Assembly: GCA_036398925.1 (NCBI GenBank)
Contig: DASWOB010000022.1
Location: 53,244 to 117,243 of the forward strand
Source: Thermoanaerobaculia bacterium
GTDB taxonomy: Bacteria > Acidobacteriota > Thermoanaerobaculia > Gp7-AA8
DNA: 64,000 nucleotides
Reading direction: 5' to 3'
In this document: positions 1 to 64,000 of the stretch, piece after piece
Layout of the letters: every line of letters starts with the position of its first letter
How positions within the stretch are numbered: the first letter of the stretch is position 1
Notes under the pieces: model-generated
Told to the model about the DNA's origin: nothing
Seen by the model: only the letters and a program-made list of their open reading frames with translations
The model's database searches: none
Translations under genes and position numbers: made by a program

Positions 1-2403
1 CTGGTGGTTGCCGTTCGTGAGGCGGAACTCGTCGGCGCCGGCGAGGACGTTGCCCTCGACTTCGGACAGCGTGTAGAAGCCCTGCATCTCGAGGCGGTCG
101 TTCATCCGGGCGCGGAAGCCGAGGTTGAGGCCGTTGTAGTCCGCCTCACCGTCGCCGATCCACATACGGTTGTTGTTGTTGATGCCGAGGGCCGCGAAAC
201 GGCGCGAGGTCATCGGGGTGCCGTTGTTGTCGAGGAAGCCGTTGTACCGGAAGCGGTACGGGATGTCGCGGTACTCGATGTGGCTGACGTCGACGTTGAC
301 GCCGAGCCAGCTGGTCAGCTCGGTCGCGTAGCCGAGCGAGATCTGATCGGAGTACGGGGTATTGGTGATCGACGGGTGCGCGACGTTGGCCGGCAGGGCG
401 CCTTCGAGCGGCGTCTCACCACCCGGGGGGAGCGGCTGTCCCGGCTGGAAGAAGGTGCCGTCCGGGTTGCGGATGCCGTTCGGATCCGAGAGGTTGTAGA
501 TCGTGCCGAAGTTCGACAGAACCGCCTCGGCCGGGAAGAGGATGGTGGCGTTGGTGTACGGGAAGTCGTAGTAACGACCGAGACCGCCACGGAGCACGTG
601 CTTGCTGTCGGGGGTCAGGTTGTAGCTGAAGCCGAGACGCGGGGCGATGTTGTTCGTGTCGTTCTCGAGCTGTCCGTCCCAACCTTTGAACGCCTCGAGG
701 TAGTAGGCGTCGTTGTACTGGTTCTGGGTCGAGAGGATCTGCAGCACCGGGTTGGTGCTCTGATCGAGATCGAAGCCGGTCCAGAGGTCGTAGCGGAGAC
801 CGGCGTTGATGGTCAGGCGCGGGTTGATCTCGATGTCGTCCTGGAAGTAGTAGCTGTACTGGTCGACGGGGGTGGAGAAGCCGGCGAAGCCGCCGTTCAC
901 CGTGATGTTGGTGACGGGCGAGCCGAGGCGGTCTTCCATCAGGGTGTACTGGCCGGCCAGACCGGTGGTGAAGCTGCCACCGAGAATCGGCTCGTGGATC
1001 CACTGCGCGCCGGTCTTGAAGTCGTGACGGCGGCCGCCGAAGGTCGAGCTCCAGGAGAAGTCATTCTTGAACTGCGACTTTTCCTGGTTCGTGGTCTGCG
1101 GGGTGTTGGCGTTCTGGCCGAGGGTCACGCCGCTCGGGAAGGTGATGGCGGGATCGTCGGAGTCGGCGGTGATGGCGTTGTTGAACTTCGTCCACTGGTA
1201 GACGAAGTCGTTCACGCGCGAGCCGCCGAGCGTCCAGGTGTGACCGAGGAGGTACGACTCGTACTCGTTGGTGAGGGTGCCGAGCGAGGACGGCAGCGAG
1301 AGCGAGCCCGCGCCGTATTTGTCGGCGTTCTTCTGGTAGCCGTAGCGGACCTGAAGGAACTGATCGGCGGAGATGTTGACCGTGCCCTTGGCGGTGATCA
1401 GCTTGTCGGTGAAGGGGATGGGAACGGCGTCGCCGTCGAACTCCGGCAGGATGCCGTCGGTGTTGATGATGTAGGAGGAGGGACGCTCGGTCTCTTCGTA
1501 GGTGGCGAAGAAGTGAGCGCGATCGCGAACGATCGGGCCGCCGAGGGAGCCGCCCCACTGCTTGCGCTCGTACTCGGCCTTCTCGCCGCCGCCGATGCGC
1601 TCCGACTCGGTGATCGAGTTGAGGCGGTCGTCGCGGAAGAAGCCGTACGCGCTGCCGGCGAACTCGTTGGTGCCGGTCTTGGTGACGACCGAAAGAACGC
1701 CGCCCGACGAACGGCCGTACTCGGCCTTGTAGGACTGCGTCTGGATCGTGAACTCCTGCACCGCTTCGAGGTTGAAGTTCTGCAGCGCGCCACCGATGGT
1801 GTCGTCGGTGTTGTCGCCGCCGTCAACCTGGAAGTTGATGTTGCGGCCGATGCCGCCGTTGAGGGCGATGGTGAGCTGGCCCGGCTTGGTCGGGTCGGCG
1901 TTGTAGTTCAGCTGCGTGCCCGGCGCGAGCGTGCCGAGGTTCGCGAACTGGCGGCCGTTGAGCGGAAGGTTCTCGAGCTCTTCCTGGCTGACGGTCGTGC
2001 CGATGGCCGGAGCGGTGGCCACGAGCGGCGCGTCGGCCGTGACGGTGATCGATTCCTTGATCGCGGCCTGCGTCAGCTTGACGTCGAGGTCACGGGTACG
2101 GGCGACGTTCAGGACGACGTCCGTGGTGTCGACCGCGCCGAAGCCCGACAGCTCGGCGTGCACGGTGTAGGTGCCGGCCGGAAGGCTGGGGAAACGGTAC
2201 GAGCCGTCCGCTTCGGTGACGGTCGTGCGGCTCAGACCGGTGGCGTTGTTCGTGGCGGTGACGGTGACGCCGGGAAGAGCAGCGCCGGTCTCGTCGAGCA
2301 CGCGGCCGGTGAGGATCGCGTTACTGCCCTGAGCCAGGGCCACCGTGGTGATGGAAAGGAGTAGGAAGCAAAGCAGCAGGATGCGCTGCGGCCGTGAAGA
2401 CAT
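1..2403 (-). CDS. TonB-dependent outer-membrane receptor with a carboxypeptidase-regulatory-like N-terminal domain (start complete; C-terminal part lies beyond the window start)
   Basis: Hand translation of the minus strand from the ATG at 2401-2403 gives MSSRPQRILLLCFLLLSITTVALAQGSNAILTGRVLDETGAALPGVTVTATNNATGLSRTTVTEADGSYRFPSLPAGTYTVHAELSGFG... There is a signal peptide, then a CarbopepD_reg-like domain, then Gly/Asn/Tyr/Asp-rich plug/barrel-like sequence. It is absent from the ORF track because it runs off the window edge. The 786-aa plus-strand ORF 4..2364 is its antisense shadow. An SD-like gaggggg precedes the ATG. Confidence 0.8.
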   Translation of the reverse strand, partial: MSSRPQRILLLCFLLLSITTVALAQGSNAILTGRVLDETGAALPGVTVTATNNATGLSRTTVTEADGSYRFPSLPAGTYTVHAELSGFGAVDTTDVVLNVARTRDLDVKLTQAAIKESITVTADAPLVATAPAIGTTVSQEELENLPLNGRQFANLGTLAPGTQLNYNADPTKPGQLTIALNGGIGRNINFQVDGGDNTDDTIGGALQNFNLEAVQEFTIQTQSYKAEYGRSSGGVLSVVTKTGTNEFAGSAYGFFRDDRLNSITESERIGGGEKAEYERKQWGGSLGGPIVRDRAHFFATYEETERPSSYIINTDGILPEFDGDAVPIPFTDKLITAKGTVNISADQFLQVRYGYQKNADKYGAGSLSLPSSLGTLTNEYESYLLGHTWTLGGSRVNDFVYQWTKFNNAITADSDDPAITFPSGVTLGQNANTPQTTNQEKSQFKNDFSWSSTFGGRRHDFKTGAQWIHEPILGGSFTTGLAGQYTLMEDRLGSPVTNITVNGGFAGFSTPVDQYSYYFQDDIEINPRLTINAGLRYDLWTGFDLDQSTNPVLQILSTQNQYNDAYYLEAFKGWDGQLENDTNNIAPRLGFSYNLTPDSKHVLRGGLGRYYDFPYTNATILFPAEAVLSNFGTIYNLSDPNGIRNPDGTFFQPGQPLPPGGETPLEGALPANVAHPSITNTPYSDQISLGYATELTSWLGVNVDVSHIEYRDIPYRFRYNGFLDNNGTPMTSRRFAALGINNNNRMWIGDGEADYNGLNLGFRARMNDRLEMQGFYTLSEVEGNVLAGADEFRLTNGNHQ

Positions 2404-2511
2404 ATAGAACCCCCTCGCTAAATTGTGCCGATGTCGTTAGCCGCACTATAGAGGAAAAGGCTGAGGCGGGGGGAGCGGGGACCGGTTACATTCAGGTGCC
2501 CGACTGAAAAA

Positions 2512-4512
2512 TCAGCGGCTTCGGATGCCGGCCAGCAGGGTCCGCGCGGCGGCCCGTTGTTCTTCAGGAGCGGCGCTTTTCAACAGCGCTTCGTATTGCG
2601 CGGCCGCTTCCTGCACTCTTCCGGATTCCTGCAGGGCGATGCCGAGATTGAGCCGCGCTTTGTGGAAATCAGGCTGCAGGCGGATGGCCGTTTCGAAGGA
2701 GCGAACCGCTTCCGCGGGGCGTCGGCTCTGCACGAGGATGACGCCCAGTCCATTGTGCGGATCGGCGTAATTCGGCGACAGCTCGATCGCCTTCCGGTAC
2801 GCCGTCGCCGCGTCGCCGACGTTGGCGAGCGCACGCAGCGCGTTGCCGGCGTTGTTCCATCCGCGCGCATCGCGGGGATCGAGCTCGGTGGCGCGGCGGA
2901 AGGCATTCGCGGCAGCCTGCGCGTCGCCGCGCTGGATGAGGATCACCCCGATCGCGTTCTGCGTCGCCGCGCGCAGTGGGTCGAGCCGCGCCGATTCGGT
3001 GAGGGCCGCCAGCGCTTCATCGAGCTCGTTCGCTTCGGTCAGGGCAACACCGAGGTTGTACCAGGCGTCGGCGTCGGCCGGTGCGAGGGCGACCGTTCCG
3101 CGAAGGAGATCGACGGCGCTCTCGTTCTGCCCACCGTCGCGCTGCAGGCGCGCCAGGGCGGAGCGGAAGACCGGATTGTAGGGATCGCGGCGGACGAGAT
3201 TTTCGAGAACCGGAATGGACGTCCGTCCTCGCTCGAATTCGGTGAAGAGCGCGACCATCGCCTTCGGATCGGGACGCGTGGCGCGCCCCTGGACCGGCTG
3301 CGGCGAGACATAGCCGAGGCTCTCGAGCTTGCGGCGGGTCTCCTCGTCGACGCGCACGGCGGCCGGTACGACGGCGGTCTGGCGGATGGCGGTGAGGCGC
3401 GGAAGGAGCTCGCGCGCGGTGCGGCGTTCGTTGCTGATGACGTTGCGGATCTCGCGGGGATCGCCGGCGAGGTCGTAGAGCTCGGGATACGGCGCGCTGA
3501 TGACTTTCGTGTTCCTGTTGCGCAGCGAGGCGAGCTCGTTCCACCCGAATGTCAGCGGGTATTGCGTCTCCGCGTAAAGATCGACGGACGGAAGCGACTC
3601 GGCCAATACGTTGCGGCCGTCGACTTTGGGGAACTCGATCTCCAGCAGCGCGGCGACGGTCGGCGCGAGATCGACGGAGCTGACCGGCTCGCGCACGACG
3701 CGCGGTTCGACGTCCGGGGCGGCGATCAGCATCGGAACGTGGAGGGTGGACTGATAGAGAAGGAGGCCGTGCGTCCCTTCGCCGTGCTCGCCGAGCCCTT
3801 CGCCGTGATCGCCGACCACGATGACGATCGTGTTCTTCGTGTCGATCGCGCTGAGCAGCCGGCCGAGCTGCTGATCGACGTAGGCCACTTCGCCGTCGTA
3901 CGTCTGCGGATGCGGCGCGGGCGGCGCGTACGGCGCGTGCGCGTCCCACAGGTGCACCCAGGCAAACGAGGGCTGCTCGCTCGCCCCACCGAGCCACGCC
4001 ACTGCCCGGTCGACGACCGCATCGGCGCGACGCGCCGCCTCCAGCGAAACGTCGCCGCTCGAATCGCGCGGAATCTCGTCGTCGTACGTGTCGAAGCCGC
4101 GATCGAGACCGAAACGGTGATCGAGCACGAATGCGCCGACAAAGGCCGCGGTGCGATAGCCGTTGCGGGAGAGCGTCGTGGCGAGCGTTTCGCGGTCGGC
4201 CGGAAACGTTCCGGCGCCGTTGTTGCGCAATCCGTGATGGAGCGGGAGAAGGCCCGAAAGAATGCTCGCGTGCGCGGGCAACGTCAGTGGAACGGGCGAC
4301 TGCGCCTGCTCGAAACGAACGCCTTGCGCCGCGAGCCGGGAGAGATTCGGCGTCGTCGCGCGATCGGCCCGGAAGGTATCGAGCGTGATCAGTACGACGT
4401 TGTACTTTGGCGTTTCACGGGCGCACGCGGCGAGAAGGAGGAGCAGCGCGAGAAACGAACGATGAACGATGAAGGATGAGCGATGAACGGAGCGAGGCCA
4501 ATCCCAGTTCAT
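2512..4512 (-). CDS. Sulfatase-family hydrolase (alkaline-phosphatase superfamily) fused to C-terminal TPR repeats; probable lipoprotein (lipobox LAAC)
   Basis: 666-aa ORF. The N-terminus has NVVLITLDTFRAD and a later GDHGE motif typical of sulfatase/AP-superfamily enzymes. The C-terminal roughly 250 aa are TPR-like (AWYNLG, NAGNAL, NGLGVIL). The signal peptide ends LLLLLAACA. The start codon is embedded in a 30-bp inverted repeat (see feature 4462-4540). Confidence 0.8.
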   Translation of the reverse strand: MNWDWPRSVHRSSFIVHRSFLALLLLLAACARETPKYNVVLITLDTFRADRATTPNLSRLAAQGVRFEQAQSPVPLTLPAHASILSGLLPLHHGLRNNGAGTFPADRETLATTLSRNGYRTAAFVGAFVLDHRFGLDRGFDTYDDEIPRDSSGDVSLEAARRADAVVDRAVAWLGGASEQPSFAWVHLWDAHAPYAPPAPHPQTYDGEVAYVDQQLGRLLSAIDTKNTIVIVVGDHGEGLGEHGEGTHGLLLYQSTLHVPMLIAAPDVEPRVVREPVSSVDLAPTVAALLEIEFPKVDGRNVLAESLPSVDLYAETQYPLTFGWNELASLRNRNTKVISAPYPELYDLAGDPREIRNVISNERRTARELLPRLTAIRQTAVVPAAVRVDEETRRKLESLGYVSPQPVQGRATRPDPKAMVALFTEFERGRTSIPVLENLVRRDPYNPVFRSALARLQRDGGQNESAVDLLRGTVALAPADADAWYNLGVALTEANELDEALAALTESARLDPLRAATQNAIGVILIQRGDAQAAANAFRRATELDPRDARGWNNAGNALRALANVGDAATAYRKAIELSPNYADPHNGLGVILVQSRRPAEAVRSFETAIRLQPDFHKARLNLGIALQESGRVQEAAAQYEALLKSAAPEEQRAAARTLLAGIRSR

Positions 4513-4540
4513 CGTTCATCCTTCATCGTTCATCGTTGAT
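4462..4540. repeat. 30-bp near-perfect inverted repeat (hairpin) made of GAACGATGAA-type microrepeats at the pccB/sulfatase junction
   Basis: 4462-4491 is aacgatgaacgatgaaggatgagcgatgaa. 4508-4537 is ttcatcgttcatccttcatcgttcatcgtt. The second is the exact reverse complement of the first with one mismatch. The loop is about 16 nt. It sits directly after the pccB stop (4541) and contains the sulfatase ATG at 4510-4512. Confidence 0.75.
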
Positions 4541-6067
4541 CTACAGCGGGATGTTGCCGTGTTTTTTCGGCGGGTTCTTGTCGCGTTTGTTGCGCAGCAT
4601 GGCGAACGTGGTGATCAGCTTGCGGCGGGTGAAACGCGGCTCGATGATCTCGTCGACGTAGCCACGCTCGGCGGCGATGTAGGGGTTGGCGAATTTCTCT
4701 TTGTACTCCGCGACCTTGGCCTCGCGATCGCTGGCACCGCGATAGAGGATGTTCACAGCCCCTTCGGCGCCCATAACGGCGATCTCGGCGGTCGGGTACG
4801 CGAAGTTCATGTCCGCGCGGATGTGCTTCGAGTTCATGACGCAGTACGCGCCGCCGTAGGCCTTGCGGGTGATGACCGTGACCTTCGGGACGGTTGCTTC
4901 GGCGAGCGAATAGAGCAGCTTTGCGCCATGAATGATGATGCCGCCGTACTCCTGCGCCGTTCCGGGCAGAAATCCCGGCACGTCTTCGAAGACCAGCAGC
5001 GGGATGTTGAAGGCGTCGCAGAAACGAACGAAGCGCGCGCCTTTGCGCGACGCGTCGATGTCGAGGACCCCCGCGAGAAAGGCGGGCTGGTTGGCGACGA
5101 TGCCGATCGACTGGCCGTTGAGGCGGATGAAGCCGACCACGATGTTACGGGCGTAGTGCTGGTGCACCTCGAGGAAGTGCGATTCGTCGGCGATTGTGGT
5201 GATCAGCTCGCGGATGTCGTACGGCTGGTTGGGGCTCTCGGGGATGAAGGAGTCGAGCTGGGTGTCGACGCGATTGACGTCGTCTTTGGTAGCAACGCGC
5301 GGCGCCTCCTCCATGTTGTTGGACGGCATGTAGGAGAGGAGCTCGCGAATCAGCGCGATGCAATCCTCGTCCGATTCGGCGGCGAAGCTGGCCACGCCCG
5401 AGACCTGGTTATGAGTGTCGGCGCCGCCGAGCTTTTCCTTCGTCACCTCTTCGTGCGTGACAGTCTTGATGACGTCTGGACCGGTGACGAACATGTAGCT
5501 CGTCTTTTTCACCATCAGGATGAAGTCGGTGATGGCGGGCGAATAAACGGCCCCGCCGGCGCACGGCCCCATGATCGCGGAGATCTGCGGTACGACGCCC
5601 GAGGCGAGCGTGTTGCGGAGGAAGATGTCGGCATAGCCGCCGAGGGAGACAACGCCCTCCTGGATGCGCGCGCCGCCTGAGTCGTTCAGGCCGACCACCG
5701 GCGCGCCGTTCTTCATCGCCAGATCCATGATCTTGACGATCTTCGCGGCGTGCGTTTCGGAGAGTGAACCGCCGAAGACCGTGAAGTCCTGCGCGAAGGC
5801 GTAGACCAGGCGGCCCTGAATCGTGCCGTAGCCGGTGATGACACCGTCGCCGGGGACGCGCTGTTTTTCGAGGCCAAAGTCGGTGGAGCGGTGGGTGACG
5901 AGCTGATCGAGCTCCTGGAACGAACCGGGATCGAAGAGGAGGCTGATGCGCTCGCGCGCGGTCAGTTTTCCTTCATTGTGCTGGCGGTCGATGCGGGCCT
6001 GACCGCCGCCCATCTCGCTTTCGGCTTTGCGGCGCTCGAGCTCTTGCAGTTTTTCTTCGCGTGACAT
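4541..6067 (-). CDS. pccB: Propionyl-CoA / acyl-CoA carboxylase carboxyltransferase (beta) subunit
   Basis: 508-aa ORF with full-length similarity to the PccB/AccD5 carboxyltransferase family. Motifs include [31 protein letters not shown] and [13 protein letters not shown]. Confidence 0.9.
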
Positions 6068-6073
6068 TCGGCC

Positions 6074-6337
6074 CTACAGGATGAAGTTGCGCTCGGCGGC
6101 GATGCGGCGCATTTCGCTCCACAGTTCTTCTTCGCTCGCCTTCTTTTTCACCCGGCCCCGCGCTTCGAGCTCGATCGCGTCGGCGATCGCGAAGTTGTCG
6201 GCGAGGGTGCGCGTGACGACCAGAATCGCGGCCTCCGCGTCACCGAAGTCGATGACCCCGCGGTCTTCGAGCCGGTTGACGAGGGAGCGGGCGAGGAACT
6301 CGGTACGTTTGTCGTTGGCGCTCACGACCCGGCGCAT
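6074..6337 (-). CDS. Hypothetical small protein (87 aa) immediately upstream of pccB
   Basis: The ORF is co-oriented with pccB and 6 nt from it, and its start overlaps the stop of the upstream ORF by 1 nt (operon context). I recognise no family. Confidence 0.35.
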   Translation of the reverse strand: MRRVVSANDKRTEFLARSLVNRLEDRGVIDFGDAEAAILVVTRTLADNFAIADAIELEARGRVKKKASEEELWSEMRRIAAERNFIL

Positions 6338-7137
6338 TAAAGCATCATCTCCCCGCCGAAGGAACCCGCTCCATAGGGATAGAACGACAGAGCGGTTCCG
6401 ACGGCTCGCGGTGGTGTGATGCGGATGGTGGCGGGCCAGGCTTTCCGGCCGTCGTCGATGAGGACGTGCAGCGTGGGGCCGTGCGGCGGCGCGAGAAGGG
6501 CGATCGCGCGCGGGGCATCTTCAAGCTCATGACTGTGGCAGCGCGGCGCCAGGTGCATCGGGACGCGCAGCGGACGGACGCGGTAGCTGGGGCGATACCA
6601 GTTGCTGCCGGGCGTCTCGACGATGGGAAAGCCTTTGCCGTCGACGCCGCCCGGCTTCTGAAGGACCTCCGTCAGTTGCGAGAGGAGCGATTGCGAGACG
6701 AGCGCGGCGGCGACGTTCGGCGCGAGGCGAAGGCGCCGCGGAGTCGCCCCTTCAGCGAGGCGATCGAGCGCGCGGGCGATGCTCTCGATTTCGCCGAGGT
6801 CGAAGCTCGCCTGATCGATCAGCACGCGAAAGCGATGGCCGATGGCGAGGTGAATCCGCTCGCTGCGCTCGCTCCACTGGCGTCCGTCGCAATCGTGTTC
6901 CGCCTCCCCTTCCGCGACGATCAGACGCTCGATGGCATGCGGCGCCACGATCGCGCGGATGCGGTTGGCCACGTCACTGACGGTTTCGGCGTGCGGCGGC
7001 AGAGCGGACGCTTGCGGATCGGGACGACAGGTAAAGGTCTCGCCGTCATCGATCGCGATCCCGCTCTCCACCACCCGCACGACCACGCCGTTCTCCCACC
7101 GCACTACCCGACCGGCCTTGCGATAGATCTCGCTCAT
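6337..7137 (-). CDS. Hypothetical protein (266 aa), possible partner of the upstream TldD-like protein
   Basis: 266-aa ORF in an operon. It has a 4-nt ATGA overlap with the upstream HExxxH protein and a 1-nt overlap with the downstream small ORF. It ends GAGSFGGEMML. No recognisable motif otherwise. Confidence 0.35.
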   Translation of the reverse strand: MSEIYRKAGRVVRWENGVVVRVVESGIAIDDGETFTCRPDPQASALPPHAETVSDVANRIRAIVAPHAIERLIVAEGEAEHDCDGRQWSERSERIHLAIGHRFRVLIDQASFDLGEIESIARALDRLAEGATPRRLRLAPNVAAALVSQSLLSQLTEVLQKPGGVDGKGFPIVETPGSNWYRPSYRVRPLRVPMHLAPRCHSHELEDAPRAIALLAPPHGPTLHVLIDDGRKAWPATIRITPPRAVGTALSFYPYGAGSFGGEMML

Positions 7138-7961
7138 CGGAAGCTCGTGGTCATTACCGGCGCATACGATCCGACGATCAGCTCCTGCCCTTCGGACGAA
7201 CAGACCACACCGGGATAGCGCAACGGCTCGCCATCCGCGCCGTGGAAGACGATGTCGCTCCGCTTGACGCTGATGGTGAAGGGCGCCAGCGCCTCGCCGT
7301 CCAGCGACGCCGCGGCCACAGACAACGTGATCGTGTCATCGAGCACTTCGTAGTAGCCACCGTCGAGCAGTTCCACCTCGATGAATTGCGCCGGCAGCGC
7401 AAACGGCGCGTCGTGCTGCGTGACGGTGAGGGTGGTCATGCGGCGCAGGGGAACATCGCGGAACGACTCGCGGCGCCACGCCAGCGGGACGTCGACGGTC
7501 AGCCATTCCGGAAGATCGAGCGGAGGCAGATCGCGCTCGAGTGGATGGCCAACGGCTTCGTGCAGCAGCACCGCGGCGGAACCGTTGCGCCAGACCAGCG
7601 GCAGCTCGCGCCAGGGAGCTTCGCGGGTACCGCGACGTTCCGGGATCAACGACAGGTCGTGCGCGAAGTGGCCGGGAGTGGTGACGACAGAGATGCCGTT
7701 GTGGGTAACGATCAGCGCGAGGGAGGTTTCATCGGTGGTGGCGCGGCCGACGATGCGGAGTTTCCGGAGTGGTGAGAGCGGTGGCGTCGCCACCGCAGTC
7801 CAGATCGTGTCGAGGCGCGCCAGGAGCTCTTCGTCAGGCGCATCACTCGCTTCGATTACGTCCCTGTCGCGATCGGCGATGCCGTGCATCAATCGCGATT
7901 CCACCAGACGGCCGCCGACCCAGAGCTCCTCGCGCGCGGCGATCGCGAACCGGTCGCTCAA
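7134..7961 (-). CDS. TldD/PmbA-like putative zinc metalloprotease (HExxxH motif HEAVGH), unusually short
   Basis: 275-aa ORF containing LLHEAVGHPLERD. The TldD active site is HExxxH (E. coli CHEAVGHGLE). TldD/PmbA proteins are about 450-480 aa, so this is a compact or diverged version. It overlaps the Ser/Thr kinase stop by 4 nt (ATGA). Confidence 0.4.
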   Translation of the reverse strand: MSDRFAIAAREELWVGGRLVESRLMHGIADRDRDVIEASDAPDEELLARLDTIWTAVATPPLSPLRKLRIVGRATTDETSLALIVTHNGISVVTTPGHFAHDLSLIPERRGTREAPWRELPLVWRNGSAAVLLHEAVGHPLERDLPPLDLPEWLTVDVPLAWRRESFRDVPLRRMTTLTVTQHDAPFALPAQFIEVELLDGGYYEVLDDTITLSVAAASLDGEALAPFTISVKRSDIVFHGADGEPLRYPGVVCSSEGQELIVGSYAPVMTTSFR

Positions 7962-10021
7962 TTGATGTCGTACGTGAAGCGTTTGCTCGCTTCGTCGTAG
8001 CGGATGCTGAGGCGCTGGGAGCTGCCTGGGTTGAAGCGGACGGCCTGGATGGAGTGGTGCTCCTGGATGATGCTCGGCACCGTGACCCAGATCTGCACGT
8101 CGGCGTTCTTCGGTTGCAGCTCGCGCGTGATGTTGATCGGGCGGGAGGCGCGTGCCGCGCGGCGGAGGAAGCGCGCCGGCGTTTCGCTGTAGAGCTGTTC
8201 GTTGAGGATCACGTCGCCGCCGACGCGGACGACGATCCGTCCATCCTTGAATGCGTGCTGGAAGAACGTCGTCAGCATGGCCGGTGAGTCGGCCGGCACC
8301 CCGCTGCCGGTATCGGTCGGCGCCGCGGTCACGGTCGGCTGCGCCGCGGTCGAGACGGCGATGCGCGATCCGGCCGTGGTGCGATTGCGGCGCGCCAGCA
8401 GCTTCTGCTCCTCGGCCTGGGCGAGCTTGAGGTACTCCGCCGCCTGCATCGAGTTCGGGTTCAGGTTGAACGACTCCTGAAACTTCGCCGCCGCCTCGGA
8501 GAACTTTTTCTGCTGATAGAGCAGCAGCCCCTCATCGAACCGCTGCTGCGACTGCGTGATCCCGAGGCGCGAGACCTCTTCCTGCTGCCGGATGGCGTTC
8601 AGCTTCTGGAGGATGCCGTTCACGTACGGCGACTTCGGCGCGAGGCGGCTCAGCTCTTCGTATTTGGCGTACGCGTCGGTCACGCGACCCTGACGGAGCA
8701 GCGTGTTCGCCTGCTTGCGGAGGTCGCGCTCGCGCGCGCGCTTCGTTTCCAGCACCGTATCGACCTTCGGGGTCGGCTCGGTCCTGGAGCGAATGCCGAC
8801 GACGGCGCCGAGGAGCGCGGTGACCAGCAGGGCGGTGATGGCAAAGAAGACGGCCGGGCTGAGACGGCGGTGGATCGTGAAACCGGAGAGCGTTCTCCGC
8901 AGACGGTGGCCGATCGGAACGCCGGGCGCTTTCGGCACGGCGGGAGCGGGCGCCGTCTTCGGCGCATGCGGCCGCGTGCTGCCGCCGATCGCGGCCTGGG
9001 CCGGCGTCTCGACGGCGTCGGGGAACGGTACCTCGAGCGTCGGCACGCGCTCGCCGCTCCGATCGCGCGTGACGATCGTCTCTTCGGCGAGCACCGGATC
9101 GGGCGGACGGACCGGCTTCTCGCCACGGATCACCGCGCGGAGTGCATTCGACAGATCGCGTCCGCGCTGGTAGCGCTTGGCCGGATCTTTGGCGAGGCAG
9201 TTCGCGACGACTTCCTCGAAGCCCTCCGGGATCTGGGGGTTGATCTCGTGCAGCGGCGGAAAGGGCTCGTGCACGATCTTGTACGAGATGGAGGTCAGCG
9301 AGTCGCCGCCGAACGGCTTCCGCCGCGTCAGGCACTCGTAGAGGCAGATGCCGAGCGCGAAGAGGTCGGTGCGGCCGTCGACCGGCGCGCCTTTGATCTG
9401 CTCCGGCGCCATGTAGTTCGGCGTGCCGAGGAATTGGCCGGTGGTGGTGAGGTTCGCGGCGCCGCTGGCGATCTTGGCGATGCCGAAGTCGGTGATCTTG
9501 GCGCGGTTGCCCTCGACCAGGATGATGTTGGCCGGCTTCACGTCGCGGTGGACGATCCCCTTCGCGTGGGCGAAATCGAGCGCCTCCGCCACCTGGGCGA
9601 CCAGGTCGGCGATCTGATCGAAGGTCAGGGTGCGGCCCTGCGAGAGTACCTCTTTGAGGTTCGCCCCCTCCACGTACTCCATGGCGATGAAGTTCGTGTT
9701 GGATGGCTCGTCCATCCCGATGTCGTGGACGGTGACGATGGAAGGGTGGTTCAGGATGCCGGCGGCCTGGGCCTCGCGGATGAAGCGCTGCTGGAACTCG
9801 CGCATCTCATCGTCCTCGACGTGCATCGAGGCACGGATGGTCTTCAGCGCGACGAGGCGGCCGATGAGGGGATCTTTGGCGAGGTAGACGATGCCCATCG
9901 CCCCCTTGCCGAGCTCACGAACGACTTCATACCGTCCGAGCTTCAACTGGGAACGTTCTCCGAGGGGGCTGCGGTGACGAGTTTCCGCGCCGGGGTCGAT
10001 GGGAGTCCCATGAGCCGACAA
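7958..10021 (-). CDS. Serine/threonine protein kinase with a transmembrane segment and a C-terminal TPR-like/unknown domain
   Basis: 687-aa ORF. Hanks kinase motifs: GKGAMGIVYLAKD (Gly loop and Lys), HRDVKPANIIL (catalytic loop), DFGIAK and APEQ. There is a TM helix (AVFFAITALLVTALLGAVVGI) and TPR-like repeats after it. Confidence 0.85.
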   Translation of the reverse strand: MSAHGTPIDPGAETRHRSPLGERSQLKLGRYEVVRELGKGAMGIVYLAKDPLIGRLVALKTIRASMHVEDDEMREFQQRFIREAQAAGILNHPSIVTVHDIGMDEPSNTNFIAMEYVEGANLKEVLSQGRTLTFDQIADLVAQVAEALDFAHAKGIVHRDVKPANIILVEGNRAKITDFGIAKIASGAANLTTTGQFLGTPNYMAPEQIKGAPVDGRTDLFALGICLYECLTRRKPFGGDSLTSISYKIVHEPFPPLHEINPQIPEGFEEVVANCLAKDPAKRYQRGRDLSNALRAVIRGEKPVRPPDPVLAEETIVTRDRSGERVPTLEVPFPDAVETPAQAAIGGSTRPHAPKTAPAPAVPKAPGVPIGHRLRRTLSGFTIHRRLSPAVFFAITALLVTALLGAVVGIRSRTEPTPKVDTVLETKRARERDLRKQANTLLRQGRVTDAYAKYEELSRLAPKSPYVNGILQKLNAIRQQEEVSRLGITQSQQRFDEGLLLYQQKKFSEAAAKFQESFNLNPNSMQAAEYLKLAQAEEQKLLARRNRTTAGSRIAVSTAAQPTVTAAPTDTGSGVPADSPAMLTTFFQHAFKDGRIVVRVGGDVILNEQLYSETPARFLRRAARASRPINITRELQPKNADVQIWVTVPSIIQEHHSIQAVRFNPGSSQRLSIRYDEASKRFTYDIN

Positions 10022-10130
10022 TCATAACCTCAAGATGTGGAGCACGGCGGTGCGGCACCGCCGCGCCCGGGCCGGGATTTTAAATTATGATCCCGAGTCT
10101 GTTTGTGAAATCCACATCGAGGTCAGCCAG

Positions 10131-12230
10131 ATGAAGGTTTACGCGGGTCCTGACATTCGCAACGTGGCGATCGTCGGGCACAACGACACGGGCAAGACGA
10201 CCCTGGTTTCACAGCTCCTCTTCAACGCCGGCGCGACCACGCGCCAGGGCCGGATCGAAGATGGAACGACCACCACGGATTTCGATCCGGATGAGATCGA
10301 GCGAAAGCATTCGATCTCGGCGGCGATCGCGTACGCGGAGTGGAAGAACACGAAGATCAACCTCCTCGACACGCCGGGCTTCGGCATCTTCATCATGGAA
10401 GCGAAGGGGGCGATGCGCGTCGCCGACTCCGCGGCCATCGTCGTCAGCGGCGTGACCGGCGTCGAAGTCACGACCGAGCGGGTCTGGAAGTTCGCGGAGG
10501 AGTTTCACCTGCCGCGCATCCTGATCGTGAACAAGATGGACCGCGAGCGCGCCTCGTCCGCACGCACGCTCGACGCGCTGCAGAAGAAGTTCGGCAAGAA
10601 CATCGTCCCCCTCCAGCTCCCGCTCGGGGAAGAGAAAGACTTCAGCGGCGTGGTCGACCTCATTTCCATGAAGGCTTACCAGTACGCCGCCGACGGCTCG
10701 GGCAAGGTCGAGGTGGTGGACATCCCGGCCAGCCACAAGGCGGACGCCGACGAATGGCGCGAGCGGCTGATCGAGAAGGTCGCGGAAGGCGACGACACGC
10801 TGATGGAGCGCTTCTTCGACCAGGGCGGCCTGTCGCAGGAAGAGCTGATCGATGGCCTCAAGCGCGAGGTCGCGCATCATCAGATCTACCCGGTCCTCTT
10901 CGCCTCGGCGTCGCACAACATCGGCGGTCATCCGATCCTCGATGCCTTCGTTTCGCTGCTCCCCTCGCCCGATGACGTCAAAGAGGTGCGGGGAACGAAT
11001 GCGAAGGGCGAACCGCTGACGTTCGATCGCCGGCCTGAGGCCTTCCCCTCCGCGCTCGTCTTCAAGACCTTTTCCGACCCGTTCTCGGGCCGCGTGTCGC
11101 TCTTCCGCGTTTACTCCGGCACGATCACCAGCGATCACGCCTACTGGAACAGCACCCGCGAGCACGAGGAACGCATCGGCAAGCTGCAGGTGCTGCAGGG
11201 GAAGACCCAGACCGCGGTGCAGGAGCTGCGCGCCGGTGACATCGGCGCGGTGGCGAAGCTGAAAGATACCGCCACCGGCGACACCCTCTGCGCGAAGGAC
11301 CACCAGATCCGCGTGCCGCACATCGACTACCCGGAAGCGGCGATCGCTTTTGCCGTGGAGCCGAAAGCGCGCGGCGACGAGGACAAGCTCGGCGCGGCCA
11401 TCCATCGTCTCATCGAAGAAGATCCGACCATCAAGTTCGCGCGCGACGAGCAGACCAAGGAGTTCCTCATCAGCGGTCAGGGACAGCTGCACGTCGAGAT
11501 CGTCGTCGCGAAGCTGAAGAAAAAGTACAACGTCGACGTGGTGCTCCATCCGCCGAAGGTGCCGTACCGCGAGACCATCACCAAGCCGGCCGACGCGCAC
11601 GGGCGGCACAAGAAGCAGTCGGGCGGCCACGGCCAGTTCGCCGACTGCAAGATCACGGTCGAGCCGCTGCCGCGCGGCGCCGACTTCGAGTTCGTCGACG
11701 AGATCTTCGGCGGCTCGATCCCCCGCCAGTACATCCCGGCCGTCGAGAAGGGCATCCAGGACGCGCGGGTGAAAGGCTACCTGGCCGGCTTCCCGATGGT
11801 CGACTTCCGGGTGCGGCTCAAGGATGGGCAGTACCACGACGTCGACTCGAGCGAAATGGCGTTCAAAATCGCTGGCTCGCTCGCCTATCAGGACGCGATG
11901 CAGAACGCCCGGCCGACGCTGCTCGAGCCGATCATGCACGTCGACATCTCCGCGCCGGCCGAATACGTCGGTGACATCATGGGCGACCTCAACGCGCGGC
12001 GCGGCCGCGTGGAGGGCGTCGATGCCGAAGAGGAAACGCAGACCATCAAGGCGCGTGTGCCGTTCAGCGAGATGCTGACCTACGGCTCGACGCTACGCTC
12101 GATCACGCAGGGACGCGGCACCTTCCACATGGAGTACTCGCATTACGAGGAAGTGCCGAAGCAACTGCAGGAAAAGATCATCAACGAGTCGAAGAAGGGC
12201 CACGGCGACGCCGCGGCCGCGCACCACTGA
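10131..12230 (+). CDS. Elongation factor G paralog (EF-G2-type translational GTPase)
   Basis: The ORF track starts at GTG 10035. The likely real start is the ATG at 10131 (MKVYAGPDIRNVAIVGHNDTGKTTL...), preceded by gagg. It has G1-G4 motifs, DTPGFGIF in place of the canonical DTPGHVDF, and EF-G domains II-V downstream. Confidence 0.85.
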   Translation: MKVYAGPDIRNVAIVGHNDTGKTTLVSQLLFNAGATTRQGRIEDGTTTTDFDPDEIERKHSISAAIAYAEWKNTKINLLDTPGFGIFIMEAKGAMRVADSAAIVVSGVTGVEVTTERVWKFAEEFHLPRILIVNKMDRERASSARTLDALQKKFGKNIVPLQLPLGEEKDFSGVVDLISMKAYQYAADGSGKVEVVDIPASHKADADEWRERLIEKVAEGDDTLMERFFDQGGLSQEELIDGLKREVAHHQIYPVLFASASHNIGGHPILDAFVSLLPSPDDVKEVRGTNAKGEPLTFDRRPEAFPSALVFKTFSDPFSGRVSLFRVYSGTITSDHAYWNSTREHEERIGKLQVLQGKTQTAVQELRAGDIGAVAKLKDTATGDTLCAKDHQIRVPHIDYPEAAIAFAVEPKARGDEDKLGAAIHRLIEEDPTIKFARDEQTKEFLISGQGQLHVEIVVAKLKKKYNVDVVLHPPKVPYRETITKPADAHGRHKKQSGGHGQFADCKITVEPLPRGADFEFVDEIFGGSIPRQYIPAVEKGIQDARVKGYLAGFPMVDFRVRLKDGQYHDVDSSEMAFKIAGSLAYQDAMQNARPTLLEPIMHVDISAPAEYVGDIMGDLNARRGRVEGVDAEEETQTIKARVPFSEMLTYGSTLRSITQGRGTFHMEYSHYEEVPKQLQEKIINESKKGHGDAAAAHH

Positions 12231-12235
12231 GTGAC

Positions 12236-12354
12236 GAGGGCCGAGAGTAGAGGGCCGAGGGCCGAGGGAGCAGCCTCATTCCCTTGTCCCTCGGCCCTTG
12301 TCCCTCGGCCCTTGTCCCTCGGCCCTTGGCCCTCGGCCCTTGGCCCTCGGCCCT
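12236..12354. repeat. Hairpin built from tandem microrepeats: (GGGCCGAG)x3 arm versus (CCCTCGGCCCTTGK)x6 arm. It forms the EF-G terminator, followed by a T-rich tract.
   Basis: 12236-12268 is gagggccgagagtagagggccgagggccgaggg. 12282-12354 has six tandem 13-mers ccctcggcccttg(t/g) that are complementary to the left arm in several registers. tgtcttattgtttttcg follows. It lies between the convergent EF-G and PEGA genes. Confidence 0.75.
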
Positions 12355-12357
12355 GTC

Positions 12358-12990
12358 TTATTGTTTTTCGAGCGTGACGCGCAGCCGGGCCACGTCCTGC
12401 TGGGCGTCTTCCGCGGCGGTGACGATGAACTGGCGCTCGCGGTAACCGTCGGCCACGGCGCGGATGGTGTAACTGCCGGCTTGCGGCAGTTCGTAGATTT
12501 CATCCGTCGAGTCGAACTGCCTCGCCTCGCCGATCGGCATGTCGTTCACGTAGAGCATCGCGTCGGGCGGGGTGATCTCGAAGATCACGCCGCGCCGCGC
12601 CCACGTTCTCACGGTCGCGCTGACGCCGCCGGGGCCGCCGCTGACGACGGCGCGAGCATCGCCGCTGACCGGTTCGTTGGCCGATGGGACATTCTCTCCA
12701 TTGTCGCCCGGCACGACCAGCGACGCGCCGGCCTCCGGCTCTCCCGGAGGGGCCGGGCTGGTGGCGGTACGCTGCGCGCCGTTGCCCGGCACCATCTGCA
12801 CGAGCGTGCCGTCTCGATAACGCAGCCCGGTCATCACCGCGAGCGCCGCCAGTGCCGCGAGCACGACGCCGATGGCCACCGGCACCCAGCGGGGCATCGG
12901 TGCGGATTCGGGCTCGGGTGGCTGCGGCGGCTCTACCGCGGGCGGTTCAGGAAGTTGCTCCGTCATCATTCTCCGCCTGCGCGTTGTCAT
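12358..12990 (-). CDS. Membrane-anchored PEGA-domain-like protein
   Basis: 210-aa ORF. It has an N-terminal TM helix (WVPVAIGVVLAALAALAVMTGL), a Pro/Gly-rich linker and a C-terminal YTIRAVADGYRERQFIV segment resembling PEGA domains. Confidence 0.45.
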   Translation of the reverse strand: MTTRRRRMMTEQLPEPPAVEPPQPPEPESAPMPRWVPVAIGVVLAALAALAVMTGLRYRDGTLVQMVPGNGAQRTATSPAPPGEPEAGASLVVPGDNGENVPSANEPVSGDARAVVSGGPGGVSATVRTWARRGVIFEITPPDAMLYVNDMPIGEARQFDSTDEIYELPQAGSYTIRAVADGYRERQFIVTAAEDAQQDVARLRVTLEKQ

Positions 12991-13327
12991 CGATGGAGGC
13001 CGGCCCCTCGTCGGTCACGACCGTCTCGCCGTCGTCGTCGAGCTGCTGATACTGCGCTTCCCGGCTGCGCAGCAGCTCTGCCGCGCGCTGCTCGTCCTGC
13101 GAGCCGACGTAGATGCGGATGTCACCCATGGTCCCGAAGTTGATCGGCTCCATCGAAAACTTGAGGTTCTCGATCTGCGCCGGAATCCCTTCCGCTTCCA
13201 GGAACCCAGCCAGCAGTCTCGCCTCGTCGTCGGTTCCGCTGCTCGCGATCTCGACCCACGTCGCACCGCCCTCGGCAGGCACGGTGTTCACGTCATCGGG
13301 GAAATCCTTCGGATCCGCCATCTTCAC
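12947..13327 (-). CDS. DUF2007-like putative signal-transducing protein
   Basis: 126-aa ORF containing ARLLAGFLEAEGIPAQIEN, as in the DUF2007 family, and an acidic C-terminus. It overlaps the PEGA ORF start by about 44 nt. Confidence 0.4.
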   Translation of the reverse strand: MKMADPKDFPDDVNTVPAEGGATWVEIASSGTDDEARLLAGFLEAEGIPAQIENLKFSMEPINFGTMGDIRIYVGSQDEQRAAELLRSREAQYQQLDDDGETVVTDEGPASIDDNAQAENDDGATS

Positions 13328-13333
13328 TGCTCC

Positions 13334-14404
13334 TTACGCAACGATTGTGATGCGCCCGATGTCCCGGGTCACGCTGCCGACCTTTGCACAGAACAGGCCG
13401 CCTTCGGCGAAGCGCCGCTCGAGTCCGGCGGTCTTTTCGGGCGCGATCGCGATCAGGAGCCCACCCGACGTTTGCGCATCACACAACAACGTAAGTTCGC
13501 GTTCGGAGACCTGCGAACGGACGCGCTCACGAAACGTTGTCACGTTGCGCGCCGTCCCCTCCGGGCGGAAGCCGCGCGCGAGGAGCTCGCGCGCGCCGCT
13601 CAGCACCGGCACCGCCGAGGCGGAGATCGTCGCGCCGACGCCCGAGCCTTCGCACATCTCCAGCAGATGGCCGACCAAGCCGTAGCCGGTGATGTCGGTC
13701 GCGGCGCTGGCACGCTCCTCCACCATGATCTTCGCGGCGTCGCGGTTGAGCATCGTCATCCAGCGCACCGCTTCGTCGAGCGAAGGCGGCTCGCGGCGGA
13801 AGAATCGTCTGCCGTTGGCCGCGCGATAGGCGCTGATGACGATCCCGTTGCCGATCGGCTTGGTCAGGTAGAGGACGTCGCCGGCGCGCGCGGTCGAGTT
13901 GCGCAGCACGTCCGCGGTCTTGACGATGCCGGTGACCACGAGGCCGTACTTGGGGATGTCGTCGATGATGGTGTGGCCGCCGGCGACCGGAAAGCCGGCT
14001 TCGATCGCTTTGTCGGCGCCGCCCCGCAGGATCTCTTCGAGCACCTCGAGCGGCAGCTTGTCGGTGGGGAAGCCGGCAATGGCCAGGCCGAGGATCGGCG
14101 TTGCGCCCATGGCGTAGATGTCGGAGATGGCGTTCGTCGCCGCGATCTGGCCGAAGAGATAGGGATCGTCGACGATCGGCGTGAAGAAATCGACCGTCTG
14201 CGCGATGGCCGTGTCGCCGAAGATGCGCATCACCGCCGCGTCGTCGCCGGTCGAATTTCCGACCAGAAGATCCCCCATCCCATCCGTAGAAGGGAGCTTC
14301 GACAGGATCGAGCGCAGGTCATCCTGACCCAGTTTGCAGGCTCAACCGCCGGTCGTGGCGAAGGAGGAGAGCGCGGGATAGGCGCTCCGGAGCTTGTGCC
14401 TCAC
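13334..14404 (-). CDS. selD: Selenide, water dikinase (selenophosphate synthetase) carrying an in-frame UGA selenocysteine codon
   Basis: The ORF track gives 13334..14278 starting MGDLLVGNSTGDDAAV, which is truncated. Reading upstream in the same frame gives ...LRSAYPALSSFATTGG-TGA-ACKLGQDDLRSILSKLPSTDGMGDLLVG. This aligns with E. coli SelD HGAGCGCKISPKVLETIL, with the TGA at Cys17. The TGA is minus-strand, at plus coordinates 14342-14344. The best start is the GTG at 14402-14404. The rest matches SelD throughout (DFFTPIVDDPYLFGQIAATNAISDIYAMGA, GGHTI, LLCDAQTSGGLL). Confidence 0.8.
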
Positions 14405-14452
14405 GGGGGGAGTGTATCGGAGTGGGATGATGCTTGCGGGTGCTTTGCGGAC

Positions 14453-14731
14453 CTACGACGGCAGCGGCTCGTCGCCGGGAACCGCCTTGCGGGCGTTCTC
14501 GCACGCCATCAGCACTTCCTGGTAGAGATAGAAGGCGCGCTCCTTCGAGAGCGGCTCGTCGGCGCCGCGCTCGACGATCTCCGCGATCTGCGAGGCGTAA
14601 TGTGACGCCGGCGGCAGGCGCTCGCCCGATTGGTGGAGCTGCCGGAAGCCGAGCGTCAGCTCTTCCTCCAGCTGCTGGCGAAAGAGCCCGCTCTCCAGGT
14701 CAGCTTCGAGGGTGGCGTATTCGACGTTCAT
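14453..14731 (-). CDS. Hypothetical small protein (93 aa)
   Basis: The internal ATG at 14729-14731 overlaps the stop of the upstream HExxH gene (ATGA). Protein begins MNVEYATLEADLESGLFRQQLEEELTLGFRQ... The 5' extension in the ORF track is Arg-rich junk. Confidence 0.4.
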   Translation of the reverse strand: MNVEYATLEADLESGLFRQQLEEELTLGFRQLHQSGERLPPASHYASQIAEIVERGADEPLSKERAFYLYQEVLMACENARKAVPGDEPLPS

Positions 14732-15858
14732 TTCGCGGCGGTGTAGGCGACGCGCACGACGTTCCCCTCGTGCGTCACTTGCGGCGCGAGCTTGCGCGCG
14801 GTGAGAAACTTGCCGTACGCGTCGGCGAACTTCTTCGCGTGCGCGGGGGTTTCCCACCTGGTCTCGACCTTCACGCCGCCGTCTTTCAGGATCACGACGC
14901 GGTCGGCCATCCAGCCGCGGGCGTTCTCGGCGCCGGCGAGGTAGGCCCAGTGAAATTCGCCGAGATGCTCGACACTGAGGGCGCCCTCCGGCTTCTTGTC
15001 GTCGAACGCTTCCGGCTTGAACTTGCCGGAGAAGTAGTCCTCCGGGTGCAGGATCTCGCGCGTCGAGCGCGGCGGGTTCGCGTGGATCTTGTCGAGCTCT
15101 TTCCATCCGCCGCGGCGGTACGCCTCGACGACGAACGAGAGTCCGTCGAGGTAGGGAAACTTCAGCATTTCGCCGAAATACTTCGGCGCGCCGCCCAGAT
15201 CCATCGCGGCCTGTTCGGCCTTCGCGGCGTTGAGCACGGTCTTTGCGATGTTCTCATCGGCGAGCACGGTGTCGAGGTCGACGCCCATCGCACTCATCAT
15301 GTTGGCCAGCATCACCAGCACCGCTTCCCCTTCCAGGACGGCGTGGTAGGCGAGCATCGCGTCGGTATCGGTGCGCAGCTTCTTATCGCGCTCGCCGATG
15401 GCCCAGTGCTGGTCCTGCAGGGCGTGCATCAGCTCGTGCACCTGGACCATCTCCTCGACCATCTTCGGATCGGCGCCCTGGGCCATCTCGCTGATGCCGG
15501 GCGGCAGTTTGTCGATGGCGTAATAGATGTGGGTGTCGGCGTCGTAGAAAGCCAGCACCTGCGCTTCGTAGAGGCCGAGGAGCTTCGGCATGACCTCTTT
15601 CGCGTCGACGTCGACGAGCTGCAGCGCGCGGAGAATGCGGCTCCAGTCTTCGACCGTGTAGGGAAGATCCTTCCCCATCTGTTTCTGGAGGTGGGCGCGC
15701 AGGTCGGTGCGCTTGATCTCGGCCGTCTGCACGGTCCGGATGAACTTCCGGCCACGGATCTTTTCGACCGCCTCCATGTTGCCGGTGAGCGATCCGGCGA
15801 GGGCGGAAGAGGCGACGAGAAAAAGGGCGGCGAGGGATGCTGCGCGTCTGCCGGACAT
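14728..15858 (-). CDS. Secreted putative zinc metallopeptidase (HExxH motif VHELMHAL)
   Basis: 376-aa ORF with a signal peptide (MSGRRAASLAALFLVASSALAGS) and a single HELMH zincin motif. No closer family recognised. Confidence 0.5.
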   Translation of the reverse strand: MSGRRAASLAALFLVASSALAGSLTGNMEAVEKIRGRKFIRTVQTAEIKRTDLRAHLQKQMGKDLPYTVEDWSRILRALQLVDVDAKEVMPKLLGLYEAQVLAFYDADTHIYYAIDKLPPGISEMAQGADPKMVEEMVQVHELMHALQDQHWAIGERDKKLRTDTDAMLAYHAVLEGEAVLVMLANMMSAMGVDLDTVLADENIAKTVLNAAKAEQAAMDLGGAPKYFGEMLKFPYLDGLSFVVEAYRRGGWKELDKIHANPPRSTREILHPEDYFSGKFKPEAFDDKKPEGALSVEHLGEFHWAYLAGAENARGWMADRVVILKDGGVKVETRWETPAHAKKFADAYGKFLTARKLAPQVTHEGNVVRVAYTAAK

Positions 15859-15923
15859 GCGCTGCGCAACGAGTCGTTTGCGCCACCCATTCCGTTCACT
15901 TAGAATGCCGCACGATTCAGCTA

Positions 15924-16376
15924 ATGGACCGCGGCGAAGAGCGCATCGACATCACGATCAGTAGCCGCTTCGAGAATATCGAACTCGTGCAAGTGATCGC
16001 CGAGCACCTCTGCGAAAACGCGGGGGTCGATGACGATGGTTCGCACTGGATCGGCATGGCAGTCCGCGAAGCGGTCGCCAACGCCATCAAACACGGGAAC
16101 AAGCTCGACGTCACGAAGAAGGTCCACGCCACCTTCCTGCTGCACGGCGTCGAACTCGAGATCACGATCTCGGACGAGGGGAAGGGGTTCGATCCGGAGA
16201 AAGTCAGCGATCCGCTGAATCCCCAGAACCTCATGAAAACCAGCGGCCGCGGCATCTTCTACATGAAGACGTTCATGGATCAGGTGGAGTATTCGTTCAG
16301 TCCCGACGGCGGCACGTCGCTGGTGATGACGAAGAACCTGGCCGGCGGCCCCGGCATCGCCAACACGAAAGCCTGA
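15924..16376 (+). CDS. Anti-sigma regulatory factor / partner-switching serine kinase (RsbW/SpoIIAB-type HATPase)
   Basis: Likely start is the ATG at 15924 (MDRGEERIDITISSRFENIELVQVIAEHLCE...). It has HATPase_c-like N/G boxes (AVANAIKHGNK, DEGKGFDP, GRGIFYM). It lies directly upstream of a STAS-domain gene. Confidence 0.7.
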   Translation: MDRGEERIDITISSRFENIELVQVIAEHLCENAGVDDDGSHWIGMAVREAVANAIKHGNKLDVTKKVHATFLLHGVELEITISDEGKGFDPEKVSDPLNPQNLMKTSGRGIFYMKTFMDQVEYSFSPDGGTSLVMTKNLAGGPGIANTKA

Positions 16377-16408
16377 GTATTCGATCTGCGAGAAGGAGAG
16401 TTAAGGAA

Positions 16409-16744
16409 ATGAAAGCCACAACCCGTACCGCCGGCGACGTCGAAGTCATCAGCCTTCAGGGCAAGATCACGATCGGCTCCGGTGACACGCAGCTCCGCGA
16501 AGTGATCATGAACGCGCTCAACTCCGGGAAGAACAAGATCCTCCTGGACATGTCGGGCGTCACCACCATCGACTCGTCCGGGATCGGCGAGCTGGTCGGC
16601 TCGTTCACCACGGTCACCAACCGCGGCGGCAAGCTCCGCCTGCTGCACCTGCCCGCCAAGCTCAACGAGCTGCTGCACATTACGCAGCTCATCACCGTCT
16701 TCGAGGTCTACGACTCCGAAGAAGAAGCGATCCGCAGCTTCTAA
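16409..16744 (+). CDS. STAS-domain anti-sigma-factor antagonist (RsbV/SpoIIAA-like)
   Basis: 111-aa ORF. SD ggagag is 8 nt upstream. The sequence DMSGVTTIDSSGIGELVG fits the STAS phosphorylatable-Ser region. Confidence 0.8.
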   Translation: MKATTRTAGDVEVISLQGKITIGSGDTQLREVIMNALNSGKNKILLDMSGVTTIDSSGIGELVGSFTTVTNRGGKLRLLHLPAKLNELLHITQLITVFEVYDSEEEAIRSF

Positions 16745-17416
16745 CTAATCGCCACGCCCGCCGGGACGCCGCCGCACTGGTGGCGCCCGGCGTGGCGCCG
16801 GTTCCGGCCCGCCTCCAGCCACACCACCCCACCGCATCGGCAACGACCCCGTCGTTACGACCTCGTTGTGCTCGAGCCACAACGGAAAGAGCTCGTCGGC
16901 CAGTTTGGAGTCAGCTACCGCTTTCTCCGTGATGTCGACCAGCTGGGCGAACGGCTCGGTCTCACCGAGGAAATTCACGCGGATGCGCAGCGCATTCGGC
17001 GCGCGCATGCGGTTCGCCGTTTCCCCCGTGACCGGCGGGATGGCCACGCGCACCGGGGCGGAGATGGTGAAGGCCTTCTTCTCGCCGGGGCGGATCGCGA
17101 TGAGCCGCGGCAGCATCTGCTGGCCCGGCACTTCCGAGCCGATGCTCACCGTCAGCGTACGCGTCTCCGGGTCGTAGCTGGAGTCGGGGACGATGTCTGC
17201 GATCGCGATGACCGTCGGCCGGGAGTTGGTGATCTCGTACGTAATCGGAATGATCCCGCCGGGCCGCAGCTCTTCCTGCCGCACCTCGGCGTCGATCCGT
17301 ACCGCGTCGGTCGATCCGACCACGCGGCGCGGCTCGTCCATGTTGACCTGCTGTGTCGACGTACACGCGGCGGCGAGGGGAAGGATCAGGAACAGCGTCC
17401 GGGTCAGACGTTTCAT
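16745..17416 (-). CDS. Lipoprotein of unknown function, paralog A (conserved MDEPRR...VRIDA...IRPGEKK core)
   Basis: Signal peptide/lipobox LAAAC. It shares about 45% identity over roughly 130 aa with the adjacent ORF 17480..18115. The C-terminal roughly 30 aa (GGVAGGGPEPAPRRAPP...) may be read-through of low-complexity sequence. Confidence 0.5.
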   Translation of the reverse strand: MKRLTRTLFLILPLAAACTSTQQVNMDEPRRVVGSTDAVRIDAEVRQEELRPGGIIPITYEITNSRPTVIAIADIVPDSSYDPETRTLTVSIGSEVPGQQMLPRLIAIRPGEKKAFTISAPVRVAIPPVTGETANRMRAPNALRIRVNFLGETEPFAQLVDITEKAVADSKLADELFPLWLEHNEVVTTGSLPMRWGGVAGGGPEPAPRRAPPVRRRPGGRGD

Positions 17417-17479
17417 GGAGAGATGCTAACGCCTTTTCGCGCTAACGCCTTTCGGGCCGCGGGCGCCCCCGCCGCGCGT

Positions 17480-18115
17480 TCAGAAGCGGCCGCCGCGCGC
17501 GGAGCGCTCCGCCGCCGAGACCATGCTGCTCCGCGGCTGGTAGCGCACCGGCAGGGCGTTGAGATAGATCGTGTCGTTGCTCGCCAGCCACTGATCGAAC
17601 AGCTCGTCCGACATCCGCTGGGGCCTGGCCTGCTTTTCGATCAGCTGCGCGAATGGCGCCAGGTCGCGAAGGATGCTCACCTTCACCTGCACGTAGCGCG
17701 GCGCGTTGCTGAAGGCGGTATTCGAGGAACGGACGTTCATGGCCGCCGTCGCCGCGGTGCGAAAAACCTTCTTCTCGCCAGGCTGGATCAGCGTCAGGCG
17801 CGGAGCGTTCTCCCCCGGAATCTCGGAGCCGATCGAGAGTGTGATCGTGCGCGTCTCCTCGTCGTAGCTGGCGTCGGTGACCCGCTCGGCGACGGCCACC
17901 GGCTGGGAGGAGAGGTTCTGGATCTGGTACGTGACGCCGATCGGCGAGCCGGGGCTGACGGTGTCCTGGCTCAGCTGCGCGTCGATGCGGACGTTGCCTT
18001 CGCGGCCCAGCGCGCGGCGCGGCTCGTCCATGTCGATCCCGGCGGCGTTCGCTGCCATCGCGTAGATCAGTGTGATCACGGAGAGGAGGAAGAGAAACAG
18101 CCTGCTCGATTTCAT
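17480..18115 (-). CDS. Secreted protein of unknown function, paralog B of the 16745..17416 lipoprotein
   Basis: Signal peptide MKSSRLFLFLLSVITLIYAMAANAAG. Core IDMDEPRRALGREGNVRIDAQ...TLIQPGEKKVFRTAA aligns with paralog A. Confidence 0.5.
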   Translation of the reverse strand: MKSSRLFLFLLSVITLIYAMAANAAGIDMDEPRRALGREGNVRIDAQLSQDTVSPGSPIGVTYQIQNLSSQPVAVAERVTDASYDEETRTITLSIGSEIPGENAPRLTLIQPGEKKVFRTAATAAMNVRSSNTAFSNAPRYVQVKVSILRDLAPFAQLIEKQARPQRMSDELFDQWLASNDTIYLNALPVRYQPRSSMVSAAERSARGGRF

Positions 18116-18239
18116 GACACGCGCTCCTCGTCAACCGACGTTCGGCCGCTGCGCTTCGCGTCGTCTGAGCGGAGCCAAAGAGCCGATCGCGTGCCAGTTA
18201 TTTGGACGGTGTGACGAGGATCACAGAGCAGTTCCTCGG

Positions 18240-20036
<1,797 letters not shown>

Positions 20037-20098
20037 TGGCGGGCCAATTAACACGGTTCCGCCCCTTTGTCATCCCGCAGGGGCCGCTTTTTGGCCCT

Positions 20099-20320
20099 TC
20101 AGGCCTTCCACTGCGTGCCGCAATCGAGGCAAACCCGCTCGTTGAAGAGCAGATTCGCGAGGATCGCGCCGGCGATGACCACCCCCGCCACGATGCCGGC
20201 GTGGAGCTCGAACGTCATCACCGCCACGGTGGCGAAGACGATCAGCAGCAGGTAGACGCCCCAGATTTTCGAGCCGCCGCGGCGGAAGCGGTCGGAGCCG
20301 CAGTTCGGACATTGAGTCAT
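20099..20320 (-). CDS. Small membrane protein with a split zinc-ribbon (CPNCG ... CLDCG)
   Basis: The ATG at 20318-20320 overlaps the stop of the S46 peptidase (ATGA). It encodes 73 aa, MTQCPNCGSDRF...two TM helices...RVCLDCGTQWKA. The upstream extension in the ORF track is Arg-rich junk. Confidence 0.4.
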   Translation of the reverse strand: MTQCPNCGSDRFRRGGSKIWGVYLLLIVFATVAVMTFELHAGIVAGVVIAGAILANLLFNERVCLDCGTQWKA

Positions 20321-22350
20321 GCGTTCGTGCTTGCGCCGAGCTCCCGCACCAGCCCGGTCGCGCCGTAAACCGCGCGGAGGATCTCCACGATCCCGCGCGT
20401 GTGGACGGCAATCGTGCGGCCGTCGCGCTCCTGATACGCAAAGCTGAAGCCGAGAGTGGGGAGATTGCCGTCGAATACCAGGCCGACCATCGACCCGGAA
20501 CGATCGACCAGCGGACTTCCGGAGCTTCCTCCCACCGTATCGATGGCTGCCACGAAGTTGAACGGCGTCGCCAGCGCCACACGCCCCTTGCGCGCAAGCC
20601 AGCGCTCCGGCAGATCGTACGGCTCGGCATTCGCGCGCGCGGCGGCGCGGTCGTACAGACCGGCGATCGTCGTCGACCACGGCTGCGTCACACCTTCTTC
20701 GTCGACGTAGCCGCGCACCGTGCCGAATCCGAGCCGGGGGGAAAACGTAGCGTCAGGATAGAGATCCGATTTCGCGGTGCGGAAACGGGCGCTGGCGATC
20801 TTCGCGTACGCCTGGCGCAGCGGCTCTTCGACCTCGCTCTCCCAGCGGCGGCGTGCGTTGCGCGCACGTTCGTCGACCAGCTTCGCGAGGAGGATCATCG
20901 GATCATCCGACGCGTCGACCGCCTCCGCGCCTCCTTCCAGCAGCGCGCGGCGTACCTCGACGTCGCCGAGCTTCGTGCCGCGCACCAGCTCCGTCGCGCG
21001 TGCCTTCGGCCCTTTGCCGGCCATCACCTGCCGCACGAGCGGATCGTCGGGAAACTTTTCGAGCAGCAGCGCCAGCGAGTCGGCGAGCATCCGCGCATCG
21101 AGGTCCTGCCAGGTCGACGTCTCCGCGAGGAGCTCGCTCTGCACGCCGATCAAGCGCGCGTCGGTGAACTCGCGCAGCCGCTCGCCGTTCGGTTTGGCCG
21201 ACTCGGCCGCATGGCGGACGATCTGCCGCGCCTGCGAAAAGAGGGCGCTGTCGAAGCCCCACGCCGATTCGAACATCCGCCGTTCGACGTGCAGCGCGCG
21301 ATCGGCGGCCAGGGCGCGCTCGATCGTCTGCCACGGCTCGGGCTCGCTCTGACGCAGGCTCGCCTCCGCGGCCCGCTTCTCTTCGATCGTGGCCGGATCC
21401 TGGAGGGCGGCCAACTCCCCCTCGTACGATTTGCGCGCGTTCTCGAGGTTCAGCAGCTCGTTGGCGGCGCGCCGCTCGTTCTCCGTGCTCCGCTGCGCGA
21501 ATTTGCGCAGCGTCAGCTCGCGGCGGCGGATCCGCTCGAGGATGAACGGATCGACGATGTCGCGCAGAAAGGCCAGATGCGCCGCGGTGCGACCGCGATC
21601 GGTGAAGCCGGGATTGCCCGAGGAGAGGACGAGATCGCCCTCCTTCGCGCCGGCCGCGCTCCAGCGCAGCCAGTGGCTGATCGGCGCCGGCCGGCCGTTC
21701 TCGTACGCGCGGAAAAAGCAGACGTCGAAGTTGTAGCGCGGGTACTCGAAATTGTCGGGATCGCCGCCGAAGAACGCCGCGTCCTCCTCCGGCGCGAAGA
21801 CCAGCCGCACGTCGGTGTAGGCGTGGTAGCGATAGAGGTGATACGCGCCGCCCTGATACAGCGTGACCACGTCGCTGCGCAGCTTCGTCTCCGTGAACGA
21901 CTCTTCCTCGATCGCGGCAATCGCCGCGCGACGGTCGCTTTCCGAGTTCCCGGCCGCATTCACACGCGCCGTCACGTCTTCGATGCTCGCCAGCACGTTC
22001 AGCTCCAGCGAACGGCACGGCAGCTCGTCCGCACGCGTCTTCGCCAGAAAGCCGTTCGCCACCAGGTTCTTTCGTTCGGTGCTGATCTCCGAAAGGCAGT
22101 CAATGCCGATGTGGTGGTTGGTGATGATCAGCGCGTCGGGGGAGACGAACGCCCCCGAGCCGCCGTTGTTGAAGCGGATCGACGAGTGCTGCAGGTGCTC
22201 GAGCCACTGCGCCGACGGCTCGAAACCGTAGCGCACGCGGAGCTGCTCGAGCGGCGGCGCGTTGAACAGCCACATGCCTTCATCGGCATGGAGAAATGGA
22301 CAGACGGAGAGCAGGAGACCGAGGGCGACGGAACGCAACGCGGCAGGCAT
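20317..22350 (-). CDS. S46-family serine peptidase (dipeptidyl-peptidase 7/11-like)
   Basis: 677-aa ORF with a signal peptide. DEGMWL follows the signal peptide, which is the S46 hallmark. There is a His region ITNHH and a C-terminal catalytic Ser region TVGGSSGSPLVDRSG. Confidence 0.8.
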   Translation of the reverse strand: MPAALRSVALGLLLSVCPFLHADEGMWLFNAPPLEQLRVRYGFEPSAQWLEHLQHSSIRFNNGGSGAFVSPDALIITNHHIGIDCLSEISTERKNLVANGFLAKTRADELPCRSLELNVLASIEDVTARVNAAGNSESDRRAAIAAIEEESFTETKLRSDVVTLYQGGAYHLYRYHAYTDVRLVFAPEEDAAFFGGDPDNFEYPRYNFDVCFFRAYENGRPAPISHWLRWSAAGAKEGDLVLSSGNPGFTDRGRTAAHLAFLRDIVDPFILERIRRRELTLRKFAQRSTENERRAANELLNLENARKSYEGELAALQDPATIEEKRAAEASLRQSEPEPWQTIERALAADRALHVERRMFESAWGFDSALFSQARQIVRHAAESAKPNGERLREFTDARLIGVQSELLAETSTWQDLDARMLADSLALLLEKFPDDPLVRQVMAGKGPKARATELVRGTKLGDVEVRRALLEGGAEAVDASDDPMILLAKLVDERARNARRRWESEVEEPLRQAYAKIASARFRTAKSDLYPDATFSPRLGFGTVRGYVDEEGVTQPWSTTIAGLYDRAAARANAEPYDLPERWLARKGRVALATPFNFVAAIDTVGGSSGSPLVDRSGSMVGLVFDGNLPTLGFSFAYQERDGRTIAVHTRGIVEILRAVYGATGLVRELGASTNA

Positions 22351-22359
22351 CGGGGCATG

Positions 22360-25074
22360 CTAACCGCGGAGCGCCGACCGCTCTTTCAACGCTTCGAGCG
22401 CCGGCAGATACTCCGACGCGCCGGGCGACTGCTCGGACAATGCGCCGCGCGCGCGGAGGTCGTGCAGAATTTTCACTCCCTCCTCGGCGGCGGCACGCGC
22501 GCCCGCCCGATCTCCCGACTCGAGGCGCGTGCTCCCGAGTTGCCACAGCGCACGGGCGAGCTCCTGCGCGTCGTGCGACTGGCCGCCGGTCGCGGCCCGG
22601 CGAGCCCGATCGACCGCCGCAACCGCTCTTGGCAAGGCACGCCCGAAGTCGCGCTGTTTGCGCAGCACGTCGACGATCGCCAGCTCGACCCAGATCACCG
22701 ATCGCAGGTGCTCGACATTCGACGGATCGCCCTGATACAGCGATTCGAAATCGCGCCGTGCCGATTCGAGGACGCGCTCGGCCTCCGCCAGACGGCCGGC
22801 GCGGGCCAGCGTCTCGCCTCGGGCCTGCGCATTGTTTGCGGTCGCGTTCACGACCGGCGGGATGGCGCCGTATTTCCCGCGATGCTCGCGCGCCAGGAGA
22901 TCCGCTTCCTCGAAGAGCGCCAGCGCGCGATCGGTCTCGCCACCGCGCCCGTACGTGCTGCCGACCTGACCGAGACCGCCCATGAGGTTCGTCAGCAGCA
23001 GGCGGTTGCCGGGATCGGCGCGTAGCAATCCGCGCTGGATTTGGATGCCTTCCTCGTACAGCTTCACCGCTTCCGCCGTATCGCCGCTCCCTTCCGCGTG
23101 GAATCCGCAGTTCTGCAGAGTGACGGCCAGATGGCGCCGCAGATCGCCGGAAGTCGGATCGAGCGTCACGTTGCGCCGGCGCAGCGCGAGCGTCTTTCGA
23201 TACTCGACGCAACTCTCATCGACACGCCCCGCGTAATAGAGCGAATCGGCGATGCGCTCCTGCGAGGTCGCCTGACGTGACGCGACGATGGCGTCGCGTG
23301 GAACCGCTTGCAGCACGGCGGTGTCGATGGCCAGCGCGCGCCGGAAAAGCGTCTCGGCGTGCGCGAACTTTCCTGCCTCGTACAGCCGGTCCGCTTTCCG
23401 CGATATGGCCAGGGCGTGCGAGCTGCACACGGCCGGCCGCGCGTCGGATCGAGCCCCGGCGCGGCCAAGGACGTCGATGGCGCGATCGTATGCGGCTACG
23501 CCCTCGGCCGGTTTGCTCATGGCCATGAGGATGTCGCCGAGCTCCAGTTCGACGATGCCGTACGTCGACAACTCGTCCGTACCGGCGGTCGCGGAGGCAA
23601 CGAGCGGCATGAGCGCGCGCTCGGCCACACGGATGCGCTGATAGGCCCGCGGCGCATCGCCGAGAGTCAGGTACGCCGAGGCCATGGCCCGGTTCGTCTC
23701 GCCGATGCGCAGATCGAGATCACGGTCCGCACCCCCCGTTTCCCTGACCCGATCGAGAATCAGCCGCGCGCGCTCGAGCAGTTGCAGCCGCGCCTCCGTC
23801 GGTCCGGACATGCGCGACATGGCGTCCGAAACCTGCAGAACCATGTCGCTCGCGGCGTCCGTGGCGATGGCGCGCTGCGCCGCAATCTGCCGACGCTGGA
23901 GCATCAGCGCGACGGCGCCGATGGCGACGATCAGCAGCACGACCGCCACTCCGACGGCGGCCCGGTGACGCTGCACGAACTTGCCGGAGCGATACGCCCA
24001 CGTGCCGCGCCGCGCCACGATCGGCAGTCCCTGCTGATGGCGGCGAATGTCCGCTGCCAGCTCGTCGACGGAGGCATAGCGCCGCGCCGGATCTTTCTCA
24101 AGCGCATGCAGGACGATGTTATCGAGATCGCCGCGCAATGCGCGCACCGCTTTGCTCGGCAGCGGCGGCTCGGCGTCGGCGATCGCGGCAATCGTCTCGG
24201 GCGTGATCGTTTCGAGCTGCACCAGCCGCCGGCCGGTGAGCAGTTCGTAGAGGATTACACCCAGCGAATAGACGTCGCTGCTGGTGGTGACGGTCTGCCC
24301 GCGCAGCTGCTCCGGACTCGCGTATTGCGGCGTCATCGGCCGCATGCCGAGAGCCGTGTTCGTGACCGGCCCGCCGGCGATCATCGGGTCGAGCACCTTG
24401 GCGATGCCGAAGTCGAGCAGCACCGGCCTCCCGTCCGACGCTACGACGATGTTGGACGGCTTCAGATCGCGATGGATGACCGACGAGCCATGCGCGTACG
24501 AAACGGCATCACAGATGGCGAGAAAGAGCGAGAGCCGGTCCGCGATGGAAGGCTGGCGATGCTCGGCCCAGGCGTCGATCGGCTCCCCTTCCACGTAATC
24601 CATCACCAGGTACGGCAGGCCGTCGCCGGTGGCGCCGCCGTCGATGATCCGGCCGATATTCGGATGATCGAGCGACGCGAGCACCTGCCGCTCGTAGTGA
24701 AAGCGGCGGATGATCTCGTCGGTGTCCATGCCTCGCTTGACGATCTTGAGCGCGACGCGCTTGCGGAAGGTATCGGTGCGCTCGGCGAGGTAAACCGTCC
24801 CCATCCCGCCGCGCGCGATCTCGCTGACGATGCGGTAGGCACCGACCGTCCTGCCGATCATCTCGTCGCGCAGCAACCCGGCGGCATCGAACGCCAGCGG
24901 TTTCTCGAGGAACCGCGGATCGTCGTCGTGGGATGCGAGCAGGGCGTCCACGCGCTCCCTCAGCGATTCGTCATCGCTCTCCCGCTCGAGGAACGGCCGG
25001 CGCTCGTCGGGTGGAAGCTCGAGCGCGCGATGGAACAGCGTCTTGATCCGATCCCACTGCCCGGCCGTATCCAT
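22360..25074 (-). CDS. Serine/threonine protein kinase with a long C-terminal TPR/tetratricopeptide-like sensor domain, paired with the upstream ECF sigma factor
   Basis: 904-aa ORF. Kinase motifs: GGMGTVYLAER, ALK, HRDLKPSNIVV, DFGIAK, SPEQ. There is a TM helix (AAVGVAVVLLIVAIGAVALM) and then about 500 aa of TPR-like repeats. The N-terminus MDTAGQWDRIKTLFHRALELPPDERRPFLE is typical of ECF-associated kinases. Confidence 0.85.
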   Translation of the reverse strand: MDTAGQWDRIKTLFHRALELPPDERRPFLERESDDESLRERVDALLASHDDDPRFLEKPLAFDAAGLLRDEMIGRTVGAYRIVSEIARGGMGTVYLAERTDTFRKRVALKIVKRGMDTDEIIRRFHYERQVLASLDHPNIGRIIDGGATGDGLPYLVMDYVEGEPIDAWAEHRQPSIADRLSLFLAICDAVSYAHGSSVIHRDLKPSNIVVASDGRPVLLDFGIAKVLDPMIAGGPVTNTALGMRPMTPQYASPEQLRGQTVTTSSDVYSLGVILYELLTGRRLVQLETITPETIAAIADAEPPLPSKAVRALRGDLDNIVLHALEKDPARRYASVDELAADIRRHQQGLPIVARRGTWAYRSGKFVQRHRAAVGVAVVLLIVAIGAVALMLQRRQIAAQRAIATDAASDMVLQVSDAMSRMSGPTEARLQLLERARLILDRVRETGGADRDLDLRIGETNRAMASAYLTLGDAPRAYQRIRVAERALMPLVASATAGTDELSTYGIVELELGDILMAMSKPAEGVAAYDRAIDVLGRAGARSDARPAVCSSHALAISRKADRLYEAGKFAHAETLFRRALAIDTAVLQAVPRDAIVASRQATSQERIADSLYYAGRVDESCVEYRKTLALRRRNVTLDPTSGDLRRHLAVTLQNCGFHAEGSGDTAEAVKLYEEGIQIQRGLLRADPGNRLLLTNLMGGLGQVGSTYGRGGETDRALALFEEADLLAREHRGKYGAIPPVVNATANNAQARGETLARAGRLAEAERVLESARRDFESLYQGDPSNVEHLRSVIWVELAIVDVLRKQRDFGRALPRAVAAVDRARRAATGGQSHDAQELARALWQLGSTRLESGDRAGARAAAEEGVKILHDLRARGALSEQSPGASEYLPALEALKERSALRG

Positions 25075-25331
25075 GAAGATCTCCGTGAGCCGTTCCGGAG
25101 CCGGATTCCGCGTGAGTCAGCGGGACCGAAGTTTCCGGAGACGACATGAGAAAGCGACACCTGTCCAACGTTCTGTACGCGCTCGCCGCCGCGACTGCCG
25201 CGGCGCCGTTTGCCCTTGCCCTCTTCACTCCCGCCGGCGCGGCCGCGGCCACCGCCGCGACTGCCGTCCTCGTGCTCGCACTCTTCACTGCCGCGGATGC
25301 CGCCGGTTCATGACGTGAGCTGCTGCCGCAA

Positions 25332-25871
25332 CTAGGCGCGGGCCATCGTCCAGTCGCGTTTGACCGTCGCCACGGCGATGCCGAGCGCCTCCGCCGTCTC
25401 CTCGTTCGTCGCCCCGGCGAAGTAGCGCAGCTCGACGATGCGGCTTTGTCGCTCATCGATCTCCGCCAGCCGCTGGAGCGCGCGATCGAGATCCTCGAGG
25501 TCGACCTCCCGCTCCGAGGTCGAGGCCGACAGCGCTTCGTCGAGCTCCAGCTTCGTCGCGCCGCCGCCACGCTTTTCCGCGCGGACGCTGCGTGCGTGAT
25601 CGACGAGCAGCCGGCGCATGATCTGCGCGGCAATCCCGAAGAAGTGCGCGCGATTCTGCCAGCGGACCCGGCGTTGATCGACGAGGCGCAGATAGGCCTC
25701 ATTGACGAGCGCGGTCGGCTGCAGGGTGTGATCGCCCCGCTCGCGCCCGAGATAGCCGCGAGCGAGGCCGCGCAGCTCGTCGTACACCAGCGGCATCAGC
25801 GCATCGAGCGCACCGCTGTCGCCGTCGCTCCATTCGAGCAGCAGCCGCGTGACCTCCGGACGGACGTCCAC
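25332..25871 (-). CDS. ECF (sigma-70 family) RNA polymerase sigma factor, kinase-associated type
   Basis: 179-aa ORF with sigma region 2 (ALVNEAYLRL) and region 4 (RIVELRYFAGATNEETAEALGIAVATVKRDW). It is co-oriented with and directly upstream of the Ser/Thr kinase, the arrangement seen for ECF43-like sigma factors. Confidence 0.85.
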   Translation of the reverse strand: MDVRPEVTRLLLEWSDGDSGALDALMPLVYDELRGLARGYLGRERGDHTLQPTALVNEAYLRLVDQRRVRWQNRAHFFGIAAQIMRRLLVDHARSVRAEKRGGGATKLELDEALSASTSEREVDLEDLDRALQRLAEIDERQSRIVELRYFAGATNEETAEALGIAVATVKRDWTMARA

Positions 25872-26046
25872 AATCAGGAGTGACGCCGGAGCACGATTCC
25901 TTACCCGCGGATTACCAGGAGGGGCGGCGGCGAAGCAGGGTGAGCCATGCGGTGGCTTCGGGAGAGAGGGGAAAATCGTGGCAGGACATCGAACCCTCCA
26001 GGCAGGAAAAGGAGGCGGGATCGAGCCCGCCTCCCGTGGTTGATCG

Positions 26047-26175
26047 TTAGTCGTCGTCGTCGTCGAAGAGAATGTCGGTTACCACTTCGGCGGTGAACCT
26101 CACGATGGTCGGTGCTTCGATGTCTTCCAGGATTTCCTCGATTCCCCACTTCACGATGGTCTTCAGGATCGACAT
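26047..26175 (-). CDS. Tiny ORF (42 aa) with a strong SD and a poly-Asp C-terminus; paralog of the next tiny ORF
   Basis: Hand translation gives MSILKTIVKWGIEEILEDIEAPTIVRFTAEVVTDILFDDDDD. SD gaaggag is 7 nt upstream of the ATG. It is below the ORF-track size cutoff. GC is lower than the surroundings. Confidence 0.4.
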   Translation of the reverse strand: MSILKTIVKWGIEEILEDIEAPTIVRFTAEVVTDILFDDDDD

Positions 26176-26192
26176 GACTGGCTCCTTCTCGG

Positions 26193-26346
26193 TTAGCTGA
26201 ATTTCGAGATGACTTTTCGGGTGACGAATTCGGCGGTCGCCTTCACGGCGATCTGACCCGACCGTGGCACTCCCACGGCCTCGGCGATCTTTTCGGCGGC
26301 CTTTCCGACAACGGTTTCGGCGGCGTATGTAATCAGTTTCAGCATT
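26193..26346 (-). CDS. Tiny ORF (50 aa) with a strong SD; paralog of the 26047..26175 ORF
   Basis: Hand translation gives [52 protein letters not shown] aggagg is 7 nt upstream. It shares K(L/T)I...I(A/V)V(K/R)(A/F)TAE(F/V)VT with the neighbouring ORF. Confidence 0.4.
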
Positions 26347-26424
26347 CGTTTTCCTCCTGCACAGACACGCGGAGAACGGCTGAAAAACGGCTCATGCTCA
26401 CCGGCACGTGCTAACGTCCGGTGC

Positions 26425-27213
26425 ATGAATCTCGAGTTGCAGAATCGTGTGGCCATGGTGGCCGCCTCATCGAAAGGCCTCGGGCGCGCCATCGCCGAAT
26501 CGCTCGCCAACGAAGGCGCACGCCTCTCGATCTGCGCCCGCTCGCTCGAATCGCTGGAGTCCGCGCGCAAAACCATCGAAGACGCGGGCGCCGAGGTGCT
26601 GCCGGTCGCGTGCGACGTCTCGAAGGCGGACGATCTGCAACGCTGGTACGACGCGACCATCGAGCGCTTCGGCCAGGTCGACATCCTCGTCACGAACACC
26701 GGAGGGCCTCCCGCCGCGCCGTTCCTGAAGCTCACCGAGGAGCAGTGGATGTCGGGGATCGACTCGACGCTGATGAACGTCATCCGCCTCTCGCGCCTGG
26801 TCATCCCTGGCATGCAGCAGCGGCGCTGGGGACGGATTGTCCACATCACCTCACTCGTCGCCAAACAGCCGAACGAATTGCTGACCGTCAGCTCCACGTT
26901 GCGCGCCGGCATTTCCGGCCTGACGAAGACCATGGCCAACCAGCTCGCGGCCGACAACATCCTCGTCAACGCCGTGCTGCCGGGACACTTCATGACCGAC
27001 CGCCAGATCCACCTCAGCGAGATCCGCGCAAAAGAACGCGGCATCACCCCGCAGGAGTACCTCGACGACGCCGTGAAGGCGATCCCCCTCGGCCGCTACG
27101 GACGGCCGGACGAACTGGCCAGCGTGGTGACGTTCCTCTGCAGCGAACGGGCGAGCTTCGTCACCGGCGCGTCGTGGCAGGTGGACGGCGGGCAGATTCG
27201 CAGCACGTTCTAG
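26425..27213 (+). CDS. Short-chain dehydrogenase/reductase (SDR) family oxidoreductase
   Basis: 262-aa ORF. It has the Rossmann motif [13 protein letters not shown] and an NTGG variant of the NAG motif, spaced as in classical SDRs. The catalytic YxxxK is not evident (SxxxR instead), so it may be atypical. Confidence 0.8.
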
Positions 27214-27229
27214 GGGAATTGGCGGCGCC

Positions 27230-28702
27230 GTGTCACTCCGTAGACGTATGAGTGATGAAACGCGTGTCGCTGCCGCCATCGAACCGACCGCCCCTGGCGA
27301 GTCGAATATTCGTTCCTTCCAGAACCGCGGCGCGGAGATGCGCTTTCACGGTGCGGGCGAGCTGCGGGGGCTCAACGTCCCGCGCTCCTGGTACTTTGAC
27401 AGCGGCCGCTTCGGGCGGCTCTTTCCGATGCTGCCGCCGTTTCACGCCGATCCCGGCGCGCTGCTCGAGCTGGGCAAAGCGGGCGGCCCGATGGACGGAG
27501 GCCTGACCGCTCCCGACAATCCGTCGGGCCTACCTGTAGGGTTCACGTTCCTCGGCCAGTTCATCGATCACGACATCACCTTCGATCCGACCTCGAGCCT
27601 CGAACGGCAGGTCGATCCGGAAGCGGTCGCGAACTTCCGAACGCCGACGCTGGAGCTGGACAACGTGTACGGCTCCGGGCCGGGTGCCAGTCCGCATCTG
27701 TACGACCGCCGCAATCGCAACAAACTACTGATCGGCGACGGCACGACCACGCACGACGTGCCGCGCAATGCGCAGGCCGTCGCGCTGATCGGCGATCCAC
27801 GCAACGACGAGAACCTGATCGTCTCGCAGATTCACCTCGCATTCCTCCGCTTCCACAATGCGGTCGTCGACGACGTCGCAACAACGCCGGTGCCGGGACG
27901 GAGCACGTTCGAGGAGGCGCAGCGGCGCGTGCGCTGGCACTACCAGTGGATGATCGTCCACGAGTTCCTCCCGCACATCGTCGGCAAAAAGATGGTGGAG
28001 GACGTGCTGAAGAATGGGCGGAAGTTTTACGACTGGCGTCACGAGCCGTTCATGCCCGTCGAGTTCTCCGTCGCTGCTTATCGGTTCGGCCACAGCCAAG
28101 TGCGGCCCGGCTACACGCTGCGGCCCGGCAAGCAGTTCCCGATCTTCGTCGCCGACCCGCCACCGCCCGATCAACCGCGCAAGGACCTCTCCGGCAGCCG
28201 CCCCATCGCTGCCGATGAGACGATCGAGCAAGCGCTGTTCTTCAAGCTTCAGGGGCCGCCGCCGGCCAGTAAAGCGATCGACACGAAGCTCTCCTCACCG
28301 CTGCTCAATCTGCCGCTCTTCGGGTTGCCGGACAAACATCCGGAACGCTCGCTCGCCACGCGCAATCTGCTGCGCCATCTGACGTTCGGCTTGCCCACCG
28401 GACAGGCGGTCGCACAGGCTATGAGCGAAACACCGCTCACACCGGACGACCTGAAGGCGGTGCGCGATCTCGGTTTCGATCAGGAGACGCCGCTCTGGTA
28501 CTACATCCTGGCCGAGGCGGAGCTGGAGGAGAAAGGCGCACACCTCGGCGCCGTCGGTGGAAGGATCGTCGCGGAGGTGCTGATCGGCCTGATCCAGGGA
28601 GATCGGATGTCGTACCTCCGGCAAAATCCAAAGTGGAAGCCGTTCCTCGGTAAGGACGGCGACTTCACGATGGCCGATCTCTTCGCACTGATCGGCGCGT
28701 AG
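27230..28702 (+). CDS. Animal-type heme peroxidase family protein (PF03098-like)
   Basis: 490-aa ORF starting 17 nt after the SDR stop. Hallmarks: FLGQFIDHDITFD (distal His region) and AAYRFGHSQV (proximal His region), as in bacterial peroxidase / cyclooxygenase-like family members. Confidence 0.8.
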   Translation: MSLRRRMSDETRVAAAIEPTAPGESNIRSFQNRGAEMRFHGAGELRGLNVPRSWYFDSGRFGRLFPMLPPFHADPGALLELGKAGGPMDGGLTAPDNPSGLPVGFTFLGQFIDHDITFDPTSSLERQVDPEAVANFRTPTLELDNVYGSGPGASPHLYDRRNRNKLLIGDGTTTHDVPRNAQAVALIGDPRNDENLIVSQIHLAFLRFHNAVVDDVATTPVPGRSTFEEAQRRVRWHYQWMIVHEFLPHIVGKKMVEDVLKNGRKFYDWRHEPFMPVEFSVAAYRFGHSQVRPGYTLRPGKQFPIFVADPPPPDQPRKDLSGSRPIAADETIEQALFFKLQGPPPASKAIDTKLSSPLLNLPLFGLPDKHPERSLATRNLLRHLTFGLPTGQAVAQAMSETPLTPDDLKAVRDLGFDQETPLWYYILAEAELEEKGAHLGAVGGRIVAEVLIGLIQGDRMSYLRQNPKWKPFLGKDGDFTMADLFALIGA

Positions 28703-28705
28703 CGA

Positions 28706-29589
28706 TCACTCCCAGCTCGTGCCGTTCATCTCCGCGACGATCTTCGCCACTTCGATGTAGTCGGCGTTCTCCCCGAGTTGCTTGAGCGCTCCGGTGAACA
28801 GTTGCTGCGTCAGGGCGAGCATCGGCGTCGAGGCGTGCAGTTGATGCGAGAGACTGCCGGCGATGCGGATGTCTTTGTCGTGGTGGGCGAGCTTGAAGAC
28901 CAGCGGCCACTGGCCGTCGCGCAGACGCATCGGCAGCAGGTTCTCCGACGCGTTGGAACGGCCGCTGCCGGAGTTCGTGACCTCGAGGGCGGTCTTCATG
29001 TCGATGCCGAGCTGTTTGGCCAGCAGCAGGCACTCGGAGGTGATCCAGACCGTGGCGCCCATGATGGAGTTGGTCAGCACCTTGATGGCGTGGCCAGCGC
29101 CGACGTCGCCGACGTGAATGATCTTCTTTCCGTTCAGCCGCAGCACTTCCTCGGCGCGCGCAAAGTTCTCCGCTGAGCCGCCGATCATGATCGTGAGCGT
29201 GGCGTTCTCGGCCCCGACGATCGCTCCGGTGACCGGCGCATCGACGAAGCCAACCTCTTTCGCCGCCAGCCGTTTCGCCGTTTCGCGGCCGACGTTCGGA
29301 TCGCCACTGGTGGCGTCGATCCAGAGCGTGCCGGGCTTCAGATACTCGATCAGTTGATCGACGACCTCATCGACCTCTTTGCTGGTCGGGAGGATGGTGA
29401 TGATCACCTCCGTACCGCTGATCTCGCGCAGATCGTGCGCGAGGTGCGAGCCGTGCTCCCGCGCGTGCCTCTCGGCTTTCTCGCGGGTGCGGTTCCAGAC
29501 CAGCACGTCGTGCTCTTTGGCGAGGTGGCGCGCCATCGGGAAGCCCATGGCGCCGAGGCCGATGAATCCGATCTTCATGGGCAGGATCA
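28706..29589 (-). CDS. 3-hydroxyisobutyrate dehydrogenase-like NAD(P)-dependent oxidoreductase (6-PGDH NAD-binding family)
   Basis: The protein from M(ILP)MKIGFIGLGAMGFPMARHL has the classic HIBADH N-terminus, and the C-terminal helical domain is present. The real start is the ATG at about 29577-29589. The ORF-track start at 29869 is an artefact of translating the 21-bp repeat array (LPLPA repeats). Confidence 0.8.
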
Positions 29590-29693
29590 TACCGGGTGAA
29601 CGGGCCGGCTTCGGTGGCAACGAGCGGGTCGCTGTCGAGCCGTCGAGCGGCCTGACCGCGGAAGCAATCTCGCTGACGACGAAAGAGTGCGTG

Positions 29694-30075
29694 CTGGCGA
29701 TGCAAGCGCGATCGCTGGTAAGGGAAGGGCGGTGCGCCGGCAATGGAAGCGTGTTCGCTGGCAATGGAAGGGCGAGCGCTGGCAACGGAAGCGCGACCGC
29801 TGGCAACGGAAGCGCGTTCGCTGGCAACGGAAGCGCGACCGCCTGCAACGGAAGGGCGAGCGCTGGCAACGGAAGCGAGCTTTCTTACGTTGCAAGCCGC
29901 CCCGCTTCACTTGCCAGAGAACCTGGGTACGGAAGTCAGCGTGCGTTGTTGAGTTGCCAGCGGTCGCGCTCCCGTTGCCAGCGGTCGGCCTTCCGTTGCC
30001 AGCGGCCGCGCTTCCGTTGCCAGCGGTTGCCCTTCCGTTGCCAGCGGTCGTTCTTCCCGTGGCAACTGCCTTTTC
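29694..30075. repeat. Large imperfect palindrome: about 9 tandem 21-bp units (GCTGGCAACGGAAG + 7 variable nt) followed by about 6 units of the reverse complement (CGTTGCCAGCGG...CTTCC)
   Basis: 29737-29880 has repeats ctggcaa(c/t)ggaag(c/g)g(c/t)g(a/t)(c/g)cg with 21-nt period. 29950-30070 has cgttgccagcggnnnnncttc units that are exact reverse complements of the left units. A roughly 70-bp central spacer separates the arms. The array lies between the divergent HIBADH-like and DUF853 genes. Confidence 0.85.
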
Positions 30076-30217
30076 TGCACGTTCAGCGAGGTGCTGACGG
30101 CTCTCAAGCTGCTTTTCGTCAACCACTTAGCGCCGACCACGGCAGGAGCGCGCTCGCATTTCGGGCGGTTCAAGGATCGGAAGTACGAGACTCGGCACGC
30201 CATAGAATGCTCGCCTG

Positions 30218-31774
30218 ATGACGAATTTCGACGAGACGTATCGCGCTGCATACGGCTTCCCCGATCCCTCGATCACCATCGGTCACGTGCTGCGCGACGG
30301 CAAAGCGTCCGGCGAGCTCCCCATCCGCATCCCGCTGCGGATGATGAACCGCCACGGCCTGATCGCCGGCTCGACCGGCACCGGCAAGACCCGCACGCTG
30401 CAACTCCTGGCGGAGGGGCTCTCGCGCGCGGGCGTGCCGGTGTTCCTCGCCGATGTGAAGGGCGACCTGGCGGGCATCGGCACGCCGGGCGTGGCGAACG
30501 ATCGGCTCAACGCGCGCGCGGCCGGCGTCGGCGCGACGTTCACGCCCGAGGCGTTTCCGGTGGAGTTTTTCAGCCTGACCGGCAGTCGCGGCACACAGCT
30601 CCGCGCGACGGTGTCTTCGTTCGGGCCGGTGCTGCTGGGGAAGGTGCTCGACCTGACCGAGGTGCAGCAGAGCGTCCTGGCGATGGTCTTCAAATACTGC
30701 GACGACCGGAAGATGCCGCTGCTCGATTTCGACGATCTGCGCGGCGTGCTGACGTACCTCTGCAACGAAGGGAAGCCGGAGCTGAAGAACTACGGCGGCA
30801 TGTCTGCCGCGACGGTCGGCGTGCTGGTGCGGAAGATGGTGGAGCTCGAACAGCAGGGCGCCGCGAAGTTCTTCGGCGAGCCGGAGCTCGACATCCACGA
30901 CCTCACCCGCACGGTCGACGGCCGCGGCGTGGTGAACATCCTCTCGCTGGCCGACGTGCAGGACAAGCCGCGCCTCTACTCGGCGTTCCTGATGTGGCTC
31001 CTCGGGCAGTTCTACTACCGGATGCCGGAGGTCGGCGATCCCGACAAGCCGAAGCTGGTCTTCTTCTTCGACGAGGCGCATCAGCTCTTCGACGACGCCT
31101 CATCGGCGCTGGTGGAGCACATCGAGCAGGTGGCGCGCCTCATCCGCTCGAAAGGCATCGGCGTCTTCTTCATCACCCAGACCCCGAAGGACGTTGATGA
31201 GGACGTGCTGGCGCAGCTCGGCAATCGCGTGCAGCACGCCATCCGTGCCTTCACGCCAAAGGACGCGAAGAACGTCAAGGCGACGGCGTCGACCTTTCCG
31301 ATCAGCGAGCACGTCGACGTGGCCAAGTCGCTGACCACCCTCGGCATTGGCGAGGCGCTGGTGACGGTGCTCGATCCGAAGGGCGTTCCGACCGCGGTGG
31401 CGACCTTTCAGGTGCTCGCCCCCTCGTCGCTGATGACCGCGATCGACGACGCCGGCTACGCGCGGGCGCTGCAGTCGTCGGCAATCCACGCCAAGTACGC
31501 GACAGCCATCAATCGCGAGAGCGCGCACGAGATCCTCCAGCGCAAGCTCGCCGAGGCGGCGGAGGTGCAGGAGCCGGCTGCAGGCGGATCGGAGCGGCCG
31601 GACTACGGGGAGCCTGTGACCTTCGGGCAAAGGACGACTGCGCGACGAAGCTCAGCGCGCCCGCGAAAAAGCACCACCGAACGGGTGCTGCAGAACGCCG
31701 TCAATCAGGCCACCCGGACCGCCACGAGGGAGCTGACCCGCGGCATCGCCGGGATTCTCAAGCGAATGTTCTAG
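30218..31774 (+). CDS. DUF853-family (YjgR/HerA-like) P-loop ATPase
   Basis: 518-aa ORF with Walker A GSTGTGKTRT and Walker B VFFFDEAH. The overall architecture matches helicase HerA-like DUF853 proteins. Confidence 0.8.
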   Translation: MTNFDETYRAAYGFPDPSITIGHVLRDGKASGELPIRIPLRMMNRHGLIAGSTGTGKTRTLQLLAEGLSRAGVPVFLADVKGDLAGIGTPGVANDRLNARAAGVGATFTPEAFPVEFFSLTGSRGTQLRATVSSFGPVLLGKVLDLTEVQQSVLAMVFKYCDDRKMPLLDFDDLRGVLTYLCNEGKPELKNYGGMSAATVGVLVRKMVELEQQGAAKFFGEPELDIHDLTRTVDGRGVVNILSLADVQDKPRLYSAFLMWLLGQFYYRMPEVGDPDKPKLVFFFDEAHQLFDDASSALVEHIEQVARLIRSKGIGVFFITQTPKDVDEDVLAQLGNRVQHAIRAFTPKDAKNVKATASTFPISEHVDVAKSLTTLGIGEALVTVLDPKGVPTAVATFQVLAPSSLMTAIDDAGYARALQSSAIHAKYATAINRESAHEILQRKLAEAAEVQEPAAGGSERPDYGEPVTFGQRTTARRSSARPRKSTTERVLQNAVNQATRTATRELTRGIAGILKRMF

Positions 31775-31798
31775 CCGTCGTGTCACGTCACACTGGAC

Positions 31799-31860
31799 GC
31801 AAAAAGACCCGGCTGGGAGAGGAGGGTGTCATCCGATCCTGACCAGCCGGGTCTTTTTGC
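31799..31860. terminator. Bidirectional intrinsic terminator-like hairpin (A5-stem-loop-stem-T5)
   Basis: gcaaaaagacccggctgg ... ccagccgggtctttttgc is a perfect 11-bp stem with flanking A and T tracts, 25 nt after the DUF853 stop. Confidence 0.6.
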
Positions 31861-32018
31861 ACCCGAGACGTTCATCGAGACCCTCCGGCCCGCGTTGCAG
31901 AGAGAGAGAGGTAGCTTCAGCAATTTCCCACGGAGGCACGCCCATTCGCCCGCTCTTCCGTGGGTTGGGTCCGAGGTGGGCGCGAAGCTGAAGGGTCTCG
32001 ATCGACGTCTCAAAGAGC

Positions 32019-32045
32019 GATTCCGGCCAAAAAAAAGAGGGGCTC
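32019..32045 (-). terminator. Intrinsic terminator of the ferredoxin gene
   Basis: Plus strand has aaaaaaaagaggggctctacgcccctc, so the minus-strand RNA is a GC hairpin followed by U8. It lies about 115 nt downstream of the fdx stop. Confidence 0.65.
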
Positions 32046-32158
32046 TACGCCCCTCTGTTGCCGTTTCCGGCTCGGAATCAATGTTGGAGTGAATCTACAT
32101 CGTGTCTGCGACTAATGTAGTGAGCTGGGTCACAAAAAACAAGCCAAATCTTGGTGGG

Positions 32159-32419
32159 TTACTTCTTGTACCAGTCGGCGTTGATCTGCGTGTAGTGAGC
32201 CCACTGCGCCGGGACCAGATCGGCCGGGAAGATCGCCTGCACCGGACACGCCGGCTCGCAGGCACCGCAGTCGATGCACACCTCGGGATCGATGTAGAGC
32301 ATCGTCTCGTCACCGAAGGTTCCCTCGTCTTTCCGGGGATGGATGCAATCGACCGGGCAGACATCGACGCAGGCGGTGTCCTTGGTGTTGACGCACGGTT
32401 CAGCGATTACGTAAGTCAT
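32159..32419 (-). CDS. fdxA: 7Fe (3Fe-4S + 4Fe-4S) ferredoxin
   Basis: 86-aa [31 protein letters not shown]...[16 protein letters not shown] matches the FdxA-type ferredoxin cysteine pattern. Confidence 0.85.
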
Positions 32420-32450
32420 TCAGCGTTTTTCCTCTCTGGGCCCGGAAATT

Positions 32451-34523
32451 CTACTCGGTCCAGCGGCGAATCGTCTCGATGACGTAGTCATTTCCCATGA
32501 AGGTAACGATGTCGCCGGCGGTGTGCCCCATGAGCTTGTTCGCGACCTCGGACTGGTTCGAGTAGATGCCGCGCTCCGGGTCGGATTCCCACGGCCCGAG
32601 GATCGTCACCTCGCGGCGCGCGTCGCCGTTCGACAGCTCTACTTTCGTGCCGACGCGAACGATGGTCGCGTCGATCTGCGACGGCTCGAGCACCCGGACG
32701 CGGGAGATCTCGCTGGCCAGCTCGCCGACGCGCGCGGAGAGATACTCGGCACGCGCGCGGGCGGCCTTGTACTCGAAGTTCTCGCGGAGGTCGCCCATCT
32801 CGCGCGCGGCCTGCAGCGCTTTCGAGTTGGCCGGGATCTCGACGTTCTTGAGGTTGTGCAGCTCGGCGCGCTTTTTCGCCAGCGAGTCGGCCGTGGCATA
32901 GACCGGCTCCTGCTGCGGCTCACGGAGGGTCGGGAACTTCATCAGTGCCGCCGCCTTCACGATCTCGCGGCGGTACTCCTCGAGCGCGCCGTAGCGGTCG
33001 AGCGTCTCGACCACCCGGCGGGCCTGCTCTTCGTTGTCCTGATTCATGATGATCCGGACCGCGAGACCGCCCTTGTCGAAGAAGTCTTTGAGGCGCGCCC
33101 GGACGCCGGCGAATTCGTCGTGCGTCAGCGCGTCGAGGATCTGGAAGAGGATGGAGTACGTGGCCTTGGGGCTCAGCGGCTCTTCATCGGCCAGCCGCTT
33201 GACGTACCAGTAGAACGCGCGCGGATGGCGCCGCGGATAGCGGACCGTCTCGTCCATGAGCCGGTCGCGGATCTCGGTCTGCCCGGCGCTCTCGAGCTCC
33301 GCGATGATGGAGGTGAGGATCTTCGGGTCTTCGTCGAGGAAGAAGACCTCGCCATAGATTTTCGGCCAGTCGGGATGCTGCTGGCGGACGAGCGTCAGCG
33401 CCTTTTCGCGCAGGACTTTGTCGGTGATGCCGGCGATGGCGCGGGAGGCCATCGGTCCGGTCAGCAGCGACGCGGAATCGAGCGGCGACTCGTACTTGCC
33501 GGGGAGCGATTCGAGCGTGGTGAGGATCTGCCACGCCTGGCCGGGATCGGTGCGGGTGAGCCTGGCCGCCTCCGCCGCGAGCGCGCTGGAGAAGTAATCG
33601 GCGATCTCCTGGCTGCGCGAGCTGTGCTTGCGCGCCAGCTCGAGCTTCGCTTTCGCGTCGGCGCGCTCGAAGTCGCGGCGGATCGCTTTCTGCGCGTCGC
33701 CGCTGGAGCCGGCGAAGGCGTAGGTCGCCTTCGCACCGGTGCCGCTCGTGACGACCTGCGGGTTCTTGCGCGCGGCGGTCCACCAGGAGGTCCACTTTTC
33801 TTCCGGCACGATGCCGATGACGGCGTCGCGCACCTCGGCCATGGTCATCGGGCGGCCGAAGCTCTGGAGCAGCTTTCCCAGGAAGTCGGGCGGCGACGAC
33901 TTGGCGGCGGCACGCAGGCCTTCCGGATCGCGGAACTTGTCGCGGAGGATGTGGCCCTGCGGCAGCGGGACGAGGTACTTCGCGGCGGCGCCGAGTGGCA
34001 CCGAGACGCGCTTGTCTTTCTCGAAATCGAGGCGGCAGATACCGAGGTCGGGATTCAGCTCGGTGACGACGCCGGCGCCGCGGCCGGTCATGAAGAAGCA
34101 TTCCCCCTCGTCGTAGTTGAGCCACATCTCGATCTTCTCCGCCTTGTCGATCGGGTTGCTGGCGGGATCGGAGAAGTTGGAGAACTGGAAGACGCGGTTG
34201 AAGCTCTTGTGCGTGCCGTGCGCTTTGCGCAGCGCCTCTTCGATCTGCGGCCGGAGCTGCACCGGATGCTTCGAGAGGCGGCCGAGCTCTTTGAGCACGG
34301 CCAGCCGCTGAGGCCAGAGCTGGCGCTCTTTGAGGCTGTCGCCGAGGAGTCCCAGCAGCGTGTCGGACTGCGTCCGCTGCTCGGCCTTGCGCAAGGCTTT
34401 GGCGATGTGGATGAACGAGTCGACGTCACTCGGGTCGCTATCGATCTGGTTCATCCAGAGCGACTCGAGCTCGTCGAATTTCTTCTTTTGTATGAGAGCG
34501 CTCGCGTCTTCGCGGAAAGGCAA
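32451..34523 (-). CDS. Large protein with a C-terminal GreA/GreB-family domain and a roughly 500-aa N-terminal region of unknown function
   Basis: 690-aa ORF. The last roughly 160 aa (KALQAAREMGDLRENFEYKAARARAEYLSARVGELASEI...VRVGTKVEL...VTILGPWESDPERGIYSNQSEVANKLMGHTAGDIV) resemble the GreA/GreB N-terminal coiled coil plus C-terminal FKBP-like domain. The N-terminal region is helical with no known motif. Confidence 0.55.
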   Translation of the reverse strand: MPFREDASALIQKKKFDELESLWMNQIDSDPSDVDSFIHIAKALRKAEQRTQSDTLLGLLGDSLKERQLWPQRLAVLKELGRLSKHPVQLRPQIEEALRKAHGTHKSFNRVFQFSNFSDPASNPIDKAEKIEMWLNYDEGECFFMTGRGAGVVTELNPDLGICRLDFEKDKRVSVPLGAAAKYLVPLPQGHILRDKFRDPEGLRAAAKSSPPDFLGKLLQSFGRPMTMAEVRDAVIGIVPEEKWTSWWTAARKNPQVVTSGTGAKATYAFAGSSGDAQKAIRRDFERADAKAKLELARKHSSRSQEIADYFSSALAAEAARLTRTDPGQAWQILTTLESLPGKYESPLDSASLLTGPMASRAIAGITDKVLREKALTLVRQQHPDWPKIYGEVFFLDEDPKILTSIIAELESAGQTEIRDRLMDETVRYPRRHPRAFYWYVKRLADEEPLSPKATYSILFQILDALTHDEFAGVRARLKDFFDKGGLAVRIIMNQDNEEQARRVVETLDRYGALEEYRREIVKAAALMKFPTLREPQQEPVYATADSLAKKRAELHNLKNVEIPANSKALQAAREMGDLRENFEYKAARARAEYLSARVGELASEISRVRVLEPSQIDATIVRVGTKVELSNGDARREVTILGPWESDPERGIYSNQSEVANKLMGHTAGDIVTFMGNDYVIETIRRWTE

Positions 34524-34576
34524 CGGCTCGACCCCCGGCGGAAATGAAGCGCCATTGTATGCGCAAGCGCGACGAG

Positions 34577-35392
34577 TCAGCGCAAGCGCTCGATCCGGAC
34601 GAAAAGCGTGTACTCGCCGCCCAACGCGACATCGTCTTTGTACGTGAGCGCGAGCGGCCCTTCTTTCGCGCTTTCGAACGTCAGCACGATGGCCCGCGGC
34701 TGCCAGATGTACTCGTCGCCGACGCCGATCATGCCGATGGGACGATCGTGCGGATCGTCGCCGCGCGGATGACGCATGTGCCGCGCGACCGCGGCTTCGA
34801 CCGCATCGGGCGACGGAGCATTCGCTGCCGCCAGCTCGGCGAAGAGCCAGGTGCTGCTCGGCGGGAGCTTGTGATCGGACTCGAAGATGGCCGGGACGAT
34901 CAACACCGCGGCGCCGCGCTCGCGGAGCATTCCTTCCCAGAGGATGACCGGGAGCCGATCGAGCTCGCCCGGCCTGGTGTTGGTCTGCAGCGGGCGCTCG
35001 CTGGGAGGCCGCAGCGGCTCCCCCTCCCCTTCCACCTCGTCGCCGGTGGTCAGGCCGCCGTTCGCGCCGAGGAGGGGCACGTGGGTGACGGAGCCGGCGC
35101 GGACGTGATCGGCGTTGCGGTTCACGTCGCCGAAGATGCGGGTGGCGGGATAGAAGCGCGGCCCGTTCGGATCGACCACGATCGCGTCGAGGTAGACCTC
35201 ATCGCGGGCGCCGTGGCGCTCGAGCACGTCGTCGAAGGTCTCGTGGACGACCGCGAAGCCGGTCACAGTCACGCGGTAGCGCGCTTCGGCCGGCGGCCTA
35301 GTTCCGTGGGAGGCACAGGCGGAGAGGATCGCGAACAAAAGGAAAAAGCGGACCCGCGGGCCCGCTTTTCTTCGTGCTTCTGCTGCCTGCAC
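34577..35392 (-). CDS. Lipoprotein of unknown function
   Basis: Likely start is the GTG at 35390-35392, immediately after the stop of the upstream small ORF. This gives MQAAEARRKAGPRVRFFLLFAILSAC (lipobox LSAC). The ORF-track start at 35593 overlaps the small ORF in another frame. Confidence 0.5.
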   Translation of the reverse strand: MQAAEARRKAGPRVRFFLLFAILSACASHGTRPPAEARYRVTVTGFAVVHETFDDVLERHGARDEVYLDAIVVDPNGPRFYPATRIFGDVNRNADHVRAGSVTHVPLLGANGGLTTGDEVEGEGEPLRPPSERPLQTNTRPGELDRLPVILWEGMLRERGAAVLIVPAIFESDHKLPPSSTWLFAELAAANAPSPDAVEAAVARHMRHPRGDDPHDRPIGMIGVGDEYIWQPRAIVLTFESAKEGPLALTYKDDVALGGEYTLFVRIERLR

Positions 35393-35394
35393 GA

Positions 35395-35553
35395 CTACCG
35401 GCGCATCTTGACGAGCGCTTTGAAGACGTCGAACGGAAGTTCCTCGGAATGCACGATGTGCCGGAGGTGGTGGAGGGTCGTCTTGCGCTCCTTCACGTCG
35501 TCCAGGCTGATGTTGTGCTTCCGCAGCAGCTCGTGAGCTTTGTTCTCGGGCAT
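35395..35553 (-). CDS. Small protein (52 aa) with a possible HeH/SAP-like helix-extension-helix motif
   Basis: Hand translation gives MPENKAHELLRKHNISLDDVKERKTTLHHLRHIVHSEELPFDVFKALVKMRR. It is below the ORF-track cutoff. The ELLRKHNISLDDV segment resembles Rho_N/SAP-type motifs. Confidence 0.3.
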   Translation of the reverse strand: MPENKAHELLRKHNISLDDVKERKTTLHHLRHIVHSEELPFDVFKALVKMRR

Positions 35554-35610
35554 AACTTTCCCTCACAGGGTTAATGGGTTGAGCCACTGTCAACGAGCCT
35601 GTGCCGGGTG

Positions 35611-37056
35611 CTATTCCGCGCGAAGGCGCTCCAGGATCTTCTCGTGCACCCCTCCGAACGCGCCGGAGGACATCACCAGGATCACGTCACCCTCTTTCCC
35701 CTCTTTGGCCACCGTCTCGGCGATGCGATCGAAGTCGTCGATCTGCTGCGCGTCTTTCAGCGTGCCGATGATGTTCTCGACCGACATCATCTTGTCGAGC
35801 CCGTAGCGGGTCTCGTAGCGTTCCCGGTGGTAGACCGGACCGATGATGACCCGGTCGGCATCGCGGAAGGCGTCGATGTAGCCGCTCTCGAACTCCTTCC
35901 GCGACGAGGAGATCGAGCGCGGCTCGAAGAGGGCCCAGATGCGCTGGCCGGGGAAGCGCTTCCTGGCCCCTTCCAGCGTCGTGGCGATGGCGGTGGGGTG
36001 ATGCGCAAAGTCGTCGATGACGGTCACGCCGCGCTCGACGCCGCGCACTTCCATCCGCCGCTTGATGCCCTGGAACGTCTCGAAGCCCTTCTGGATCGCT
36101 TCATCGGGCACGCCGCGCAGGCGGGCGATGGCGGCGTCGGCGAGGGCGTTCAGCACGTTGTGCGGCCCCGAGAGGTTGGTTTTGAAGCGGAACCACTCCT
36201 TCCCTTCCCACCAGGCGGTGAAGGAGGTCGAGTCGGGTGCGTACTCCGGATCGGTCGCGTACGTGTCGCAGCCGCGGTCGAGCCCGAAAGTCAGCCAGCG
36301 GCCACGAGCGGCGGTGCGCAGGGTCCTGACGTTCTCGTCGTCGCCGTTGGCCACGATGACGTCGCCCGGCGCGACGCGCTCCACCGCCTGACGGAAGGCG
36401 GAGATGATGGCACCAAGGTCGGAGTAGATGTCGGCATGGTCGAACTCGATGTTGTTCACGAGGAGAGTGTTGGCCCGGTAGTGGAGAAACTTCGGGCCTT
36501 TGTCGAAGAAGGCGGTGTTGTACTCGTCCCCCTCGATCACAAAGTCGGGTCCGTCACCCAGCTTGAAGTTGTGGTTGAAGTTGAGGGGAATCCCGCCGAC
36601 GACCATCGACGGATCGCGGCCGGCCGATTCGAGGAGCCAGGCCATCAGCGAGGTCGTGGTGGTCTTGCCGTGGGTACCCGACACGACGATGGAGTGCTTC
36701 CCCTTGATGAAGAGGTGGTAGATCACCTCCGGCATGGAGGCATACGGCAGGTCGAGCTCCACGGTCGCGGCCGCCTCGACGTTGGTGTTCGCCGCGGCAT
36801 TTCCGATGACCACGAGATCGGGGCGGAACGTTTCGAGGTGCTGCTTCGTATACCCCTCGAGCACGCCGATCCCCAGCCGTTCGAGGTACGTGGACATCGG
36901 TGGATAGACGTGCTCGTCGGATCCGGCGACCTCGTAGCCACGCTGTTGCAGCATCCCGGCAAGCGAGGCCATCGCGGTACCGCAGATACCAATGAGATAA
37001 ACGCGACGAACGTCAGGGATTTCGGTGAGATGCGTCATCGACGGGGCGCCTCGCAA
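35611..37056 (-). CDS. mpl: UDP-N-acetylmuramate:L-alanyl-gamma-D-glutamyl-meso-diaminopimelate ligase (murein peptide ligase)
   Basis: 481-aa ORF. LIGICGTAMASLAGML...GSDEHVYPPMSTYLE matches Mpl-specific DANVYPPMST (E. coli). GTHGKTTTTSLMAW and NIEFDHADI motifs confirm the Mur ligase family. Confidence 0.85.
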   Translation of the reverse strand: MRGAPSMTHLTEIPDVRRVYLIGICGTAMASLAGMLQQRGYEVAGSDEHVYPPMSTYLERLGIGVLEGYTKQHLETFRPDLVVIGNAAANTNVEAAATVELDLPYASMPEVIYHLFIKGKHSIVVSGTHGKTTTTSLMAWLLESAGRDPSMVVGGIPLNFNHNFKLGDGPDFVIEGDEYNTAFFDKGPKFLHYRANTLLVNNIEFDHADIYSDLGAIISAFRQAVERVAPGDVIVANGDDENVRTLRTAARGRWLTFGLDRGCDTYATDPEYAPDSTSFTAWWEGKEWFRFKTNLSGPHNVLNALADAAIARLRGVPDEAIQKGFETFQGIKRRMEVRGVERGVTVIDDFAHHPTAIATTLEGARKRFPGQRIWALFEPRSISSSRKEFESGYIDAFRDADRVIIGPVYHRERYETRYGLDKMMSVENIIGTLKDAQQIDDFDRIAETVAKEGKEGDVILVMSSGAFGGVHEKILERLRAE

Positions 37057-37182
37057 TTTCCATGCTGCATGAGCTCGAATTGTAGAATTAACTGCGTCTC
37101 TTAAGGGGGAATGGCTCCCGGAGAGGCGCTGTTCGCAACCCTAGTCACAACAACGGTACAGATCACCAGGAGGATTTTTCGA

Positions 37183-38250
37183 ATGTCGAAGCGAATCTAC
37201 GCCATGACGATGGCTTTTGCCCTCGCCGTGACGGCCCCGATGGCCATCGCGCAGGAAGCAAAGAAAGCCGAAGCGGCGGCCAAGGCCCCGCGCCTGACGC
37301 TCGTTGAGCCGGTCAAGGATTTCGGGACCGTCCCCAAGGGGCAGAAGCTCGACTGGAGCTTCTCCGTGAAGAACACCGGTGACTCGGATCTCGAGATCAT
37401 CGCGGCGCGCCCCACCTGCGGCTGCACCGTTGCCGACTTCGACAAGGTGATCAAGCCCGGCCAGACCGGCAAGGTCACGGCCTCGGTCGACACCGCCAAC
37501 TTCTCCGGCCCGATCGCCAAGGCGGTCACGCTGGAGACCAACGACCCGGCCGCCCCCTCCGCGCAGATCACCATCCACGCGGTCGTGAAACCGTACGTCG
37601 AGGCCTACCCGGCCGGCTTCGTCCGCTTCAACCTCCTGCAGGGCGACGTCGACAAGCAGGTCGTGACGCTCTACAGCGAAGAGACCGATCCGTTCGAGAT
37701 CGTCTCGATCGAGGCGCCGGCGGAGTGGATCCGCGTCGAGAAGAAGAAGCTCGAAGGCAGCGAGATCGTCCCGAACATCGGCCGCGCCGGCCAGAACCAG
37801 CACAAGCTGGAGATCACCGTCGGTGGCCCCGATGCGAAGATCGGCCCGCTGGCCGAGAAGATCCGCATCGTCACCAACTCGAAGAATCAGCCGGAGTACC
37901 TGGTCAGCGTGACCGGCGTCGTCCGCCCGACCTTCCGCGTCGAGCCGACCGGCATCAACTTCGGTGAAGTCACCGCCGCCGACAGCGCCGCGACGCGCGT
38001 CGTCACCCTCCGCTCGAACAACCTCAAGTCCCCCGAGACCTTCACCGTCGTCAAGACGGAGTCGGACCTGCCGGGCGTGACGGCCGAGTTCAAGCCGACC
38101 GCCAACAAGGGCGAGTACGAAGTCACCCTGCAGGTCGCCAAGAGCGCCAAGCCGGGTGCCCTCGACGGCACCGTCAAGATCCACACGAGCGACAAGGTCA
38201 ACCCCGTCGTCACCGTCCCGGTGAGGGGCGTCGTCAAGTCGGCTTCGTAA
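37183..38250 (+). CDS. Secreted DUF1573-domain protein (tandem DUF1573/Ig-like repeats)
   Basis: Likely start is the ATG at 37183 (MSKRIYAMTMAFALAVTAPMAIAQE), with SD aggagg 9 nt upstream. The first repeat has the DUF1573 signature ...KNTGDSDLEIIAARPTCGCTVADFD. Further beta-rich repeats follow. Confidence 0.75.
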   Translation: MSKRIYAMTMAFALAVTAPMAIAQEAKKAEAAAKAPRLTLVEPVKDFGTVPKGQKLDWSFSVKNTGDSDLEIIAARPTCGCTVADFDKVIKPGQTGKVTASVDTANFSGPIAKAVTLETNDPAAPSAQITIHAVVKPYVEAYPAGFVRFNLLQGDVDKQVVTLYSEETDPFEIVSIEAPAEWIRVEKKKLEGSEIVPNIGRAGQNQHKLEITVGGPDAKIGPLAEKIRIVTNSKNQPEYLVSVTGVVRPTFRVEPTGINFGEVTAADSAATRVVTLRSNNLKSPETFTVVKTESDLPGVTAEFKPTANKGEYEVTLQVAKSAKPGALDGTVKIHTSDKVNPVVTVPVRGVVKSAS

Positions 38251-38274
38251 GCCTCGATCCTCGATTCAATCCCA

Positions 38275-38310
38275 GGCCGGCGGGTTTCGACTCGCCGGCC
38301 TTTTTGTTTC
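38275..38310 (+). terminator. Intrinsic terminator after the DUF1573 gene
   Basis: ggccggcgggtttcgactcgccggcc followed by tttttgtttc, 25 nt after the stop. It is convergent with the O-methyltransferase gene. Confidence 0.7.
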
Positions 38311-38311
38311 T

Positions 38312-38953
38312 TCAGATCACGACCGAAATGCCGGTGCCGTCGCCGTGCGCGAGGATGGTGGTGATGAGATCCGGGTGCGTGGCGAGCTTCTCGTTGAACG
38401 CCCGCAGCGCATCGGTCGACGCGTCGTGCACCCCCTCCGCCACCTTCCCGCTCCAGAGCAGGTTGTCGCAGACGATCACCGCCCCCCGCTCCATCTTCGG
38501 CAGGAGAGCATCGAGGTAATCGCCGTACTCGGTCTTCACGCAGTCGATGAAGACAAAGTCGAACGGGCCGGTGAGCCGCGGGATCACCTCCAGTGCCGCC
38601 CCCTCGTGGAAGACCACCCGGCAGGCCAGATGTGCATCGGCGACGAACCCGCGCGCCGTGGCGAGGATCTGGTGATCGATCTCGATCGTCTCCACCACCG
38701 CCTCCTCATCGCACTCCCGCCCCAGGACGATGACGGAGTAGCCGATGTTCGTCCCCACCTCCAGCAGGCGGCGCGGCCGCTTCATGCGCACGAGCGCGCG
38801 CATCAGCTGCGCCACTTCCGGATCGGCGATCGGCTGCCCGTTCTCGGCGGCAAAGCGCTCGATCTGCTCCAGGAGCGCGTCGCGTGGCGGGACGAGCGAT
38901 TCGAGATACTCGGCCTGCGCCGGGCGGAGGAGAGCGTCGGAGCGCGATTTCAT
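38312..38953 (-). CDS. Class I SAM-dependent O-methyltransferase (family 3, caffeoyl-CoA OMT-like)
   Basis: 213-aa ORF with LLEVGTNIGYSVIVL (SAM motif I), FDFVFIDCVK and the metal-dependent OMT layout. Confidence 0.8.
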   Translation of the reverse strand: MKSRSDALLRPAQAEYLESLVPPRDALLEQIERFAAENGQPIADPEVAQLMRALVRMKRPRRLLEVGTNIGYSVIVLGRECDEEAVVETIEIDHQILATARGFVADAHLACRVVFHEGAALEVIPRLTGPFDFVFIDCVKTEYGDYLDALLPKMERGAVIVCDNLLWSGKVAEGVHDASTDALRAFNEKLATHPDLITTILAHGDGTGISVVI

Positions 38954-38995
38954 GGGGGGAGCTTAGCGCAGGCGGTGGGTTTGCCCGTGTGGTCC

Positions 38996-39141
38996 TAGTC
39001 CGCGCTCCAGAACTCGTCGAGCGTGAGCTCGCGATCCTCACCGCTGTTCAAGCGCGCGATACGCCGCGCCGATTCGAGCAGCCATGCGTCGCGCCAAGCC
39101 GGATTGACGTCGTGGCGCACGTCATCGAGCGTTCGGGCCAT
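38996..39141 (-). CDS. Truncated paralog of the addiction-module antitoxin (48 aa)
   Basis: Hand translation gives MARTLDDVRHDVNPAWRDAWLLESARRIARLNSGEDRELTLDEFWSAD. It shares the MART(F/L)D(E/D)V start and the C-terminal W..E..RR...L.SGE motif with the antitoxin at 39439..39702. Confidence 0.35.
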
Positions 39142-39185
39142 ACGTCAGTCTACCTCGGTCCGCTGAGTGGGATTCAAGCGGGAGC

Positions 39186-39470
39186 TCAGCGCAGGCGGTA
39201 GCGCCAGTAGCCAGGCTTGCGGCTGTGGTGCGCCACCGCAATGACATAAATCTCGTGGGCGTGTTCCAGGTACACGATCGAGCACCTGAATCTGGCGATT
39301 CGGAACTGGCGCACGCCACGTCTGTCGTGGCCAATCCTCGGGTACGCGGCGAGATCGTGCGCCTTAGCCCAGAAAGCATCGAGAAACTCGTCCGCGCGAC
39401 TGCCTTCCAGAGACAGTGCGCGTTCCAGCAACTCTTCCTCAGCCTCTGCGTGCAGTCGTACGGGCAGCAC
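39186..39470 (-). CDS. Type II toxin, RelE/ParE family
   Basis: 94-aa ORF ...RRGVRQFRIARFRCSIVYLEHAHEIYVIAVAHHSRKPGYW has the typical ParE/RelE C-terminal core. It overlaps the upstream antitoxin ORF. Confidence 0.7.
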   Translation of the reverse strand: MLPVRLHAEAEEELLERALSLEGSRADEFLDAFWAKAHDLAAYPRIGHDRRGVRQFRIARFRCSIVYLEHAHEIYVIAVAHHSRKPGYWRYRLR

Positions 39471-39702
39471 TCAACTTCGCTCGCACTCGCTCGATCGATT
39501 CTTCGATGGGATACGTCACCGCTGTCCCGGCCCGGATCTCGTCGGCACGGCGCTCCGCGACATCAAGCCACGCCTCCTGAACTTCACGCTCCTCGTCGCT
39601 GAGCGTGCTCTCCCACAACTCGTCGGCAAGCACGCTCCGCTCCTCGAAGCTGAGCCGCATCGCCTCGTCGCGCACTTCGTCGAACGTTCTGGCCATACGC
39701 AA
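39439..39702 (-). CDS. Antitoxin, putative addiction-module component (TIGR02574/Unstab_antitox-like)
   Basis: 87-aa ORF M(RM)ARTFDEVRDEAMRLSFEERSVLADELWESTLSDEEREVQEAWLDVAERRADEIRAGT matches the LS.EER..LA.EL..SL...W..E..RR consensus. Confidence 0.65.
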   Translation of the reverse strand: MRMARTFDEVRDEAMRLSFEERSVLADELWESTLSDEEREVQEAWLDVAERRADEIRAGTAVTYPIEESIERVRAKLSAARTTARRG

Positions 39703-39705
39703 ACC

Positions 39706-40776
<1,071 letters not shown>

Positions 40777-40788
40777 GTCGTTGCTCCG

Positions 40789-40826
40789 TAAAACGAAAAA
40801 TGGGAAGGCGCACTTCGCGCCTTCCC
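40789..40826 (-). terminator. Intrinsic terminator between the DUF1385 gene and prfA
   Basis: Minus-strand RNA reads gggaaggcgc gaagu gcgccuuccc then auuuuucguuuu. It lies between 40851 and 40776. Confidence 0.6.
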
Positions 40827-40850
40827 ACCGAAAGAATGAATCTGGAGTAG

Positions 40851-41864
40851 CTAAGCGACCGCGGGCTGTTTTTCCTCGATGACGTCGTACATCAGCGCTT
40901 CCTTGAGGGCGATGATCGCGATCTCGAGCTGCTTGTCGTCCGGCTCTTTGGTCGTGATCCGCTGCAACCACATGCCGGGGCGAACCAGCAGCTTGCAGAC
41001 CGGGTTCGCCAGGTGGCGGGCCGAGAAGCGGATGACCTCGTACGCGAGGCCGGCGATCAGCGGGATCAGGACGACGCGCGCGCCGAACTTGATCGCAAAG
41101 TGTGCCGTCGAGGGGATCAGCGAGAAGACCAGGATCGAGATGGCCATGACGAACAGGAGGAAGCTCGTCCCGCAACGGGGATGGAGCGTCGACTTGGTCC
41201 GGGCGTTCTCCACCGTGAGGTCCTGGTTCGCTTCGAAGGTGTAGACCGTCTTGTGCTCGGCGCCGTGGTACTGGAAGACCCGCTTGATGTCGTCCATCAG
41301 CGAGATCGATGCGATGTAGATGAAGAAGAACAGCGCCCGCAGCACGCCGTCGACGAGGTTGTAGGAGAAGTTCCCCATGTCCGCCCAGAGGTAATGGCGG
41401 ATGAGGTTGGTGATGCCGAGCGGCGCCAGGATGAAGAGGCCGACCCCGAGGACCATGGCCATGGCCATGGAGCCGATGATGGCCCAGTTCGACATCTCCG
41501 GCTCCCCGTCCTCACCGGCCGACGAGACGCTGGCCGAGTAGTTCAGCGCGCGCATGCCGAGGATGAGCGACTGGATGAGCACGACCGAGCCGCGCAGTAC
41601 CGGCGTCTTGAGGAACGGGTACTTGGCGGTGATGGCCTGGAGCTTCTCTTTCTTGATGGCCACGCCGCCGTCCGGCTGGCGGACGGCGACCGAGTAGCCG
41701 GTCAGGCCACGCATCATCACGCCCTCGATGACCGCCTGGCCACCGATGAGCATGTCGACGTTTTTGTCCGCGGCCTGCGCAGGCATGGCAGACGTGAGGC
41801 CGTTCGTGAAGGCGTTGAACGCCCCCGCGATCATCCTCGCCGAACCGCGCCACGCGCGCCGCAT
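40851..41864 (-). CDS. DUF1385-family (YqhQ-like) membrane protein
   Basis: Likely start is the ATG at 41862-41864, overlapping the rpmE stop (TGATG), giving [19 protein letters not shown]... It has multiple TM helices and a conserved YHGAEHK motif typical of DUF1385. Confidence 0.7.
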
Positions 41865-42085
41865 CACTTCGCCGCCTTGGCCGCCGTCTGCTTTGCGTAT
41901 TTCTTCTGGAAGCGGTCGATCCGGCCGGCGGTGTCGACCAGCTTCTGCTTGCCCGTGAAGAACGGGTGGCACTTCGAGCAGATCTCGACGCGGAGCTCGC
42001 CACGGGTCGAACCGGTGTTCCAGCTCTCGCCGCACGCACAGTGAACGTTGACCTGCTGATACTTCGGATGAATCTCTGGTTTCAT
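41864..42085 (-). CDS. rpmE: 50S ribosomal protein L31 (zinc-ribbon type)
   Basis: 73 aa: [45 protein letters not shown]. Confidence 0.9.
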
Positions 42086-42166
42086 GGCTTTACCTCGGTT
42101 TCGTTCTGAATCTGCTCGGTTGCAGTCTGCTGAAAACTATCCTTACGGGAGAAAAATTGCCGGGCC

Positions 42167-43168
42167 CTAGACCAGCCACTTCCCGACCCAGGTGGTCAGC
42201 CAGAAGGTGAGCGCCCCGATCAGGGCCGCCATCGGGATGGTCAGTACCCACGCCCAGACGATCCGGCCGGCGATGCCCCAGCGGACGGCGGAGAGCCTCC
42301 GCGTGGCACCAACGCCGACGATGGCCCCGGTGATGGTGTGGGTGGTCGAGACCGGCACGCCGATGGCCGTGGCGATGAAGAGCGCGATGGCGCCGGCGGT
42401 CTCTGCCGCAAAGCCGCCCACCGGCTGGAGGCGGGTGATCTTCGAGCCCATGGTGTGGATGATCCGCCAGCCGCCGCTGAGCGTACCCAGAGCGATGGCG
42501 GCGTGCGCGGCCAGGACGACCCACGTCTGGATCTCGAAAGTCTTGAGATAGCCGGCCGTGAAGAGCACGCCGGCGATGATGCCCATCGTCTTCTGCGCGT
42601 CGTTGCCGCCGTGGCCGAGCGAGTAGAGCGCCGCCGAGACGAGCTGGAGCCTGCGGAAGATCCGGTCGACCTTCCGCGGATGCGCGTTGCGGAAGGTCCA
42701 CATGGTGGCGGAGGTGATGACCAGCGCCAGCGTCAGGCCGATCAGCGGCGCGAGGATGATGTAGATGAGGGTCTTGGTCCAGCCGGAGAGGATGATCGCG
42801 CCGAAGCCGGCATTTGCGATCGCGGCGCCGGCGTAGCCGCCGATGAGCGCGTGCGAGGAGCTGGTCGGCAGGCCGAAGTACCAGGTGATGAGGTCCCAGA
42901 TGATCGCCCCCATCAGCCCGCCGAAGATGACGGCGAAGTTGACGGCGTCGAGGTCGATCATCCCCTTGCCGATGGTCTTGGCCACGGCCGTGCCGAAGGT
43001 GAACGCGGCGATGAAGTTGAAGAACGCTGCCCAGACCACCGCCTGCCCCGGCGTCAGCACGCGCGTCGAAACGACCGTGGCGATCGAGTTCGCGGCGTCG
43101 TGGAAGCCGTTGATGTAGTCGAACGCCAGGGCGACGACGATCAGGGCGATGACGGTCAGCAGCAGCAT
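42167..43168 (-). CDS. pitA: Inorganic phosphate transporter, PiT family
   Basis: 333-aa polytopic ORF with the PiT signatures NGFHDAANSIAT and GHGGNDAQKTMGII. Confidence 0.85.
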   Translation of the reverse strand: MLLLTVIALIVVALAFDYINGFHDAANSIATVVSTRVLTPGQAVVWAAFFNFIAAFTFGTAVAKTIGKGMIDLDAVNFAVIFGGLMGAIIWDLITWYFGLPTSSSHALIGGYAGAAIANAGFGAIILSGWTKTLIYIILAPLIGLTLALVITSATMWTFRNAHPRKVDRIFRRLQLVSAALYSLGHGGNDAQKTMGIIAGVLFTAGYLKTFEIQTWVVLAAHAAIALGTLSGGWRIIHTMGSKITRLQPVGGFAAETAGAIALFIATAIGVPVSTTHTITGAIVGVGATRRLSAVRWGIAGRIVWAWVLTIPMAALIGALTFWLTTWVGKWLV

Positions 43169-43171
43169 CGA

Positions 43172-43792
43172 TCAGCCATGCTTGACGACGATGTTCTCGA
43201 GGAGGTTCGCCACATCCTCGCAGGCATCGGTTGCTTCCTCGAGGATGTCGAGGATCTCTTTCCACTTGATGACCTGGATCGGGTCCTTCTCTTCGTCGAA
43301 GAGCTGGCCGATGGAGGCTTTGTGGATGCGATCGGCCTCGTTTTCGAGCCGGTTGATCTCGATGGCGCGCTGGAGGACCCCCTCCCGCTTCTCGAGCGCC
43401 TCGATCGCGGAGCGGATCTCGCCGGTCTGTTCGATGATCACCCGGGCCAGCTCACGGGCCCCGCCGCGCACCTTCTCGATGCGATAGAGCGGGAAGAGGG
43501 CCGCGGCGCTGTCGATCGCGTCCATCACGTCGTCGAGCGTCTTCGCCAGCGAGTGGATGTCCTCGCGGTCGATGGGGGTGACGAAGGTCTTGTTGAGGCG
43601 CTGGATGATCTCGTGAGTCAGAAAGTCGCACTTGTGCTCGACTTCTTTGATCTCGTGGGCCTTGTCGTAGTGCGGTGGGTCGGTCGCCAGCAGCTGCTCG
43701 AGCAGGCGTGCGCCGACGCGCAACTGATCCGCCATCAGCTTGAAGTCTTCGTAGAACTTTTCTTCACGCGGAATCAGACGAAATTTTGCCAA
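43172..43792 (-). CDS. DUF47/PhoU-like phosphate transport regulator (PiT accessory protein)
   Basis: 206-aa ORF MAKFRLIPREEKFYEDFKLMADQL... is typical of TIGR00153/DUF47. It lies immediately upstream of pitA in the same orientation. Confidence 0.8.
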   Translation of the reverse strand: MAKFRLIPREEKFYEDFKLMADQLRVGARLLEQLLATDPPHYDKAHEIKEVEHKCDFLTHEIIQRLNKTFVTPIDREDIHSLAKTLDDVMDAIDSAAALFPLYRIEKVRGGARELARVIIEQTGEIRSAIEALEKREGVLQRAIEINRLENEADRIHKASIGQLFDEEKDPIQVIKWKEILDILEEATDACEDVANLLENIVVKHG

Positions 43793-43827
43793 GGCGTGAC
43801 CCTCCCGGAAAGGCGCGGCGGATTCTA

Positions 43828-45168
43828 CTATGCCGCGGGGAGGCGCACTTCAAATGTCGCTCCGCGGCCACCCTCGCGATTCCAGACCGCGATCCGGCCG
43901 CCGTGCAGGACCACCAGGTGCTTGGTGATGGCCAGCCCCAGGCCGGTGCCGGGGACGTTCTGGGAGCGGCTCCGGTCGACCCGGTAGAAGCGGTGGAAGA
44001 TCCGTTCGAGCTCGGCCGGCGGAATCCCCTCCCCCTCGTCGGACACGCGCACCACCGCCTCCTCCCCTTCCTGCGCCACTTCGATCAGCACCTCTCCCCG
44101 TCCCCCGCCATGCTTCCACGCGTTGTCGAGGAGATTCGAGACGATCTGCTGGGCACGCTGAGAGTCGACGTTGGCCCGTGCCGGCTCCCCCTCGACGCGA
44201 AATACCAGACCGTCGGCGCGGCCGCGGAACTCGCTGCAGAGCTCCTCGGCCAGTTCGCGCAGGTCGACCGCCCGCCGCTGCAGCGAGACCCGTCCCGCTT
44301 CGATGTTGTTCAGGTCGGAGAGGTCCTTCACCAGCCGCTCGATCCGCCCGAGCTGCCGCAGCATCACCTCCCGCAACTGGCGCTCGAGCTCCGGCTCGAC
44401 CCCCTCCTCCAGCGTCTCCACCGCGCTGCGCAGGCCGGCCAGCGGCGTCCGCACCTCGTGGGAGAAGTCGTCCAGGAACTCCTTCCGGATGCGCTGCAGC
44501 CGTTCGAGCTGGGTGACGTCGATGAAGAGCGCCACCGCCGCGATCTCGTTCGATGCCTCCACCGGGAAGACGCGCACTTCGATCTGCCGCTCGTGCATCT
44601 CGATCCGGTCGTTCGACGGATGCCCCTGCAGCGCTTTGTCGAGCGCCTGGACGATCGACTGCTGCCGCACGACCTCGAGAAAAGACCGGCCGATCGGATT
44701 CGCACCGCCGCCGAAGATCTCCGAGACGCGTGGATTCGCGAACACCACCCGGCCGCGCGGATTCACAGCAATCAAGCCTTCGCCGAGGGAGGCGACGATC
44801 TCCTCCATCGCCGCGCGGTGCTCCTCGTGCGCCTGGCGCTGGCGAAGGATCGTCGCGCGCAGCTCTTCGACTCCGCGGGCGATGTCATCCAGCTCGCCGT
44901 GAAACACGCGGTCGGCGATCGGCCTGTCGACCTGCCCCTCCGCCAGCGCGCGCGTCCGCTCCGTCAGGAGGTCGAGATCGTTCGCACGCCGTACCGCCCA
45001 GAGAAAGACGCCGCTCCACGGCAGGAGGAAGAGGAGAAAGCTGATGATGGCCAGCACCACCGCCGCCGGCTGCTCCACCCCGGCCCGATCGAGCGCGGCG
45101 CCGAATCCCCACGCCACCGCGATGGCGATGACGAGCGAAACGTAAAGCAGGAGTCGTAAGGGATGCAT
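43828..45168 (-). CDS. phoR: Sensor histidine kinase (PhoR-like)
   Basis: Likely start is the ATG at 45168 (MHPLRLLLYVSLVIAIAVAW...). It has two TM segments, then a HAMP/PAS-like region, the H box FSHEVRTPLAGL, and N, G1 and G2 boxes (LDNAWKHG, GTGLGLAI). The ORF-track 5' extension translates the CCTCAAT repeat hairpin. Confidence 0.8.
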   Translation of the reverse strand: MHPLRLLLYVSLVIAIAVAWGFGAALDRAGVEQPAAVVLAIISFLLFLLPWSGVFLWAVRRANDLDLLTERTRALAEGQVDRPIADRVFHGELDDIARGVEELRATILRQRQAHEEHRAAMEEIVASLGEGLIAVNPRGRVVFANPRVSEIFGGGANPIGRSFLEVVRQQSIVQALDKALQGHPSNDRIEMHERQIEVRVFPVEASNEIAAVALFIDVTQLERLQRIRKEFLDDFSHEVRTPLAGLRSAVETLEEGVEPELERQLREVMLRQLGRIERLVKDLSDLNNIEAGRVSLQRRAVDLRELAEELCSEFRGRADGLVFRVEGEPARANVDSQRAQQIVSNLLDNAWKHGGGRGEVLIEVAQEGEEAVVRVSDEGEGIPPAELERIFHRFYRVDRSRSQNVPGTGLGLAITKHLVVLHGGRIAVWNREGGRGATFEVRLPAA

Positions 45169-45180
45169 GGCGGCTGCGCC

Positions 45181-45262
45181 GGATTGAGGATTGAGGGATT
45201 GAGGATTGAGGAAGAGGATCGCGCAGCCTTCCTCAATCCTCAATCCTCAATCCTCAATTCCC
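45181..45262. repeat. Intercistronic hairpin built from tandem heptamers: (ATTGAGG)x4 versus (CCTCAAT)x4
   Basis: ggattgaggattgagggattgaggattgaggaag ... cttcctcaatcctcaatcctcaatcctcaattcc. It fills the phoB-phoR intergenic gap, and its right arm overlaps the phoB stop codon. Confidence 0.8.
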
Positions 45263-45949
45263 TTCGAACCGGTATCCGTATCCGATCACCGTATGGATCC
45301 GGTCCTTGCCGATCTTCTTGCGCAGGTTGCGCACGTGCGCATCGACCGTCCTGGTCTCGACGTCTTCCGCGACCTGCCAGACCTCGGACAGAATCCGGTC
45401 GCGCGAGACCACCGCCGGGCGGTTGCGCACCAGCATCCAGAGCAGCTCGAGCTCTTTCTTGGCCAGCTTCACCTCGTCGCCGTCGACGTAGACCCGCAGC
45501 GTGCGCCCGTCGATGCGCAGCTGTCCGTCGTCGTAGACGCTGGCGTCGTCGTCGCTCCCCTTCGCGCGGCGGAGGATCGCCGCGACGCGGGCCAGCAGCT
45601 CGCGGACGCTGAACGGCTTCACCAGGTAATCGTCGGCGCCGAGCTCCAGGCCGAGAATGCGGTCCGCTTCGCCGGAGCGGGCGGTGAGCATCAGGATCGG
45701 CAGCTTCGCGGTGGCCGGATGGCGGCGCAGCTCGCGGCAGATCGTGAAGCCGTCGAGGTCGGGGAGGTTCAGGTCGAGCACCAGAAAGTCGAAGCCCCCC
45801 TGCTGCACGCCGAGGAGCCCCTCGTGGCCGTTCTGGAAGCGCGTCACGCCGTAGCCCTCGCGCTCGAGGTTGAGGCCGATGGTGAACGACAGGTCGGCGT
45901 CATCCTCGATGAGAGCCACCCGCGCGACGGAGCTTCTAGGCCGATTCAT
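45254..45949 (-). CDS. phoB: OmpR/PhoB-family response regulator
   Basis: 231-aa ORF with a receiver domain (ALIEDDADL...LVLDLNLPDLDG...LMLTA) and a winged-helix output domain (LLWML...TVDAHVRNLRKKI). It is located within the pst-phoU cluster. Confidence 0.85.
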   Translation of the reverse strand: MNRPRSSVARVALIEDDADLSFTIGLNLEREGYGVTRFQNGHEGLLGVQQGGFDFLVLDLNLPDLDGFTICRELRRHPATAKLPILMLTARSGEADRILGLELGADDYLVKPFSVRELLARVAAILRRAKGSDDDASVYDDGQLRIDGRTLRVYVDGDEVKLAKKELELLWMLVRNRPAVVSRDRILSEVWQVAEDVETRTVDAHVRNLRKKIGKDRIHTVIGYGYRFEGN

Positions 45950-46591
45950 GACTGTGCTTGATCACTTTGCCTTCGACCAGGTAGACCACCATCTCGCAGA
46001 TGTTGGTGGCGTTGTCGGCCATCCGCTCGAAGTACTTGCCGATGAAGGTCAGCCGGATGGCGCGCGAGATGTTGCGCGGGTCTTCCAGCATGTACGTCAG
46101 CAGTTCGCGGAAGCTCTGCTCGGTCAGGCGGTCGACTTCATCGTCGCGCAGGATGACCTGCCGCGCCAGCACCGCGTCGCCGCGCACGAAGGCGTCGAGC
46201 GACTGCCGCACCATGTCCTGGGCGATCCGCGCCAGGCGCGGGATGTCGATCATCGGCTTGAGCGGCGGCTCGCGATTCAGCTCGATGGCGCGCTCGCAGA
46301 CGTCGACCGCCAGGTCGGCGATACGCTCCAGCTCCGGCGTGATCTTCATCGCCGTCGCCACCAGCCGCAGGTCGCCCGCGGCCGGCTGCATCTTCGCGAT
46401 CAGCTCCACCGTGTGCGCGTCGATCTCCAGCTCCATTCGGTCGATCTCGCTGTCGGAGGCGATGACCGCCTCCGCGACCTGCGTGTCGCGCTCCAGCAGC
46501 GCGCGGATCGATTCGTTGATCTGGTCCTCGACCATCGCGCCCATGCGCAGCAGCCGCTCTTTCAGCTCTTCAATCTCTCTGTCGAAATGTC

Positions 46592-46595
<4 letters not shown>
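45936..46595 (-). CDS. phoU: Phosphate signalling complex protein PhoU
   Basis: From the ATG at 46595: [33 protein letters not shown]... (219 aa). Two PhoU repeats with the conserved E..D and IA(K/R) features. The ORF-track extension upstream is junk. Confidence 0.85.
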
Positions 46596-47455
<860 letters not shown>

Positions 47456-47458
47456 CGG

Positions 47459-48442
47459 TCAGCCCTTGAGCCGCGACCGGGTGCGCGTACGGATGATCAC
47501 GCCGGTGAGGTTGAGCAGAAACGTCAGCGCCAGCAGCACGAACACCGTGCCGTAGAGCAGCGGCTTGGTCGCCTCGACGTCCGGCGACTGCGTCGAAAGA
47601 ATCAGCACGTGATAGCCGAGGTGCATGAACTGGTCGGTCACGTCGCCCGGCAGGTACGGCAGGTAGTACGCCGCGCCGGTGAAGAGGATCGGCGCGACCT
47701 CACCGGCACCGCGGGAGATGCCGAGGATGGCCCCGGTCAAAATGCCCGGCAGCGCACCCGGCAGCACCACCCGCCGGATCGTCTCCCACTGCGTCGCACC
47801 GAGCGCCAGCGACGCTTCGCGCAGATCGGCCGGAATGGTCCGCAACGCTTCCTCCGTCGCCACGATCACCGTCGGCAGCGTCAGCAGCGCCAGCGTGCAG
47901 GCGGCCCACAGCAGCGAGCCCTGTCCCCACAGCACCTCGCCCTGCGGCTGCGTCGCGCGATCGATGCTCCGTCCGATGAAGTTGATGAAGAAGCCGAGAC
48001 CGAAGAGGCCGAAGACGATCGACGGAACGCCCGCCAGGTTGGCCACGGCGCTGCGGGTGACGTTGGCCATCAGCGCCGAGACCGCGCGCAGGAAGAGCTT
48101 CTTCCGGTCGGGCCGCCCCTTCGACGCTTTGAAGCGGCTCCACGCGCGGCCGAAGCCTTCCGCCGGCGTGTATTCGTGCAGGTAGATCGCGGTCGCGACG
48201 CCGAGCGGCACCGCCGCCACCGTCATCAGCAGCACCAGCATCGCCGTGCCGACGATGGCCGGTCCGATCCCTCCCTCCGTCAGCCCCGCCCGCGGCGCCT
48301 CGGTGATGAAACTCCAGCTCACCGTGCGTGCGCCGTGCAGGACCACGTTGCCGAGGATCACCACCAGGATCGCCAGGATCAGCACGACGCTGAAGCCGAG
48401 CAGACCGATGGCCAGACGATCGGCGACACGACGGCTGGTCAT
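47459..48442 (-). CDS. pstA: Phosphate ABC transporter permease PstA
   Basis: 327-aa polytopic ORF with the EAA-like motif (EASLALGATQWETIRRVVLP) typical of PstA. Confidence 0.85.
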   Translation of the reverse strand: MTSRRVADRLAIGLLGFSVVLILAILVVILGNVVLHGARTVSWSFITEAPRAGLTEGGIGPAIVGTAMLVLLMTVAAVPLGVATAIYLHEYTPAEGFGRAWSRFKASKGRPDRKKLFLRAVSALMANVTRSAVANLAGVPSIVFGLFGLGFFINFIGRSIDRATQPQGEVLWGQGSLLWAACTLALLTLPTVIVATEEALRTIPADLREASLALGATQWETIRRVVLPGALPGILTGAILGISRGAGEVAPILFTGAAYYLPYLPGDVTDQFMHLGYHVLILSTQSPDVEATKPLLYGTVFVLLALTFLLNLTGVIIRTRTRSRLKG

Positions 48443-49377
48443 GACGCCCCCTGCATCCGTCCCTGCATCTTCCGGATGACCAGCTGGCCGAGGCTGTTGC
48501 TGATGAAGGTGATGACGAAGAGCAGCGTGCCCATGAAGAAGAGCGCGGAGTAGTGCGCGCTGCCGACCACCACCTCACCCATCTCCGCGGCGATCGTCGC
48601 GGAGAGCGTGCGCAGCGGATCGAGCAGCGACAGCGACGTGATGGCCGCGTTGCCGCCCGCCATCAGCAGGATCATCGTCTCGCCGATGGCCCGCCCGAAC
48701 GCGAGCACGAATGACGCGAAGACCGCCGGCGCCGCGGCCGGCAGCACGACGTTCCACGCGGTCTGGAACTTCGACGCGCCGAGGGCATACGACGCCTCCC
48801 GATACGAGCGCGGCACCGCCGCCAGTCCATCCTCGGAAATCGTGTAGACGATCGGCACGAGCGCGAAGCCGAGCGCCAGTCCCGCGTTGACGGCGTTCAG
48901 CCGATAGGTGAATCCGAACGCGTCCTGCAGCCACGTCGCCAGGACGATCAGCGCGAAGAAGCCCATCACCACCGAGGGGATGCCGGCCAGCAGCTCGATG
49001 ATCGGCTTGATCACCTCGCGCAGGCGAGGCGGCGCGAACTCGGAGGAAAAAAGCGCCGCCGCGACGCCGACCGGACAGGCGAAGAGGAGGCCGACCAGCG
49101 TCGCTTTCAGCGTGCCGAGGATGATCGGGATCAGCGAGACCTTCGGACGCTCCGAGGTCGGCTGCCAGACGTAGCGATCGGTGATGGTCGGCCCTTCCTG
49201 CGCCTCGACGAAGAAGGCCTCGAGGTTGGCCTCCTTCTTCACTTCCGGGTCGGTGAAGATCGGGATCGTCTCCTTGAACGTGAAGAGAAAGATCAGAAAG
49301 ATGAAGACGATCGCCACCCAGCCGGCGATCGAAAAGACGCCGGTCATCAGCGAGTTGAACGCGTAGCGACGCCTCAT
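48439..49377 (-). CDS. pstC: Phosphate ABC transporter permease PstC
   Basis: Likely start is the ATG at 49377, overlapping the pstS stop (ATGA): MRRRYAFNSLMTG... It is polytopic with the EAA-like EASYALGASKFQTAWNVVLP. Confidence 0.85.
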   Translation of the reverse strand: MRRRYAFNSLMTGVFSIAGWVAIVFIFLIFLFTFKETIPIFTDPEVKKEANLEAFFVEAQEGPTITDRYVWQPTSERPKVSLIPIILGTLKATLVGLLFACPVGVAAALFSSEFAPPRLREVIKPIIELLAGIPSVVMGFFALIVLATWLQDAFGFTYRLNAVNAGLALGFALVPIVYTISEDGLAAVPRSYREASYALGASKFQTAWNVVLPAAAPAVFASFVLAFGRAIGETMILLMAGGNAAITSLSLLDPLRTLSATIAAEMGEVVVGSAHYSALFFMGTLLFVITFISNSLGQLVIRKMQGRMQGAS

Positions 49378-50270
49378 TTGGTGGTGCTGAGAGGCTGTGT
49401 TGTAAGAGGAAAGTAGCCGACCTGCGTGACGAGCTTCTGCGCGTCCGGCGTGACCGCCCACTGCGCGAACTTCGTCACCCGCTCCGGCGCGTTGGCGGTG
49501 TAGTAGAAGAAGAGCTTGCGGCTGAGCGGATACGTCCCGTCCGCGACCGTCGACTCATTCGGCTCGACCGGCGCCTTGCCGCTGTCGGAGATACCGAGCG
49601 GGCGGACTTCCTTGGCGTAGGCGATGCCGCCATAACCGATGCCGTTCTTGTCCTGGCCGACCGCGTTGATGATGGCCGCGGTCCCCTGCAGCGTCTGCAC
49701 GCGCGGCGAAAAGTCTTCCTTCGCCAGGACGTGCTCGCGGAAGTAGTCGTACGTACCGGACGAGCTCTCGCGGCCGTAAAGCACGATCGGTGCGTTCGTC
49801 CCGCCGAGCTGCTGCCAGTTCGTGACCTTCCCCTGGAAGACGTCCTTCACCTGCGCGACGGTCAGCGTCCTGACCGGATTGGAGGCGTGCACGAACACCG
49901 CGAGGGCATCGAGCGCCACCGCGTGCTCGACCACCTCGGCGCCACGGCTCTTCGCCGCCTTCGCCTTCTCATCACCCTTCATCGGGCGCGACGACTGCGC
50001 GAGGTCGACTGTCCCGTTGATCAGCGCCGCGATCCCGGTGCCGCTGCCGCCCCCATTGACCTGCACCACCGTCCCGGCATTTGCCTTCATGTACTCCTCG
50101 GCCAGCCGCTGCCCGAGGATGACCATCGTGTCCGATCCCTTGATCGAAAGCGGCTTGCTGTTCCCGCCGCTCTTCGGCGCCGCACCATCGGAGCTCCTGC
50201 GCTCCCCCCCACCACACCCGACGGTGAGCACGAGCGCCGCTGTAAAGACAATTCGAGCCACAGAGTTCAT
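49374..50270 (-). CDS. pstS: Phosphate ABC transporter substrate-binding lipoprotein PstS
   Basis: 298-aa ORF with lipobox LTVGCGG. It has GSDT, NGGGSGTG and other PstS/PBP-like motifs. It is the first gene of the pst operon. Confidence 0.85.
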   Translation of the reverse strand: MNSVARIVFTAALVLTVGCGGGERRSSDGAAPKSGGNSKPLSIKGSDTMVILGQRLAEEYMKANAGTVVQVNGGGSGTGIAALINGTVDLAQSSRPMKGDEKAKAAKSRGAEVVEHAVALDALAVFVHASNPVRTLTVAQVKDVFQGKVTNWQQLGGTNAPIVLYGRESSSGTYDYFREHVLAKEDFSPRVQTLQGTAAIINAVGQDKNGIGYGGIAYAKEVRPLGISDSGKAPVEPNESTVADGTYPLSRKLFFYYTANAPERVTKFAQWAVTPDAQKLVTQVGYFPLTTQPLSTTK

Positions 50271-50314
50271 GCCCGCGAGGCTAAAGGGCGGGGGTGGAGG
50301 AGGGTGGCAGTACG

Positions 50315-50331
50315 TGTAAATTCGGTGTGAA
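50315..50331 (-). promoter_or_regulatory. Candidate Pho box (direct hexamer repeats TTCACA-N5-TTTACA, 11-bp phasing) upstream of pstS
   Basis: The minus-strand sequence about 45-60 nt upstream of the pstS ATG reads ttcacaccgaatttacacg. This resembles PhoP/PhoB-type direct-repeat boxes, TT(A/T/C)ACA with a 4-6 bp spacer. Confidence 0.4.
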
Positions 50332-50605
50332 GCGGGGCGGGGAGAGATGGACCGCGGCGGGCGGGTGGGCGTCGATCAGGCGGGCCATCGTTGCTCGTAG
50401 TGCCGTGACGGCCGCGGTGGCGGCCCCTTCGCCGGCGCGCAGGAGCTCGAATGCCGATTCGGCATCTTTGACGCATTTTTTAGTTGACACGACCACCCGA
50501 ATGGGCGCATTTATGCTGAATGTTAAAACAGACAAGCAGCGCGCCCGGAACTGAGGACCTCACAGAGATTGGGGGCCGCTCAGTCGTTCAGCTTGGCGGC
50601 TTTGC

Positions 50606-50815
50606 CCTTCAACTTTAAGGGCGAACGCTTAAAGTTGAAGAACGATCGCTTCAACTTTGAGAACGATCGCTTCAGTTTTAAGAACGATCGCTTCAACTTT
50701 AAGAACAATCGCTTCAACTTTAAGGACGATCGCTTCAACTTTAAGGGCGATCGCTTCAGTTTTAAGGGCGATCGCTTCAACTTTAAGGACGATCGCTTCA
50801 ACTTTAAGGACGATT
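50606..50815. repeat. About 10 tandem copies of a 21-bp repeat (CGATCGCTTCAACTTTAAGGA consensus), AT-richer than the genome
   Basis: 50606-50815 reads aacgcttaaagttgaag aacgatcgcttcaactttgag aacgatcgcttcagttttaag ... gacgatcgcttcaactttaag. Each unit contains the palindromic CGATCG and the imperfect palindrome CTTCAACTTTAAG. It lies in the divergent intergenic region between pstS and gene 50933..51418. Confidence 0.85.
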
Positions 50816-50932
50816 CGCCCGGATTGGAGGGGCGCGGCCGGGCACCACCGGCGTCGCCGACCCTTCCCTCACCTTCGAATCGCTGAAAGACCGAATGAAT
50901 CCAAGACAGAGAAAGAAAAAGGAGAAGAAATC

Positions 50933-51418
50933 ATGGCTACTACCACCCCGGTCACCTCCCCGCATGTCGAGGCCGCTAAAGAGCTCCTCGTGAAGATCCG
51001 TGCTCTGCGCACGGAGATCCCCCGGTTCGTTCTCGACGATCCGGCCGAAACCCAGTTCCTCGGCCGCATCGCTGCCGTCACCGAAGAGTTCATCGAGGCG
51101 GCCTGCGTTGCGCTCCAGCGTTCGGCACGCCTCGAAACGGCAGCCGGCGCGAATGCCACCGCGCTGCGTGACGCGTACAACTACGCGCTCGCGTATGAGG
51201 CGGTCGTCACCGAACTGCACGCGCTGACCCGCTGTATGACTCACACGATCCGCGTCCAGCGCGCCGCCGCGCGTGACGTCTACGTCCTCGCCAAGCGGAT
51301 CGCGAACAAGAAAGGGGGCGCCGAGCTGATCCCGCACGTCGCCGACATGCGCAAGAAGCTCAATAGTAAACGGCGCAAAGAGCCGAACAAGCCGGCCGAC
51401 GTGGCCGTGAAGGCGTAA
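50933..51418 (+). CDS. Hypothetical protein (161 aa)
   Basis: ATG at 50933 with SD aaaaaggag 8 nt upstream: MATTTPVTSPHVEAAKELLVKIRALRTEIPRFVLDD... The ORF-track start at 50657 translates the 21-bp repeats (RTIASTL heptads) and is rejected. Confidence 0.55.
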   Translation: MATTTPVTSPHVEAAKELLVKIRALRTEIPRFVLDDPAETQFLGRIAAVTEEFIEAACVALQRSARLETAAGANATALRDAYNYALAYEAVVTELHALTRCMTHTIRVQRAAARDVYVLAKRIANKKGGAELIPHVADMRKKLNSKRRKEPNKPADVAVKA

Positions 51419-51520
51419 GGTTTCCGGAGGGGCGGTGCTGCAGCGCTGTCCCTCCGATGTCGTTCACCCAAGGAGACGGGAGGACGAGGGGTGGGCCGAA
51501 GCCCACACCCCACCACACCG

Positions 51521-52273
51521 TCACGCCACGGCAGGCGCGCCGATCGGCACTTCCACCACCCGGAACGGCGGCCGGTCGGGATAGTGCGCCGCCAGCACCG
51601 GCATGGCGACGTTGTAGACCGGCGCGGCGTTCTTGGTGCGCCCTTCCGGGAAGCCTCGATGGGCGTGGCCGTGGAAGACGGCGTTGACGCGGTAGCGGTC
51701 CAGCGGCTCTTCGAGCCGGCTCGAGCCGAGGAAAGCGACGATCTCGAGCGGCTCCCCTTCGACCGTGGCCTGGATCGGCGAGTAGTGCAGCACGCCGATC
51801 TTCTGCGGCGTGCGCAGGCGGGCCAGCGCCGACTCGAGCTTCAGCGATTCGTTGATCGCCTCGTGCACGAAGTCCTTGATGATCTGCTCCCCCCACGCGC
51901 CGAGGGCGCGGCGGCCGAAACCGCCGGCGAAGCCCTTCACGCCGGCGAAGCCGACGCCGTGCAGCTCGTACGAGTCGCCGTCGAGCACGACCACACCGGC
52001 ATCGGTCAGGATCTGCGTCAGCTCTTTCTCTTTGTTCGATTCGAGGTCGTGATTGCCGAGGACGGCGATGGCGGGGATGCGCAGCGCGGTGGTGATCTCC
52101 TTCGCCAGGATCTTCCCCTCCTCGATGGTCCCGTAGTCGGTGAGGTCGCCGCAGAGCAGCAGCACGTCCGCCTCTTCGGTCACCTTCGCGAAGATCGGCT
52201 GCAAGGCCCCCTGGGAGGTCTTCTTGACGTGAATGTCGGCGATGGCGGCAATCCGTAGTGTGTCGCGATCCAT
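51521..52273 (-). CDS. Calcineurin-like metallophosphoesterase (YfcE/MJ0936-like phosphodiesterase)
   Basis: 250-aa ORF with MPP motifs in order: AIADIHV (D-x-H), LLCGDLTD (GD), VLGNHD (GNH[DE]), then GHAHRG. Confidence 0.8.
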   Translation of the reverse strand: MDRDTLRIAAIADIHVKKTSQGALQPIFAKVTEEADVLLLCGDLTDYGTIEEGKILAKEITTALRIPAIAVLGNHDLESNKEKELTQILTDAGVVVLDGDSYELHGVGFAGVKGFAGGFGRRALGAWGEQIIKDFVHEAINESLKLESALARLRTPQKIGVLHYSPIQATVEGEPLEIVAFLGSSRLEEPLDRYRVNAVFHGHAHRGFPEGRTKNAAPVYNVAMPVLAAHYPDRPPFRVVEVPIGAPAVA

Positions 52274-52298
52274 TGATTCGCTCCGTTGACCGAAGTCT

Positions 52299-53111
52299 CT
52301 ACTTCGCTCCGTCGATGGCGATCCCGGCGGTCCACTGCTCGATCTCGTCCTCGGACATCAGCTCATCGACGCGGCGCGCATCGGCGTAGCCCCACTCGTT
52401 GATGTCCTTGAGGTACTGCTGCCGCGAGATGACGGTGCCGTAGCAGATGCGGTCCTCGAGATTGCCTTCTCTCGTCTCGCGGGCCAGGCGCTGCGCGAGC
52501 TCGGTCAAGACCCAGCCCGGCACCTGCTCGCGATCGCTCGGATAGATGAAACCGTAGAGCACGAGGTGCGCGTAGAGCACGCGCCAGTAGCTGCCGTAAC
52601 GATCGATCAGCCGGCGCCAGTCGAGCTTCGCGCCGGTGGCGTGAATGACGTGGGCCACGTCGGCGCCGTCGAAGCGCTCGCGCTCGAAGATCAGCCCCTT
52701 CGACCAGATCATCTCCTCGGCCGGAATCAGCTCGACGTCGACGCCGAAGACGCGCTCCGGCACGGCGTTGTCGAACCAGACGTCGTCGACGCAGGCCACG
52801 CCATTGCCGGCGCTGAAGATCAGGTCGATGAAGTCATCGCCCTCGCCCCATGCCTTGCCGAGCCAGTGCGGAAAGGTCAGCTCGCTCTTGTAGCCGGCGC
52901 GGTGAAAGGCCCACGACGCGCGGCGAAAGTCCTCCCGCCGGATAAAGACGTCGAAATCTTTGGTGTGCCGCTCGATCCCGGTATAGCGCGCGAAGGCGTA
53001 CGCACCGCCGACCAGATGCGGTACGCCCGCATCCGTCAGTATCTTGAGCGCGTGCCGGTAAAACCGGATGCTCTTCTCGTCCAGCACCAGTTGCTGTGGG
53101 TTCGCTGCCAT
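52299..53111 (-). CDS. Pol-beta-superfamily nucleotidyltransferase-fold protein (minimal NTase, PF14907-like)
   Basis: 270-aa ORF. HLVGGAYAFARYTGIERHTKDFDVFI matches hG[GS]-x(9-13)-Dh[DE]h, and a third acidic motif DDFIDLIF lies downstream. It is co-oriented and 25 nt upstream of the metallophosphoesterase. Confidence 0.5.
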   Translation of the reverse strand: MAANPQQLVLDEKSIRFYRHALKILTDAGVPHLVGGAYAFARYTGIERHTKDFDVFIRREDFRRASWAFHRAGYKSELTFPHWLGKAWGEGDDFIDLIFSAGNGVACVDDVWFDNAVPERVFGVDVELIPAEEMIWSKGLIFERERFDGADVAHVIHATGAKLDWRRLIDRYGSYWRVLYAHLVLYGFIYPSDREQVPGWVLTELAQRLARETREGNLEDRICYGTVISRQQYLKDINEWGYADARRVDELMSEDEIEQWTAGIAIDGAK

Positions 53112-53221
53112 CTGCTGCTCCGTTCTCTGCCGGCCGCCTGGGCGGTCTAAGAGTTATTAGTGCAGCGGACGTGCCGGGGGTGGGGCCAGATGCTCAGCTA
53201 CTCAGCTGTTCAGCTGTTCAG

Positions 53222-54073
53222 CTAGCCGCGCTTGCGCGCTTCATCAATGATGATCGGCGCGCTGACCGTCACCAGGCGGATGACCGGCACGGCCGTCCCG
53301 ATGCGCAGCACTTTCAGCTCGCGCAGGCCGCGGGAGGCGTCGCACGCCTTGAGGTTGCAGACGATGTCGCCGTCGCGCTCGGTGCGTGCTTCGAGGGCCG
53401 GGGGAGCTTTTCCGTCCTTCACCTTCAGCGCGATCGGGCCGTTCTGCGTGGCGGCCTCGATCTTCCCGGTCACGCGGTCGAGCGTCACGCCGCCGCTTTC
53501 GGTGGTGATCCGGAAGTCGCCGCTCGACTGGGCGATGGAGATGCCGCCGTTGGTGGCGCGCGCCGTGACCTTGCCGCTCATGTTGCGGATGGCGATACCG
53601 CCGTTCTGCGAGAGCACCTCGACCTCGGCCTTCTTCGGCACGTAGAGGATCATGTTCACCCACCAGACCTGGGTCTGGTCCATCGGCGGCCCCTGGACGG
53701 TGAGGTCGCCGTTGGCGAACGGCACGGAGATCGCGGTGAGCGCGCGCTGCGCCTGCGCCCTGGTCTGCGCGCCGGCGTACTTGCAGATCACCAGGCGGGC
53801 GAACGGTTTGTCCCAGCCGCGGATCGAGACGCCCCCTTCTTCACTGGCGCGGATCTTCAGCAGCTTGACGCCGGTGAGGGCCACCTCGCGCTGCTCCTGA
53901 TCGTGGACCTGCGCGGCGAACGAGGTGAAGGTGGTCTTGTAAAAGTGGTCGCAGTCGGTCGCCTCGGCAAGCGAGTGGTCCTGTTCTGCTCCGATGATCT
54001 GCCGCTGTAGCGCTCCCTCGGCGGGAAGGGCCAGCAACAGGACCGCGAGCGCGGTCAGCGCGAGTGATCTCAT
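53222..54073 (-). CDS. Secreted beta-rich protein (DUF4097-like putative adhesin repeats)
   Basis: 283-aa ORF with a signal peptide MRSLALTALAVLLLALPAEGA. Repeated G(G)I(S/A)I..(S/T)G.(V/I) strands (NGGIAIRNMSGKVTARATNGGISIAQSSGDFRITTESGGVTL) resemble DUF4097/DUF4098 beta-helix repeats. Confidence 0.4.
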   Translation of the reverse strand: MRSLALTALAVLLLALPAEGALQRQIIGAEQDHSLAEATDCDHFYKTTFTSFAAQVHDQEQREVALTGVKLLKIRASEEGGVSIRGWDKPFARLVICKYAGAQTRAQAQRALTAISVPFANGDLTVQGPPMDQTQVWWVNMILYVPKKAEVEVLSQNGGIAIRNMSGKVTARATNGGISIAQSSGDFRITTESGGVTLDRVTGKIEAATQNGPIALKVKDGKAPPALEARTERDGDIVCNLKACDASRGLRELKVLRIGTAVPVIRLVTVSAPIIIDEARKRG

Positions 54074-54386
54074 GCTCTGTTCACTACCACTACGGTTACG
54101 ACCGACATTCCGTTAGGTTTCGTTCCCGTTACGAAATTGGCGGCAGGTACGGTAGCGTCTGTGCGAAAGCCAGCAGCGCAGCAGCACCACCGGCGTGTGG
54201 AAGAGTAACTGAAAGCCGGCCGCCCTTCTCCACGAAGTGAGTGGCCGGTGCGGTGTGGGCTTCCAGCCCACCCCTCGTCGTTGCGCCGGAGACGTCGCGT
54301 CGTCAGGTGACGCGGGCACGACTGTCAGGTGGCAACGCCTGTGCACGCTGGGCCTTTCGCCGATTGAATTGGATGGAGGAGTATCG

Positions 54387-55553
54387 ATGGCAACAGCACA
54401 GCCGACGGTCGACCATGACGAGATTCGCGAATGGGTGGAGGCGCGCGGCGGGCATCCCGCGGCGGTGCGCGCAACCGGATCGGGCAACGACCCCGGCATC
54501 CTGCGCATCGATTTCCCCGGCTTTTCGGGCGAGGACACGCTCGAAGAGATCGAGTGGGAGGAGTTCTTCGACTGGTTCGAGAAGAACAACCTCGCGCTCC
54601 TGCTCTCCGATGAAGAGGGCAACCGCTTCAACAAGCTGGTGAGCCGCGAAGCGCTGGCCGGTGCGTCGTCGTCATCGAAGCGCGGCTCGCGCGGAGGCGG
54701 CGCGAAGAAAGCCTCGTCGAAGACGTCGAGCAGCGGTGCGAAAAAGGCGGGCAGCTCGCGCAGCATGAAGAAGGAGTCGTCGTTGTCATCGCGCGGTGGC
54801 GGCAGCAGGAAAGCCGCGGCATCGACCAGGAAGGCCGCCAGCTCGAAGAAGGCCTCGTCGTCGACGAAGAAGGCCTCCGGCGCCGGATCGACCAGGAAGG
54901 CCGCCCCGGCGAAGAAGGCCGCGTCTACCTCCTCGAAGAAGAGCTCCACCAGCGACAAGTCGCGCGGCACCACCGCCAAGAAGACTTCGGCTTCGACGAA
55001 GAAGGCCTCAGCCTCCACGAAGAAAGCGTCAGCCTCCTCGAAGAAAGCCTCGGCATCCTCGAAGAAAGCCGCGGGATCCTCCAGGAAAGCCGCGACCTCT
55101 TCGAAGAAGACCACCACCAGGAAGAGCACCTCCACGAAAACCGCCAGTGCCGCGTCGCGTGGCGGCAGCAAGAAAGCCACGAGCTCGACGAAGCGCGCCA
55201 GCGGCCCGATCTCGAGCGGCGGCCGCAAAGCATCGGGCGCCTCCTCGAAGAAAGCCTCCTCCTCGAAAGGATCTTCGAAGAAGAGCAGCGGCAGCTCCGT
55301 CACCACCACCAACCACGACGAGATCCGCAACTGGGTCGAAGCGCGCGGCGGCTTCCCCGCGCACGTGAAACGCACCGGCTCGCGCCGCGGCGATCTCGGC
55401 GTGCTGCGCATCGACTACCCCGGCTTCTCCGGCACCGACACGCTGGAGCGGATCGACTGGGAGGAGTGGTTCGCCGCGTTCGACCGGAACAAGCTGGCCT
55501 TCCTCTACCAGGACAAACGCAACTCCCGGTTCTCGAAGCTGGTGGCACGCTAG
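54387..55553 (+). CDS. Protein with two copies of an about 75-aa conserved domain flanking an about 230-aa histone-H1-like Lys/Ser/Ala-rich linker
   Basis: ATG at 54387 with SD ggagga 8 nt upstream. N-terminal domain: TVDHDEIREWVEARGGHPAAVRATGSGNDPGILRIDFPGFSGEDTLEEIEWEEFFDWFEKNNLALLLSDEEGNRFNKLVSRE. C-terminal domain: TTNHDEIRNWVEARGGFPAHVKRTGSRRGDLGVLRIDYPGFSGTDTLERIDWEEWFAAFDRNKLAFLYQDKRNSRFSKLVAR. The linker is (KKAS/STKKASA)n. The ORF-track start at 54237 is an upstream extension. Confidence 0.6.
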   Translation: MATAQPTVDHDEIREWVEARGGHPAAVRATGSGNDPGILRIDFPGFSGEDTLEEIEWEEFFDWFEKNNLALLLSDEEGNRFNKLVSREALAGASSSSKRGSRGGGAKKASSKTSSSGAKKAGSSRSMKKESSLSSRGGGSRKAAASTRKAASSKKASSSTKKASGAGSTRKAAPAKKAASTSSKKSSTSDKSRGTTAKKTSASTKKASASTKKASASSKKASASSKKAAGSSRKAATSSKKTTTRKSTSTKTASAASRGGSKKATSSTKRASGPISSGGRKASGASSKKASSSKGSSKKSSGSSVTTTNHDEIRNWVEARGGFPAHVKRTGSRRGDLGVLRIDYPGFSGTDTLERIDWEEWFAAFDRNKLAFLYQDKRNSRFSKLVAR

Positions 55554-55562
55554 ACTCGGCTC

Positions 55563-58508
55563 GTGAGCCGCGAGTTCCACCGCTACGACGCAGTTCCTTT
55601 CCCGCACGCTGAGCGGCCGGTCGCGGAGCGCTTCGAGCACCGCGACCGGCTGCAGGATCTGTCGATCGATGCCGGGGCGCTGGCCGAGGCGCTGCGCCGC
55701 GCCATTCGCGGCGAGGTGCGCTTCGACGATGGCTCGCGCGCGCTCTACGCCACCGACGCCTCCAACTACCGCCAGGTGCCGATCGGCGTGGTCATGCCGC
55801 GCGATGCGGCCGACGTCATCGCCACCGTGGCCCTGGCCCGCCAGCATGGCGCGCCGATCCTCGGACGCGGCGCGGGCACCAGCCTGGCCGGCCAGTGCTG
55901 CAACGTGGCGGTGGTGCTCGACATGTCGAAGTACATGCACTCGATCGTCGAGATGAACCCGGCCGGCAGGTTCGCGCGCGTCGAGCCGGGCATCGTCCTG
56001 GACGACCTGCGCCGCGAGGCGGAGCGCCACACGCTGACCTTCGCTCCCGATCCGGCCACCCACGCGCAGTGCACCCTCGGCGGCATGATCGGCAACAACT
56101 CCTGCGGCATCCACTCGATCATGTCGGGCAAGACCGTCGACAACATCGAGGAGCTCGAGATCCTGACGTACGACGGCATCCGCATGCGCGTCGGCCCGAC
56201 CACCGACGGCGAGCTCGCGCGGATCATTTCCGAAGGTGGCCGGCGCGGTGAGATCTACCGCGGGCTGGCCGGCATCCGTGACAAATACGCGGAGCTGATC
56301 CGCGCAAAGTTCCCGCGCATCCCGCGCCGCGTCTCCGGCTACAACCTCGACGAGCTGCTGCCGGAGAACGGCTTCCACGTGGCGCGCTCGCTGGTCGGCA
56401 GCGAGTCGACCTGCGCGCTGGTCCTCGAGGCGAAGACGAAGCTCGTCTACAGCCCCCCCGCGCGCACGCTGCTGGTCCTCGCCTACCCGTCCGTCTACGA
56501 CGCGGCCGACGACGTGCCGCGCGTGCTCGGCTTCGGTCCGATCGGCCTGGAAGGCTTCGACGACCTCCTCGTGCGCGACCAGAAGTACAAGAACATGAAC
56601 CCGCACGGCATCGCTCTGCTCCCGCCGGGCGGCGGCTGGCTGCTGGTGGAGTTCGGCGGCGAGACGCTCGCGGAGTCGACCGAGAAAGCGCAGCGCCTCG
56701 CCTCGTCGATGGCCGCCACGCGCACGCGCCTGTTCGACAACAACTCGAAAGAGGCCCGCTTCGTCTGGGCCGTCCGCGAGTCCGGTCTCGGCGCCACCGG
56801 GCACGTCCCGGGCAAGCCGCTGATGTGGGAAGGGTGGGAGGACGCGGCGGTCGCGCCGGAGAAGCTCGGCGGCTACCTGCGCGACCTTCGCCAGCTGCTC
56901 GACCGCTATCAGTACGGCGGCGATTTCTACGGCCACTTCGGCGACGGTTGCGTGCACACGCGCACGAACTTCGACCTCACCAGCGATCCGGGCATCGCGA
57001 AGTTCCGCGCCTTCATCAACGACGCCGCCGATCTGGTCGCGTCGTACGGCGGGTCGTTCTCCGGCGAGCATGGCGACGGTCAGGCGCGCGCCGCCCTGCT
57101 GGAAAAGATGTTCGGCCCCGAGCTGATGGAGGCCTTCCGCGAGTTCAAGTCGCTCTGGGATCCGGAGTGGAAGATGAACCCGGGGAAGCTGATCACCCCG
57201 TACGAGCCGGACGAGAACCTCCGCCTCGGCAGCAAATACGCGCCGTGGAATCCGAAGACCCACTTTGCGTACGCCGAGGATCACGGCCGGATGAACCACG
57301 CCGTCCTGCGCTGCGTGGGTGTGGGACGCTGCCGCCGGCTCGACGGCGGAACGATGTGCCCGAGCTACCAGGTCACGCGGGAAGAAGAACACTCGACCCG
57401 CGGCAGGGCGCGCCTTCTCTTCGAGATGTTCGAGGGGAAAGTGACGCCGGCCACCTGGAGGAACGAGGCGGTCAAGGACGCGCTCGACCTATGCCTGGCC
57501 TGCAAAGGGTGCAAAGGCGACTGCCCGACCCAGGTCGACATGGCCACCTACAAGGCCGAGTTCATGTCGCACTACTACAAACGGCGCCTGCGGCCGATCC
57601 AGGCCTACACCATGGGGCAGATCCACTTCTGGGCCGGCATCGCCTCGAAAGTGCCGCGCCTCGCCAACGTGATGATGTCGCTGCCGTTCGCGAACACGTT
57701 CGCCGGCGTGGCCAAAGAGCGGAAAATGCCCCGCTTCGCCCGGGCAACCTTCGTCGAACAGTTCACCCCCCGCGCCGTCAAGCCGGGAGCGAAGCGGGTC
57801 GTGCTCTGGCCCGACACCTTCAACAATCACTTCCTGCCGAAGACCGCGCACGCCGCGGCGTCGGCCCTCGAGGAAGCGGGTTACGCGGTCGAGCTGCCGG
57901 CGACGAAGAAGCGCCTCTGCTGCGGCCGGCCGCTCTACGACTGGGGTTTTCTCGATCAGGCCAAACGGCTGCTGCGCGAGACCATGGACGCGCTCCGGCC
58001 GCAGCTCGATCTCGGGCTGCCGATCGTGGGGCTGGAGCCGAGCTGCGTCTCGACGTTTCGTGATGAACTGCCGAACCTCTTCCCGAAAGACGAATACGCG
58101 AAGAAGCTCGCCGCCTCGGCCATGACCCTCTCCGAGTTCATCGCCCGCGAGGGCGACGCCTTCCCGCTGCCGTCGCTCGCGAAGAAAGCGATCGTCCAGG
58201 CGCACTGCCATCACAAGGCGGTGATGCGCTTCGACGCGGAGGAGGCCATCCTGCGGCGGATGGGGCTCGACCTCGATCATCCCGATTCCGGCTGCTGCGG
58301 GATGGCGGGGGCGTTCGGCTTCGCGGCGGAGCACTACGACCTCTCGATGAAGCTCGGCGAGCGGGTCATCCTGCCGATGGTGCGGGAGGCCCCGCCCGAG
58401 ACGCTGATCCTCGCCAACGGCTTTTCCTGCCGCGAGCAGATCGAGCAGGGGAGCGGACGAGAGACGCTGCACTTCGCGGAAGTGCTGAAGATGGCGTACG
58501 AGCAGTGA
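55563..58508 (+). CDS. FAD-linked oxidase fused to an Fe-S (GlcF/CCG-type) domain; YdiJ/D-2-hydroxyacid dehydrogenase-like
   Basis: 981-aa ORF. The N-terminal FAD_binding_4 domain has PIGVVMPRDAADV, PILGRGAGTSLAGQ and GGMIGNNSCG. The middle has a 4Fe-4S cysteine cluster (CLACKGCKGDCP, CVGVGRCRR). The C-terminal has two CCG-like domains (CCGRPL, CCGMAGAFG). The architecture is that of E. coli YdiJ. Confidence 0.8.
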   Translation: MSREFHRYDAVPFPHAERPVAERFEHRDRLQDLSIDAGALAEALRRAIRGEVRFDDGSRALYATDASNYRQVPIGVVMPRDAADVIATVALARQHGAPILGRGAGTSLAGQCCNVAVVLDMSKYMHSIVEMNPAGRFARVEPGIVLDDLRREAERHTLTFAPDPATHAQCTLGGMIGNNSCGIHSIMSGKTVDNIEELEILTYDGIRMRVGPTTDGELARIISEGGRRGEIYRGLAGIRDKYAELIRAKFPRIPRRVSGYNLDELLPENGFHVARSLVGSESTCALVLEAKTKLVYSPPARTLLVLAYPSVYDAADDVPRVLGFGPIGLEGFDDLLVRDQKYKNMNPHGIALLPPGGGWLLVEFGGETLAESTEKAQRLASSMAATRTRLFDNNSKEARFVWAVRESGLGATGHVPGKPLMWEGWEDAAVAPEKLGGYLRDLRQLLDRYQYGGDFYGHFGDGCVHTRTNFDLTSDPGIAKFRAFINDAADLVASYGGSFSGEHGDGQARAALLEKMFGPELMEAFREFKSLWDPEWKMNPGKLITPYEPDENLRLGSKYAPWNPKTHFAYAEDHGRMNHAVLRCVGVGRCRRLDGGTMCPSYQVTREEEHSTRGRARLLFEMFEGKVTPATWRNEAVKDALDLCLACKGCKGDCPTQVDMATYKAEFMSHYYKRRLRPIQAYTMGQIHFWAGIASKVPRLANVMMSLPFANTFAGVAKERKMPRFARATFVEQFTPRAVKPGAKRVVLWPDTFNNHFLPKTAHAAASALEEAGYAVELPATKKRLCCGRPLYDWGFLDQAKRLLRETMDALRPQLDLGLPIVGLEPSCVSTFRDELPNLFPKDEYAKKLAASAMTLSEFIAREGDAFPLPSLAKKAIVQAHCHHKAVMRFDAEEAILRRMGLDLDHPDSGCCGMAGAFGFAAEHYDLSMKLGERVILPMVREAPPETLILANGFSCREQIEQGSGRETLHFAEVLKMAYEQ

Positions 58509-58599
58509 CCGGATGGGCCCGATTCACCGCACGCCGCGAGCTGGTTTTTGCGCTTGGCGGAAAGCGGGCCGATGCTGGCCACGCGGGTGTGAGGTTCTC

Positions 58600-58665
58600 A
58601 GCGTTCCTCGGGGTTCCTCGGGTCCGGGTTCCGCCGAGGAACCGAGGAGCTCCGAGGAACCGACG
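58600..58665. repeat. Convergent-gene hairpin built from tandem nonamers: (GTTCCTCGG)x3 versus (CCGAGGAAC)x3
   Basis: gcgttcctcggggttcctcgggtccgggttccgccgaggaaccgaggagctccgaggaaccgacgaacc lies between the YdiJ-like stop (58508) and the KGG protein stop (58675). Confidence 0.75.
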
Positions 58666-58674
58666 AACCGGCTC

Positions 58675-59091
58675 TTACGCTCTGTCGCGATTCGAGAGCG
58701 TGTTGTTGTCGTTCGTGTTCTCGCGATCGCGCTCGCGGTTCCCGGACGACGAGAAGCCGCCGCCGTTGCGCTCGAAGGCACTCCGCTCCTCGTTGATTTC
58801 GCGCACGAACGGCTGGCCGCCCGTGTTCTGCGCGACGTCGTTGCCGCCGCCGCTGCTGCCGGCCGCACGGGCACGTGCGCCGCGGCTGTGGCCACCTTCG
58901 CGGCCGATCGCGGCCATGTGCGCGCGATCCCGGCTCACCGCCTCGCCGCCTTTGCGGCCGGCTACGCGAGCCTCTTCCGAAGTGAACTCGTGAGCCGTAC
59001 CTTTCGCGTGAGCGGCGCGTCCGCCTTTGCTCGCAATCTCACGCTGCTTGTTCGGATCCATCGACGCAAAACCGCGCTTGCTGGTTGCCAT
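58675..59091 (-). CDS. KGG-repeat general stress protein (YciG/Con-10-like)
   Basis: ATG at 59091 with SD aaggag: MATSKRGFASMDPNKQREIASKGGRAAHAKGTAHEFTSEEARVAGRKGGEA...IGREGGHSRG. It has repeated KGG/EGG stress-protein motifs and a Gly/Asn-rich tail. The ORF-track 5' extension is junk. Confidence 0.7.
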   Translation of the reverse strand: MATSKRGFASMDPNKQREIASKGGRAAHAKGTAHEFTSEEARVAGRKGGEAVSRDRAHMAAIGREGGHSRGARARAAGSSGGGNDVAQNTGGQPFVREINEERSAFERNGGGFSSSGNRERDRENTNDNNTLSNRDRA

Positions 59092-59173
59092 GAAGTGTCT
59101 CCTTCCGGGGTTGAATGAAGCAGTACCGTGTCCCTCACCGTACTTGCGTTTGCGAGTTATATGGACCAGCACG

Positions 59174-60745
59174 ATGCATGCCTGTCGCGCTGCGGCACCC
59201 CGAATTTCCCCGAATCGGGCCGCGCATGTTTTTTGCGTTGGGTGCAAAGTCGTGCAGCAGGCATCGACGTCTCTCTGGAACGCCACCACCCCGCTCCCCC
59301 CACCAAGGCCACTCACCGGTGACCTTCACGTCGACGTGGCCATCGTCGGCGCGGGCATTACCGGCCTGACCGCGGCGGTCCTTCTCGAAGAGCGCGGCCG
59401 CACCGTGGCGGTGCTCGAAAAAGCGGCCATCGCCTCCGGCGAGACCGGCAACACCACCGCGCACATCACCGAGGCGGTCGACGCGCGCTACCACTATCTG
59501 CGCCGCGCCTTCGGAAAAGACGAAGCGCGCCGGGTGGCGGAGGCCTCCCACGCCGCGATGGAGAAGATCGCGGAACTGGTGGAAAAGTATTCGATCGACT
59601 GCCGCTTTCGCCGCGTTCCGGGCTACCTCTACACCGAAAAACGCAAGTACATCGCCGGCGTCAAGAACGAAGCCTCAGCGGCGCAGGAGGCGGGCCTCGA
59701 CGTCCGCTGGCAGGAGCAGGTCCCGCTGCCGTTTCCGACCCGCGGCGCGGCTGTCTTCGCCAACCAGGCCCAGTTCCATCCCGGCCGCTACGTCACCGCG
59801 CTCGCTTCGCGCGTTCAGAATCTCTTCACCGGCACGCTGGTCACCAGGATCACCGAGGGCGGTCCGTGCGTCGTCGAGACCGAGCGCGGACGCGTTTACG
59901 CCAGGAACGTGCTGATGGCGAGCAACGTCCCGATCGCCGGTTTCCAGACCGTCCACACCAAAATGACCCCCTACCGCACGTATGCGATCGCCTTCCTGGT
60001 CGACGACGAACATCCGGAAGGTCTCTTCTGGGACACCGCCGATCCGTACCACTACACGCGCTGGCAGGACACCGACGAGGGGACCTACCTCATCGTCGGC
60101 GGCGAGGACCACAAGGTCGGCGACGAAGAAGACACCGAGGCCTGCTTCGAACGCCTGCTGCAGTACGCCACCGAGCAGTTCGGCGTAAAGCCGGTGCGCT
60201 ACCGCTGGTCCGGTCAGATCATCGAGCCGCACGACGGGCTGCCGTTCATCGGCGGCTCGGGTCCGCTCTTCATCTCCACCGGCTATTCGGGCCAGGGGAT
60301 GACCATGGGCACCCTCGGCGCGATGATCTGCACGGACCTCATCACCGACGTCGAGAATCCGTGGGCACCGCTCTTCAACCCGATGCGCGTGCCGGCGCGT
60401 GGCTCCGTCCGCGAGTTCCTCGCCCAGAACATCGGATTCGCCACGCAGGTGGTCTCCGACCGCCTCACCGCGCGCGGCGTCGAAGCGACCGAAACGTTCG
60501 ATGTCAAATCAGGCGAGGGGAAGATCCTGGCCATCAACGGCCGCAAGGTGGCGTGTTACCGCGACGAAGCGGGAGCGCTGCACGGCGTATCGCCGGTCTG
60601 CACCCACATGCGCTGCGACGTCGCCTTCAACGCGGCGGAGCGGACATGGGACTGTCCCTGCCATGGATCGCGCTTCACGCCGGATGGGGATGTGTTGAAC
60701 GGCCCGGCCAGGACGCCGCTCGAGAAGATCGAGCTGCCGGAGTGA
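59174..60745 (+). CDS. FAD-dependent oxidoreductase (DAO-like) fused to a C-terminal Rieske [2Fe-2S] domain
   Basis: It has the FAD dinucleotide-binding motif VDVAIVGAGITGLTAA, with the C-terminal Rieske ligand boxes CTHMRC and CPCHGSRF. The true start is uncertain: ATG 59174, or GTG about 59252 giving MQQASTSLW.... The ORF-track start at 59027 overlaps the divergent KGG gene. Confidence 0.7.
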   Translation: MHACRAAAPRISPNRAAHVFCVGCKVVQQASTSLWNATTPLPPPRPLTGDLHVDVAIVGAGITGLTAAVLLEERGRTVAVLEKAAIASGETGNTTAHITEAVDARYHYLRRAFGKDEARRVAEASHAAMEKIAELVEKYSIDCRFRRVPGYLYTEKRKYIAGVKNEASAAQEAGLDVRWQEQVPLPFPTRGAAVFANQAQFHPGRYVTALASRVQNLFTGTLVTRITEGGPCVVETERGRVYARNVLMASNVPIAGFQTVHTKMTPYRTYAIAFLVDDEHPEGLFWDTADPYHYTRWQDTDEGTYLIVGGEDHKVGDEEDTEACFERLLQYATEQFGVKPVRYRWSGQIIEPHDGLPFIGGSGPLFISTGYSGQGMTMGTLGAMICTDLITDVENPWAPLFNPMRVPARGSVREFLAQNIGFATQVVSDRLTARGVEATETFDVKSGEGKILAINGRKVACYRDEAGALHGVSPVCTHMRCDVAFNAAERTWDCPCHGSRFTPDGDVLNGPARTPLEKIELPE

Positions 60746-60763
60746 TGCGGGCGCAGGGGAAAG

Positions 60764-60856
60764 TGGCGGAGAGAGAGGGATTCGAACCCTCGGTAGAGCT
60801 TTAGACCCTACGGCGGTTTAGCAAACCGCTGGTTTCAGCCACTCACCCATCTCTCC
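60764..60856 (-). tRNA. tRNA-Ser (anticodon GCU), class II with long variable arm
   Basis: The reverse complement folds as GGAGAGA-UG-GGUGAGUGGCUGAAACC-A-GCGGU UUGCUAA ACCGC-variable arm CGUAGGGUCUAAAGCUCUACCG-GAGGG UUCGAAU CCCUC-UCUCUCC-G-CCA. Anticodon loop UU-GCU-AA. The T-loop GTTCGAATC is present and CCA is encoded. Confidence 0.8.
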
Positions 60857-60906
60857 GGCTTGTGGAACGCGCATGGTAAAGCCTGCGAGGGATACGATCA
60901 ATTCCC

Positions 60907-61254
60907 TCAGCGGCGTAGGGTGGCGAACAACTGCTCGTTGTTGAACGGCTTGAGCAGCGTCCGGCAGTCGTCCGGGTCGTCGTTTTCGCCCTCGTCGAGC
61001 TCCGGGCTGGTCATGATGATGACTTTCTGGATCTCCTCCGGCTGATGTTCGTGCAGGAAGTGCATCACCGGATCGCTGCGGATCGGCAGACGCGGCGCGA
61101 GGAGGATCGCCTCGTACTGGTGGTCCTGCAGCATCCCGATCGCGGCCTCCGCCGTCGGCGCCGTTTCGCACGAGTACTCCCGGCGGGCGAGGGTCGCCGC
61201 AATTGCCGAGCAGAGGTCGGCGTACTCTTCGACCACGAGGACGGTTGGGCTCAT
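60907..61254 (-). CDS. Single-domain response regulator (CheY-like receiver)
   Basis: 115-aa ORF MSPTVLVVEEYADLCSAIAATL... Acidic pocket residues and the phospho-acceptor Asp are in ILLAPRLPI context. A conserved Lys is near KPF. Confidence 0.65.
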   Translation of the reverse strand: MSPTVLVVEEYADLCSAIAATLARREYSCETAPTAEAAIGMLQDHQYEAILLAPRLPIRSDPVMHFLHEHQPEEIQKVIIMTSPELDEGENDDPDDCRTLLKPFNNEQLFATLRR

Positions 61255-61292
61255 TTTTTGAGGGAACTACCGATTCTGTGTAAGAAGACGTG

Positions 61293-62849
61293 CTAGAGAG
61301 ACGCCGAATTCCGCGGCTGGAAGCGCGTCAGCAGGTTCTCAATGTCGCGCACGTCAGCCGGCTTGGTCAGATGCTCGTCGAATCCCGCTTCGATCGCGCG
61401 CCGTTTGTCCTCCGGCTGTCCGAAGCCGCTGACCGCCACGAGGATCACCCCGGCGCCGACCTGCTCGCGCACCTGACGCGCCACTTCGTAGCCGTCGATG
61501 CCCGGCAGGCCGAGGTCGATCAGGGCCAGATCGGGTTTCGTCTCGAGCACCACCCGCACCCCTTCGAGACCATCCGCCGCGTCGAACACTTCATGCCCGA
61601 GCCGGTGGAGCTTGAGACGCAGCAGGTCGCGAACGTCCTTGTTGTCCTCGACGATCGCCACTTTGCGCGTTGCCGACGGCGTGTTCGTCGCCTCCGGCCG
61701 CGCGAAGCTGGCTGCATCGCGGCGCTGTTCCTCGGTCGCGAGTGGCATCCGCACCGCGAATTCGCTGCCCCGGCCGACGCCGTCGCTCTTCGCCTCCACC
61801 TCGCCCTCGTGCAGCTCGACCAGATTGCGCACCAGCGCGAGCCCGATGCCCATGCCGCCCTGCGCGCGGCCGATGGCGTTCTCCGCCTGCGCGAACAGCT
61901 CGAAGATGCCGCCGATCCGCTCCGGCGCGATGCCGACGCCGTCGTCAGTGACGCGGATGATCGCGTGCTCGCCGTCGCAGGAGACCACCAGCGTGACGTG
62001 TCCGTTTTCCGGCGTGTACTTGATGGCGTTGCCGAGAATGTTCGTCACGATCTGTTCGACGCGCACCGGATCGGCGTAAACCAGCACCGGCGGATCGCAC
62101 AGCTTCACCGCCAGCTGGATCCGTTGCATCTGGAGCGCGGGCGTGATGGTGTGCACCGACTGCTTGACCAGATCGAGCAGGTCCAGGGTCTGCCGTTTGA
62201 GCACGATCTTGCCCGCGGCGACGCGCGAGAGGTCGAGGAGGTCGTTCACCAGGCGGGTGAGATGGCGCGACTGCCGCTCGATGAGCTGCGCCTGGTCCGC
62301 CGGCAGCCGTCCGTCGTCGTCGGTCATCTGCGCGCCGAGCAGGATCGCGCCGAGCGGATTGCGCAGCTCGTGTCCGAGGACAGCCAGGAAGCGATCGCGC
62401 TCGTGGATGCGCTCCTCGAGCTGCACCATCAGATCGCGCACGTCGTACTGCCGCTCGCGCGCGCGGAGCACCGACTGCGCGGTGCTGATCAGCGAGCGGA
62501 TGCGCACCGGCCGGTCGATGAGCGTCACGTTGGTGCGGTGCAGGATCGAATCGAGCGAGTGGGTGTTGTTCTCGAGGCTGAGCGAGCCGCTGAGGATCAT
62601 CAGCGGGATCTCGGACCACGCCGGCTGCTGCGAGAGGACGCGGGTCAGCTCACGCGCTCCTTCCGGCGTCAGGGCTTCCTCCGTGACCAGGATCGCACCC
62701 ACTCCCGCGGCCACCCCCTCCGCCACTCCGCTGACATCCTTGCGGACCTCGCACTCCATGCCGGCCGCCTGCAGCTTGCTGCACATCAGGTCAGCGTCGC
62801 GGCCGATGGGAGCGACGATCAGAATCTTTCGGGGACGGTTGGTGATCAC
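61293..62849 (-). CDS. Hybrid sensor histidine kinase (N-terminal receiver-like domain, HisKA, HATPase_c, C-terminal receiver)
   Basis: 518-aa ORF with the H box LGHELRNPLGAIL. N and G boxes: NILGNAIKYT, DDGVGIAPE and GMGIGLAL. The C-terminal REC has VAIVEDNKDVRDLL...LALIDLGLPGIDG. Its start overlaps the KaiC stop (ATGA). Confidence 0.8.
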   Translation of the reverse strand: MITNRPRKILIVAPIGRDADLMCSKLQAAGMECEVRKDVSGVAEGVAAGVGAILVTEEALTPEGARELTRVLSQQPAWSEIPLMILSGSLSLENNTHSLDSILHRTNVTLIDRPVRIRSLISTAQSVLRARERQYDVRDLMVQLEERIHERDRFLAVLGHELRNPLGAILLGAQMTDDDGRLPADQAQLIERQSRHLTRLVNDLLDLSRVAAGKIVLKRQTLDLLDLVKQSVHTITPALQMQRIQLAVKLCDPPVLVYADPVRVEQIVTNILGNAIKYTPENGHVTLVVSCDGEHAIIRVTDDGVGIAPERIGGIFELFAQAENAIGRAQGGMGIGLALVRNLVELHEGEVEAKSDGVGRGSEFAVRMPLATEEQRRDAASFARPEATNTPSATRKVAIVEDNKDVRDLLRLKLHRLGHEVFDAADGLEGVRVVLETKPDLALIDLGLPGIDGYEVARQVREQVGAGVILVAVSGFGQPEDKRRAIEAGFDEHLTKPADVRDIENLLTRFQPRNSASL

Positions 62850-64000
62850 TCGCCCCGTCCGCTCCCGAGCGTTCCGTCGTAGGTGGGGATACCGGAAAGC
62901 ACGCCGTGGTAATTCGCAAGCGGCGCGCCGATCCGCAGCCCCGCGCCGCTCATCGAAAAGGCGCGAATGGCCGTCTCATGGGCTCCGCTGCGCTTCTTCA
63001 CGATCGACAGCGCTTTGTGGATCCGCCCTTCCGCCTCGAAGTAGCGGAGGAGCACCACGCAGTCGGCCAGGTAGCTGACGTCGACCGTCGAGGCCATGTG
63101 TCCGACCAGCCCATGCTGCGCGAAGACCAGGATGGTGGCCACGCCGTGCTGCCCGAGGTAGCTGAGCAGCTCGTGGAGATGCAGCAGCAGAAAGCGCTCC
63201 TCCGGGACGGCATTCAGGTAGCCATTGAGGCTGTCGATGACCAGCATGCGCACTTCGTTCTTCTCGACCGCCTCGCGGACGAGATGGGCGAACTCGCCCG
63301 GCTGCAGCTGGGCCGGATCGACCTGCCGGACGGTGATCAGTCCCCGTTCGATGAACTCCTCGAGCGCCATCCCGAGCGATGCCGCGCGATGGAGCATGCT
63401 CCCGATGTTCTCTTCGAAAAGGAAGATCGCGGAGCGCTCGCCGCGTCGCGCGGCAGCGACGGCATGCTGTGTGGCCAGCGCCGATTTGCCGGTGCCGGCC
63501 GGCCCCATGATCAGCGTGCTCGTGCCGCGGTCGATGCCGCCGCCGAGCATCGCATCGAGCTCCTCGATGCCGGACGCGATCTGCTCGTGCGCGATGCTGG
63601 CGCGATGCTCGGCCGCGATCAGGCGCGGGTAGACCACCACGCCGCCGGTGAGGATGTTGAAGTCGTGATAGCCGTCGCGGAAATTGAGGCCGCGGATCTT
63701 GACGAGCTGCATCCGCCGCCGCGCCGCGCCGTAGAGCGGCGTGTAGCGCTCGAGCTCCACCACACCGTGCGGCACGCTCTGGAGCTGAATGTCCTGGAAC
63801 TCCGAGGTGCGGTCGTCGAGGCAGAGCACCGTCACGTTGCGGCCGTTGAAGAACTGCTTGAGGGCGAGGATCTGCTTGCGGTAGCGAAGGCCGCTCTGCG
63901 CGAGGAGGCGGATCTCGCTGAGTGAGTCGAGCACGACGCGCTGCGGCTTCACCCGATCGACTTCCGCGAGCATTCCTTTGATCGTCTCACCGAGCTCGAT
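62846..64000 (-). CDS. kaiC: KaiC-like double RecA-fold ATPase (C-terminal CII domain and end of CI; N-terminus beyond window end)
   Basis: The CII Walker A is LIMGPAGTGKSALATQ, with AIFLFEENIGSMLHRAASLGM and LLLHLHELLSYLGQHGVATILV following. Upstream sequence (...VKIRGLNFRDGYHDFNILTGG) matches the KaiC CI C-terminus. The ORF is open to the window edge. Confidence 0.7.
   Translation of the reverse strand: MELGETIKGMLAEVDRVKPQRVVLDSLSEIRLLAQSGLRYRKQILALKQFFNGRNVTVLCLDDRTSEFQDIQLQSVPHGVVELERYTPLYGAARRRMQLVKIRGLNFRDGYHDFNILTGGVVVYPRLIAAEHRASIAHEQIASGIEELDAMLGGGIDRGTSTLIMGPAGTGKSALATQHAVAAARRGERSAIFLFEENIGSMLHRAASLGMALEEFIERGLITVRQVDPAQLQPGEFAHLVREAVEKNEVRMLVIDSLNGYLNAVPEERFLLLHLHELLSYLGQHGVATILVFAQHGLVGHMASTVDVSYLADCVVLLRYFEAEGRIHKALSIVKKRSGAHETAIRAFSMSGAGLRIGAPLANYHGVLSGIPTYDGTLGSGRGE

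Follow-up and report, generated by a model that had tools for sequence, protein, structure and literature searches.

A gene whose start codon lies inside a long hairpin, right behind the stop codon of its upstream neighbour, raises the questions of how such a structure arose and whether it determines when the gene is translated. This arrangement was found at the junction of a pccB-like gene and a sulfatase gene in the window (the whole stretch of 64,000 nucleotides that was analysed; 65.5% G+C). The near-perfect inverted repeat that the preliminary description placed right after the pccB stop was borne out as a 31-bp stem with one mismatch (97% complementarity) and an 18-nt loop. Its two 31-nt arms occupy positions 4458–4488 and 4507–4537, and the stem base lies 3 nt past the stop of the pccB-like gene. 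Both arms are period-7 tandem arrays (GAACGAT, 4.7 copies, 4457–4489; GTTCATC, 5.0 copies, 4507–4541), with a G+C content of 45% in the stem. The 121-nt minus-strand RNA of the hairpin folded with −58.6 kcal/mol (z = −7.8), and none of 200 shuffled sequences folded as well. The SD-like AAGGA (4523–4519) and the sulfatase ATG (4512–4510) were paired in both the minimum-energy and the centroid folds. The GATGAAG unit that creates AAGGA is matched by CTTCATC in the 3′ arm. Compared with the orthologous locus L040, in which CTTCATC is uncompensated, this change is compensated. No curated Rfam family matched the hairpin at the gathering threshold; the matches to miRNA precursors in an E-value scan of positions 4000–5000 (47.6 bits versus 100) reflect a generic long hairpin. 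A scan of the whole window at the gathering thresholds returned one tRNA only.

Table 1. Coordinates of the described features (positions in the window).
Feature	Start	End	Strand	Remarks
Acyl-CoA carboxyltransferase beta subunit, 'pccB'-like, mmdA subfamily, 508 aa	4541	6067	-	PF01039; TAG stop 4543–4541
Sulfatase-TPR lipoprotein gene, 666 aa	2512	4512	-	Start as in public gene calls
Sulfatase start codon ATG	4510	4512	-	Sole canonical start; base-paired within the 5′ arm
Lipoprotein signal peptide coding region, M1–C30	4423	4512	-	MNWDWPRSVHRSSFIVHRSFLALLLLLAAC; lipobox LAAC
5′ arm on the mRNA	4507	4541	-	Heptamers (ATCAACG) ATGAACG ATGAAGG ATGAACG ATGAAC, ~5 units; paired 4537–4507
Loop, 18 nt	4489	4506	-	Codes W3–S8 of the sulfatase precursor
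3′ arm on the mRNA	4457	4489	-	Heptamers GTTCATC GCTCATC CTTCATC GTTCATC GTT; paired 4488–4458; codes VHRSSFIVHR (residues 9–18)
SD-like AAGGA	4519	4523	-	6 nt 5′ of the ATG; made by a single GATGAAG variant unit
Mini-ORF MKDER*	4509	4526	-	TGA 4511–4509 overlaps the sulfatase ATG (ATGA)
Mini-ORF MNDEG*	4516	4533	-	TGA 4518–4516 overlaps ATG 4519
CGAGGGC/CCCTCGG heptamer hairpin	12229	12354		Fills the spacer of convergent stops: EF-G-like gene 10035–12230 (+) and gene 12358–12990 (−); −90.1 kcal/mol, z −8.7
GGATTGA/TCAATCC heptamer hairpin	45181	45261	-	Between OmpR-type response regulator gene (45254–45949; stop inside the 5′ arm) and PhoR-like kinase gene (43828–45168); −62.5 kcal/mol, z −8.2
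Related inverted 8–10-nt arrays GTTCCTCGGG / CCGAGGAA	58603	58670	-	5 nt past the stop of KGG-repeat protein gene (58675–59316, minus strand)

The upstream gene matched Pfam Carboxyl_trans and the NCBIfam model mmdA (TIGR01117; 832 bits, under the model cut-off of 998.8), and 'pccB' is therefore a label at the family level only. The claim that the single possible sulfatase start falls inside the 5′ arm was upheld: no other in-frame ATG, GTG or TTG is present from the preceding stop of this frame (TGA 4518–4516) to the lipobox Cys30, and the public gene calls use the identical start, with a product of 666 aa. The sulfatase gene does not carry the GGAGG SD found at neighbouring genes, and a consensus promoter scan of positions 2000–7000 detected no promoter-like site. 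The 5′ arm additionally contains two short reading frames. The mini-ORF MKDER* is a possible termination-reinitiation relay to the sulfatase ATG. ATG 4519, overlapped by the stop of MNDEG*, opens a 34-codon ORF out of the sulfatase frame, which would compete with the correct route.

The preliminary description had pointed to orthologous loci as informative, and a hairpin was indeed present at the equivalent position in 26 of the 39 distinct pccB–sulfatase junctions (44 found) of a clade of uncultured Thermoanaerobaculia. These 26 hairpins had stems of 25–47 bp and loops of 8–29 nt. The median position of the stem start was about +2 nt relative to the stop, and 817 of the 886 stem positions (92%) were Watson-Crick pairs. 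Their repeat units fell into at least 11 families (GATGAAC, AGGATGA, AGGCAGA, AAAGCAG, AATGCAG, AAACCAG, AATTGAA, GGGCAGT, GAGGGAT, AAGAATG and TTCGAAA). The position and structure of the hairpin are conserved and its sequence is not; even locus pairs with 91–98% identical pccB 3′ ends carried different units or no hairpin. Further compensated changes included a double transversion in L047 and an AATGCGG/CCGCATT pair in L089. Alignment folding of the AATGCAG family recovered just four pairs with compensated changes; because the register is ambiguous in tandem arrays, the ungapped comparison of arm against arm is more informative. The mismatches on the sense strand of the stems were G·U in 28 cases versus A·C in 8. 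An argument for selection at the RNA level built on these mismatch types was set aside after folding energies showed no strand preference: the sense strand was more stable at 15 loci and less stable at 12 (Wilcoxon p = 0.35). For the window hairpin, the values were −71.6 kcal/mol (antisense) versus −65.7 kcal/mol (sense), and the antisense strand was the more stable one in nine out of ten non-coding hairpins of the class. The G·U excess may therefore reflect coding or mutational bias and not RNA selection.

The hairpin is dispensable, as it is absent from 13 of the 39 orthologues. In these loci, the sulfatase starts with a GTG overlapping the TGA of pccB (GTGA), without an SD of its own, or with an ATG 20 nt upstream, and the signal peptides comprise 14–17 aa. 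The 3′ array alone was present in L037, L042, L084/L096 and L092. Across the junctions, the start was located at −4 or −20 in 20 loci, approximately nine of which have a hairpin that is translated whole from a start at the stem base; in L038, the start lies in the hairpin loop. The sulfatase frame occurs in each of the three phases relative to pccB, and the phase fits the available upstream start. These positions bear on the idea that translation is controlled by burial of the start codon. In the window, the stem does bury both ATG and AAGGA, but burial is not the conserved feature, since orthologues place the start variously at the stem base, within the arm or in the loop. Due to the three phases and three kinds of start among orthologues, start codons and N-termini beside such hairpins are not transferable by homology.

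Hairpins located right after stops, at several operon junctions as well as at convergent gene ends, would also suit mRNA processing, stability or attenuation. An RNase III cut, a block of 3′ exonucleases or partial termination would then give the pccB and sulfatase segments of the mRNA separate fates, as happens at intercistronic REP hairpins or phage T7 RNase III sites. A stem of 25–47 bp is of sufficient length for RNase III, the observed stems are near-perfect, and a U-rich run lies past the 3′ arm in some orthologues (L040, TCTTTTTAA; L045, L088 and L046). Against this, the window stem is not followed by a contiguous U-tract (CGTTCGTTTCTC; on the mRNA, CGUUCGUUUCUCGCG, with no stretch of four or more U). 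The 3′ arm belongs to the sulfatase coding sequence and the ATG to the 5′ arm, so a cut or termination would destroy the sulfatase message, not release it. Moreover, the hairpin of L072 lies after a canonical terminator, and the canonical short terminators of these genomes look different (31799–31860). We regard such a role as improbable. The proposed terminator separating pccB from the sulfatase is unlikely in view of the missing U-tract, the 3′ arm within the coding sequence and the arrangement in L072, together with the overlap of start and stop without an own SD in hairpin-less orthologues. The hairpin also lacks the shape of an intrinsic terminator, a 31-bp stem with an 18-nt loop being set against G+C-rich stems of about 5–14 bp and loops of 3–8 nt. 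The terminator scan did not list the hairpin, although its rules admit only loops of 3–8 nt and it cannot judge an 18-nt loop.

A precedent for processing is provided by hmw1A of H. influenzae, where RNase III processes the 5′-UTR hairpin formed on (ATCTTTC)n heptamers (PMC12721329). In both systems, a 7-nt simple repeat makes up one side of a long hairpin near the beginning of a gene whose product is exported or displayed at the surface; the hmw1A structure controls expression post-transcriptionally. In hmw1A, however, repeats make up only the left arm, opposite a G-rich right arm without repeats, whereas here both arms are inverted arrays. The hmw1A hairpin is placed in the 5′-UTR downstream of its own promoter, while the hairpin described here is intercistronic, overlaps the coding sequence and codes part of the signal peptide. 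Finally, hmw1A is proven to be phase-variable, and no copy-number polymorphism was seen here.

The structure is neither particular to the sulfatase gene nor a one-off element of the riboswitch kind. It belongs to a lineage-specific class of long hairpins with near-perfect pairing, whose arms are inverted 7-nt arrays and whose stems begin at or within a few bases of stop codons. The class occurs lineage-wide in uncultured soil Thermoanaerobaculia (Acidobacteriota); further examples from the window are given in Table 1. The phoB–phoR junction was occupied in five of six cases (the window and four of five sampled relatives), with GGATTGA, GTTGTCG or TTGCTGG units where a hairpin was present, and a hairpin of the class was also found between phoR and the next gene. 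At the junction of a small gene with pccB, in the same operon, heptamer-type hairpins were present in only 2 of 22 loci, which shows that occupancy depends on the site. Period 7 accounted for 103 of 205 tandem arrays in 763 kb; eight heptamer arrays were found in 208 kb outside the junction and four more in the window. The sister clade contained no heptamer arrays in 167 kb, and the difference between the clades can therefore be one of mutational propensity and not of selection at the junction. Among the long simple repeats of bacteria, 7-nt units are the most frequent, which has been put down to polymerase slippage (PMC4679880). The heptanucleotide arrays of cyanobacteria and Beggiatoaceae (STRR, TAACTGA; 2–6 or more copies) are likewise tandem 7-nt units near start codons, intergenic and with a suggested role in translation (PMC4679880). 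Those arrays are direct repeats of one genome-wide unit, with a single inverted case reported (PMC4679880), whereas inverted pairs with site-specific units were found here. The literature searched, whose coverage was incomplete, described no inverted heptamer-array hairpins from Acidobacteriota, an absence that is not proof of novelty.

Palindromes right after stop codons, where REP and attC sites also lie, could alternatively be copies of a mobile or dispersed element (REP/REPIN, MITE or integron attC) inserted past pccB. The 19-nt repeat motif had six matches in the 64-kb window against 0.03 expected, but all six fell within the hairpin itself, and there was no further copy. The unit differs at every locus, the arms are internally periodic, and they read without a conserved GTAG/CGTC head or attC-like RYYYAAC/GTTRRRY cores; in addition, the loop keeps what appears to be the ancestral n-region coding sequence. 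The REP/REPIN, MITE or attC reading was rejected, the sequence being uncopied in the window and each site having its own unit, and we consider insertion of such an element hardly credible. The REP/BIME elements of enterobacteria (e.g., malE–malF) are stable palindromes after stops, within operons and between convergent genes, for which functions in mRNA stability, attenuation and differential expression have been proposed. The hairpins described here share that form and those contexts, operons and convergent spacers alike. REPs, however, constitute a dispersed family of conserved sequence mobilised by RAYT transposases, whereas here the periodic unit differs per site and was apparently grown in place.

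The hairpin also encodes protein. Read by eye, the sulfatase precursor has an SPase II signal pattern, consisting of a positively charged n-region (MNWDWPRSVHRSSFIVHRS), a hydrophobic h-region (FLALLLLLAA) and the lipobox L-A-A-C30 (pattern [LVI][ASTVI][GAS]C), and the position of the lipobox Cys is kept in orthologues. The peptide repeat reported earlier in the signal peptide is present as VHRSSFI-VHRSF; the 3′ arm codes V9–R18, and the heptamer structure of that arm explains the repeat. In loci that translate both arms, the charged portion of the signal peptide comes from the purine-rich 5′ arm and its hydrophobic portion from the 3′ arm, with hydropathy values of −1.1 to −3.0 for the 5′-arm peptides and 0 to +2.4 for the 3′-arm peptides. 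Complete read-through of the hairpin was found in L079, L072 and L002. The signal peptide would tolerate such inverted, changing arms because the reverse complement of hydrophobic codons gives charged and polar residues. No description of hairpin arms coding two halves of a signal peptide was found in the literature, within the same incomplete coverage.

A repeat in this place could further act as a contingency locus, in which 7-nt units added to or deleted from the beginning of a surface-lipoprotein gene displace its frame or start and so turn the sulfatase on or off. Seven is not divisible by three, and the arrays are placed where the start and signal peptide of an exported protein are encoded (covering the start codon and codons 9–18). 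All three phases occur among orthologues, which implies that changes in unit number happened repeatedly. However, all 39 distinct junctions were 'on', each having a start in frame and a credible signal peptide. In four locus pairs from different samples, with flanks 99–100% identical, the junctions were identical, and the 90% protein clusters contained no length variants (both small samples). Each arm has just 4–5 units, and hairpins of the class also occur where no frame is at stake (the intergenic phoB–phoR spacer and convergent genes). Phase switching is very improbable in our view. In the opa genes of Neisseria, CTCTT coding repeats form a single direct array in the signal-peptide region and cause on/off frameshifts. 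The two systems have in common a pyrimidine-rich repeat, with a unit that is not a multiple of three, in the part of the signal peptide coding for the hydrophobic core; here, by contrast, the array has an inverted partner, and none of the 39 loci carried an 'off' allele.

Our preferred reading, held tentatively, is that the class hairpin grew in place by slippage and template switching and now ties translation of the sulfatase to the ribosomes of pccB. Ancestrally, the sulfatase start codon would have overlapped the stop of pccB (GTGA), with a short lipoprotein signal peptide behind it. The pyrimidine-rich sequence coding for the hydrophobic core of that peptide may have expanded via replication slippage into a heptamer array, the present 3′ arm, and fold-back or template switching could have copied this array inverted just past the pccB stop to give the 5′ arm. 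Slippage and inter-arm correction would then preserve the match between the arms during turnover of the units. On the pccB–sulfatase mRNA, the resulting stem of −58 kcal/mol would hide the SD-like AAGGA and the sole start codon, and free 30S subunits would, as we propose, be unable to initiate the sulfatase because of this. From the thermodynamics and the gene layout only, we infer that independent initiation of the sulfatase is silenced. As to RNA unfolding, AAGGA and ATG were found hidden, and TAG 4543–4541 lies 3 nt from the stem base; the stem may be opened only by ribosomes ending pccB, and the sulfatase would be made only then. Such a dependence has indirect backing from the missing GGAGG SD of the sulfatase gene and from the SD-less overlap of stop and start in hairpin-less orthologues. 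Those ribosomes are envisaged to reinitiate via 5-codon mini-ORFs within the GATGAAC units, each stop overlapping the next ATG. The net effect would be an obligatory coupling to pccB together with a lowered sulfatase output, and an unoccupied long stem would be a plausible RNase III substrate.

The same data can be read without any function. The hairpin would then be a non-adaptive by-product of a DNA process of the lineage, i.e., heptamer slippage, fold-back or template switching and inter-arm correction, which the spacer and the signal-peptide region tolerate, and side effects on translation would be offset by moving the start codon. The heptamer arrays as a property of the genome lineage (none in the 167 kb of the sister clade), the very quick replacement of units, the 13 of 39 orthologues without a hairpin and the existence of one-armed loci are all in line with this, as are the lack of a sense-strand preference in folding energy, the occurrence in several contexts, convergent genes included, and the wandering of the start codon over three phases. 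It fits less well with the strong site dependence of occupancy (26/39 at pccB–sulfatase, 5/6 at phoB–phoR and 2/22 at small-gene–pccB, though the latter junction tolerates inserts too), with the consistent adjoining of stems to stop codons and with the excess of G·U over A·C on the sense strand (28 versus 8). Furthermore, 92% arm pairing despite fast turnover needs selection or very active correction. On balance, we think a by-product origin rather unlikely. Equally doubtful is a broader generalisation of coupled translation, according to which the inverted heptamer hairpins of Thermoanaerobaculia might constitute an undescribed repeat class that arises and is renewed in place at stops and cistron junctions without transposition, is kept paired by active correction or selection, and gates the dependence of downstream genes on upstream translation. 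At the sulfatase junction, the arms would moreover have been recruited as the charged and the hydrophobic half of the signal peptide, and the ATGA mini-ORFs would pass ribosomes along.

Whatever the function, a fold and its position persist here while the sequence is fully replaced between close relatives. Repeat growth is combined with compensatory evolution, which makes these loci a natural system for slippage, template switching and palindrome tolerance in bacteria. If the hairpins work as inferred, they would offer a simple, rapidly evolvable tuning of expression ratios within operons, and one stretch of DNA would serve both as a strong RNA/DNA structure and as signal-peptide coding sequence.

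Silencing of the downstream member of a coupled gene pair by a structure is an established mechanism (PMC12548453). As in translational coupling of the phage MS2/fr coat and lysis genes and of phage f1 genes VII–IX (PMC12548453), the initiation site in the window is hidden, the upstream stop is at the structure and the downstream SD is weak or absent, and the orthologues show the classic 4-nt overlap (GTGA). The stems described here differ in being far longer (31 bp, up to 47 bp), built of tandem repeats, subject to fast sequence turnover and often wholly translated. Exact chains of stop-overlapping mini-ORFs, leading from the pccB stop to the sulfatase ATG, were present in L004, L040, L045, L109, L001 and L059. 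We know of no described counterpart to such a chain of 5-codon mini-ORFs with ATGA overlaps. In the window, the counterpart runs from ATG 4526 to TGA 4511–4509, overlapping ATG 4512. This relay is imperfect: the first ATG past the stop (4533) enters the wrong frame, and the unit due to start the correct chain reads ATC. In L004, L045 and L109, ATGs are lost in alternate units, which could be due to duplication of a 14-nt double unit instead of selection.

The junction between the carboxyltransferase gene labelled pccB and the sulfatase-TPR lipoprotein gene was found to contain an inverted repeat whose arms were 7-nt tandem arrays (GAACGAT x4.7 and GTTCATC x5.0 on the + strand), in a window with a G+C content of 65.5%. 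On the mRNA strand the sequence read TAG-ATCAACG-ATGAACG-ATGAAGG-ATGAACG-ATGAAC-(loop)-GTTCATC-GCTCATC-CTTCATC-GTTCATC-GTT, and the minus-strand RNA folded at -58.6 kcal/mol (z = -7.8), with none of 200 shuffles equally stable. The sulfatase ATG (4512-4510), which is also the start in the public annotation, was the last ATG in the 5' arm; no other canonical start occurs in frame from TGA 4518-4516 to the lipobox Cys30. The SD-like AAGGA (4523-4519), located 6 nt 5' of this ATG, was base-paired too. The 3' arm coded for VHRSSFIVHR, a part of the sulfatase precursor MNWDWPRSVHRSSFIVHRSFLALLLLLAAC. The inverted-repeat scan, the fold and the gene calls therefore agreed with the preliminary description in all factual elements, namely a hairpin adjoining the pccB stop with the sulfatase ATG in its 5' arm, and the peptide repeat that it had derived from the microrepeat stem was indeed encoded by the 3' heptamer arm. 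Its interpretation as a terminator, attenuator or translational control structure held only in part: a coupling or translational-control reading may fit, but the hairpin failed the defining tests of an intrinsic terminator in stem size, loop size and U-tract. It likewise failed those of a REP/REPIN element, as the window held no dispersed conserved copies, and it matched no Rfam family. The carboxyltransferase matched PF01039 and scored 832 bits against the NCBIfam mmdA subfamily, below the model cut-off, so the name pccB denotes the family only. The contig is also present in metagenome JGI 3300034146 as Ga0334964_000031, from an uncultured member of Thermoanaerobaculia (Acidobacteriota), and NCBI holds its protein under a MAG assigned to this class. 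The gene string 5' of pccB is headed by a Ser/Thr kinase-TPR gene, according to the gene list of locus L034; the products of the three genes nearest to pccB (87 aa, encoded at 6074-6337 and ending ..ERNFIL, 266 aa and 275 aa) had no Pfam or NCBIfam match.

Positions of the hairpin, its neighbouring genes and other repeat features in the window
Feature	Position	Strand	Remarks
Sulfatase-TPR gene	2512-4512	-	666 aa
Hairpin arms	4458-4488; 4507-4537		31 nt per arm, one mismatch, 18 nt between arms (inverted-repeat scan; arrays by tandem-repeat scan)
Candidate mini-ORF chain, step 1	4540		ATC (decayed ATG); INDER*
Candidate mini-ORF chain, step 2	4526		ATG; MKDER*; TGA 4511-4509 overlaps ATG 4512
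Carboxyltransferase gene (pccB)	4541-6067	-	508 aa; TAG stop 4543-4541
Three genes 5' of pccB	6074-6337; 6337-7137; 7134-7961	-	tightly packed, overlapping string
CGAGGGC/CCCTCGG hairpin	12229-12354		between convergent stops; -90.1 kcal/mol, z = -8.7
Inverted arrays of 21-nt unit	29693-29877; 29953-30057		GCTGGCAACGGAAGCGCGAGC x8.8 / reverse complement x5.0, 75 nt apart; divergent region 5' of HerA-like helicase gene (30218-31774)
Short terminator-like palindrome	31799-31860
GGATTGA/TCAATCC hairpin	45181-45261		between OmpR-type response regulator and PhoR-like kinase genes; -62.5 kcal/mol, z = -8.2
21-nt tandem array	50607-50814		CTTCAACTTTAAGGACGATCG x9.9, internal palindromes; in ~2-kb stretch of lower G+C (49461-51521), hardly any of it convincingly coding
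21-nt and 15-nt tandem repeats	54978-55146		within ORF 54113-55411 (-)
Inverted arrays of 8-10-nt unit	58603-58670		GTTCCTCGGG / CCGAGGAA; 5 nt past stop of KGG-repeat stress-protein gene 58675-59316 (-)
tRNA, 90 nt	60767-60856	-	no other Rfam match in the window reached the gathering threshold

The sulfatase was used to scan genome and metagenome collections, which yielded 114 loci. The conserved pccB C-terminus (..KKHGNIPL*) lay less than 600 nt 5' of the conserved sulfatase motif LITLDTFRAD in 44 of them, representing 39 distinct junctions. A hairpin was present at 26 of the 39 junctions (25-47 bp, loop 8-29 nt) and absent from the other 13. Relative to the pccB stop, the median start of the 26 stems was about +2 nt, and 817 of 886 stem positions (92%) were Watson-Crick pairs; individual folds ranged from -46 to -76 kcal/mol (z = -6.5 to -13.8). 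The arms were inverted heptamer arrays in every hairpin, with a unit that varied by locus (GATGAAC, AGGATGA, AGGCAGA/G, AAAGCAG, AATGCAG, AAACCAG, AATTGAA, GGGCAGT, GAGGGAT, AAGAATG, TTCGAAA), and the unit types were scattered over a rough sulfatase tree. Turnover of the units was fast: the junctions were wholly different in three locus pairs with pccB 3' ends 91-98% identical (L074, no hairpin, and L089, AATGCAG; L040, GATGAAC, and L108, AATGCAG; L070, no hairpin, and L082, AGGCAGA). An assembly artefact is excluded by four locus pairs from different samples, with flanks 99-100% identical, whose junctions were identical. Within unit families, compensated changes were observed in L047 (double transversion AATTCAA/TTGAATT), in L089 (AATGCGG/CCGCATT) and in the window (GATGAAG/CTTCATC), whose relative L040 has the 3' change alone. 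In L001, a decayed GATGAGC array directly past the stop is followed by a newer 42-bp AATGCAG hairpin, which is a succession of one array by another. The sulfatase of L072 lacks pccB and is preceded by a canonical terminator, and a fully translated AAAGCAG hairpin still lies over its 5' end. In L110 (~2400-2560), the pccB frame was cut within ..AVNILYR and joined to an AGGCAGA-type hairpin very similar to that of L088, as a result of either an array-mediated deletion or a mis-assembly.

The 13 hairpin-less junctions, which presumably show the ancestral arrangement, were short, with signal peptides of 14-17 aa, e.g. MKRAAIFLLLFLGC. The sulfatase started there either at a GTG in ..CTGTGA overlapping the pccB stop (-4) or at an ATG 20 nt upstream, within the pccB His-Gly codons. 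No SD was present before these starts, while the neighbouring genes have GGAGG; judged from such overlapping starts lacking an SD, the pair looks translationally coupled. A pyrimidine-rich array alone, in the part coding for the hydrophobic core, was found in L092, L084/L096, L042 and L037, and we interpret these lone arrays as precursors from which the 3' arm grew. Loci with stop-free units retain -4 or -20 as the start position and translate the hairpin from end to end, as in L079, with TRQKAEGRRQKW from the 5' arm and IAVLLPSAFCLLTC from the 3' arm. Peptides from the 5' arm were hydrophilic, at a mean hydropathy of -1.1 to -3.0, and those of stop-free units had either no net charge or a positive one; peptides from the 3' arm were hydrophobic (0 to +2.4). 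This contrast arises because the reverse complement of central-T codons has a central A. The arms thereby provide a signal peptide with its n-region and h-region, which we take to be the reason why the junction tolerates a hairpin. TGA-containing units (GATGAAC, AGGATGA and others) allow no read-through, and loci with such units, the window included, begin translation at an ATG close to where the 5' arm ends. All three phases of the sulfatase frame relative to pccB occurred among the orthologues, each fitting the available start, which indicates repeated gain or loss of 7 nt followed by start-codon switching.

The data show the structure and where it lies, its persistence as a fold, the fast change of units, the use of the arms as coding sequence, the moving start codon and the existence of a class; how the hairpin arose and what it does are inferred. 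Slippage may have grown the arrays, fold-back or template switching could have generated the inverted copy, and correction between the arms would keep them paired. Among the long simple repeats of bacteria, those with a 7-nt unit are the most frequent, a bias for which the polymerase has been held responsible (discussed in PMC4679880). With both the SD and the ATG inside a stem of -58 kcal/mol, independent initiation should be abolished, and sulfatase expression would then depend on ribosomes finishing pccB. Such an effect would fit the RNA-unfolding and reinitiation models of translational coupling. Coupling tends to be less efficient where structure directly follows the upstream stop (PMC12548453), and the sulfatase would be expected to be strictly coupled and made in reduced amount. 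We propose this gate for coupling tentatively, as a reading with slightly less than an even chance of being correct. A serious but less probable rival is that the hairpin is purely a mutational by-product, as suggested by the one third of orthologues that lack it, by the absence of a sense-strand preference (fold energies favoured the sense strand at 15 loci versus 12 for the antisense, p = 0.35) and by the better folding of the antisense strand in the window. The excess of G.U over A.C mismatches on the sense strand (28 to 8) speaks against a by-product, but it is not decisive given the lack of strand preference. A role in processing, stability or attenuation appears rather improbable, even though stems of this length are plausible RNase III substrates and the heptamer-repeat hairpin of H. 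influenzae hmw1A offers an RNase III precedent (PMC12721329). Phase variation was considered very improbable, and a mobile element scarcely credible.

The GATGAAC unit contains ATGA, an overlapping start and stop, and the ATG of unit n terminates at the TGA of unit n+2, which overlaps the next ATG. An exact chain leads in L004, L040, L045, L109, L001 and L059 from the first ATG past the pccB stop, through one or two five-codon mini-ORFs, to the sulfatase ATG. In the window, ribosomes initiating at the first true ATG (4533) would be passed on to ATG 4519, which opens an out-of-frame ORF of 34 codons; a relay to the sulfatase ATG is therefore possible there but not clean. The wrong-parity units of L004, L045 and L109 lack an ATG, which is suggestive of a relay and could equally reflect duplication of a 14-nt double unit.

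Tandem- and inverted-repeat scans of the whole window revealed that most of its longest hairpins share the inverted tandem-array build, each with a different unit. The hairpin at 12229-12354 (CGAGGGC x4.9 and CCCTCGG x9.6, 14-nt superperiod CCCTTGTCCCTCGG) occupies the entire spacer between an EF-G-like gene and a gene for a 210-aa protein without a Pfam match, and is followed by a T-rich tail on the + strand. At 58603-58670, the + gene that faces the KGG-repeat gene ends 95 nt away. In these two and in the GGATTGA hairpin, the stem begins at the stop codon or within about 5 nt of it. Ordinary short terminator-like palindromes also occur in the window, so the heptamer hairpins are a separate kind of object. 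Across the 763 kb examined, 103 of 205 tandem arrays had period 7, as did 37 of 44 inverted array pairs. Outside the junction, 8 arrays of this period were found in 208 kb of the pccB-linked clade and 4 more in the window; none was found in 167 kb of the sister clade (26 loci), whose sulfatase lies behind a conserved upstream region of its own, with neither pccB nor the hairpin. This upstream region (L063 about 2380-2560, L055, L058, L003) is a conserved non-coding stretch of ~170 nt, ..GGCGGCGCGAGGTTAGTATTTTTAGACGGTTAGCGCAAG..CCTTCAATAATTCGGATTTTCGATTCGAATGATTGGTGTCCCACC.., that includes a palindrome; no Rfam match at the gathering threshold was obtained for L063 and L055. The phoB-phoR spacer, within a phoU-phoB-phoR-PhoU_div-PHO4 cluster, served as a second junction and was traced via relatives of the PhoR-like kinase. 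It held the GGATTGA hairpin in the window, L115 and L118, GTTGTCG/CGACAAC in L119, TTGCTGG/CCAGCAA in L120, and a 6-nt gap with no hairpin in L116; in L115, L118, L119 and L120 the site is around 860-1000. An extra CAGCAAC hairpin lay past the phoR stop in L118. These hairpins were wholly intergenic, with the start codon 8-13 nt past the stem and no SD. At the junction just 5' of pccB, heptamer-type hairpins were present in 2 of 22 loci, versus 26 of 39 at pccB-sulfatase. The class is thus lineage-wide and site-selective, and it is more surprising, together with its evolutionary behaviour, than the single hairpin, which is of moderate interest.

The junction hairpin would resemble the coupling hairpins of phages MS2/fr and f1 in its mode of working. 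Its placement recalls intercistronic REP palindromes, its heptamer build the hmw1A hairpin, and its position within signal-peptide coding sequence the Neisseria opa repeats. Repeat-built regulatory or intercistronic hairpins are already known. In our incomplete coverage of the literature, neither inverted heptamer-array hairpins in Acidobacteriota nor hairpin arms doubling as two signal-peptide halves were found described; the features that would be new are the paired inverted arrays, their replacement in place, the double use of the arms as coding sequence, and perhaps a mini-ORF relay.

L036 (455-596) and L077 (826-912) carry imperfect heptamer-type hairpins (GCTCTCA.../...CAACAGC) in the interval separating the small upstream gene (..ERNFIL*) from the pccB start, and the AGGAG SD of pccB sits in the 3' arm in L077. 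Between the same genes, L041 (~170-290) and L082 (~780-910) contain a non-heptamer imperfect palindrome of ~110 nt, ..GTCATTCCGAGCCGGGAAGACGGCGAGGAATCCCC...GGGGATCCTTCGCCGTCTTCGCGGCTCAGGATGAC.., which has the appearance of a dispersed element of the REP or MITE type. Among the longer-period arrays of the window, the one at 50607-50814 was rejected as a CRISPR because it has no spacers, and those at 54978-55146 probably encode peptide repeats of 7 and 5 residues.

Follow-up and report, generated by a model that had tools for sequence, protein, structure and literature searches.

A probable slippage-built heptamer hairpin in the spacer between EF-G and a convergent gene of a Thermoanaerobaculia bacterium, and similar paired arrays in related soil Acidobacteriota

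The over-representation of heptanucleotide SSRs in bacterial genomes has been recognised since 2007. Among the long SSRs of noncoding DNA, units of 7 nt are favoured, and polymerase slippage has been proposed as their source. The cyanobacterial heptamer repeats of Calothrix and Nostoc are mostly direct arrays built from few genome-wide units, with a few inverted pairs in Nostoc, and the TAACTGA repeats of Beggiatoaceae are also mostly direct arrays, with one inverted pair in a Beggiatoaceae genome (PMC4679880). The closest precedent for the elements described here is provided by the inverted GGGAATC heptamer arrays of Xanthomonas, in which 70-75 cases per genome consist of two arrays in convergent orientation with the G-rich copy first (Rehm et al., 2015; PMC4692102). 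These arrays are intergenic and show a strong bias to adjoin or overlap a stop codon; related species differ in array length and agree in whether the array is single or an inverted pair (PMC4692102). Our literature search for Acidobacteria or Thermoanaerobaculia with heptamer or intergenic repeats found no reports.

In this study, we analysed a stretch of 64,000 nucleotides from a Thermoanaerobaculia bacterium, called the window throughout, and the loci related to it. We consider it probable that the spacer between the EF-G gene and its convergent neighbour is an inverted heptamer microsatellite, a hairpin built by slippage and kept by pairing, which fills the whole spacer.

The spacer between EF-G and its convergent neighbour

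The spacer at 12231-12357 is the entire gap between the EF-G stop codon (TGA, 12228-12230) and the stop codon (12358-12360) of a convergent membrane-protein gene. The features are as follows.

10035-12230, plus strand: EF-G gene (ORF list; Pfam GTP_EFTU, EFG_III, EFG_IV and EFG_C; JGI gene call identical)
12235-12270, no strand assigned: 5' arm of five G-rich heptamers (TRF; paired in the minimum-energy fold)
12271-12278, no strand assigned: apical loop of the minimum-energy, proximal-register hairpin (dot-bracket structure)
12279-12354, no strand assigned: C-rich 3' arm of about 10.6 heptamers (TRF; inverted-repeat registers; masked-register folds)
12355-12372, plus strand: T-rich tract TGTCTTATTGTTTTTCGA (sequence), overlapping the stop and last codons of the convergent gene
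12358-12969, minus strand: convergent gene, 203 aa (JGI gene call; translation)

The element resembles the Xanthomonas pairs in its noncoding 7-nt tandem units (TRF periods 7 and 14 at 12235-12354), in its G-rich 5' arm and C-rich 3' arm, and in its closeness to two stop codons, the first repeat unit lying 4 nt past the EF-G stop and the last one 3 nt from the convergent stop. The 5' arm consists of the units GAGGGCC, GAGAGTA, GAGGGCC, GAGGGCC and GAGGGA, the second of which is deviant, and TRF reports 12235-12268 as period 7 with 4.9 copies (CGAGGGC). In the original prediction this arm was three copies of GGGCCGAG, which do occur, but the 8-nt unit was wrong, as the tandem copies overlap by one base and the true unit is 7 nt. 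The 3' arm is twice as long, with the consensus CCCTTG(T/G)CCCTCGG in 5.3 copies. Instead of the six units predicted for it, TRF gave 5.3 copies of a 14-mer on 12281-12354 (period 14, 98% matches), whose unit CCCTTGTCCCTCGG equals two heptamers. The CCCTTG units of this arm enter G-U pairing on the plus strand. All units stand head to tail without spacers, as a CRISPR array would not, and the position between two stop codons argues against a phase-variable contingency locus at this spacer. An Rfam scan of the window at the gathering threshold returned one tRNA and nothing else.

The sequence, TRF and the RNA fold confirmed a hairpin with tandem-repeat arms at the convergent EF-G junction, with a stem of about 40 bp. 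For 12228-12372, the fold reached -89.1 kcal/mol on the plus strand (z -7.55; 0 of 200 shuffles as good) and -82.7 kcal/mol on the minus strand (z -6.1), so the EF-G strand folds better by 6.4 kcal/mol, and the hairpin is the most stable 100-nt window of the whole 64 kb. The several pairing registers that had been predicted are also present: six inverted-repeat pairings with 78-83% complementarity exist in the spacer, and the distal register still folds at -73.2 kcal/mol when the proximal units are masked. The convergent gene encodes a membrane protein that crosses the membrane once and carries a C-terminal domain rich in beta structure. The proposed "PEGA" identity of this protein was not supported by Pfam, where it had no significant family and the best match was CarboxypepD_reg (E=0.055).

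Paired arrays in the window and in related loci

The same architecture had been predicted at four other sites of the window, each with a different unit, and all four proved to be real arrays with folds. Together, the five elements have five different units, with no unit or flank in common. The four others are listed below, none with a strand assigned.

4457-4541: second element, GAACGAT x4.7 versus GTTCATC x5 (TRF; z -9.2)
45181-45258: third element, GGATTGA x4.4 versus TCCTCAA x4.1 (TRF; z -8.0)
58603-58670: fourth element, GTTCCTCGGG x2 (10-mer) versus CCGAGGAA x4.4 (8-mer) (TRF; z -4.0)
29693-30057: enlarged relative, inverted arrays of 21-nt units, 8.8 + 5 copies (TRF; inverted repeats; fold)

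The start of the 4457-4541 element, an inverted repeat of 31 nt with 97% complementarity, coincides with the stop (4541-4543) of a minus-strand carboxyltransferase gene, and the element overlaps the start and signal peptide of a sulfatase lipoprotein downstream. For the sulfatase a single in-frame start exists, ATG 4512-4510, inside the last 5'-arm unit (minus strand), and the 3' arm is translated as part of its reading frame. This element could be a phase-variable contingency locus; no two sequences were seen that differed at it by one whole unit as an ON/OFF pair. The 45181-45258 element lies within a response-regulator/histidine-kinase gene pair on the minus strand, where the regulator stop TGA (45256-45254) belongs to the first unit and the kinase ATG (45168) stands 12 nt past the last. 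The weakest member of the set is the 58603-58670 element, which occupies a convergent junction; the stop of a minus-strand gene for a KGG-repeat stress protein (58675-59316) is 4 nt away. Where the first arm is usually purine-rich, that of this element is rich in pyrimidines. In the enlarged relative the arms are 75 nt apart, in a divergent promoter region, and fold at -261.6 kcal/mol (z -11.9).

Paired arrays are abundant in, and specific to, this group of soil Acidobacteriota, to which the Thermoanaerobaculia window belongs. In 1.41 Mb of related loci there were 69 paired arrays, about 1 per 20 kb, against 2 in shuffled sequence; since all sampled loci surround the same gene, many of these elements are orthologous and p-values overstate their independence. 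A replication set of 375 kb of independent metagenome loci held a further 24 elements, and none was found in 200 kb of control genomes (a 150 kb Ralstonia replicon at 66% GC and 50 kb of E. coli). The architecture is thus not unique to the window, and the counts agree with a genome-wide phenomenon, as had been predicted, which also extends across the clade, and not with an isolated terminator. The period is 7 in 49 of the 69 elements (71%). When noncoding period-7 arrays of at least 2.8 copies were counted, 97 had an inverted partner, about two thirds, and 46 were unpaired; in coding arrays, periods 6, 9 and 12 prevail.

The G-rich arm comes first in 61 of the 69 elements and in 20 of the 24 from the independent metagenome set. 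This polarity is absent from ordinary intergenic stems (383), which split 160 to 151, and it was therefore rejected as a general hairpin property of these genomes. Long non-repeat stems split 14 to 2; their skews are very small and several are short-repeat or REP-like, and we conclude nothing from them. With respect to placement, for which the class-level gene calls come from a GC3-based heuristic with unreliable start codons, an inward-pointing stop codon lies within 5 nt in 29 of 58 elements, both element edges are within about 25 nt of stops at 8 of 12 convergent junctions, and elements usually occupy the full spacer.

Several candidate properties of the class were rejected. Enrichment at gene 3' ends was one, the number of elements per junction being 0.067 for co-directional, 0.070 for convergent and an equal 0.060 for divergent junctions. 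U-tracts are not enriched downstream (T count in 15 nt, 3.0 in the sense and 3.9 in the other direction). RNA-level selection via G-U asymmetry was rejected for the class, as the mean difference over 45 co-directional junctions was 0.06 kcal/mol and the sense strand folded better in 22 of them. The G-rich arm is neither an array of Shine-Dalgarno-like sites (139 observed versus 170 +/- 15 shuffled) nor a three-frame stop-codon trap (168 stop triplets observed versus 195 +/- 10 shuffled), and most G-rich arms close no reading frame.

Evolution and origin of the arms

Between close strains, the arms differ by whole 7-nt units gained or lost, the hallmark of replication slippage. Two pairs of near-identical strains provide this direct evidence for the predicted slippage origin and length polymorphism: the difference amounts to 14 nt (2 units) between L103 and L107 and to 7 nt (AGACCAC) between L115 and L120, in both cases within one arm. 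The window's own 3' arm, with its 98% matches at period 14 and twice its partner's length, also agrees with slippage. These strain-level indels come from sister species and not from the window's own locus; for strain variants of the EF-G junction, exact look-up of the EF-G protein returned the source contig alone.

Between species, the orthologous sequences indicate that the unit at the EF-G junction changed, the arms staying complementary and the units within an array alike. The EF-G arms read GAGGGCC in the window, GAGGGAT in L130 and L159 and GAGGGCA in L088 and L101, with the opposite arm changing to match; the window and L130 have a GTGAC flank in common, and both agree with L159 in an array of five units whose second is deviant. 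RNAalifold on these five orthologous sequences gave 18 pairs; 4 of them carry compensatory changes on both sides, at unit positions 6-7 of successive units. Since the units changed and the arms remained complementary, the sequence is free to vary and the pairing is kept.

The pairing would be upheld either by selection on the hairpin or by hairpin-templated correction of the quasipalindrome type. Correction of quasipalindromes by intramolecular template switching is a mutational mechanism, established genetically in E. coli, and not a type of element; it would copy the change of one arm onto the other, which fits the RNAalifold pattern and suggests that it may act here. Alternatively, the concerted change of the arms could come from repeated re-expansion from a conserved single-copy seed. 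We propose that the arrays expanded in place at originally tight gene junctions until they met coding constraints. The members of the class are slippage-built, pairing-maintained hairpin microsatellites, and neither a mobile family nor canonical terminators.

The elements might instead be a functionless neutral or selfish by-product, in which heptamer slippage and hairpin-templated repair inflate short palindromes in unconstrained DNA, and we regard this as a possible though doubtful account. The equal frequency at divergent, convergent and co-directional junctions and the lack of both strand asymmetry and a U-tract are consistent with it, as is the extreme turnover at the EF-G junction among relatives, seven of which have a spacer of 18 nt or less and no hairpin; in the automatic classing of this junction the category "other strong structure" carries no information, since coding DNA of high GC content reaches almost the same fold stability. 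On the other hand, pure slippage does not predict a G-rich-first polarity, which ordinary short hairpins do not show. An element is also kept at both the EF-G and the carboxyltransferase junctions across lineages whose EF-G proteins are only 83-90% identical, and the sulfatase reading frame is preserved through the array in 14 of 15 orthologues.

Building on slippage and maintained pairing, we tentatively suggest, as a rather unlikely extension, that the hairpins may be a polar gene-boundary device of Acidobacteriota that needs no U-tract and is built and tuned through slippage of 7 nt. With the purine-rich arm transcribed first whichever the direction, the arm transcribed last would always be pyrimidine-rich RNA. 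Pyrimidine-rich RNA on a DNA template forms the weakest class of RNA-DNA hybrids, so that this arm could substitute for a U-tract while the stem strips the transcript off its template in both directions. With this polarity, few stop codons remain in the 3' arm, which could therefore be absorbed into the next gene. An example is the signal peptide of the sulfatase: in L020, the two arms encode its charged n-region and its hydrophobic core.

Action at the DNA level, through a cruciform, a 7-bp-spaced array of protein sites (BIME-like, for gyrase or IHF) or a G-quadruplex as proposed for Xanthomonas, seems unlikely. It would agree with the equal stability on both strands and with elements located where no transcript end is expected; the G-rich arm of the EF-G element also has four GGG tracts, and the Xanthomonas GGGAATC arrays form G-quadruplexes in vitro (PMC4692102). 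However, the units are diverse and most carry no G-tract (e.g. GAACGAT, GGATTGA, AAAGCAG and GTTGTCG), so G-quadruplexes cannot be the general explanation, and there is no common motif that a single protein could read.

That the EF-G element is an ordinary Rho-independent terminator which happens to be repetitive is a reading to which we give little credence. Its appeal lies in a GC-rich hairpin directly past the stop codon, followed by a T-rich tract on the plus strand, and in the canonical stem and T-run terminators found at the EF-G junction of relatives (L001, L003, L022, L048, L051, L056, L058 and L062); in L002, a heptamer hairpin at this junction has a canonical terminator in its loop. 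The T-rich tract of the original prediction is indeed present, but it encodes the last codons (LEKQ*) of the convergent gene, whose translation ends in ...VTLEKQ*, and it is absent from L130, L159, L101 and L088, all of which bear the orthologous hairpin. Moreover, the minimum-energy stem ends 34 nt before the tract, likewise in a stepwise, transcription-mimicking fold; the tract touches the stem only in the distal register, which is 16 kcal/mol less stable, and a consensus terminator scan did not call the hairpin. The seven relatives whose spacer is 18 nt or less and holds no hairpin also speak against this reading. At class level, the absence of U-tract enrichment, of sense/antisense asymmetry and of enrichment at gene 3' ends speaks against a terminator role. 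Counter to such a function, too, one element lies between a response regulator and a kinase and another encloses a downstream start codon.

Within the slippage-built reading, the hairpin may plausibly have a role at the 3' end of the EF-G mRNA. The canonical terminators of relatives make termination plausible at this junction; the coding nature of the T-tract and its absence from orthologues leave the predicted EF-G terminator weakly supported. The transcript of either gene would end in a very stable stem of about 40 bp, whose most likely effect would be that of a 3'-end hairpin slowing or stopping RNA polymerase and blocking 3'-to-5' exonucleases, and which would replace the canonical terminators of the relatives. 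Such 3'-end use would be context-dependent and probably not what the class was built for.

A mobile palindromic family, as the original prediction also proposed, is very improbable. REPs form one conserved sequence family per genome, spread by the RAYT transposase. The present elements are intergenic, palindromic and numerous, and some genomes use one unit at several sites (AGTTCAA at 4 sites within 22 kb of L074; a GATGGCG-type unit in L020 at 3 paired sites, 7842, 17241 and 21520, and in an unpaired array after EF-G), as copies of a REP/REPIN or a MITE might. Against this, units differ from site to site, with 33 distinct heptamers among 43 period-7 elements and none common to the five window elements; there are no terminal inverted repeats or target duplications beyond the arrays themselves; and at the EF-G and carboxyltransferase junctions, different species carry orthologous elements that alter gradually in place. 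Strain differences are whole-unit indels inside one arm with no whole-element insertions, which argues against a MITE.

Although the window comes from a short-read metagenome contig, an assembly artefact of simple-sequence DNA can be dismissed, as elements occur in many independent assemblies of different types, including a record titled whole chromosome (OY970380.1, L032, element 5560-5747) and multi-megabase contigs, and orthologous elements agree between samples except for whole-unit indels.

Comparison with known systems

In the literature searched, only one inverted-pair heptamer case is described, that of Xanthomonas, and it has been interpreted via G-quadruplexes. The present clade offers hundreds of sites per genome with many units, which separates the architecture from any single sequence; the features that persist are period 7, arm-arm pairing, the G-rich arm first and placement against a stop codon. 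In practice, gene callers run ORFs too far through the pyrimidine arm, where stops are scarce, start codons can lie within a 30-bp stem, and assemblers may break contigs at paired arrays. If functional, the hairpins would give high-GC bacteria a novel means of ending or insulating transcripts.

In Enterobacteria and Pseudomonas, REP/BIME/REPIN elements stabilise the 3' ends of mRNAs and bring about partial termination. The elements described here resemble them as intergenic palindromes, often between co-transcribed genes, but they have no common sequence, evolve in place and are not many copies of the same palindrome. With Rho-independent terminators, including bidirectional ones, the EF-G element has in common a stable GC-rich hairpin straight after stops at a convergent junction; it differs in a stem several times longer and in the lack of a conserved U- or A-tract, and its class is not enriched at gene ends. 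Period 7 in noncoding DNA and slippage relate the arrays to heptanucleotide SSRs in general, from which they are set apart by the pairing of two thirds of them. Finally, whereas Xanthomonas has essentially one G-quadruplex-forming unit genome-wide, nearly every site here has its own unit, most of them without a G-tract; the phylum is different, and compensatory arm change and overlap with a translated signal peptide were not reported in the Xanthomonas study.

The hairpin at the EF-G junction and the other repeats of the window

In the window, whose G+C content is 65.5%, the EF-G gene and a convergent membrane-protein gene are separated, stop to stop, by a 127-nt spacer consisting almost entirely of repeats (the EF-G element):

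10035-12230, + strand: EF-G gene, with its TGA stop at 12228-12230
12235-12268: 5' array, period 7, GAGGGCC GAGAGTA GAGGGCC GAGGGCC GAGGGA
12281-12354: 3' array, period 14, 5.3 copies of CCCTTG(T/G)CCCTCGG, 98% identical
12358-12360, - strand: stop of the membrane-protein gene (203 aa), convergent to EF-G

The encoded EF-G is 84-85% identical to that of soil metagenome-assembled genomes labelled Thermoanaerobaculia (Acidobacteriota), and contig Ga0334964_000031 of JGI metagenome 3300034146 contains the window sequence. Both the repeat arrays and the fold confirmed the hairpin with tandem-repeat arms that had been proposed at this junction. Its period is 7 nt rather than the 8 nt originally given, the supposed six tandem units of the second arm are 5.3 copies of a 14-mer, each made of two complementary heptamers, and the label 'PEGA' for the convergent gene found no Pfam support. 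The predicted RNA folds at -89.1 kcal/mol on the + strand (z -7.55) and -82.7 kcal/mol on the - strand (z -6.1), and forms the most stable 100-nt window across the whole 64 kb. As the 3' arm has twice the length of its partner, several pairing registers are possible, in line with the original prediction; with the proximal units masked, a distal register retained -73.2 kcal/mol.

Four further sites had been named in the window, and repeat searches and folds showed all of them to be real:

4457-4541: GAACGAT/GTTCATC element, starting at the carboxyltransferase stop and extending into the next gene; 31 nt at 97% complementarity, z -9.2
45181-45258: GGATTGA/TCCTCAA element between a response regulator and its histidine kinase; z -8.0
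58603-58670: element between convergent genes, one of which encodes a KGG-repeat stress protein and has its stop 4 nt away; z -4.0
29693-30057: inverted arrays of 21-nt units in a divergent region; z -11.9

The five elements thus occupy two convergent, two co-directional (one clearly operon-internal) and one divergent context. The first unit at 45181-45258 includes the regulator TGA, and the kinase ATG lies 12 nt past the last unit. A 31-bp heptamer hairpin fills the 85-nt gap between these genes (45166-45258), and no Shine-Dalgarno sequence is evident there ahead of the kinase ATG; how much kinase is made relative to regulator could depend on the hairpin. The KGG-repeat stress-induced protein (58675-59316, - strand; PF10685, E = 1e-12) was missed by our GC3 heuristic, which preferred an over-extended start of the neighbouring FAD-oxidoreductase/Rieske gene (59027-60745). 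The arrays at 29693-30057 lie upstream of a HerA-like ATPase gene (30218-31774, + strand) and a 3-hydroxyisobutyrate-dehydrogenase-like gene, whose listed ORF (28706-29869) over-extends into the repeats, since its Pfam match begins only at residue 99; neither of two long ORFs crossing these repeats has a Pfam match.

Other repeats were also observed. A direct array of 9.9 copies of the 21-nt unit CTTCAACTTTAAGGACGATCG (87% matches) occupies 50607-50814, within a 1.25-kb gap in which the GC3 heuristic called no gene, and an inverted copy at 50626-50640 (CTTAAAGTTGAAG) pairs with its first copy into a small hairpin. Similar 21-nt arrays occur in two related loci fetched around EF-G orthologues, L024 (9403-9611) and L029 (4653-4942). 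Subirana and Messeguer (PMC8161180) described tandem repeats of 'constant size 20-21 nt, variable sequence', and the 21-nt arrays of the window match that description. At 54978-55146, 21-nt and 15-nt repeats are in frame within a 432-aa ORF (54113-55411, - strand) and therefore encode a repetitive low-complexity segment. The sole Rfam match in the window is a 90-nt tRNA gene (60767-60856, - strand).

A class of paired arrays with a common polarity

We searched the window and 80 loci of at most 22 kb around EF-G orthologues of species-representative genomes (1.41 Mb together) for tandem arrays with a second array, built of the reverse-complement unit, no more than 150 nt further on. To be detected, each arm must have about three copies and the periods must be equal or multiple, so that weak cases such as 58603 are missed. 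The search found 69 elements, about one per 20 kb, against 2 in shuffled sequence, and none in 150 kb of a 66% GC Ralstonia replicon and 50 kb of E. coli. An independent set of 80 metagenome loci (375 kb) yielded 24 further elements, 17 of them with period 7. The paired arrays are thus a class specific to this Acidobacteriota clade, and the expectation that the architecture extends genome-wide, beyond one junction, was supported.

Periods of 7, 8 and 9 accounted for 49, 10 and 6 of the 69 elements, and 43 period-7 elements comprised 33 distinct heptamers. Period-7 arrays of at least 2.8 copies were found in pairs (97), unpaired in noncoding sequence (46) or in called coding sequence (26); among arrays of that length in coding sequence, periods 6, 9 and 12 dominate. 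Gene calls came from our own GC3 heuristic, with reliable stops and unreliable starts, since the pyrimidine arm is largely stop-free and lets ORFs run on too far. The median element spans 103 nt and folds at -64 kcal/mol, with arms of about 33 nt. Of 58 elements, 29 have a stop pointing into them at a distance of 5 nt or less, and at convergent junctions they typically occupy the entire spacer.

The 5' arm is G/purine-rich (G 38%, C 18.5%) and the 3' arm C-rich. The G-rich arm came first in 61 of 69 elements (p = 3e-11, a binomial value that overstates independence, as the loci all surround one gene and many elements are orthologous) and in 20 of 24 of the metagenome set. This polarity, which reads identically on either strand, held at 12 of 12 convergent, 39 of 45 co-directional and 9 of 11 divergent junctions, and in four of the five window elements, 58603 being the exception; 383 ordinary intergenic stems had none (160 to 151). 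Two roles for the G-rich arm were rejected, as a Shine-Dalgarno-like array (139 observed against 170 +/- 15 in shuffles) and as a three-frame stop-codon trap (168 against 195 +/- 10).

Variation between strains and species

As strain pairs we took metagenome loci that came from different samples and were at least 96% identical in the final 450 nt of EF-G. They differed by whole units in a single arm, in agreement with slippage: L103 and L107 by a 14-nt (two-unit) indel and L115 and L120 by a 7-nt indel (AGACCAC), both in the 3' arm. Length polymorphism between strains, for which a test had been suggested, was found in these pairs. Downstream of EF-G, a palindrome of about 45 bp distinguishes L082 from the near-identical L083 and L087: its 3' arm is entirely lost in L082, where the 5' arm alone remains.

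Among species the junction is extremely variable. In 24 of 158 orthologous junctions the stop is followed at once by a paired microrepeat hairpin, the units being many and unrelated, and 31 have an unpaired array; seven relatives have a spacer of at most 18 nt. Canonical stem and T-run terminators occur in L001, L003, L022, L048, L051, L056, L058 and L062, and in L002 such a terminator lies in the loop of a heptamer hairpin. Flank and layout mark a subset as clear orthologues of the element in the window: L130 starts with its GTGAC flank, and L130 and L159 have its five-unit layout, including the deviant second unit. Where the window has GAGGGCC as its unit, L130 and L159 have GAGGGAT, and L088 and L101 have GAGGGCA; the opposite arm shows the complementary change. 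RNAalifold on these five sequences gave 18 conserved pairs, four with double-sided compensatory change, at positions 6-7 of successive units. The sequence thus drifts, units change together and pairing is kept, whether by concerted evolution or because the arrays re-expanded repeatedly from a conserved seed. The second 5'-arm unit (12242-12248 in the window; same position in L130 and L159) is deviant in three orthologous lineages (GAGAGTA, GAGTAAT, GAGGGCA), units 1, 3 and 4 being homogeneous within each, and simple slippage-driven homogenisation does not account for it.

Every carboxyltransferase-then-sulfatase junction carries a hairpin or the pyrimidine-rich array alone, with related units (GAACGAT, AATGATG, AATGCAG, AAAGCAG, GCAGAAG, AAACCAG, GGATTGA). 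The sulfatase (lipoprotein) frame is open through the pyrimidine arm in 14 of 15 orthologues; that of L021 is 1 nt out relative to L049. The sulfatase start overlaps the upstream stop (GTGA) in L017, L049 and L050; where the hairpin is present, it lies deeper inside the 5' arm in L016, L019, L020 and L043, in its last unit in the window (ATG 4512-4510, - strand), L014 and L055, and in the loop in L009 and L063. In L049 and L050 the heptamer array encodes the signal-peptide hydrophobic core, (V)KRSAFCLLPFAFCLLLSC in L050; in L020 the frame spans both arms, the purine arm encoding the charged n-region MKAEGRRQKAEVRKNTRRK and the pyrimidine arm the hydrophobic stretch that leads to the lipobox. 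On these reading frames, at least some of the hairpins are evidently transcribed through and translated, and so cannot be efficient terminators there.

Long non-repeat palindromes in L049 (15373-15436 and 17787-17843), L031 (16747-16812), L020 (13526-13593) and L012 (12134-12220) share a core such as GTGGAGCGGCGGGCTTCAGCCC, recurring within and between related genomes; they look like a genuine REP-like dispersed family, apart from the heptamer hairpins.

Termination, origin and known systems

The class does not behave like terminators. The T count of the 15 nt downstream of elements is 3.0 in the sense direction against 3.9 in the opposite one, the two strands fold with equal stability at 45 co-directional junctions, and element frequencies per junction are 0.067 (co-directional), 0.060 (divergent) and 0.070 (convergent). 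A consensus terminator scan did not call the EF-G element. The T-rich tract reported after it exists, but as coding sequence for the neighbour's last codons (...LEKQ and stop); the main stem ends 34 nt short of it, in both the minimum-energy fold and a stepwise fold mimicking transcription, and the tract is missing from orthologues that bear the corresponding hairpin. One conceivable reason for the polarity agrees with established hybrid thermodynamics: when the purine arm leads, the arm transcribed last is pyrimidine-rich RNA paired to purine-rich DNA, a hybrid of the weakest class, and this might replace a U-tract in both directions.

We propose that slippage built the EF-G element in place as an inverted heptamer microsatellite, a structural and evolutionary account that we consider quite probable; we infer that its arm complementarity would be maintained by selection on the hairpin or by hairpin-templated correction. 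At the convergent junction a stem of about 40 bp would form the end of both genes' transcripts. Since relatives have canonical terminators here, its likeliest effect at this site would be that of a 3'-end hairpin impeding RNA polymerase and 3' exonucleases, a functional step that we advance tentatively. That the arrays are a purely neutral by-product is a serious rival, against which the G-first polarity and long retention at two junctions count. A mobile element family is effectively excluded; with units that differ from site to site, strain differences by whole units within one arm and a head-to-tail arrangement, the class is not REP/REPIN, MITE or CRISPR. An assembly artefact is likewise effectively excluded, since elements occur in varied assembly types, including a whole-chromosome-titled record (L032, 5560-5747) and multi-megabase contigs. 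The original interpretation is thus supported in part: the genome-wide class and slippage are supported and the mobile family is not, and a role of this hairpin as the EF-G terminator is plausible at most.

An excess of heptamer simple sequence repeats in bacteria, with polymerase slippage as the proposed cause, is summarised in PMC4679880 and PMC4692102; the literature searched yielded no report of such repeats in Acidobacteriota. Among documented cases, the GGGAATC heptamer arrays of Xanthomonas come closest: each genome has 70-75 pairs in convergent (G-first) orientation, which overlap stop codons or lie near them and differ in length among species with the type kept (PMC4692102). G-first pairs, stop-codon proximity and variable length with a kept type are common to both, whereas the use of one unit throughout the genome and the potential to form G-quadruplexes, by which that study was defined, belong to Xanthomonas only.

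Follow-up and report, generated by a model that had tools for sequence, protein, structure and literature searches.

The selD locus of an uncultured Thermoanaerobaculia bacterium raises the question of whether a TGA codon inside its reading frame terminates translation or is read as selenocysteine (Sec). The gene is located on the minus strand of the window, i.e. the whole 64-kb stretch of DNA that was analysed (Table 1), and the public records place its start downstream of this codon. The minus-strand frame of the annotated 314-aa ORF is open further upstream through this one TGA, back to a stop codon at 14455-14453. The original prediction had proposed that ORF calling missed the true start and that a GTG codon initiates a SelD of normal length (356 aa). 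Translation of the extended frame and the conservation of the start codon bear this out, and the premature start recurs in the ENA, JGI and Logan assemblies and likewise in the NCBI records of relatives. The coding part of the predicted range (13334-14460) stands, but its upper end lies about 56 nt too far, and 14405-14452 represents the non-coding upstream region of selD. Our comparison set comprised 80 species-level genomes of Thermoanaerobaculia/Acidobacteriota, which together with the window provide 81 sequences. The counts of forms used below refer to 78 TGA forms including the window and to seven Cys-form orthologues in all, together 85 related sequences.

Table 1. Positions of selD features in the window (numbering of the forward strand).
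Feature	Position	Strand	Remarks
-10-like hexamer TACACT	14411..14416	minus	ends 6 nt ahead of GTG
Full-length selD CDS	13334..14404	minus	356 codons including the Sec codon, followed by the stop TAA (13336-13334); based on translation and profile matches
selD start codon GTG	14402..14404	minus	GTG/ATG conserved in 81/81 sequences
In-frame TGA at residue 21, almost certainly decoded as selenocysteine	14342..14344	minus	corresponds to E. coli SelD Cys17
Whole predicted SECIS stem-loop including lower stem UGAGC/GCUCG	14309..14344	minus	-11.9 kcal/mol, minimum free energy fold of UGA..+44
Core of the predicted bacterial SECIS hairpin, GGGUCA-GGA-UGACCU	14316..14330	minus	stem 14330-14325 with 14321-14316; loop GGA 14324-14322
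Sec-form-specific synonymous constraint	14267..14335	minus	codons +3 to +25 past UGA, out to +77 nt
Possible second hairpin	14294-14279	minus	+50 to +65; 86.7% paired, weak covariation
Truncated 314-aa ORF of public records	13334..14278	minus	begins at internal Met42

The encoded protein is a selenide, water dikinase (selenophosphate synthetase), whose activity is predicted from its sequence. All profile and structure comparisons were conducted with a Cys in place of the TGA. The product scores 383.6 bits against NCBIfam TIGR00476 (cut-off 125), with a match that starts at residue 12 and thus upstream of the TGA, and 348.4 bits against NF002098 (cut-off 299). It exhibits the two-domain architecture of PurM-like proteins, with AIRS (PF00586) at residues 53-161 and AIRS_C (PF02769) at residues 173-348, and matches E. 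coli SelD (PDB 3u0o; E = 2e-74 over residues 12-346) as well as the Aquifex SelD chain 2yye (E = 3e-60). In the alignment with 3u0o, ‘TTGG-U-ACK’ is paired with ‘HGAG-C-GCK’, so that residue 21 corresponds to Cys17 and Lys24 to Lys20 of the E. coli enzyme, both of which are needed for its activity. The TGA also pairs with the Cys of ‘SSGCAAKVG’ in 2yye, which we take to be a Sec-to-Cys substitution in the deposited chain. The recoded position is accordingly found in the N-terminal glycine-rich loop GG-U-ACK, three residues ahead of the essential lysine. The identity of the gene and the location of the TGA exactly at the catalytic Sec/Cys position, both claimed in the original prediction, are hence corroborated by profile and structure matches.

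A hairpin, GGGUCAGGAUGACCU, is located at 14330-14316 and starts 11 nt past the A of the UGA. Its core stem consists of five Watson-Crick pairs and one G-U pair and is closed by an apical loop of 3 nt. The model of bacterial SECIS elements (bSECIS) demands a loop of 3-9 nt that opens with GG, an upper stem of 4-16 bp, a spacing of 16-37 nt from the UGA and a minimum free energy not above -7.5 kcal/mol (PMC13188914). With its 3-nt loop, its stem of 5-6 bp, a G-G at the loop opening and 17 nt from the A of the UGA to the first loop base, the selD hairpin falls within these limits. The energy of the fold from the UGA to +44 does so as well, whereas the core hairpin alone (-6.5 kcal/mol) would fail the threshold. 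The SECIS-type hairpin that had been predicted at this distance is therefore retrieved by folding and agrees with the bSECIS model. Folds of 50 and 76 nt of the window sequence do not exceed shuffled controls in stability (z = 0.10 and -1.09, respectively), and the case for the hairpin thus rests on comparative data. Rfam searches of the whole window at gathering thresholds and of 14200-14420 with E-values up to 10 returned no SECIS match.

Our comparative analysis of the 78 TGA forms revealed a conspicuous conservation of this structure. In the RNAalifold consensus hairpin 99.4% of the cells are paired, and the hairpin codons form the least synonymously variable 7-codon window of selD (0.109 bits compared with a gene mean of 1.03). 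The synonymous sites of its GGT, CAG, GAT and GAC codons are invariant in 77-78 of the 78 sequences, and the loop starts with G-G in all but one of them (GUC in L040). The lower stem is conserved only partly, with variation at +31 and +35. A natural control is provided by the orthologues that encode the same peptide, CACKLGQDDLR, with a Cys codon: whereas 78/78 TGA forms have kept the stem, just two of the seven Cys forms have done so, and the five Cys forms without it reach -1.1 to -4.1 kcal/mol versus -6.5. Fisher's test of stem retention yields p = 6e-7, a value that overstates independence because the 85 sequences are related. Remnant SECIS structures after Sec-to-Cys conversion, a condition that is already known for SelD (PMC1794560), occur in the Cys forms L033 and L088. 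Compensatory changes in the hairpin pairs are absent among the TGA forms, whose pairs never vary, and the only covariation-like change is the replacement of G-U by A-U at the stem base of two sequences. The support for the hairpin accordingly derives from the freezing of synonymous sites and from its loss in Cys forms, and not from compensatory changes. These patterns document selection at the RNA level on a predicted bacterial SECIS and its decay where the UGA became a Cys codon.

In our judgement it is highly probable that selD is itself a selenoprotein gene whose UGA is decoded via a downstream bacterial SECIS. Translation would begin at the GTG at 14404, probably on a leaderless mRNA, and the ribosome would reach the UGA at codon 21. 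The hairpin that begins 11 nt further on, with the stem GGUCA/UGACC and the loop GGA, would serve as the bacterial SECIS, and Sec would be placed in the N-terminal glycine-rich loop at the Cys17 position. That the UGA is read as selenocysteine is almost certain from the comparative evidence, from which the identity of the residue is deduced.

This reading calls for a Sec-decoding machinery, and genes for SelA, SelB, tRNA-Sec and SelU were found neither in the 64-kb window nor in the 7.5 kb past its start, which encode the ribosomal proteins L21 and L27, Obg and others, nor in the flanks of the 80 relatives (ca. 1 Mb). ARAGORN detected no tRNA-Sec in the window and in 60 related loci (L001-L060), and Rfam at gathering thresholds retrieved no tRNA-Sec from the whole window, with a tRNA-Ser at 60767-60856 as the only hit. 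No SelA, SelB-specific or SelU domains were detected by Pfam in 46 window ORFs. The window encodes two translational GTPases, an EF-G paralogue (10035-12230) and LepA (18240-20054). Tblastn searches of the window and 85 loci (ca. 1 Mb) with approximate sequences of E. coli SelA, SelB and SelU as queries yielded only weak GTPase-domain matches to LepA and EF-G. A crude scan of the window for further in-frame TGAs with a two-sided coding signal retrieved only neighbouring genes in the same frame. Given this absence from the window and from the flanks of the relatives, we infer that the genome encodes SelB, SelA and tRNA-Sec at other sites.

Since the machinery is known here by inference, one may ask whether the UGA is read through without insertion of Sec, either by near-cognate Trp or Cys or due to a read-through signal comparable to that of the SECIS-less SPS1-UGA genes of Hymenoptera. 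SECIS-independent read-through of UGA has indeed been described for insect SPS genes (PMC4561486). The additional RNA constraint downstream of the codon (see below) also lies outside the minimal bSECIS model. This explanation is nevertheless very improbable. The affected site is the known catalytic Sec/Cys position and alternates among the relatives with Cys codons only (TGA in 77/80 related genomes, TGT or TGC in 3/80), and the G-G loop opening and the spacing of the hairpin fit the bSECIS model. TGA is moreover the commonest ordinary stop codon of the window, where it terminates 25 of 48 genes, and it also terminates 37 of the 81 selD orthologues, which excludes a codon reassignment. To our knowledge, no bacterial case of SECIS-independent non-Sec read-through of UGA has been described.

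A second alternative, which we regard as very improbable, is that the TGA is a true stop, so that the product would be N-terminally truncated and start at an internal codon (Met42), or the gene would be a decaying pseudogene. It would account for the observation that every public gene call is a product of 294-336 aa that begins after the TGA, and it agrees with the absence of Sec machinery nearby. But the sequence ahead of the TGA behaves like coding sequence. All 81 sequences have a start codon (GTG in 77, ATG in four) 19-20 codons 5' of the Sec/Cys position, and in many relatives it is the sole start codon within the open upstream frame. The 19-20 codons ahead of the TGA are conserved in their amino acids but variable at synonymous sites, which is indicative of purifying selection at the protein level. 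Codons -9 to -1 (LSSFATTGG) are protein-invariant in 75-78 of 78 sequences with a synonymous entropy of 1.15-1.93 bits, the Phe codon (0.34) being the exception. This conservation with free synonymous change, on which the original prediction depended, shows that translation in this frame takes place already ahead of the TGA. The proposed internal start is by comparison poorly conserved, since residue 42 is Met in few relatives and Leu, Val, Ala or others elsewhere, and a protein that starts there would be devoid of the loop with the equivalents of Sec/Cys17 and Lys20. All 80 genomes have an intact gene body, which scores as a full SelD equivalog, and database entries of full length are precisely the ones that have a Cys at the site. 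An error of sequencing or assembly in a TGC or TGT codon would require a single-base difference and might be suggested by the Cys codons of three close relatives among the 80 genomes and of seven orthologues overall. It can practically be dismissed, because three assemblies from different pipelines (ENA, JGI and Logan) agree in every base of the 190-nt region and 77 other genomes, which stem from many studies, share the TGA at this codon.

The predicted Sec-encoding selD is likely transcribed as a leaderless mRNA. No Shine-Dalgarno-like sequence is visible upstream of its GTG, and a sigma-70 consensus scan retrieved nothing near selD; its -10-like motif was detected only through the comparison of relatives. 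A TANNNT hexamer begins 12-13 nt 5' of the start codon in 68 of 77 relatives and 12-15 nt in 75 of 77, against a background rate of 0.0015 per nt. The short distance of 6 nt between hexamer and GTG implies the leaderless state of the message.

The synonymous constraint that is specific for the Sec forms extends beyond the hairpin (Table 1). At codons 5 (GGT), 16 (CTC), 21 (GGG) and 25 (CTT), at least 86% of the TGA forms share the given codon, compared with 0-43% of the Cys forms. A three-helix model that combines the SECIS hairpin, a 35-41/69-75 helix and the second hairpin is 82-87% paired, but its covariation is unconvincing and we therefore do not claim it. It is conceivable, though rather doubtful, that the recoding signal, with its constraint over about 70 nt past the UGA and the second candidate hairpin, represents a composite 5'-proximal element beyond the minimal SECIS, on a leaderless-looking mRNA with the UGA 60 nt from the 5' end. 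Such an element might couple leaderless initiation to Sec insertion or tune the synthesis of SelD to the supply of selenium.

The UGA-encoded Sec of selD is a well-known arrangement, and the practical result of the current study is the systematic truncation of this gene in annotations. The ENA, JGI and Logan assemblies harbor exactly the 314-aa product, and SelD of NCBI relatives begins at ‘MGQDDL’, directly after the TGA. In most sampled Thermoanaerobaculia (77/80) the ENA, JGI and NCBI records lack 24-60 residues. The truncation deletes the catalytic loop, and automated surveys would overlook the use of Sec in a class that is abundant in soil and sediment. Among the papers searched, none connects Thermoanaerobaculia with selenocysteine. 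A Sec-dependent SelD implies a requirement for selenium and the presence of the Sec-decoding trait in this class. It further implies a self-reinforcing loop, in which the enzyme that makes the selenium donor would depend on Sec for its own synthesis. The 78 TGA and seven Cys forms of the same peptide represent a clean natural experiment, in which the bSECIS is frozen together with the UGA and decays after the conversion to Cys. Selenoprotein biology as known is unchanged by this finding.

Sec-containing SelD represents the second most widespread family of prokaryotic selenoproteins. SelD and FdhA together have been reported as the most widespread bacterial selenoproteins (PMC1794560; PMC13188914). 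The selD product of the window belongs to the same family as the Sec-containing bacterial SelDs of Aquifex aeolicus (PDB 2yye/2zod) and of a published catalogue (PMC1794560); it has the same N-terminal loop and likewise a hairpin within the coding sequence that comes after the UGA. It differs from these examples in its lineage (Thermoanaerobaculia), in the 3-nt GGA loop on a short stem of 5-6 bp, in the position of the UGA at codon 21 of a probably leaderless mRNA and in the Sec-specific constraint out to +77 nt. E. coli SelD (3u0o) shares the GxGC/U-xCK loop and the Asp-containing motifs, which align as DDAAV, VDFFTPIVDDP, NAISDIYAMG and ATDITGYGL, but harbors a Cys (TGC), has no SECIS and is called at full length by ordinary gene finders. 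The bSECIS of the E. coli fdhF type is, like the window hairpin, a 3' stem-loop within the ORF with a small G-G loop. The position of our hairpin ca. 11 nt past the UGA presumably matches that of the minimal fdhF upper stem-loop. In contrast to fdhF, it shows no sequence similarity, lacks the bulged U and has a loop of just 3 nt, and its binding by SelB is putative. The eukaryotic SEPHS2/SPS2 is the counterpart of this enzyme, has its Sec at the homologous position and is thus also a selenium-donor enzyme that needs Sec itself (PMC4561486). Its SECIS is a kink-turn in the 3' UTR that is read by SBP2 and EFSec, whereas the predicted signal of the window selD is located within the ORF.

The called selD ORF of the window covers only part of the gene. 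Its minus-strand frame continues upstream through a single TGA (14344-14342) and stays open as far as a stop at 14455-14453, and the original observation of a 356-aa selD frame that starts at a GTG and was missed by ORF calling is confirmed. With Cys substituted for the TGA prior to the protein searches, the 356-aa product scored 383.6 bits against the NCBIfam selD equivalog TIGR00476 (cut-off 125) and 348.4 bits against NF002098 (cut-off 299); both matches begin at residues 10-12, i.e. upstream of the TGA, and Pfam recognized the domains AIRS and AIRS_C. A search of solved structures aligned residues 12-346 with E. coli SelD (3u0o, E = 2e-74), which places residue 21, the predicted catalytic position encoded by the TGA, on Cys17 and Lys24 on Lys20, and the conserved Asp-containing motifs are matched too. 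The Aquifex aeolicus chain 2yye aligns across the same site with the peptide SSGCAAKVG. The TGA is flanked by LSSFATTGG upstream and ACKLGQDDLRSILSKL downstream. In each of the 81 sequences the start (77 GTG, 4 ATG) precedes the Sec/Cys codon by 19-20 codons, and since the upstream open frame of many relatives comprises just 22-23 codons, this codon is the sole possible selD start there.

Coordinates of selD, its sequence elements and other features of the window
Feature	Position	Strand	Remark
Called selD ORF	13334-14278	-	314 aa, begins MGDLLVG (ORF list)
Full-length selD frame	GTG 14404-14402 to TAA 13336-13334	-	356 codons
-10-like TANNNT hexamer, TACACT	14416-14411	-	comparison with relatives
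Core hairpin GGGUCA-GGA-UGACCU	14330-14316	-	15 nt, 11 nt 3' of UGA
Candidate second hairpin CCCUUC/GAAGGG	14294-14279	-	86.7% paired, weak covariation statistics
Frozen block CTG TTC TAT GCA	13396-13385	-	selD codons 337-340; window has TGT for TAT
DUF8575	14728-15858	-	
92-aa ORF	14453-14731	-	
DUF2007	12947-13327	-	
210-aa Pro-rich protein	12358-12990	-	
Translational GTPase, EF-G paralogue	10035-12230	+	731 aa, flanks selD cluster
Translational GTPase LepA	18240-20054	-	604 aa, flanks selD cluster
tRNA-Ser (GCT)	60764-60856	-	93 nt, 58.1 bits, sole tRNA gene of window
490-aa protein, animal haem peroxidase domain	27230-28702	+	PF03098, E = 2e-21
Type II toxin-antitoxin pair, small ParE-toxin/'Unstab_antitox'	39186-39702	-	
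Phosphate-uptake region	42167-50270	-	

A scan of relatives with one genome per species yielded 80 selD loci (64-78% identity), all from Thermoanaerobaculia/Acidobacteriota MAGs. The codon in question is TGA in 77 of them and TGT or TGC in three; as one of the six search patterns carried the Cys form, TGA was not favoured by the sampling. Four metagenome loci reached via full-length database proteins bring the Cys forms to seven. The predicted hairpin was recovered as the RNAalifold consensus structure of the 78 TGA sequences (99.4% of cells paired). Its pairs are constant among these sequences and lack classical covariation, apart from the basal G-U pair, which is replaced by A-U in two of them; it is the synonymous sites that support the hairpin. 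Of the 78 sequences, 77-78 share the codons GGT, CAG, GAT and GAC, and synonymous entropy reaches its minimum for selD in the seven-codon window from codon +2 (0.109 bits versus a mean of 1.03). The published bSECIS model demands a stem of 4-16 bp capped by a loop of 3-9 nt, a G among the first two bases of this loop, a spacing of 16-37 nt from the UGA, and an MFE of -7.5 kcal/mol or lower (PMC13188914). The selD hairpin agrees with the model in all four respects, with a 3-nt loop beginning G-G, a stem of 5-6 bp, a spacing of 17 nt and an MFE of -11.9 kcal/mol from the UGA to +44, the core hairpin by itself reaching just -6.5.

Taken together, the comparison supports the interpretation that the UGA would be read as selenocysteine. 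Read-through with insertion of a different residue is improbable: the UGA occupies the canonical Sec/Cys position, TGA alternates with Cys codons only, and the hairpin agrees with a SelB-type model. Slightly less credible still is a true stop, leaving a truncated protein or pseudogene. The LSSFATTGG peptide (codons -9 to -1) is protein-invariant in 75-78 of the 78 TGA sequences, while its synonymous entropy amounts to 1.15-1.93 bits per codon, save for the Phe codon (0.34), at a gene-wide mean of 1.03, which is the signature of purifying selection at the protein level. Moreover, the start upstream of the TGA is conserved, there is no conserved start downstream of it, and a truncated SelD would be without the catalytic loop. 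A sequencing error has practically no chance of explaining 77 orthologous TGAs and a 190-nt region that includes the TGA and is identical in three assemblies, namely those of the 142-kb metagenome contig to which the window region belongs (ENA ERZ27253109 k141_784984; JGI 3300034146 Ga0334964_000031) and the independent Logan assembly of SRR10955009. The genomes of the window and its relatives have not reassigned TGA, which serves as the ordinary stop of 25 of the 48 window genes and of 37 of 81 selD orthologues.

The selenocysteine reading implies a decoding apparatus. tRNA-Sec, selA, selB and selU were found neither within the 64-kb window nor in the 7.5 kb past its start, nor in the 6-kb flanks of the 80 relatives. 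Sec machinery genes are frequently unlinked to selD, and their absence is thus not evidence against the Sec claim. From the conserved, SECIS-associated UGA we infer that the organism probably possesses this machinery. Both flanking GTPases lack SelB-specific domains. In its long arm the tRNA-Ser resembles tRNA-Sec, but it carries a Ser anticodon and its tRNA score is normal.

In 68 of 77 relatives a TANNNT hexamer, usually TACCAT or TAAGAT, begins 12-13 nt before the selD start, and widening the range to 12-15 nt brings the count to 75 (background 0.0015 per nt). This proximity and the lack of a Shine-Dalgarno-like sequence ahead of the start suggest that the selD mRNA is probably leaderless, with the UGA just 60 nt from its 5' end.

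The order DUF8575, 92-aa ORF, selD, DUF2007 and 210-aa protein (12358-15858, minus strand) is conserved across the class; DUF2007 follows selD in 79 and the 210-aa gene in 75 of the 80 relatives, and DUF2007 does so in three Cys-form metagenome loci as well. The frozen block, which precedes the DUF2007 gene by 58-69 nt, consists of non-preferred codons that are invariant in 72-77 of the 78 TGA forms and in all seven Cys forms. It represents a nucleotide-level constraint unrelated to Sec. Elsewhere in the window, the phosphate-uptake region comprises a PHO4 transporter with its PhoU_div partner, a PhoR/PhoB-like two-component pair and a pstSCAB-like ABC transporter. The animal haem peroxidase domain is uncommon in bacteria.

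Public protein records of these selD genes are nearly all truncated. The ENA, JGI and Logan calls are products of 294-332 aa, and in NCBI the TPA entries titled 'selenide, water dikinase SelD [Thermoanaerobaculia bacterium]' begin with MGQDDL, at the CTG that follows the TGA by four codons; every full-length entry inspected (349-394 aa) is a Cys form. SelD shares with FdhA the widest distribution among bacterial selenoprotein families (PMC1794560), and Acidobacteria were listed with selenoproteins already in 2006. Our literature search found no paper pairing Thermoanaerobaculia with selenocysteine. The novelty is confined to the lineage and the annotation gap, as Sec-form SelD itself is known. 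The finding is ordinary in kind and well supported, and its main use is the correction of annotations across a bacterial class.

The seven Cys forms, which share the peptide CACKLGQ(D/A)DLR, provide a natural control. Synonymous constraint specific to the TGA forms extends well beyond the SECIS hairpin (14267-14335, minus strand): codons 16 (CTC), 21 (GGG), 23 (GGG) and 25 (CTT) are fixed in these forms and free in the Cys forms. Among 48 strongly fixed synonymous columns, the least kept in Cys forms are codons 25 (0/7), 16 (1/7) and 5 (GGT, 2/7), followed by 21, 70 (AAC) and 97 (CCG) with 3/7 each; the three lowest-retention columns, and four of the six in total, are found no further than 25 codons from the UGA. 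Some Cys forms replace the closing C-G pair of the candidate second hairpin by G-C or U-A. The stem of the core hairpin is intact in 78/78 TGA forms versus 2/7 Cys forms (Fisher p = 6e-7, with independence overstated since the sequences are related). In the other five it is lost, e.g. as GGG CAG GAC GAT, with hairpin-window energies of -1.1 to -4.1 kcal/mol. The two retained stems, in the orthologues L033 (TGT) and L088 (TGC), match the 'remnant SECIS' known from SelD and FdhA after Sec-to-Cys conversion (PMC1794560).
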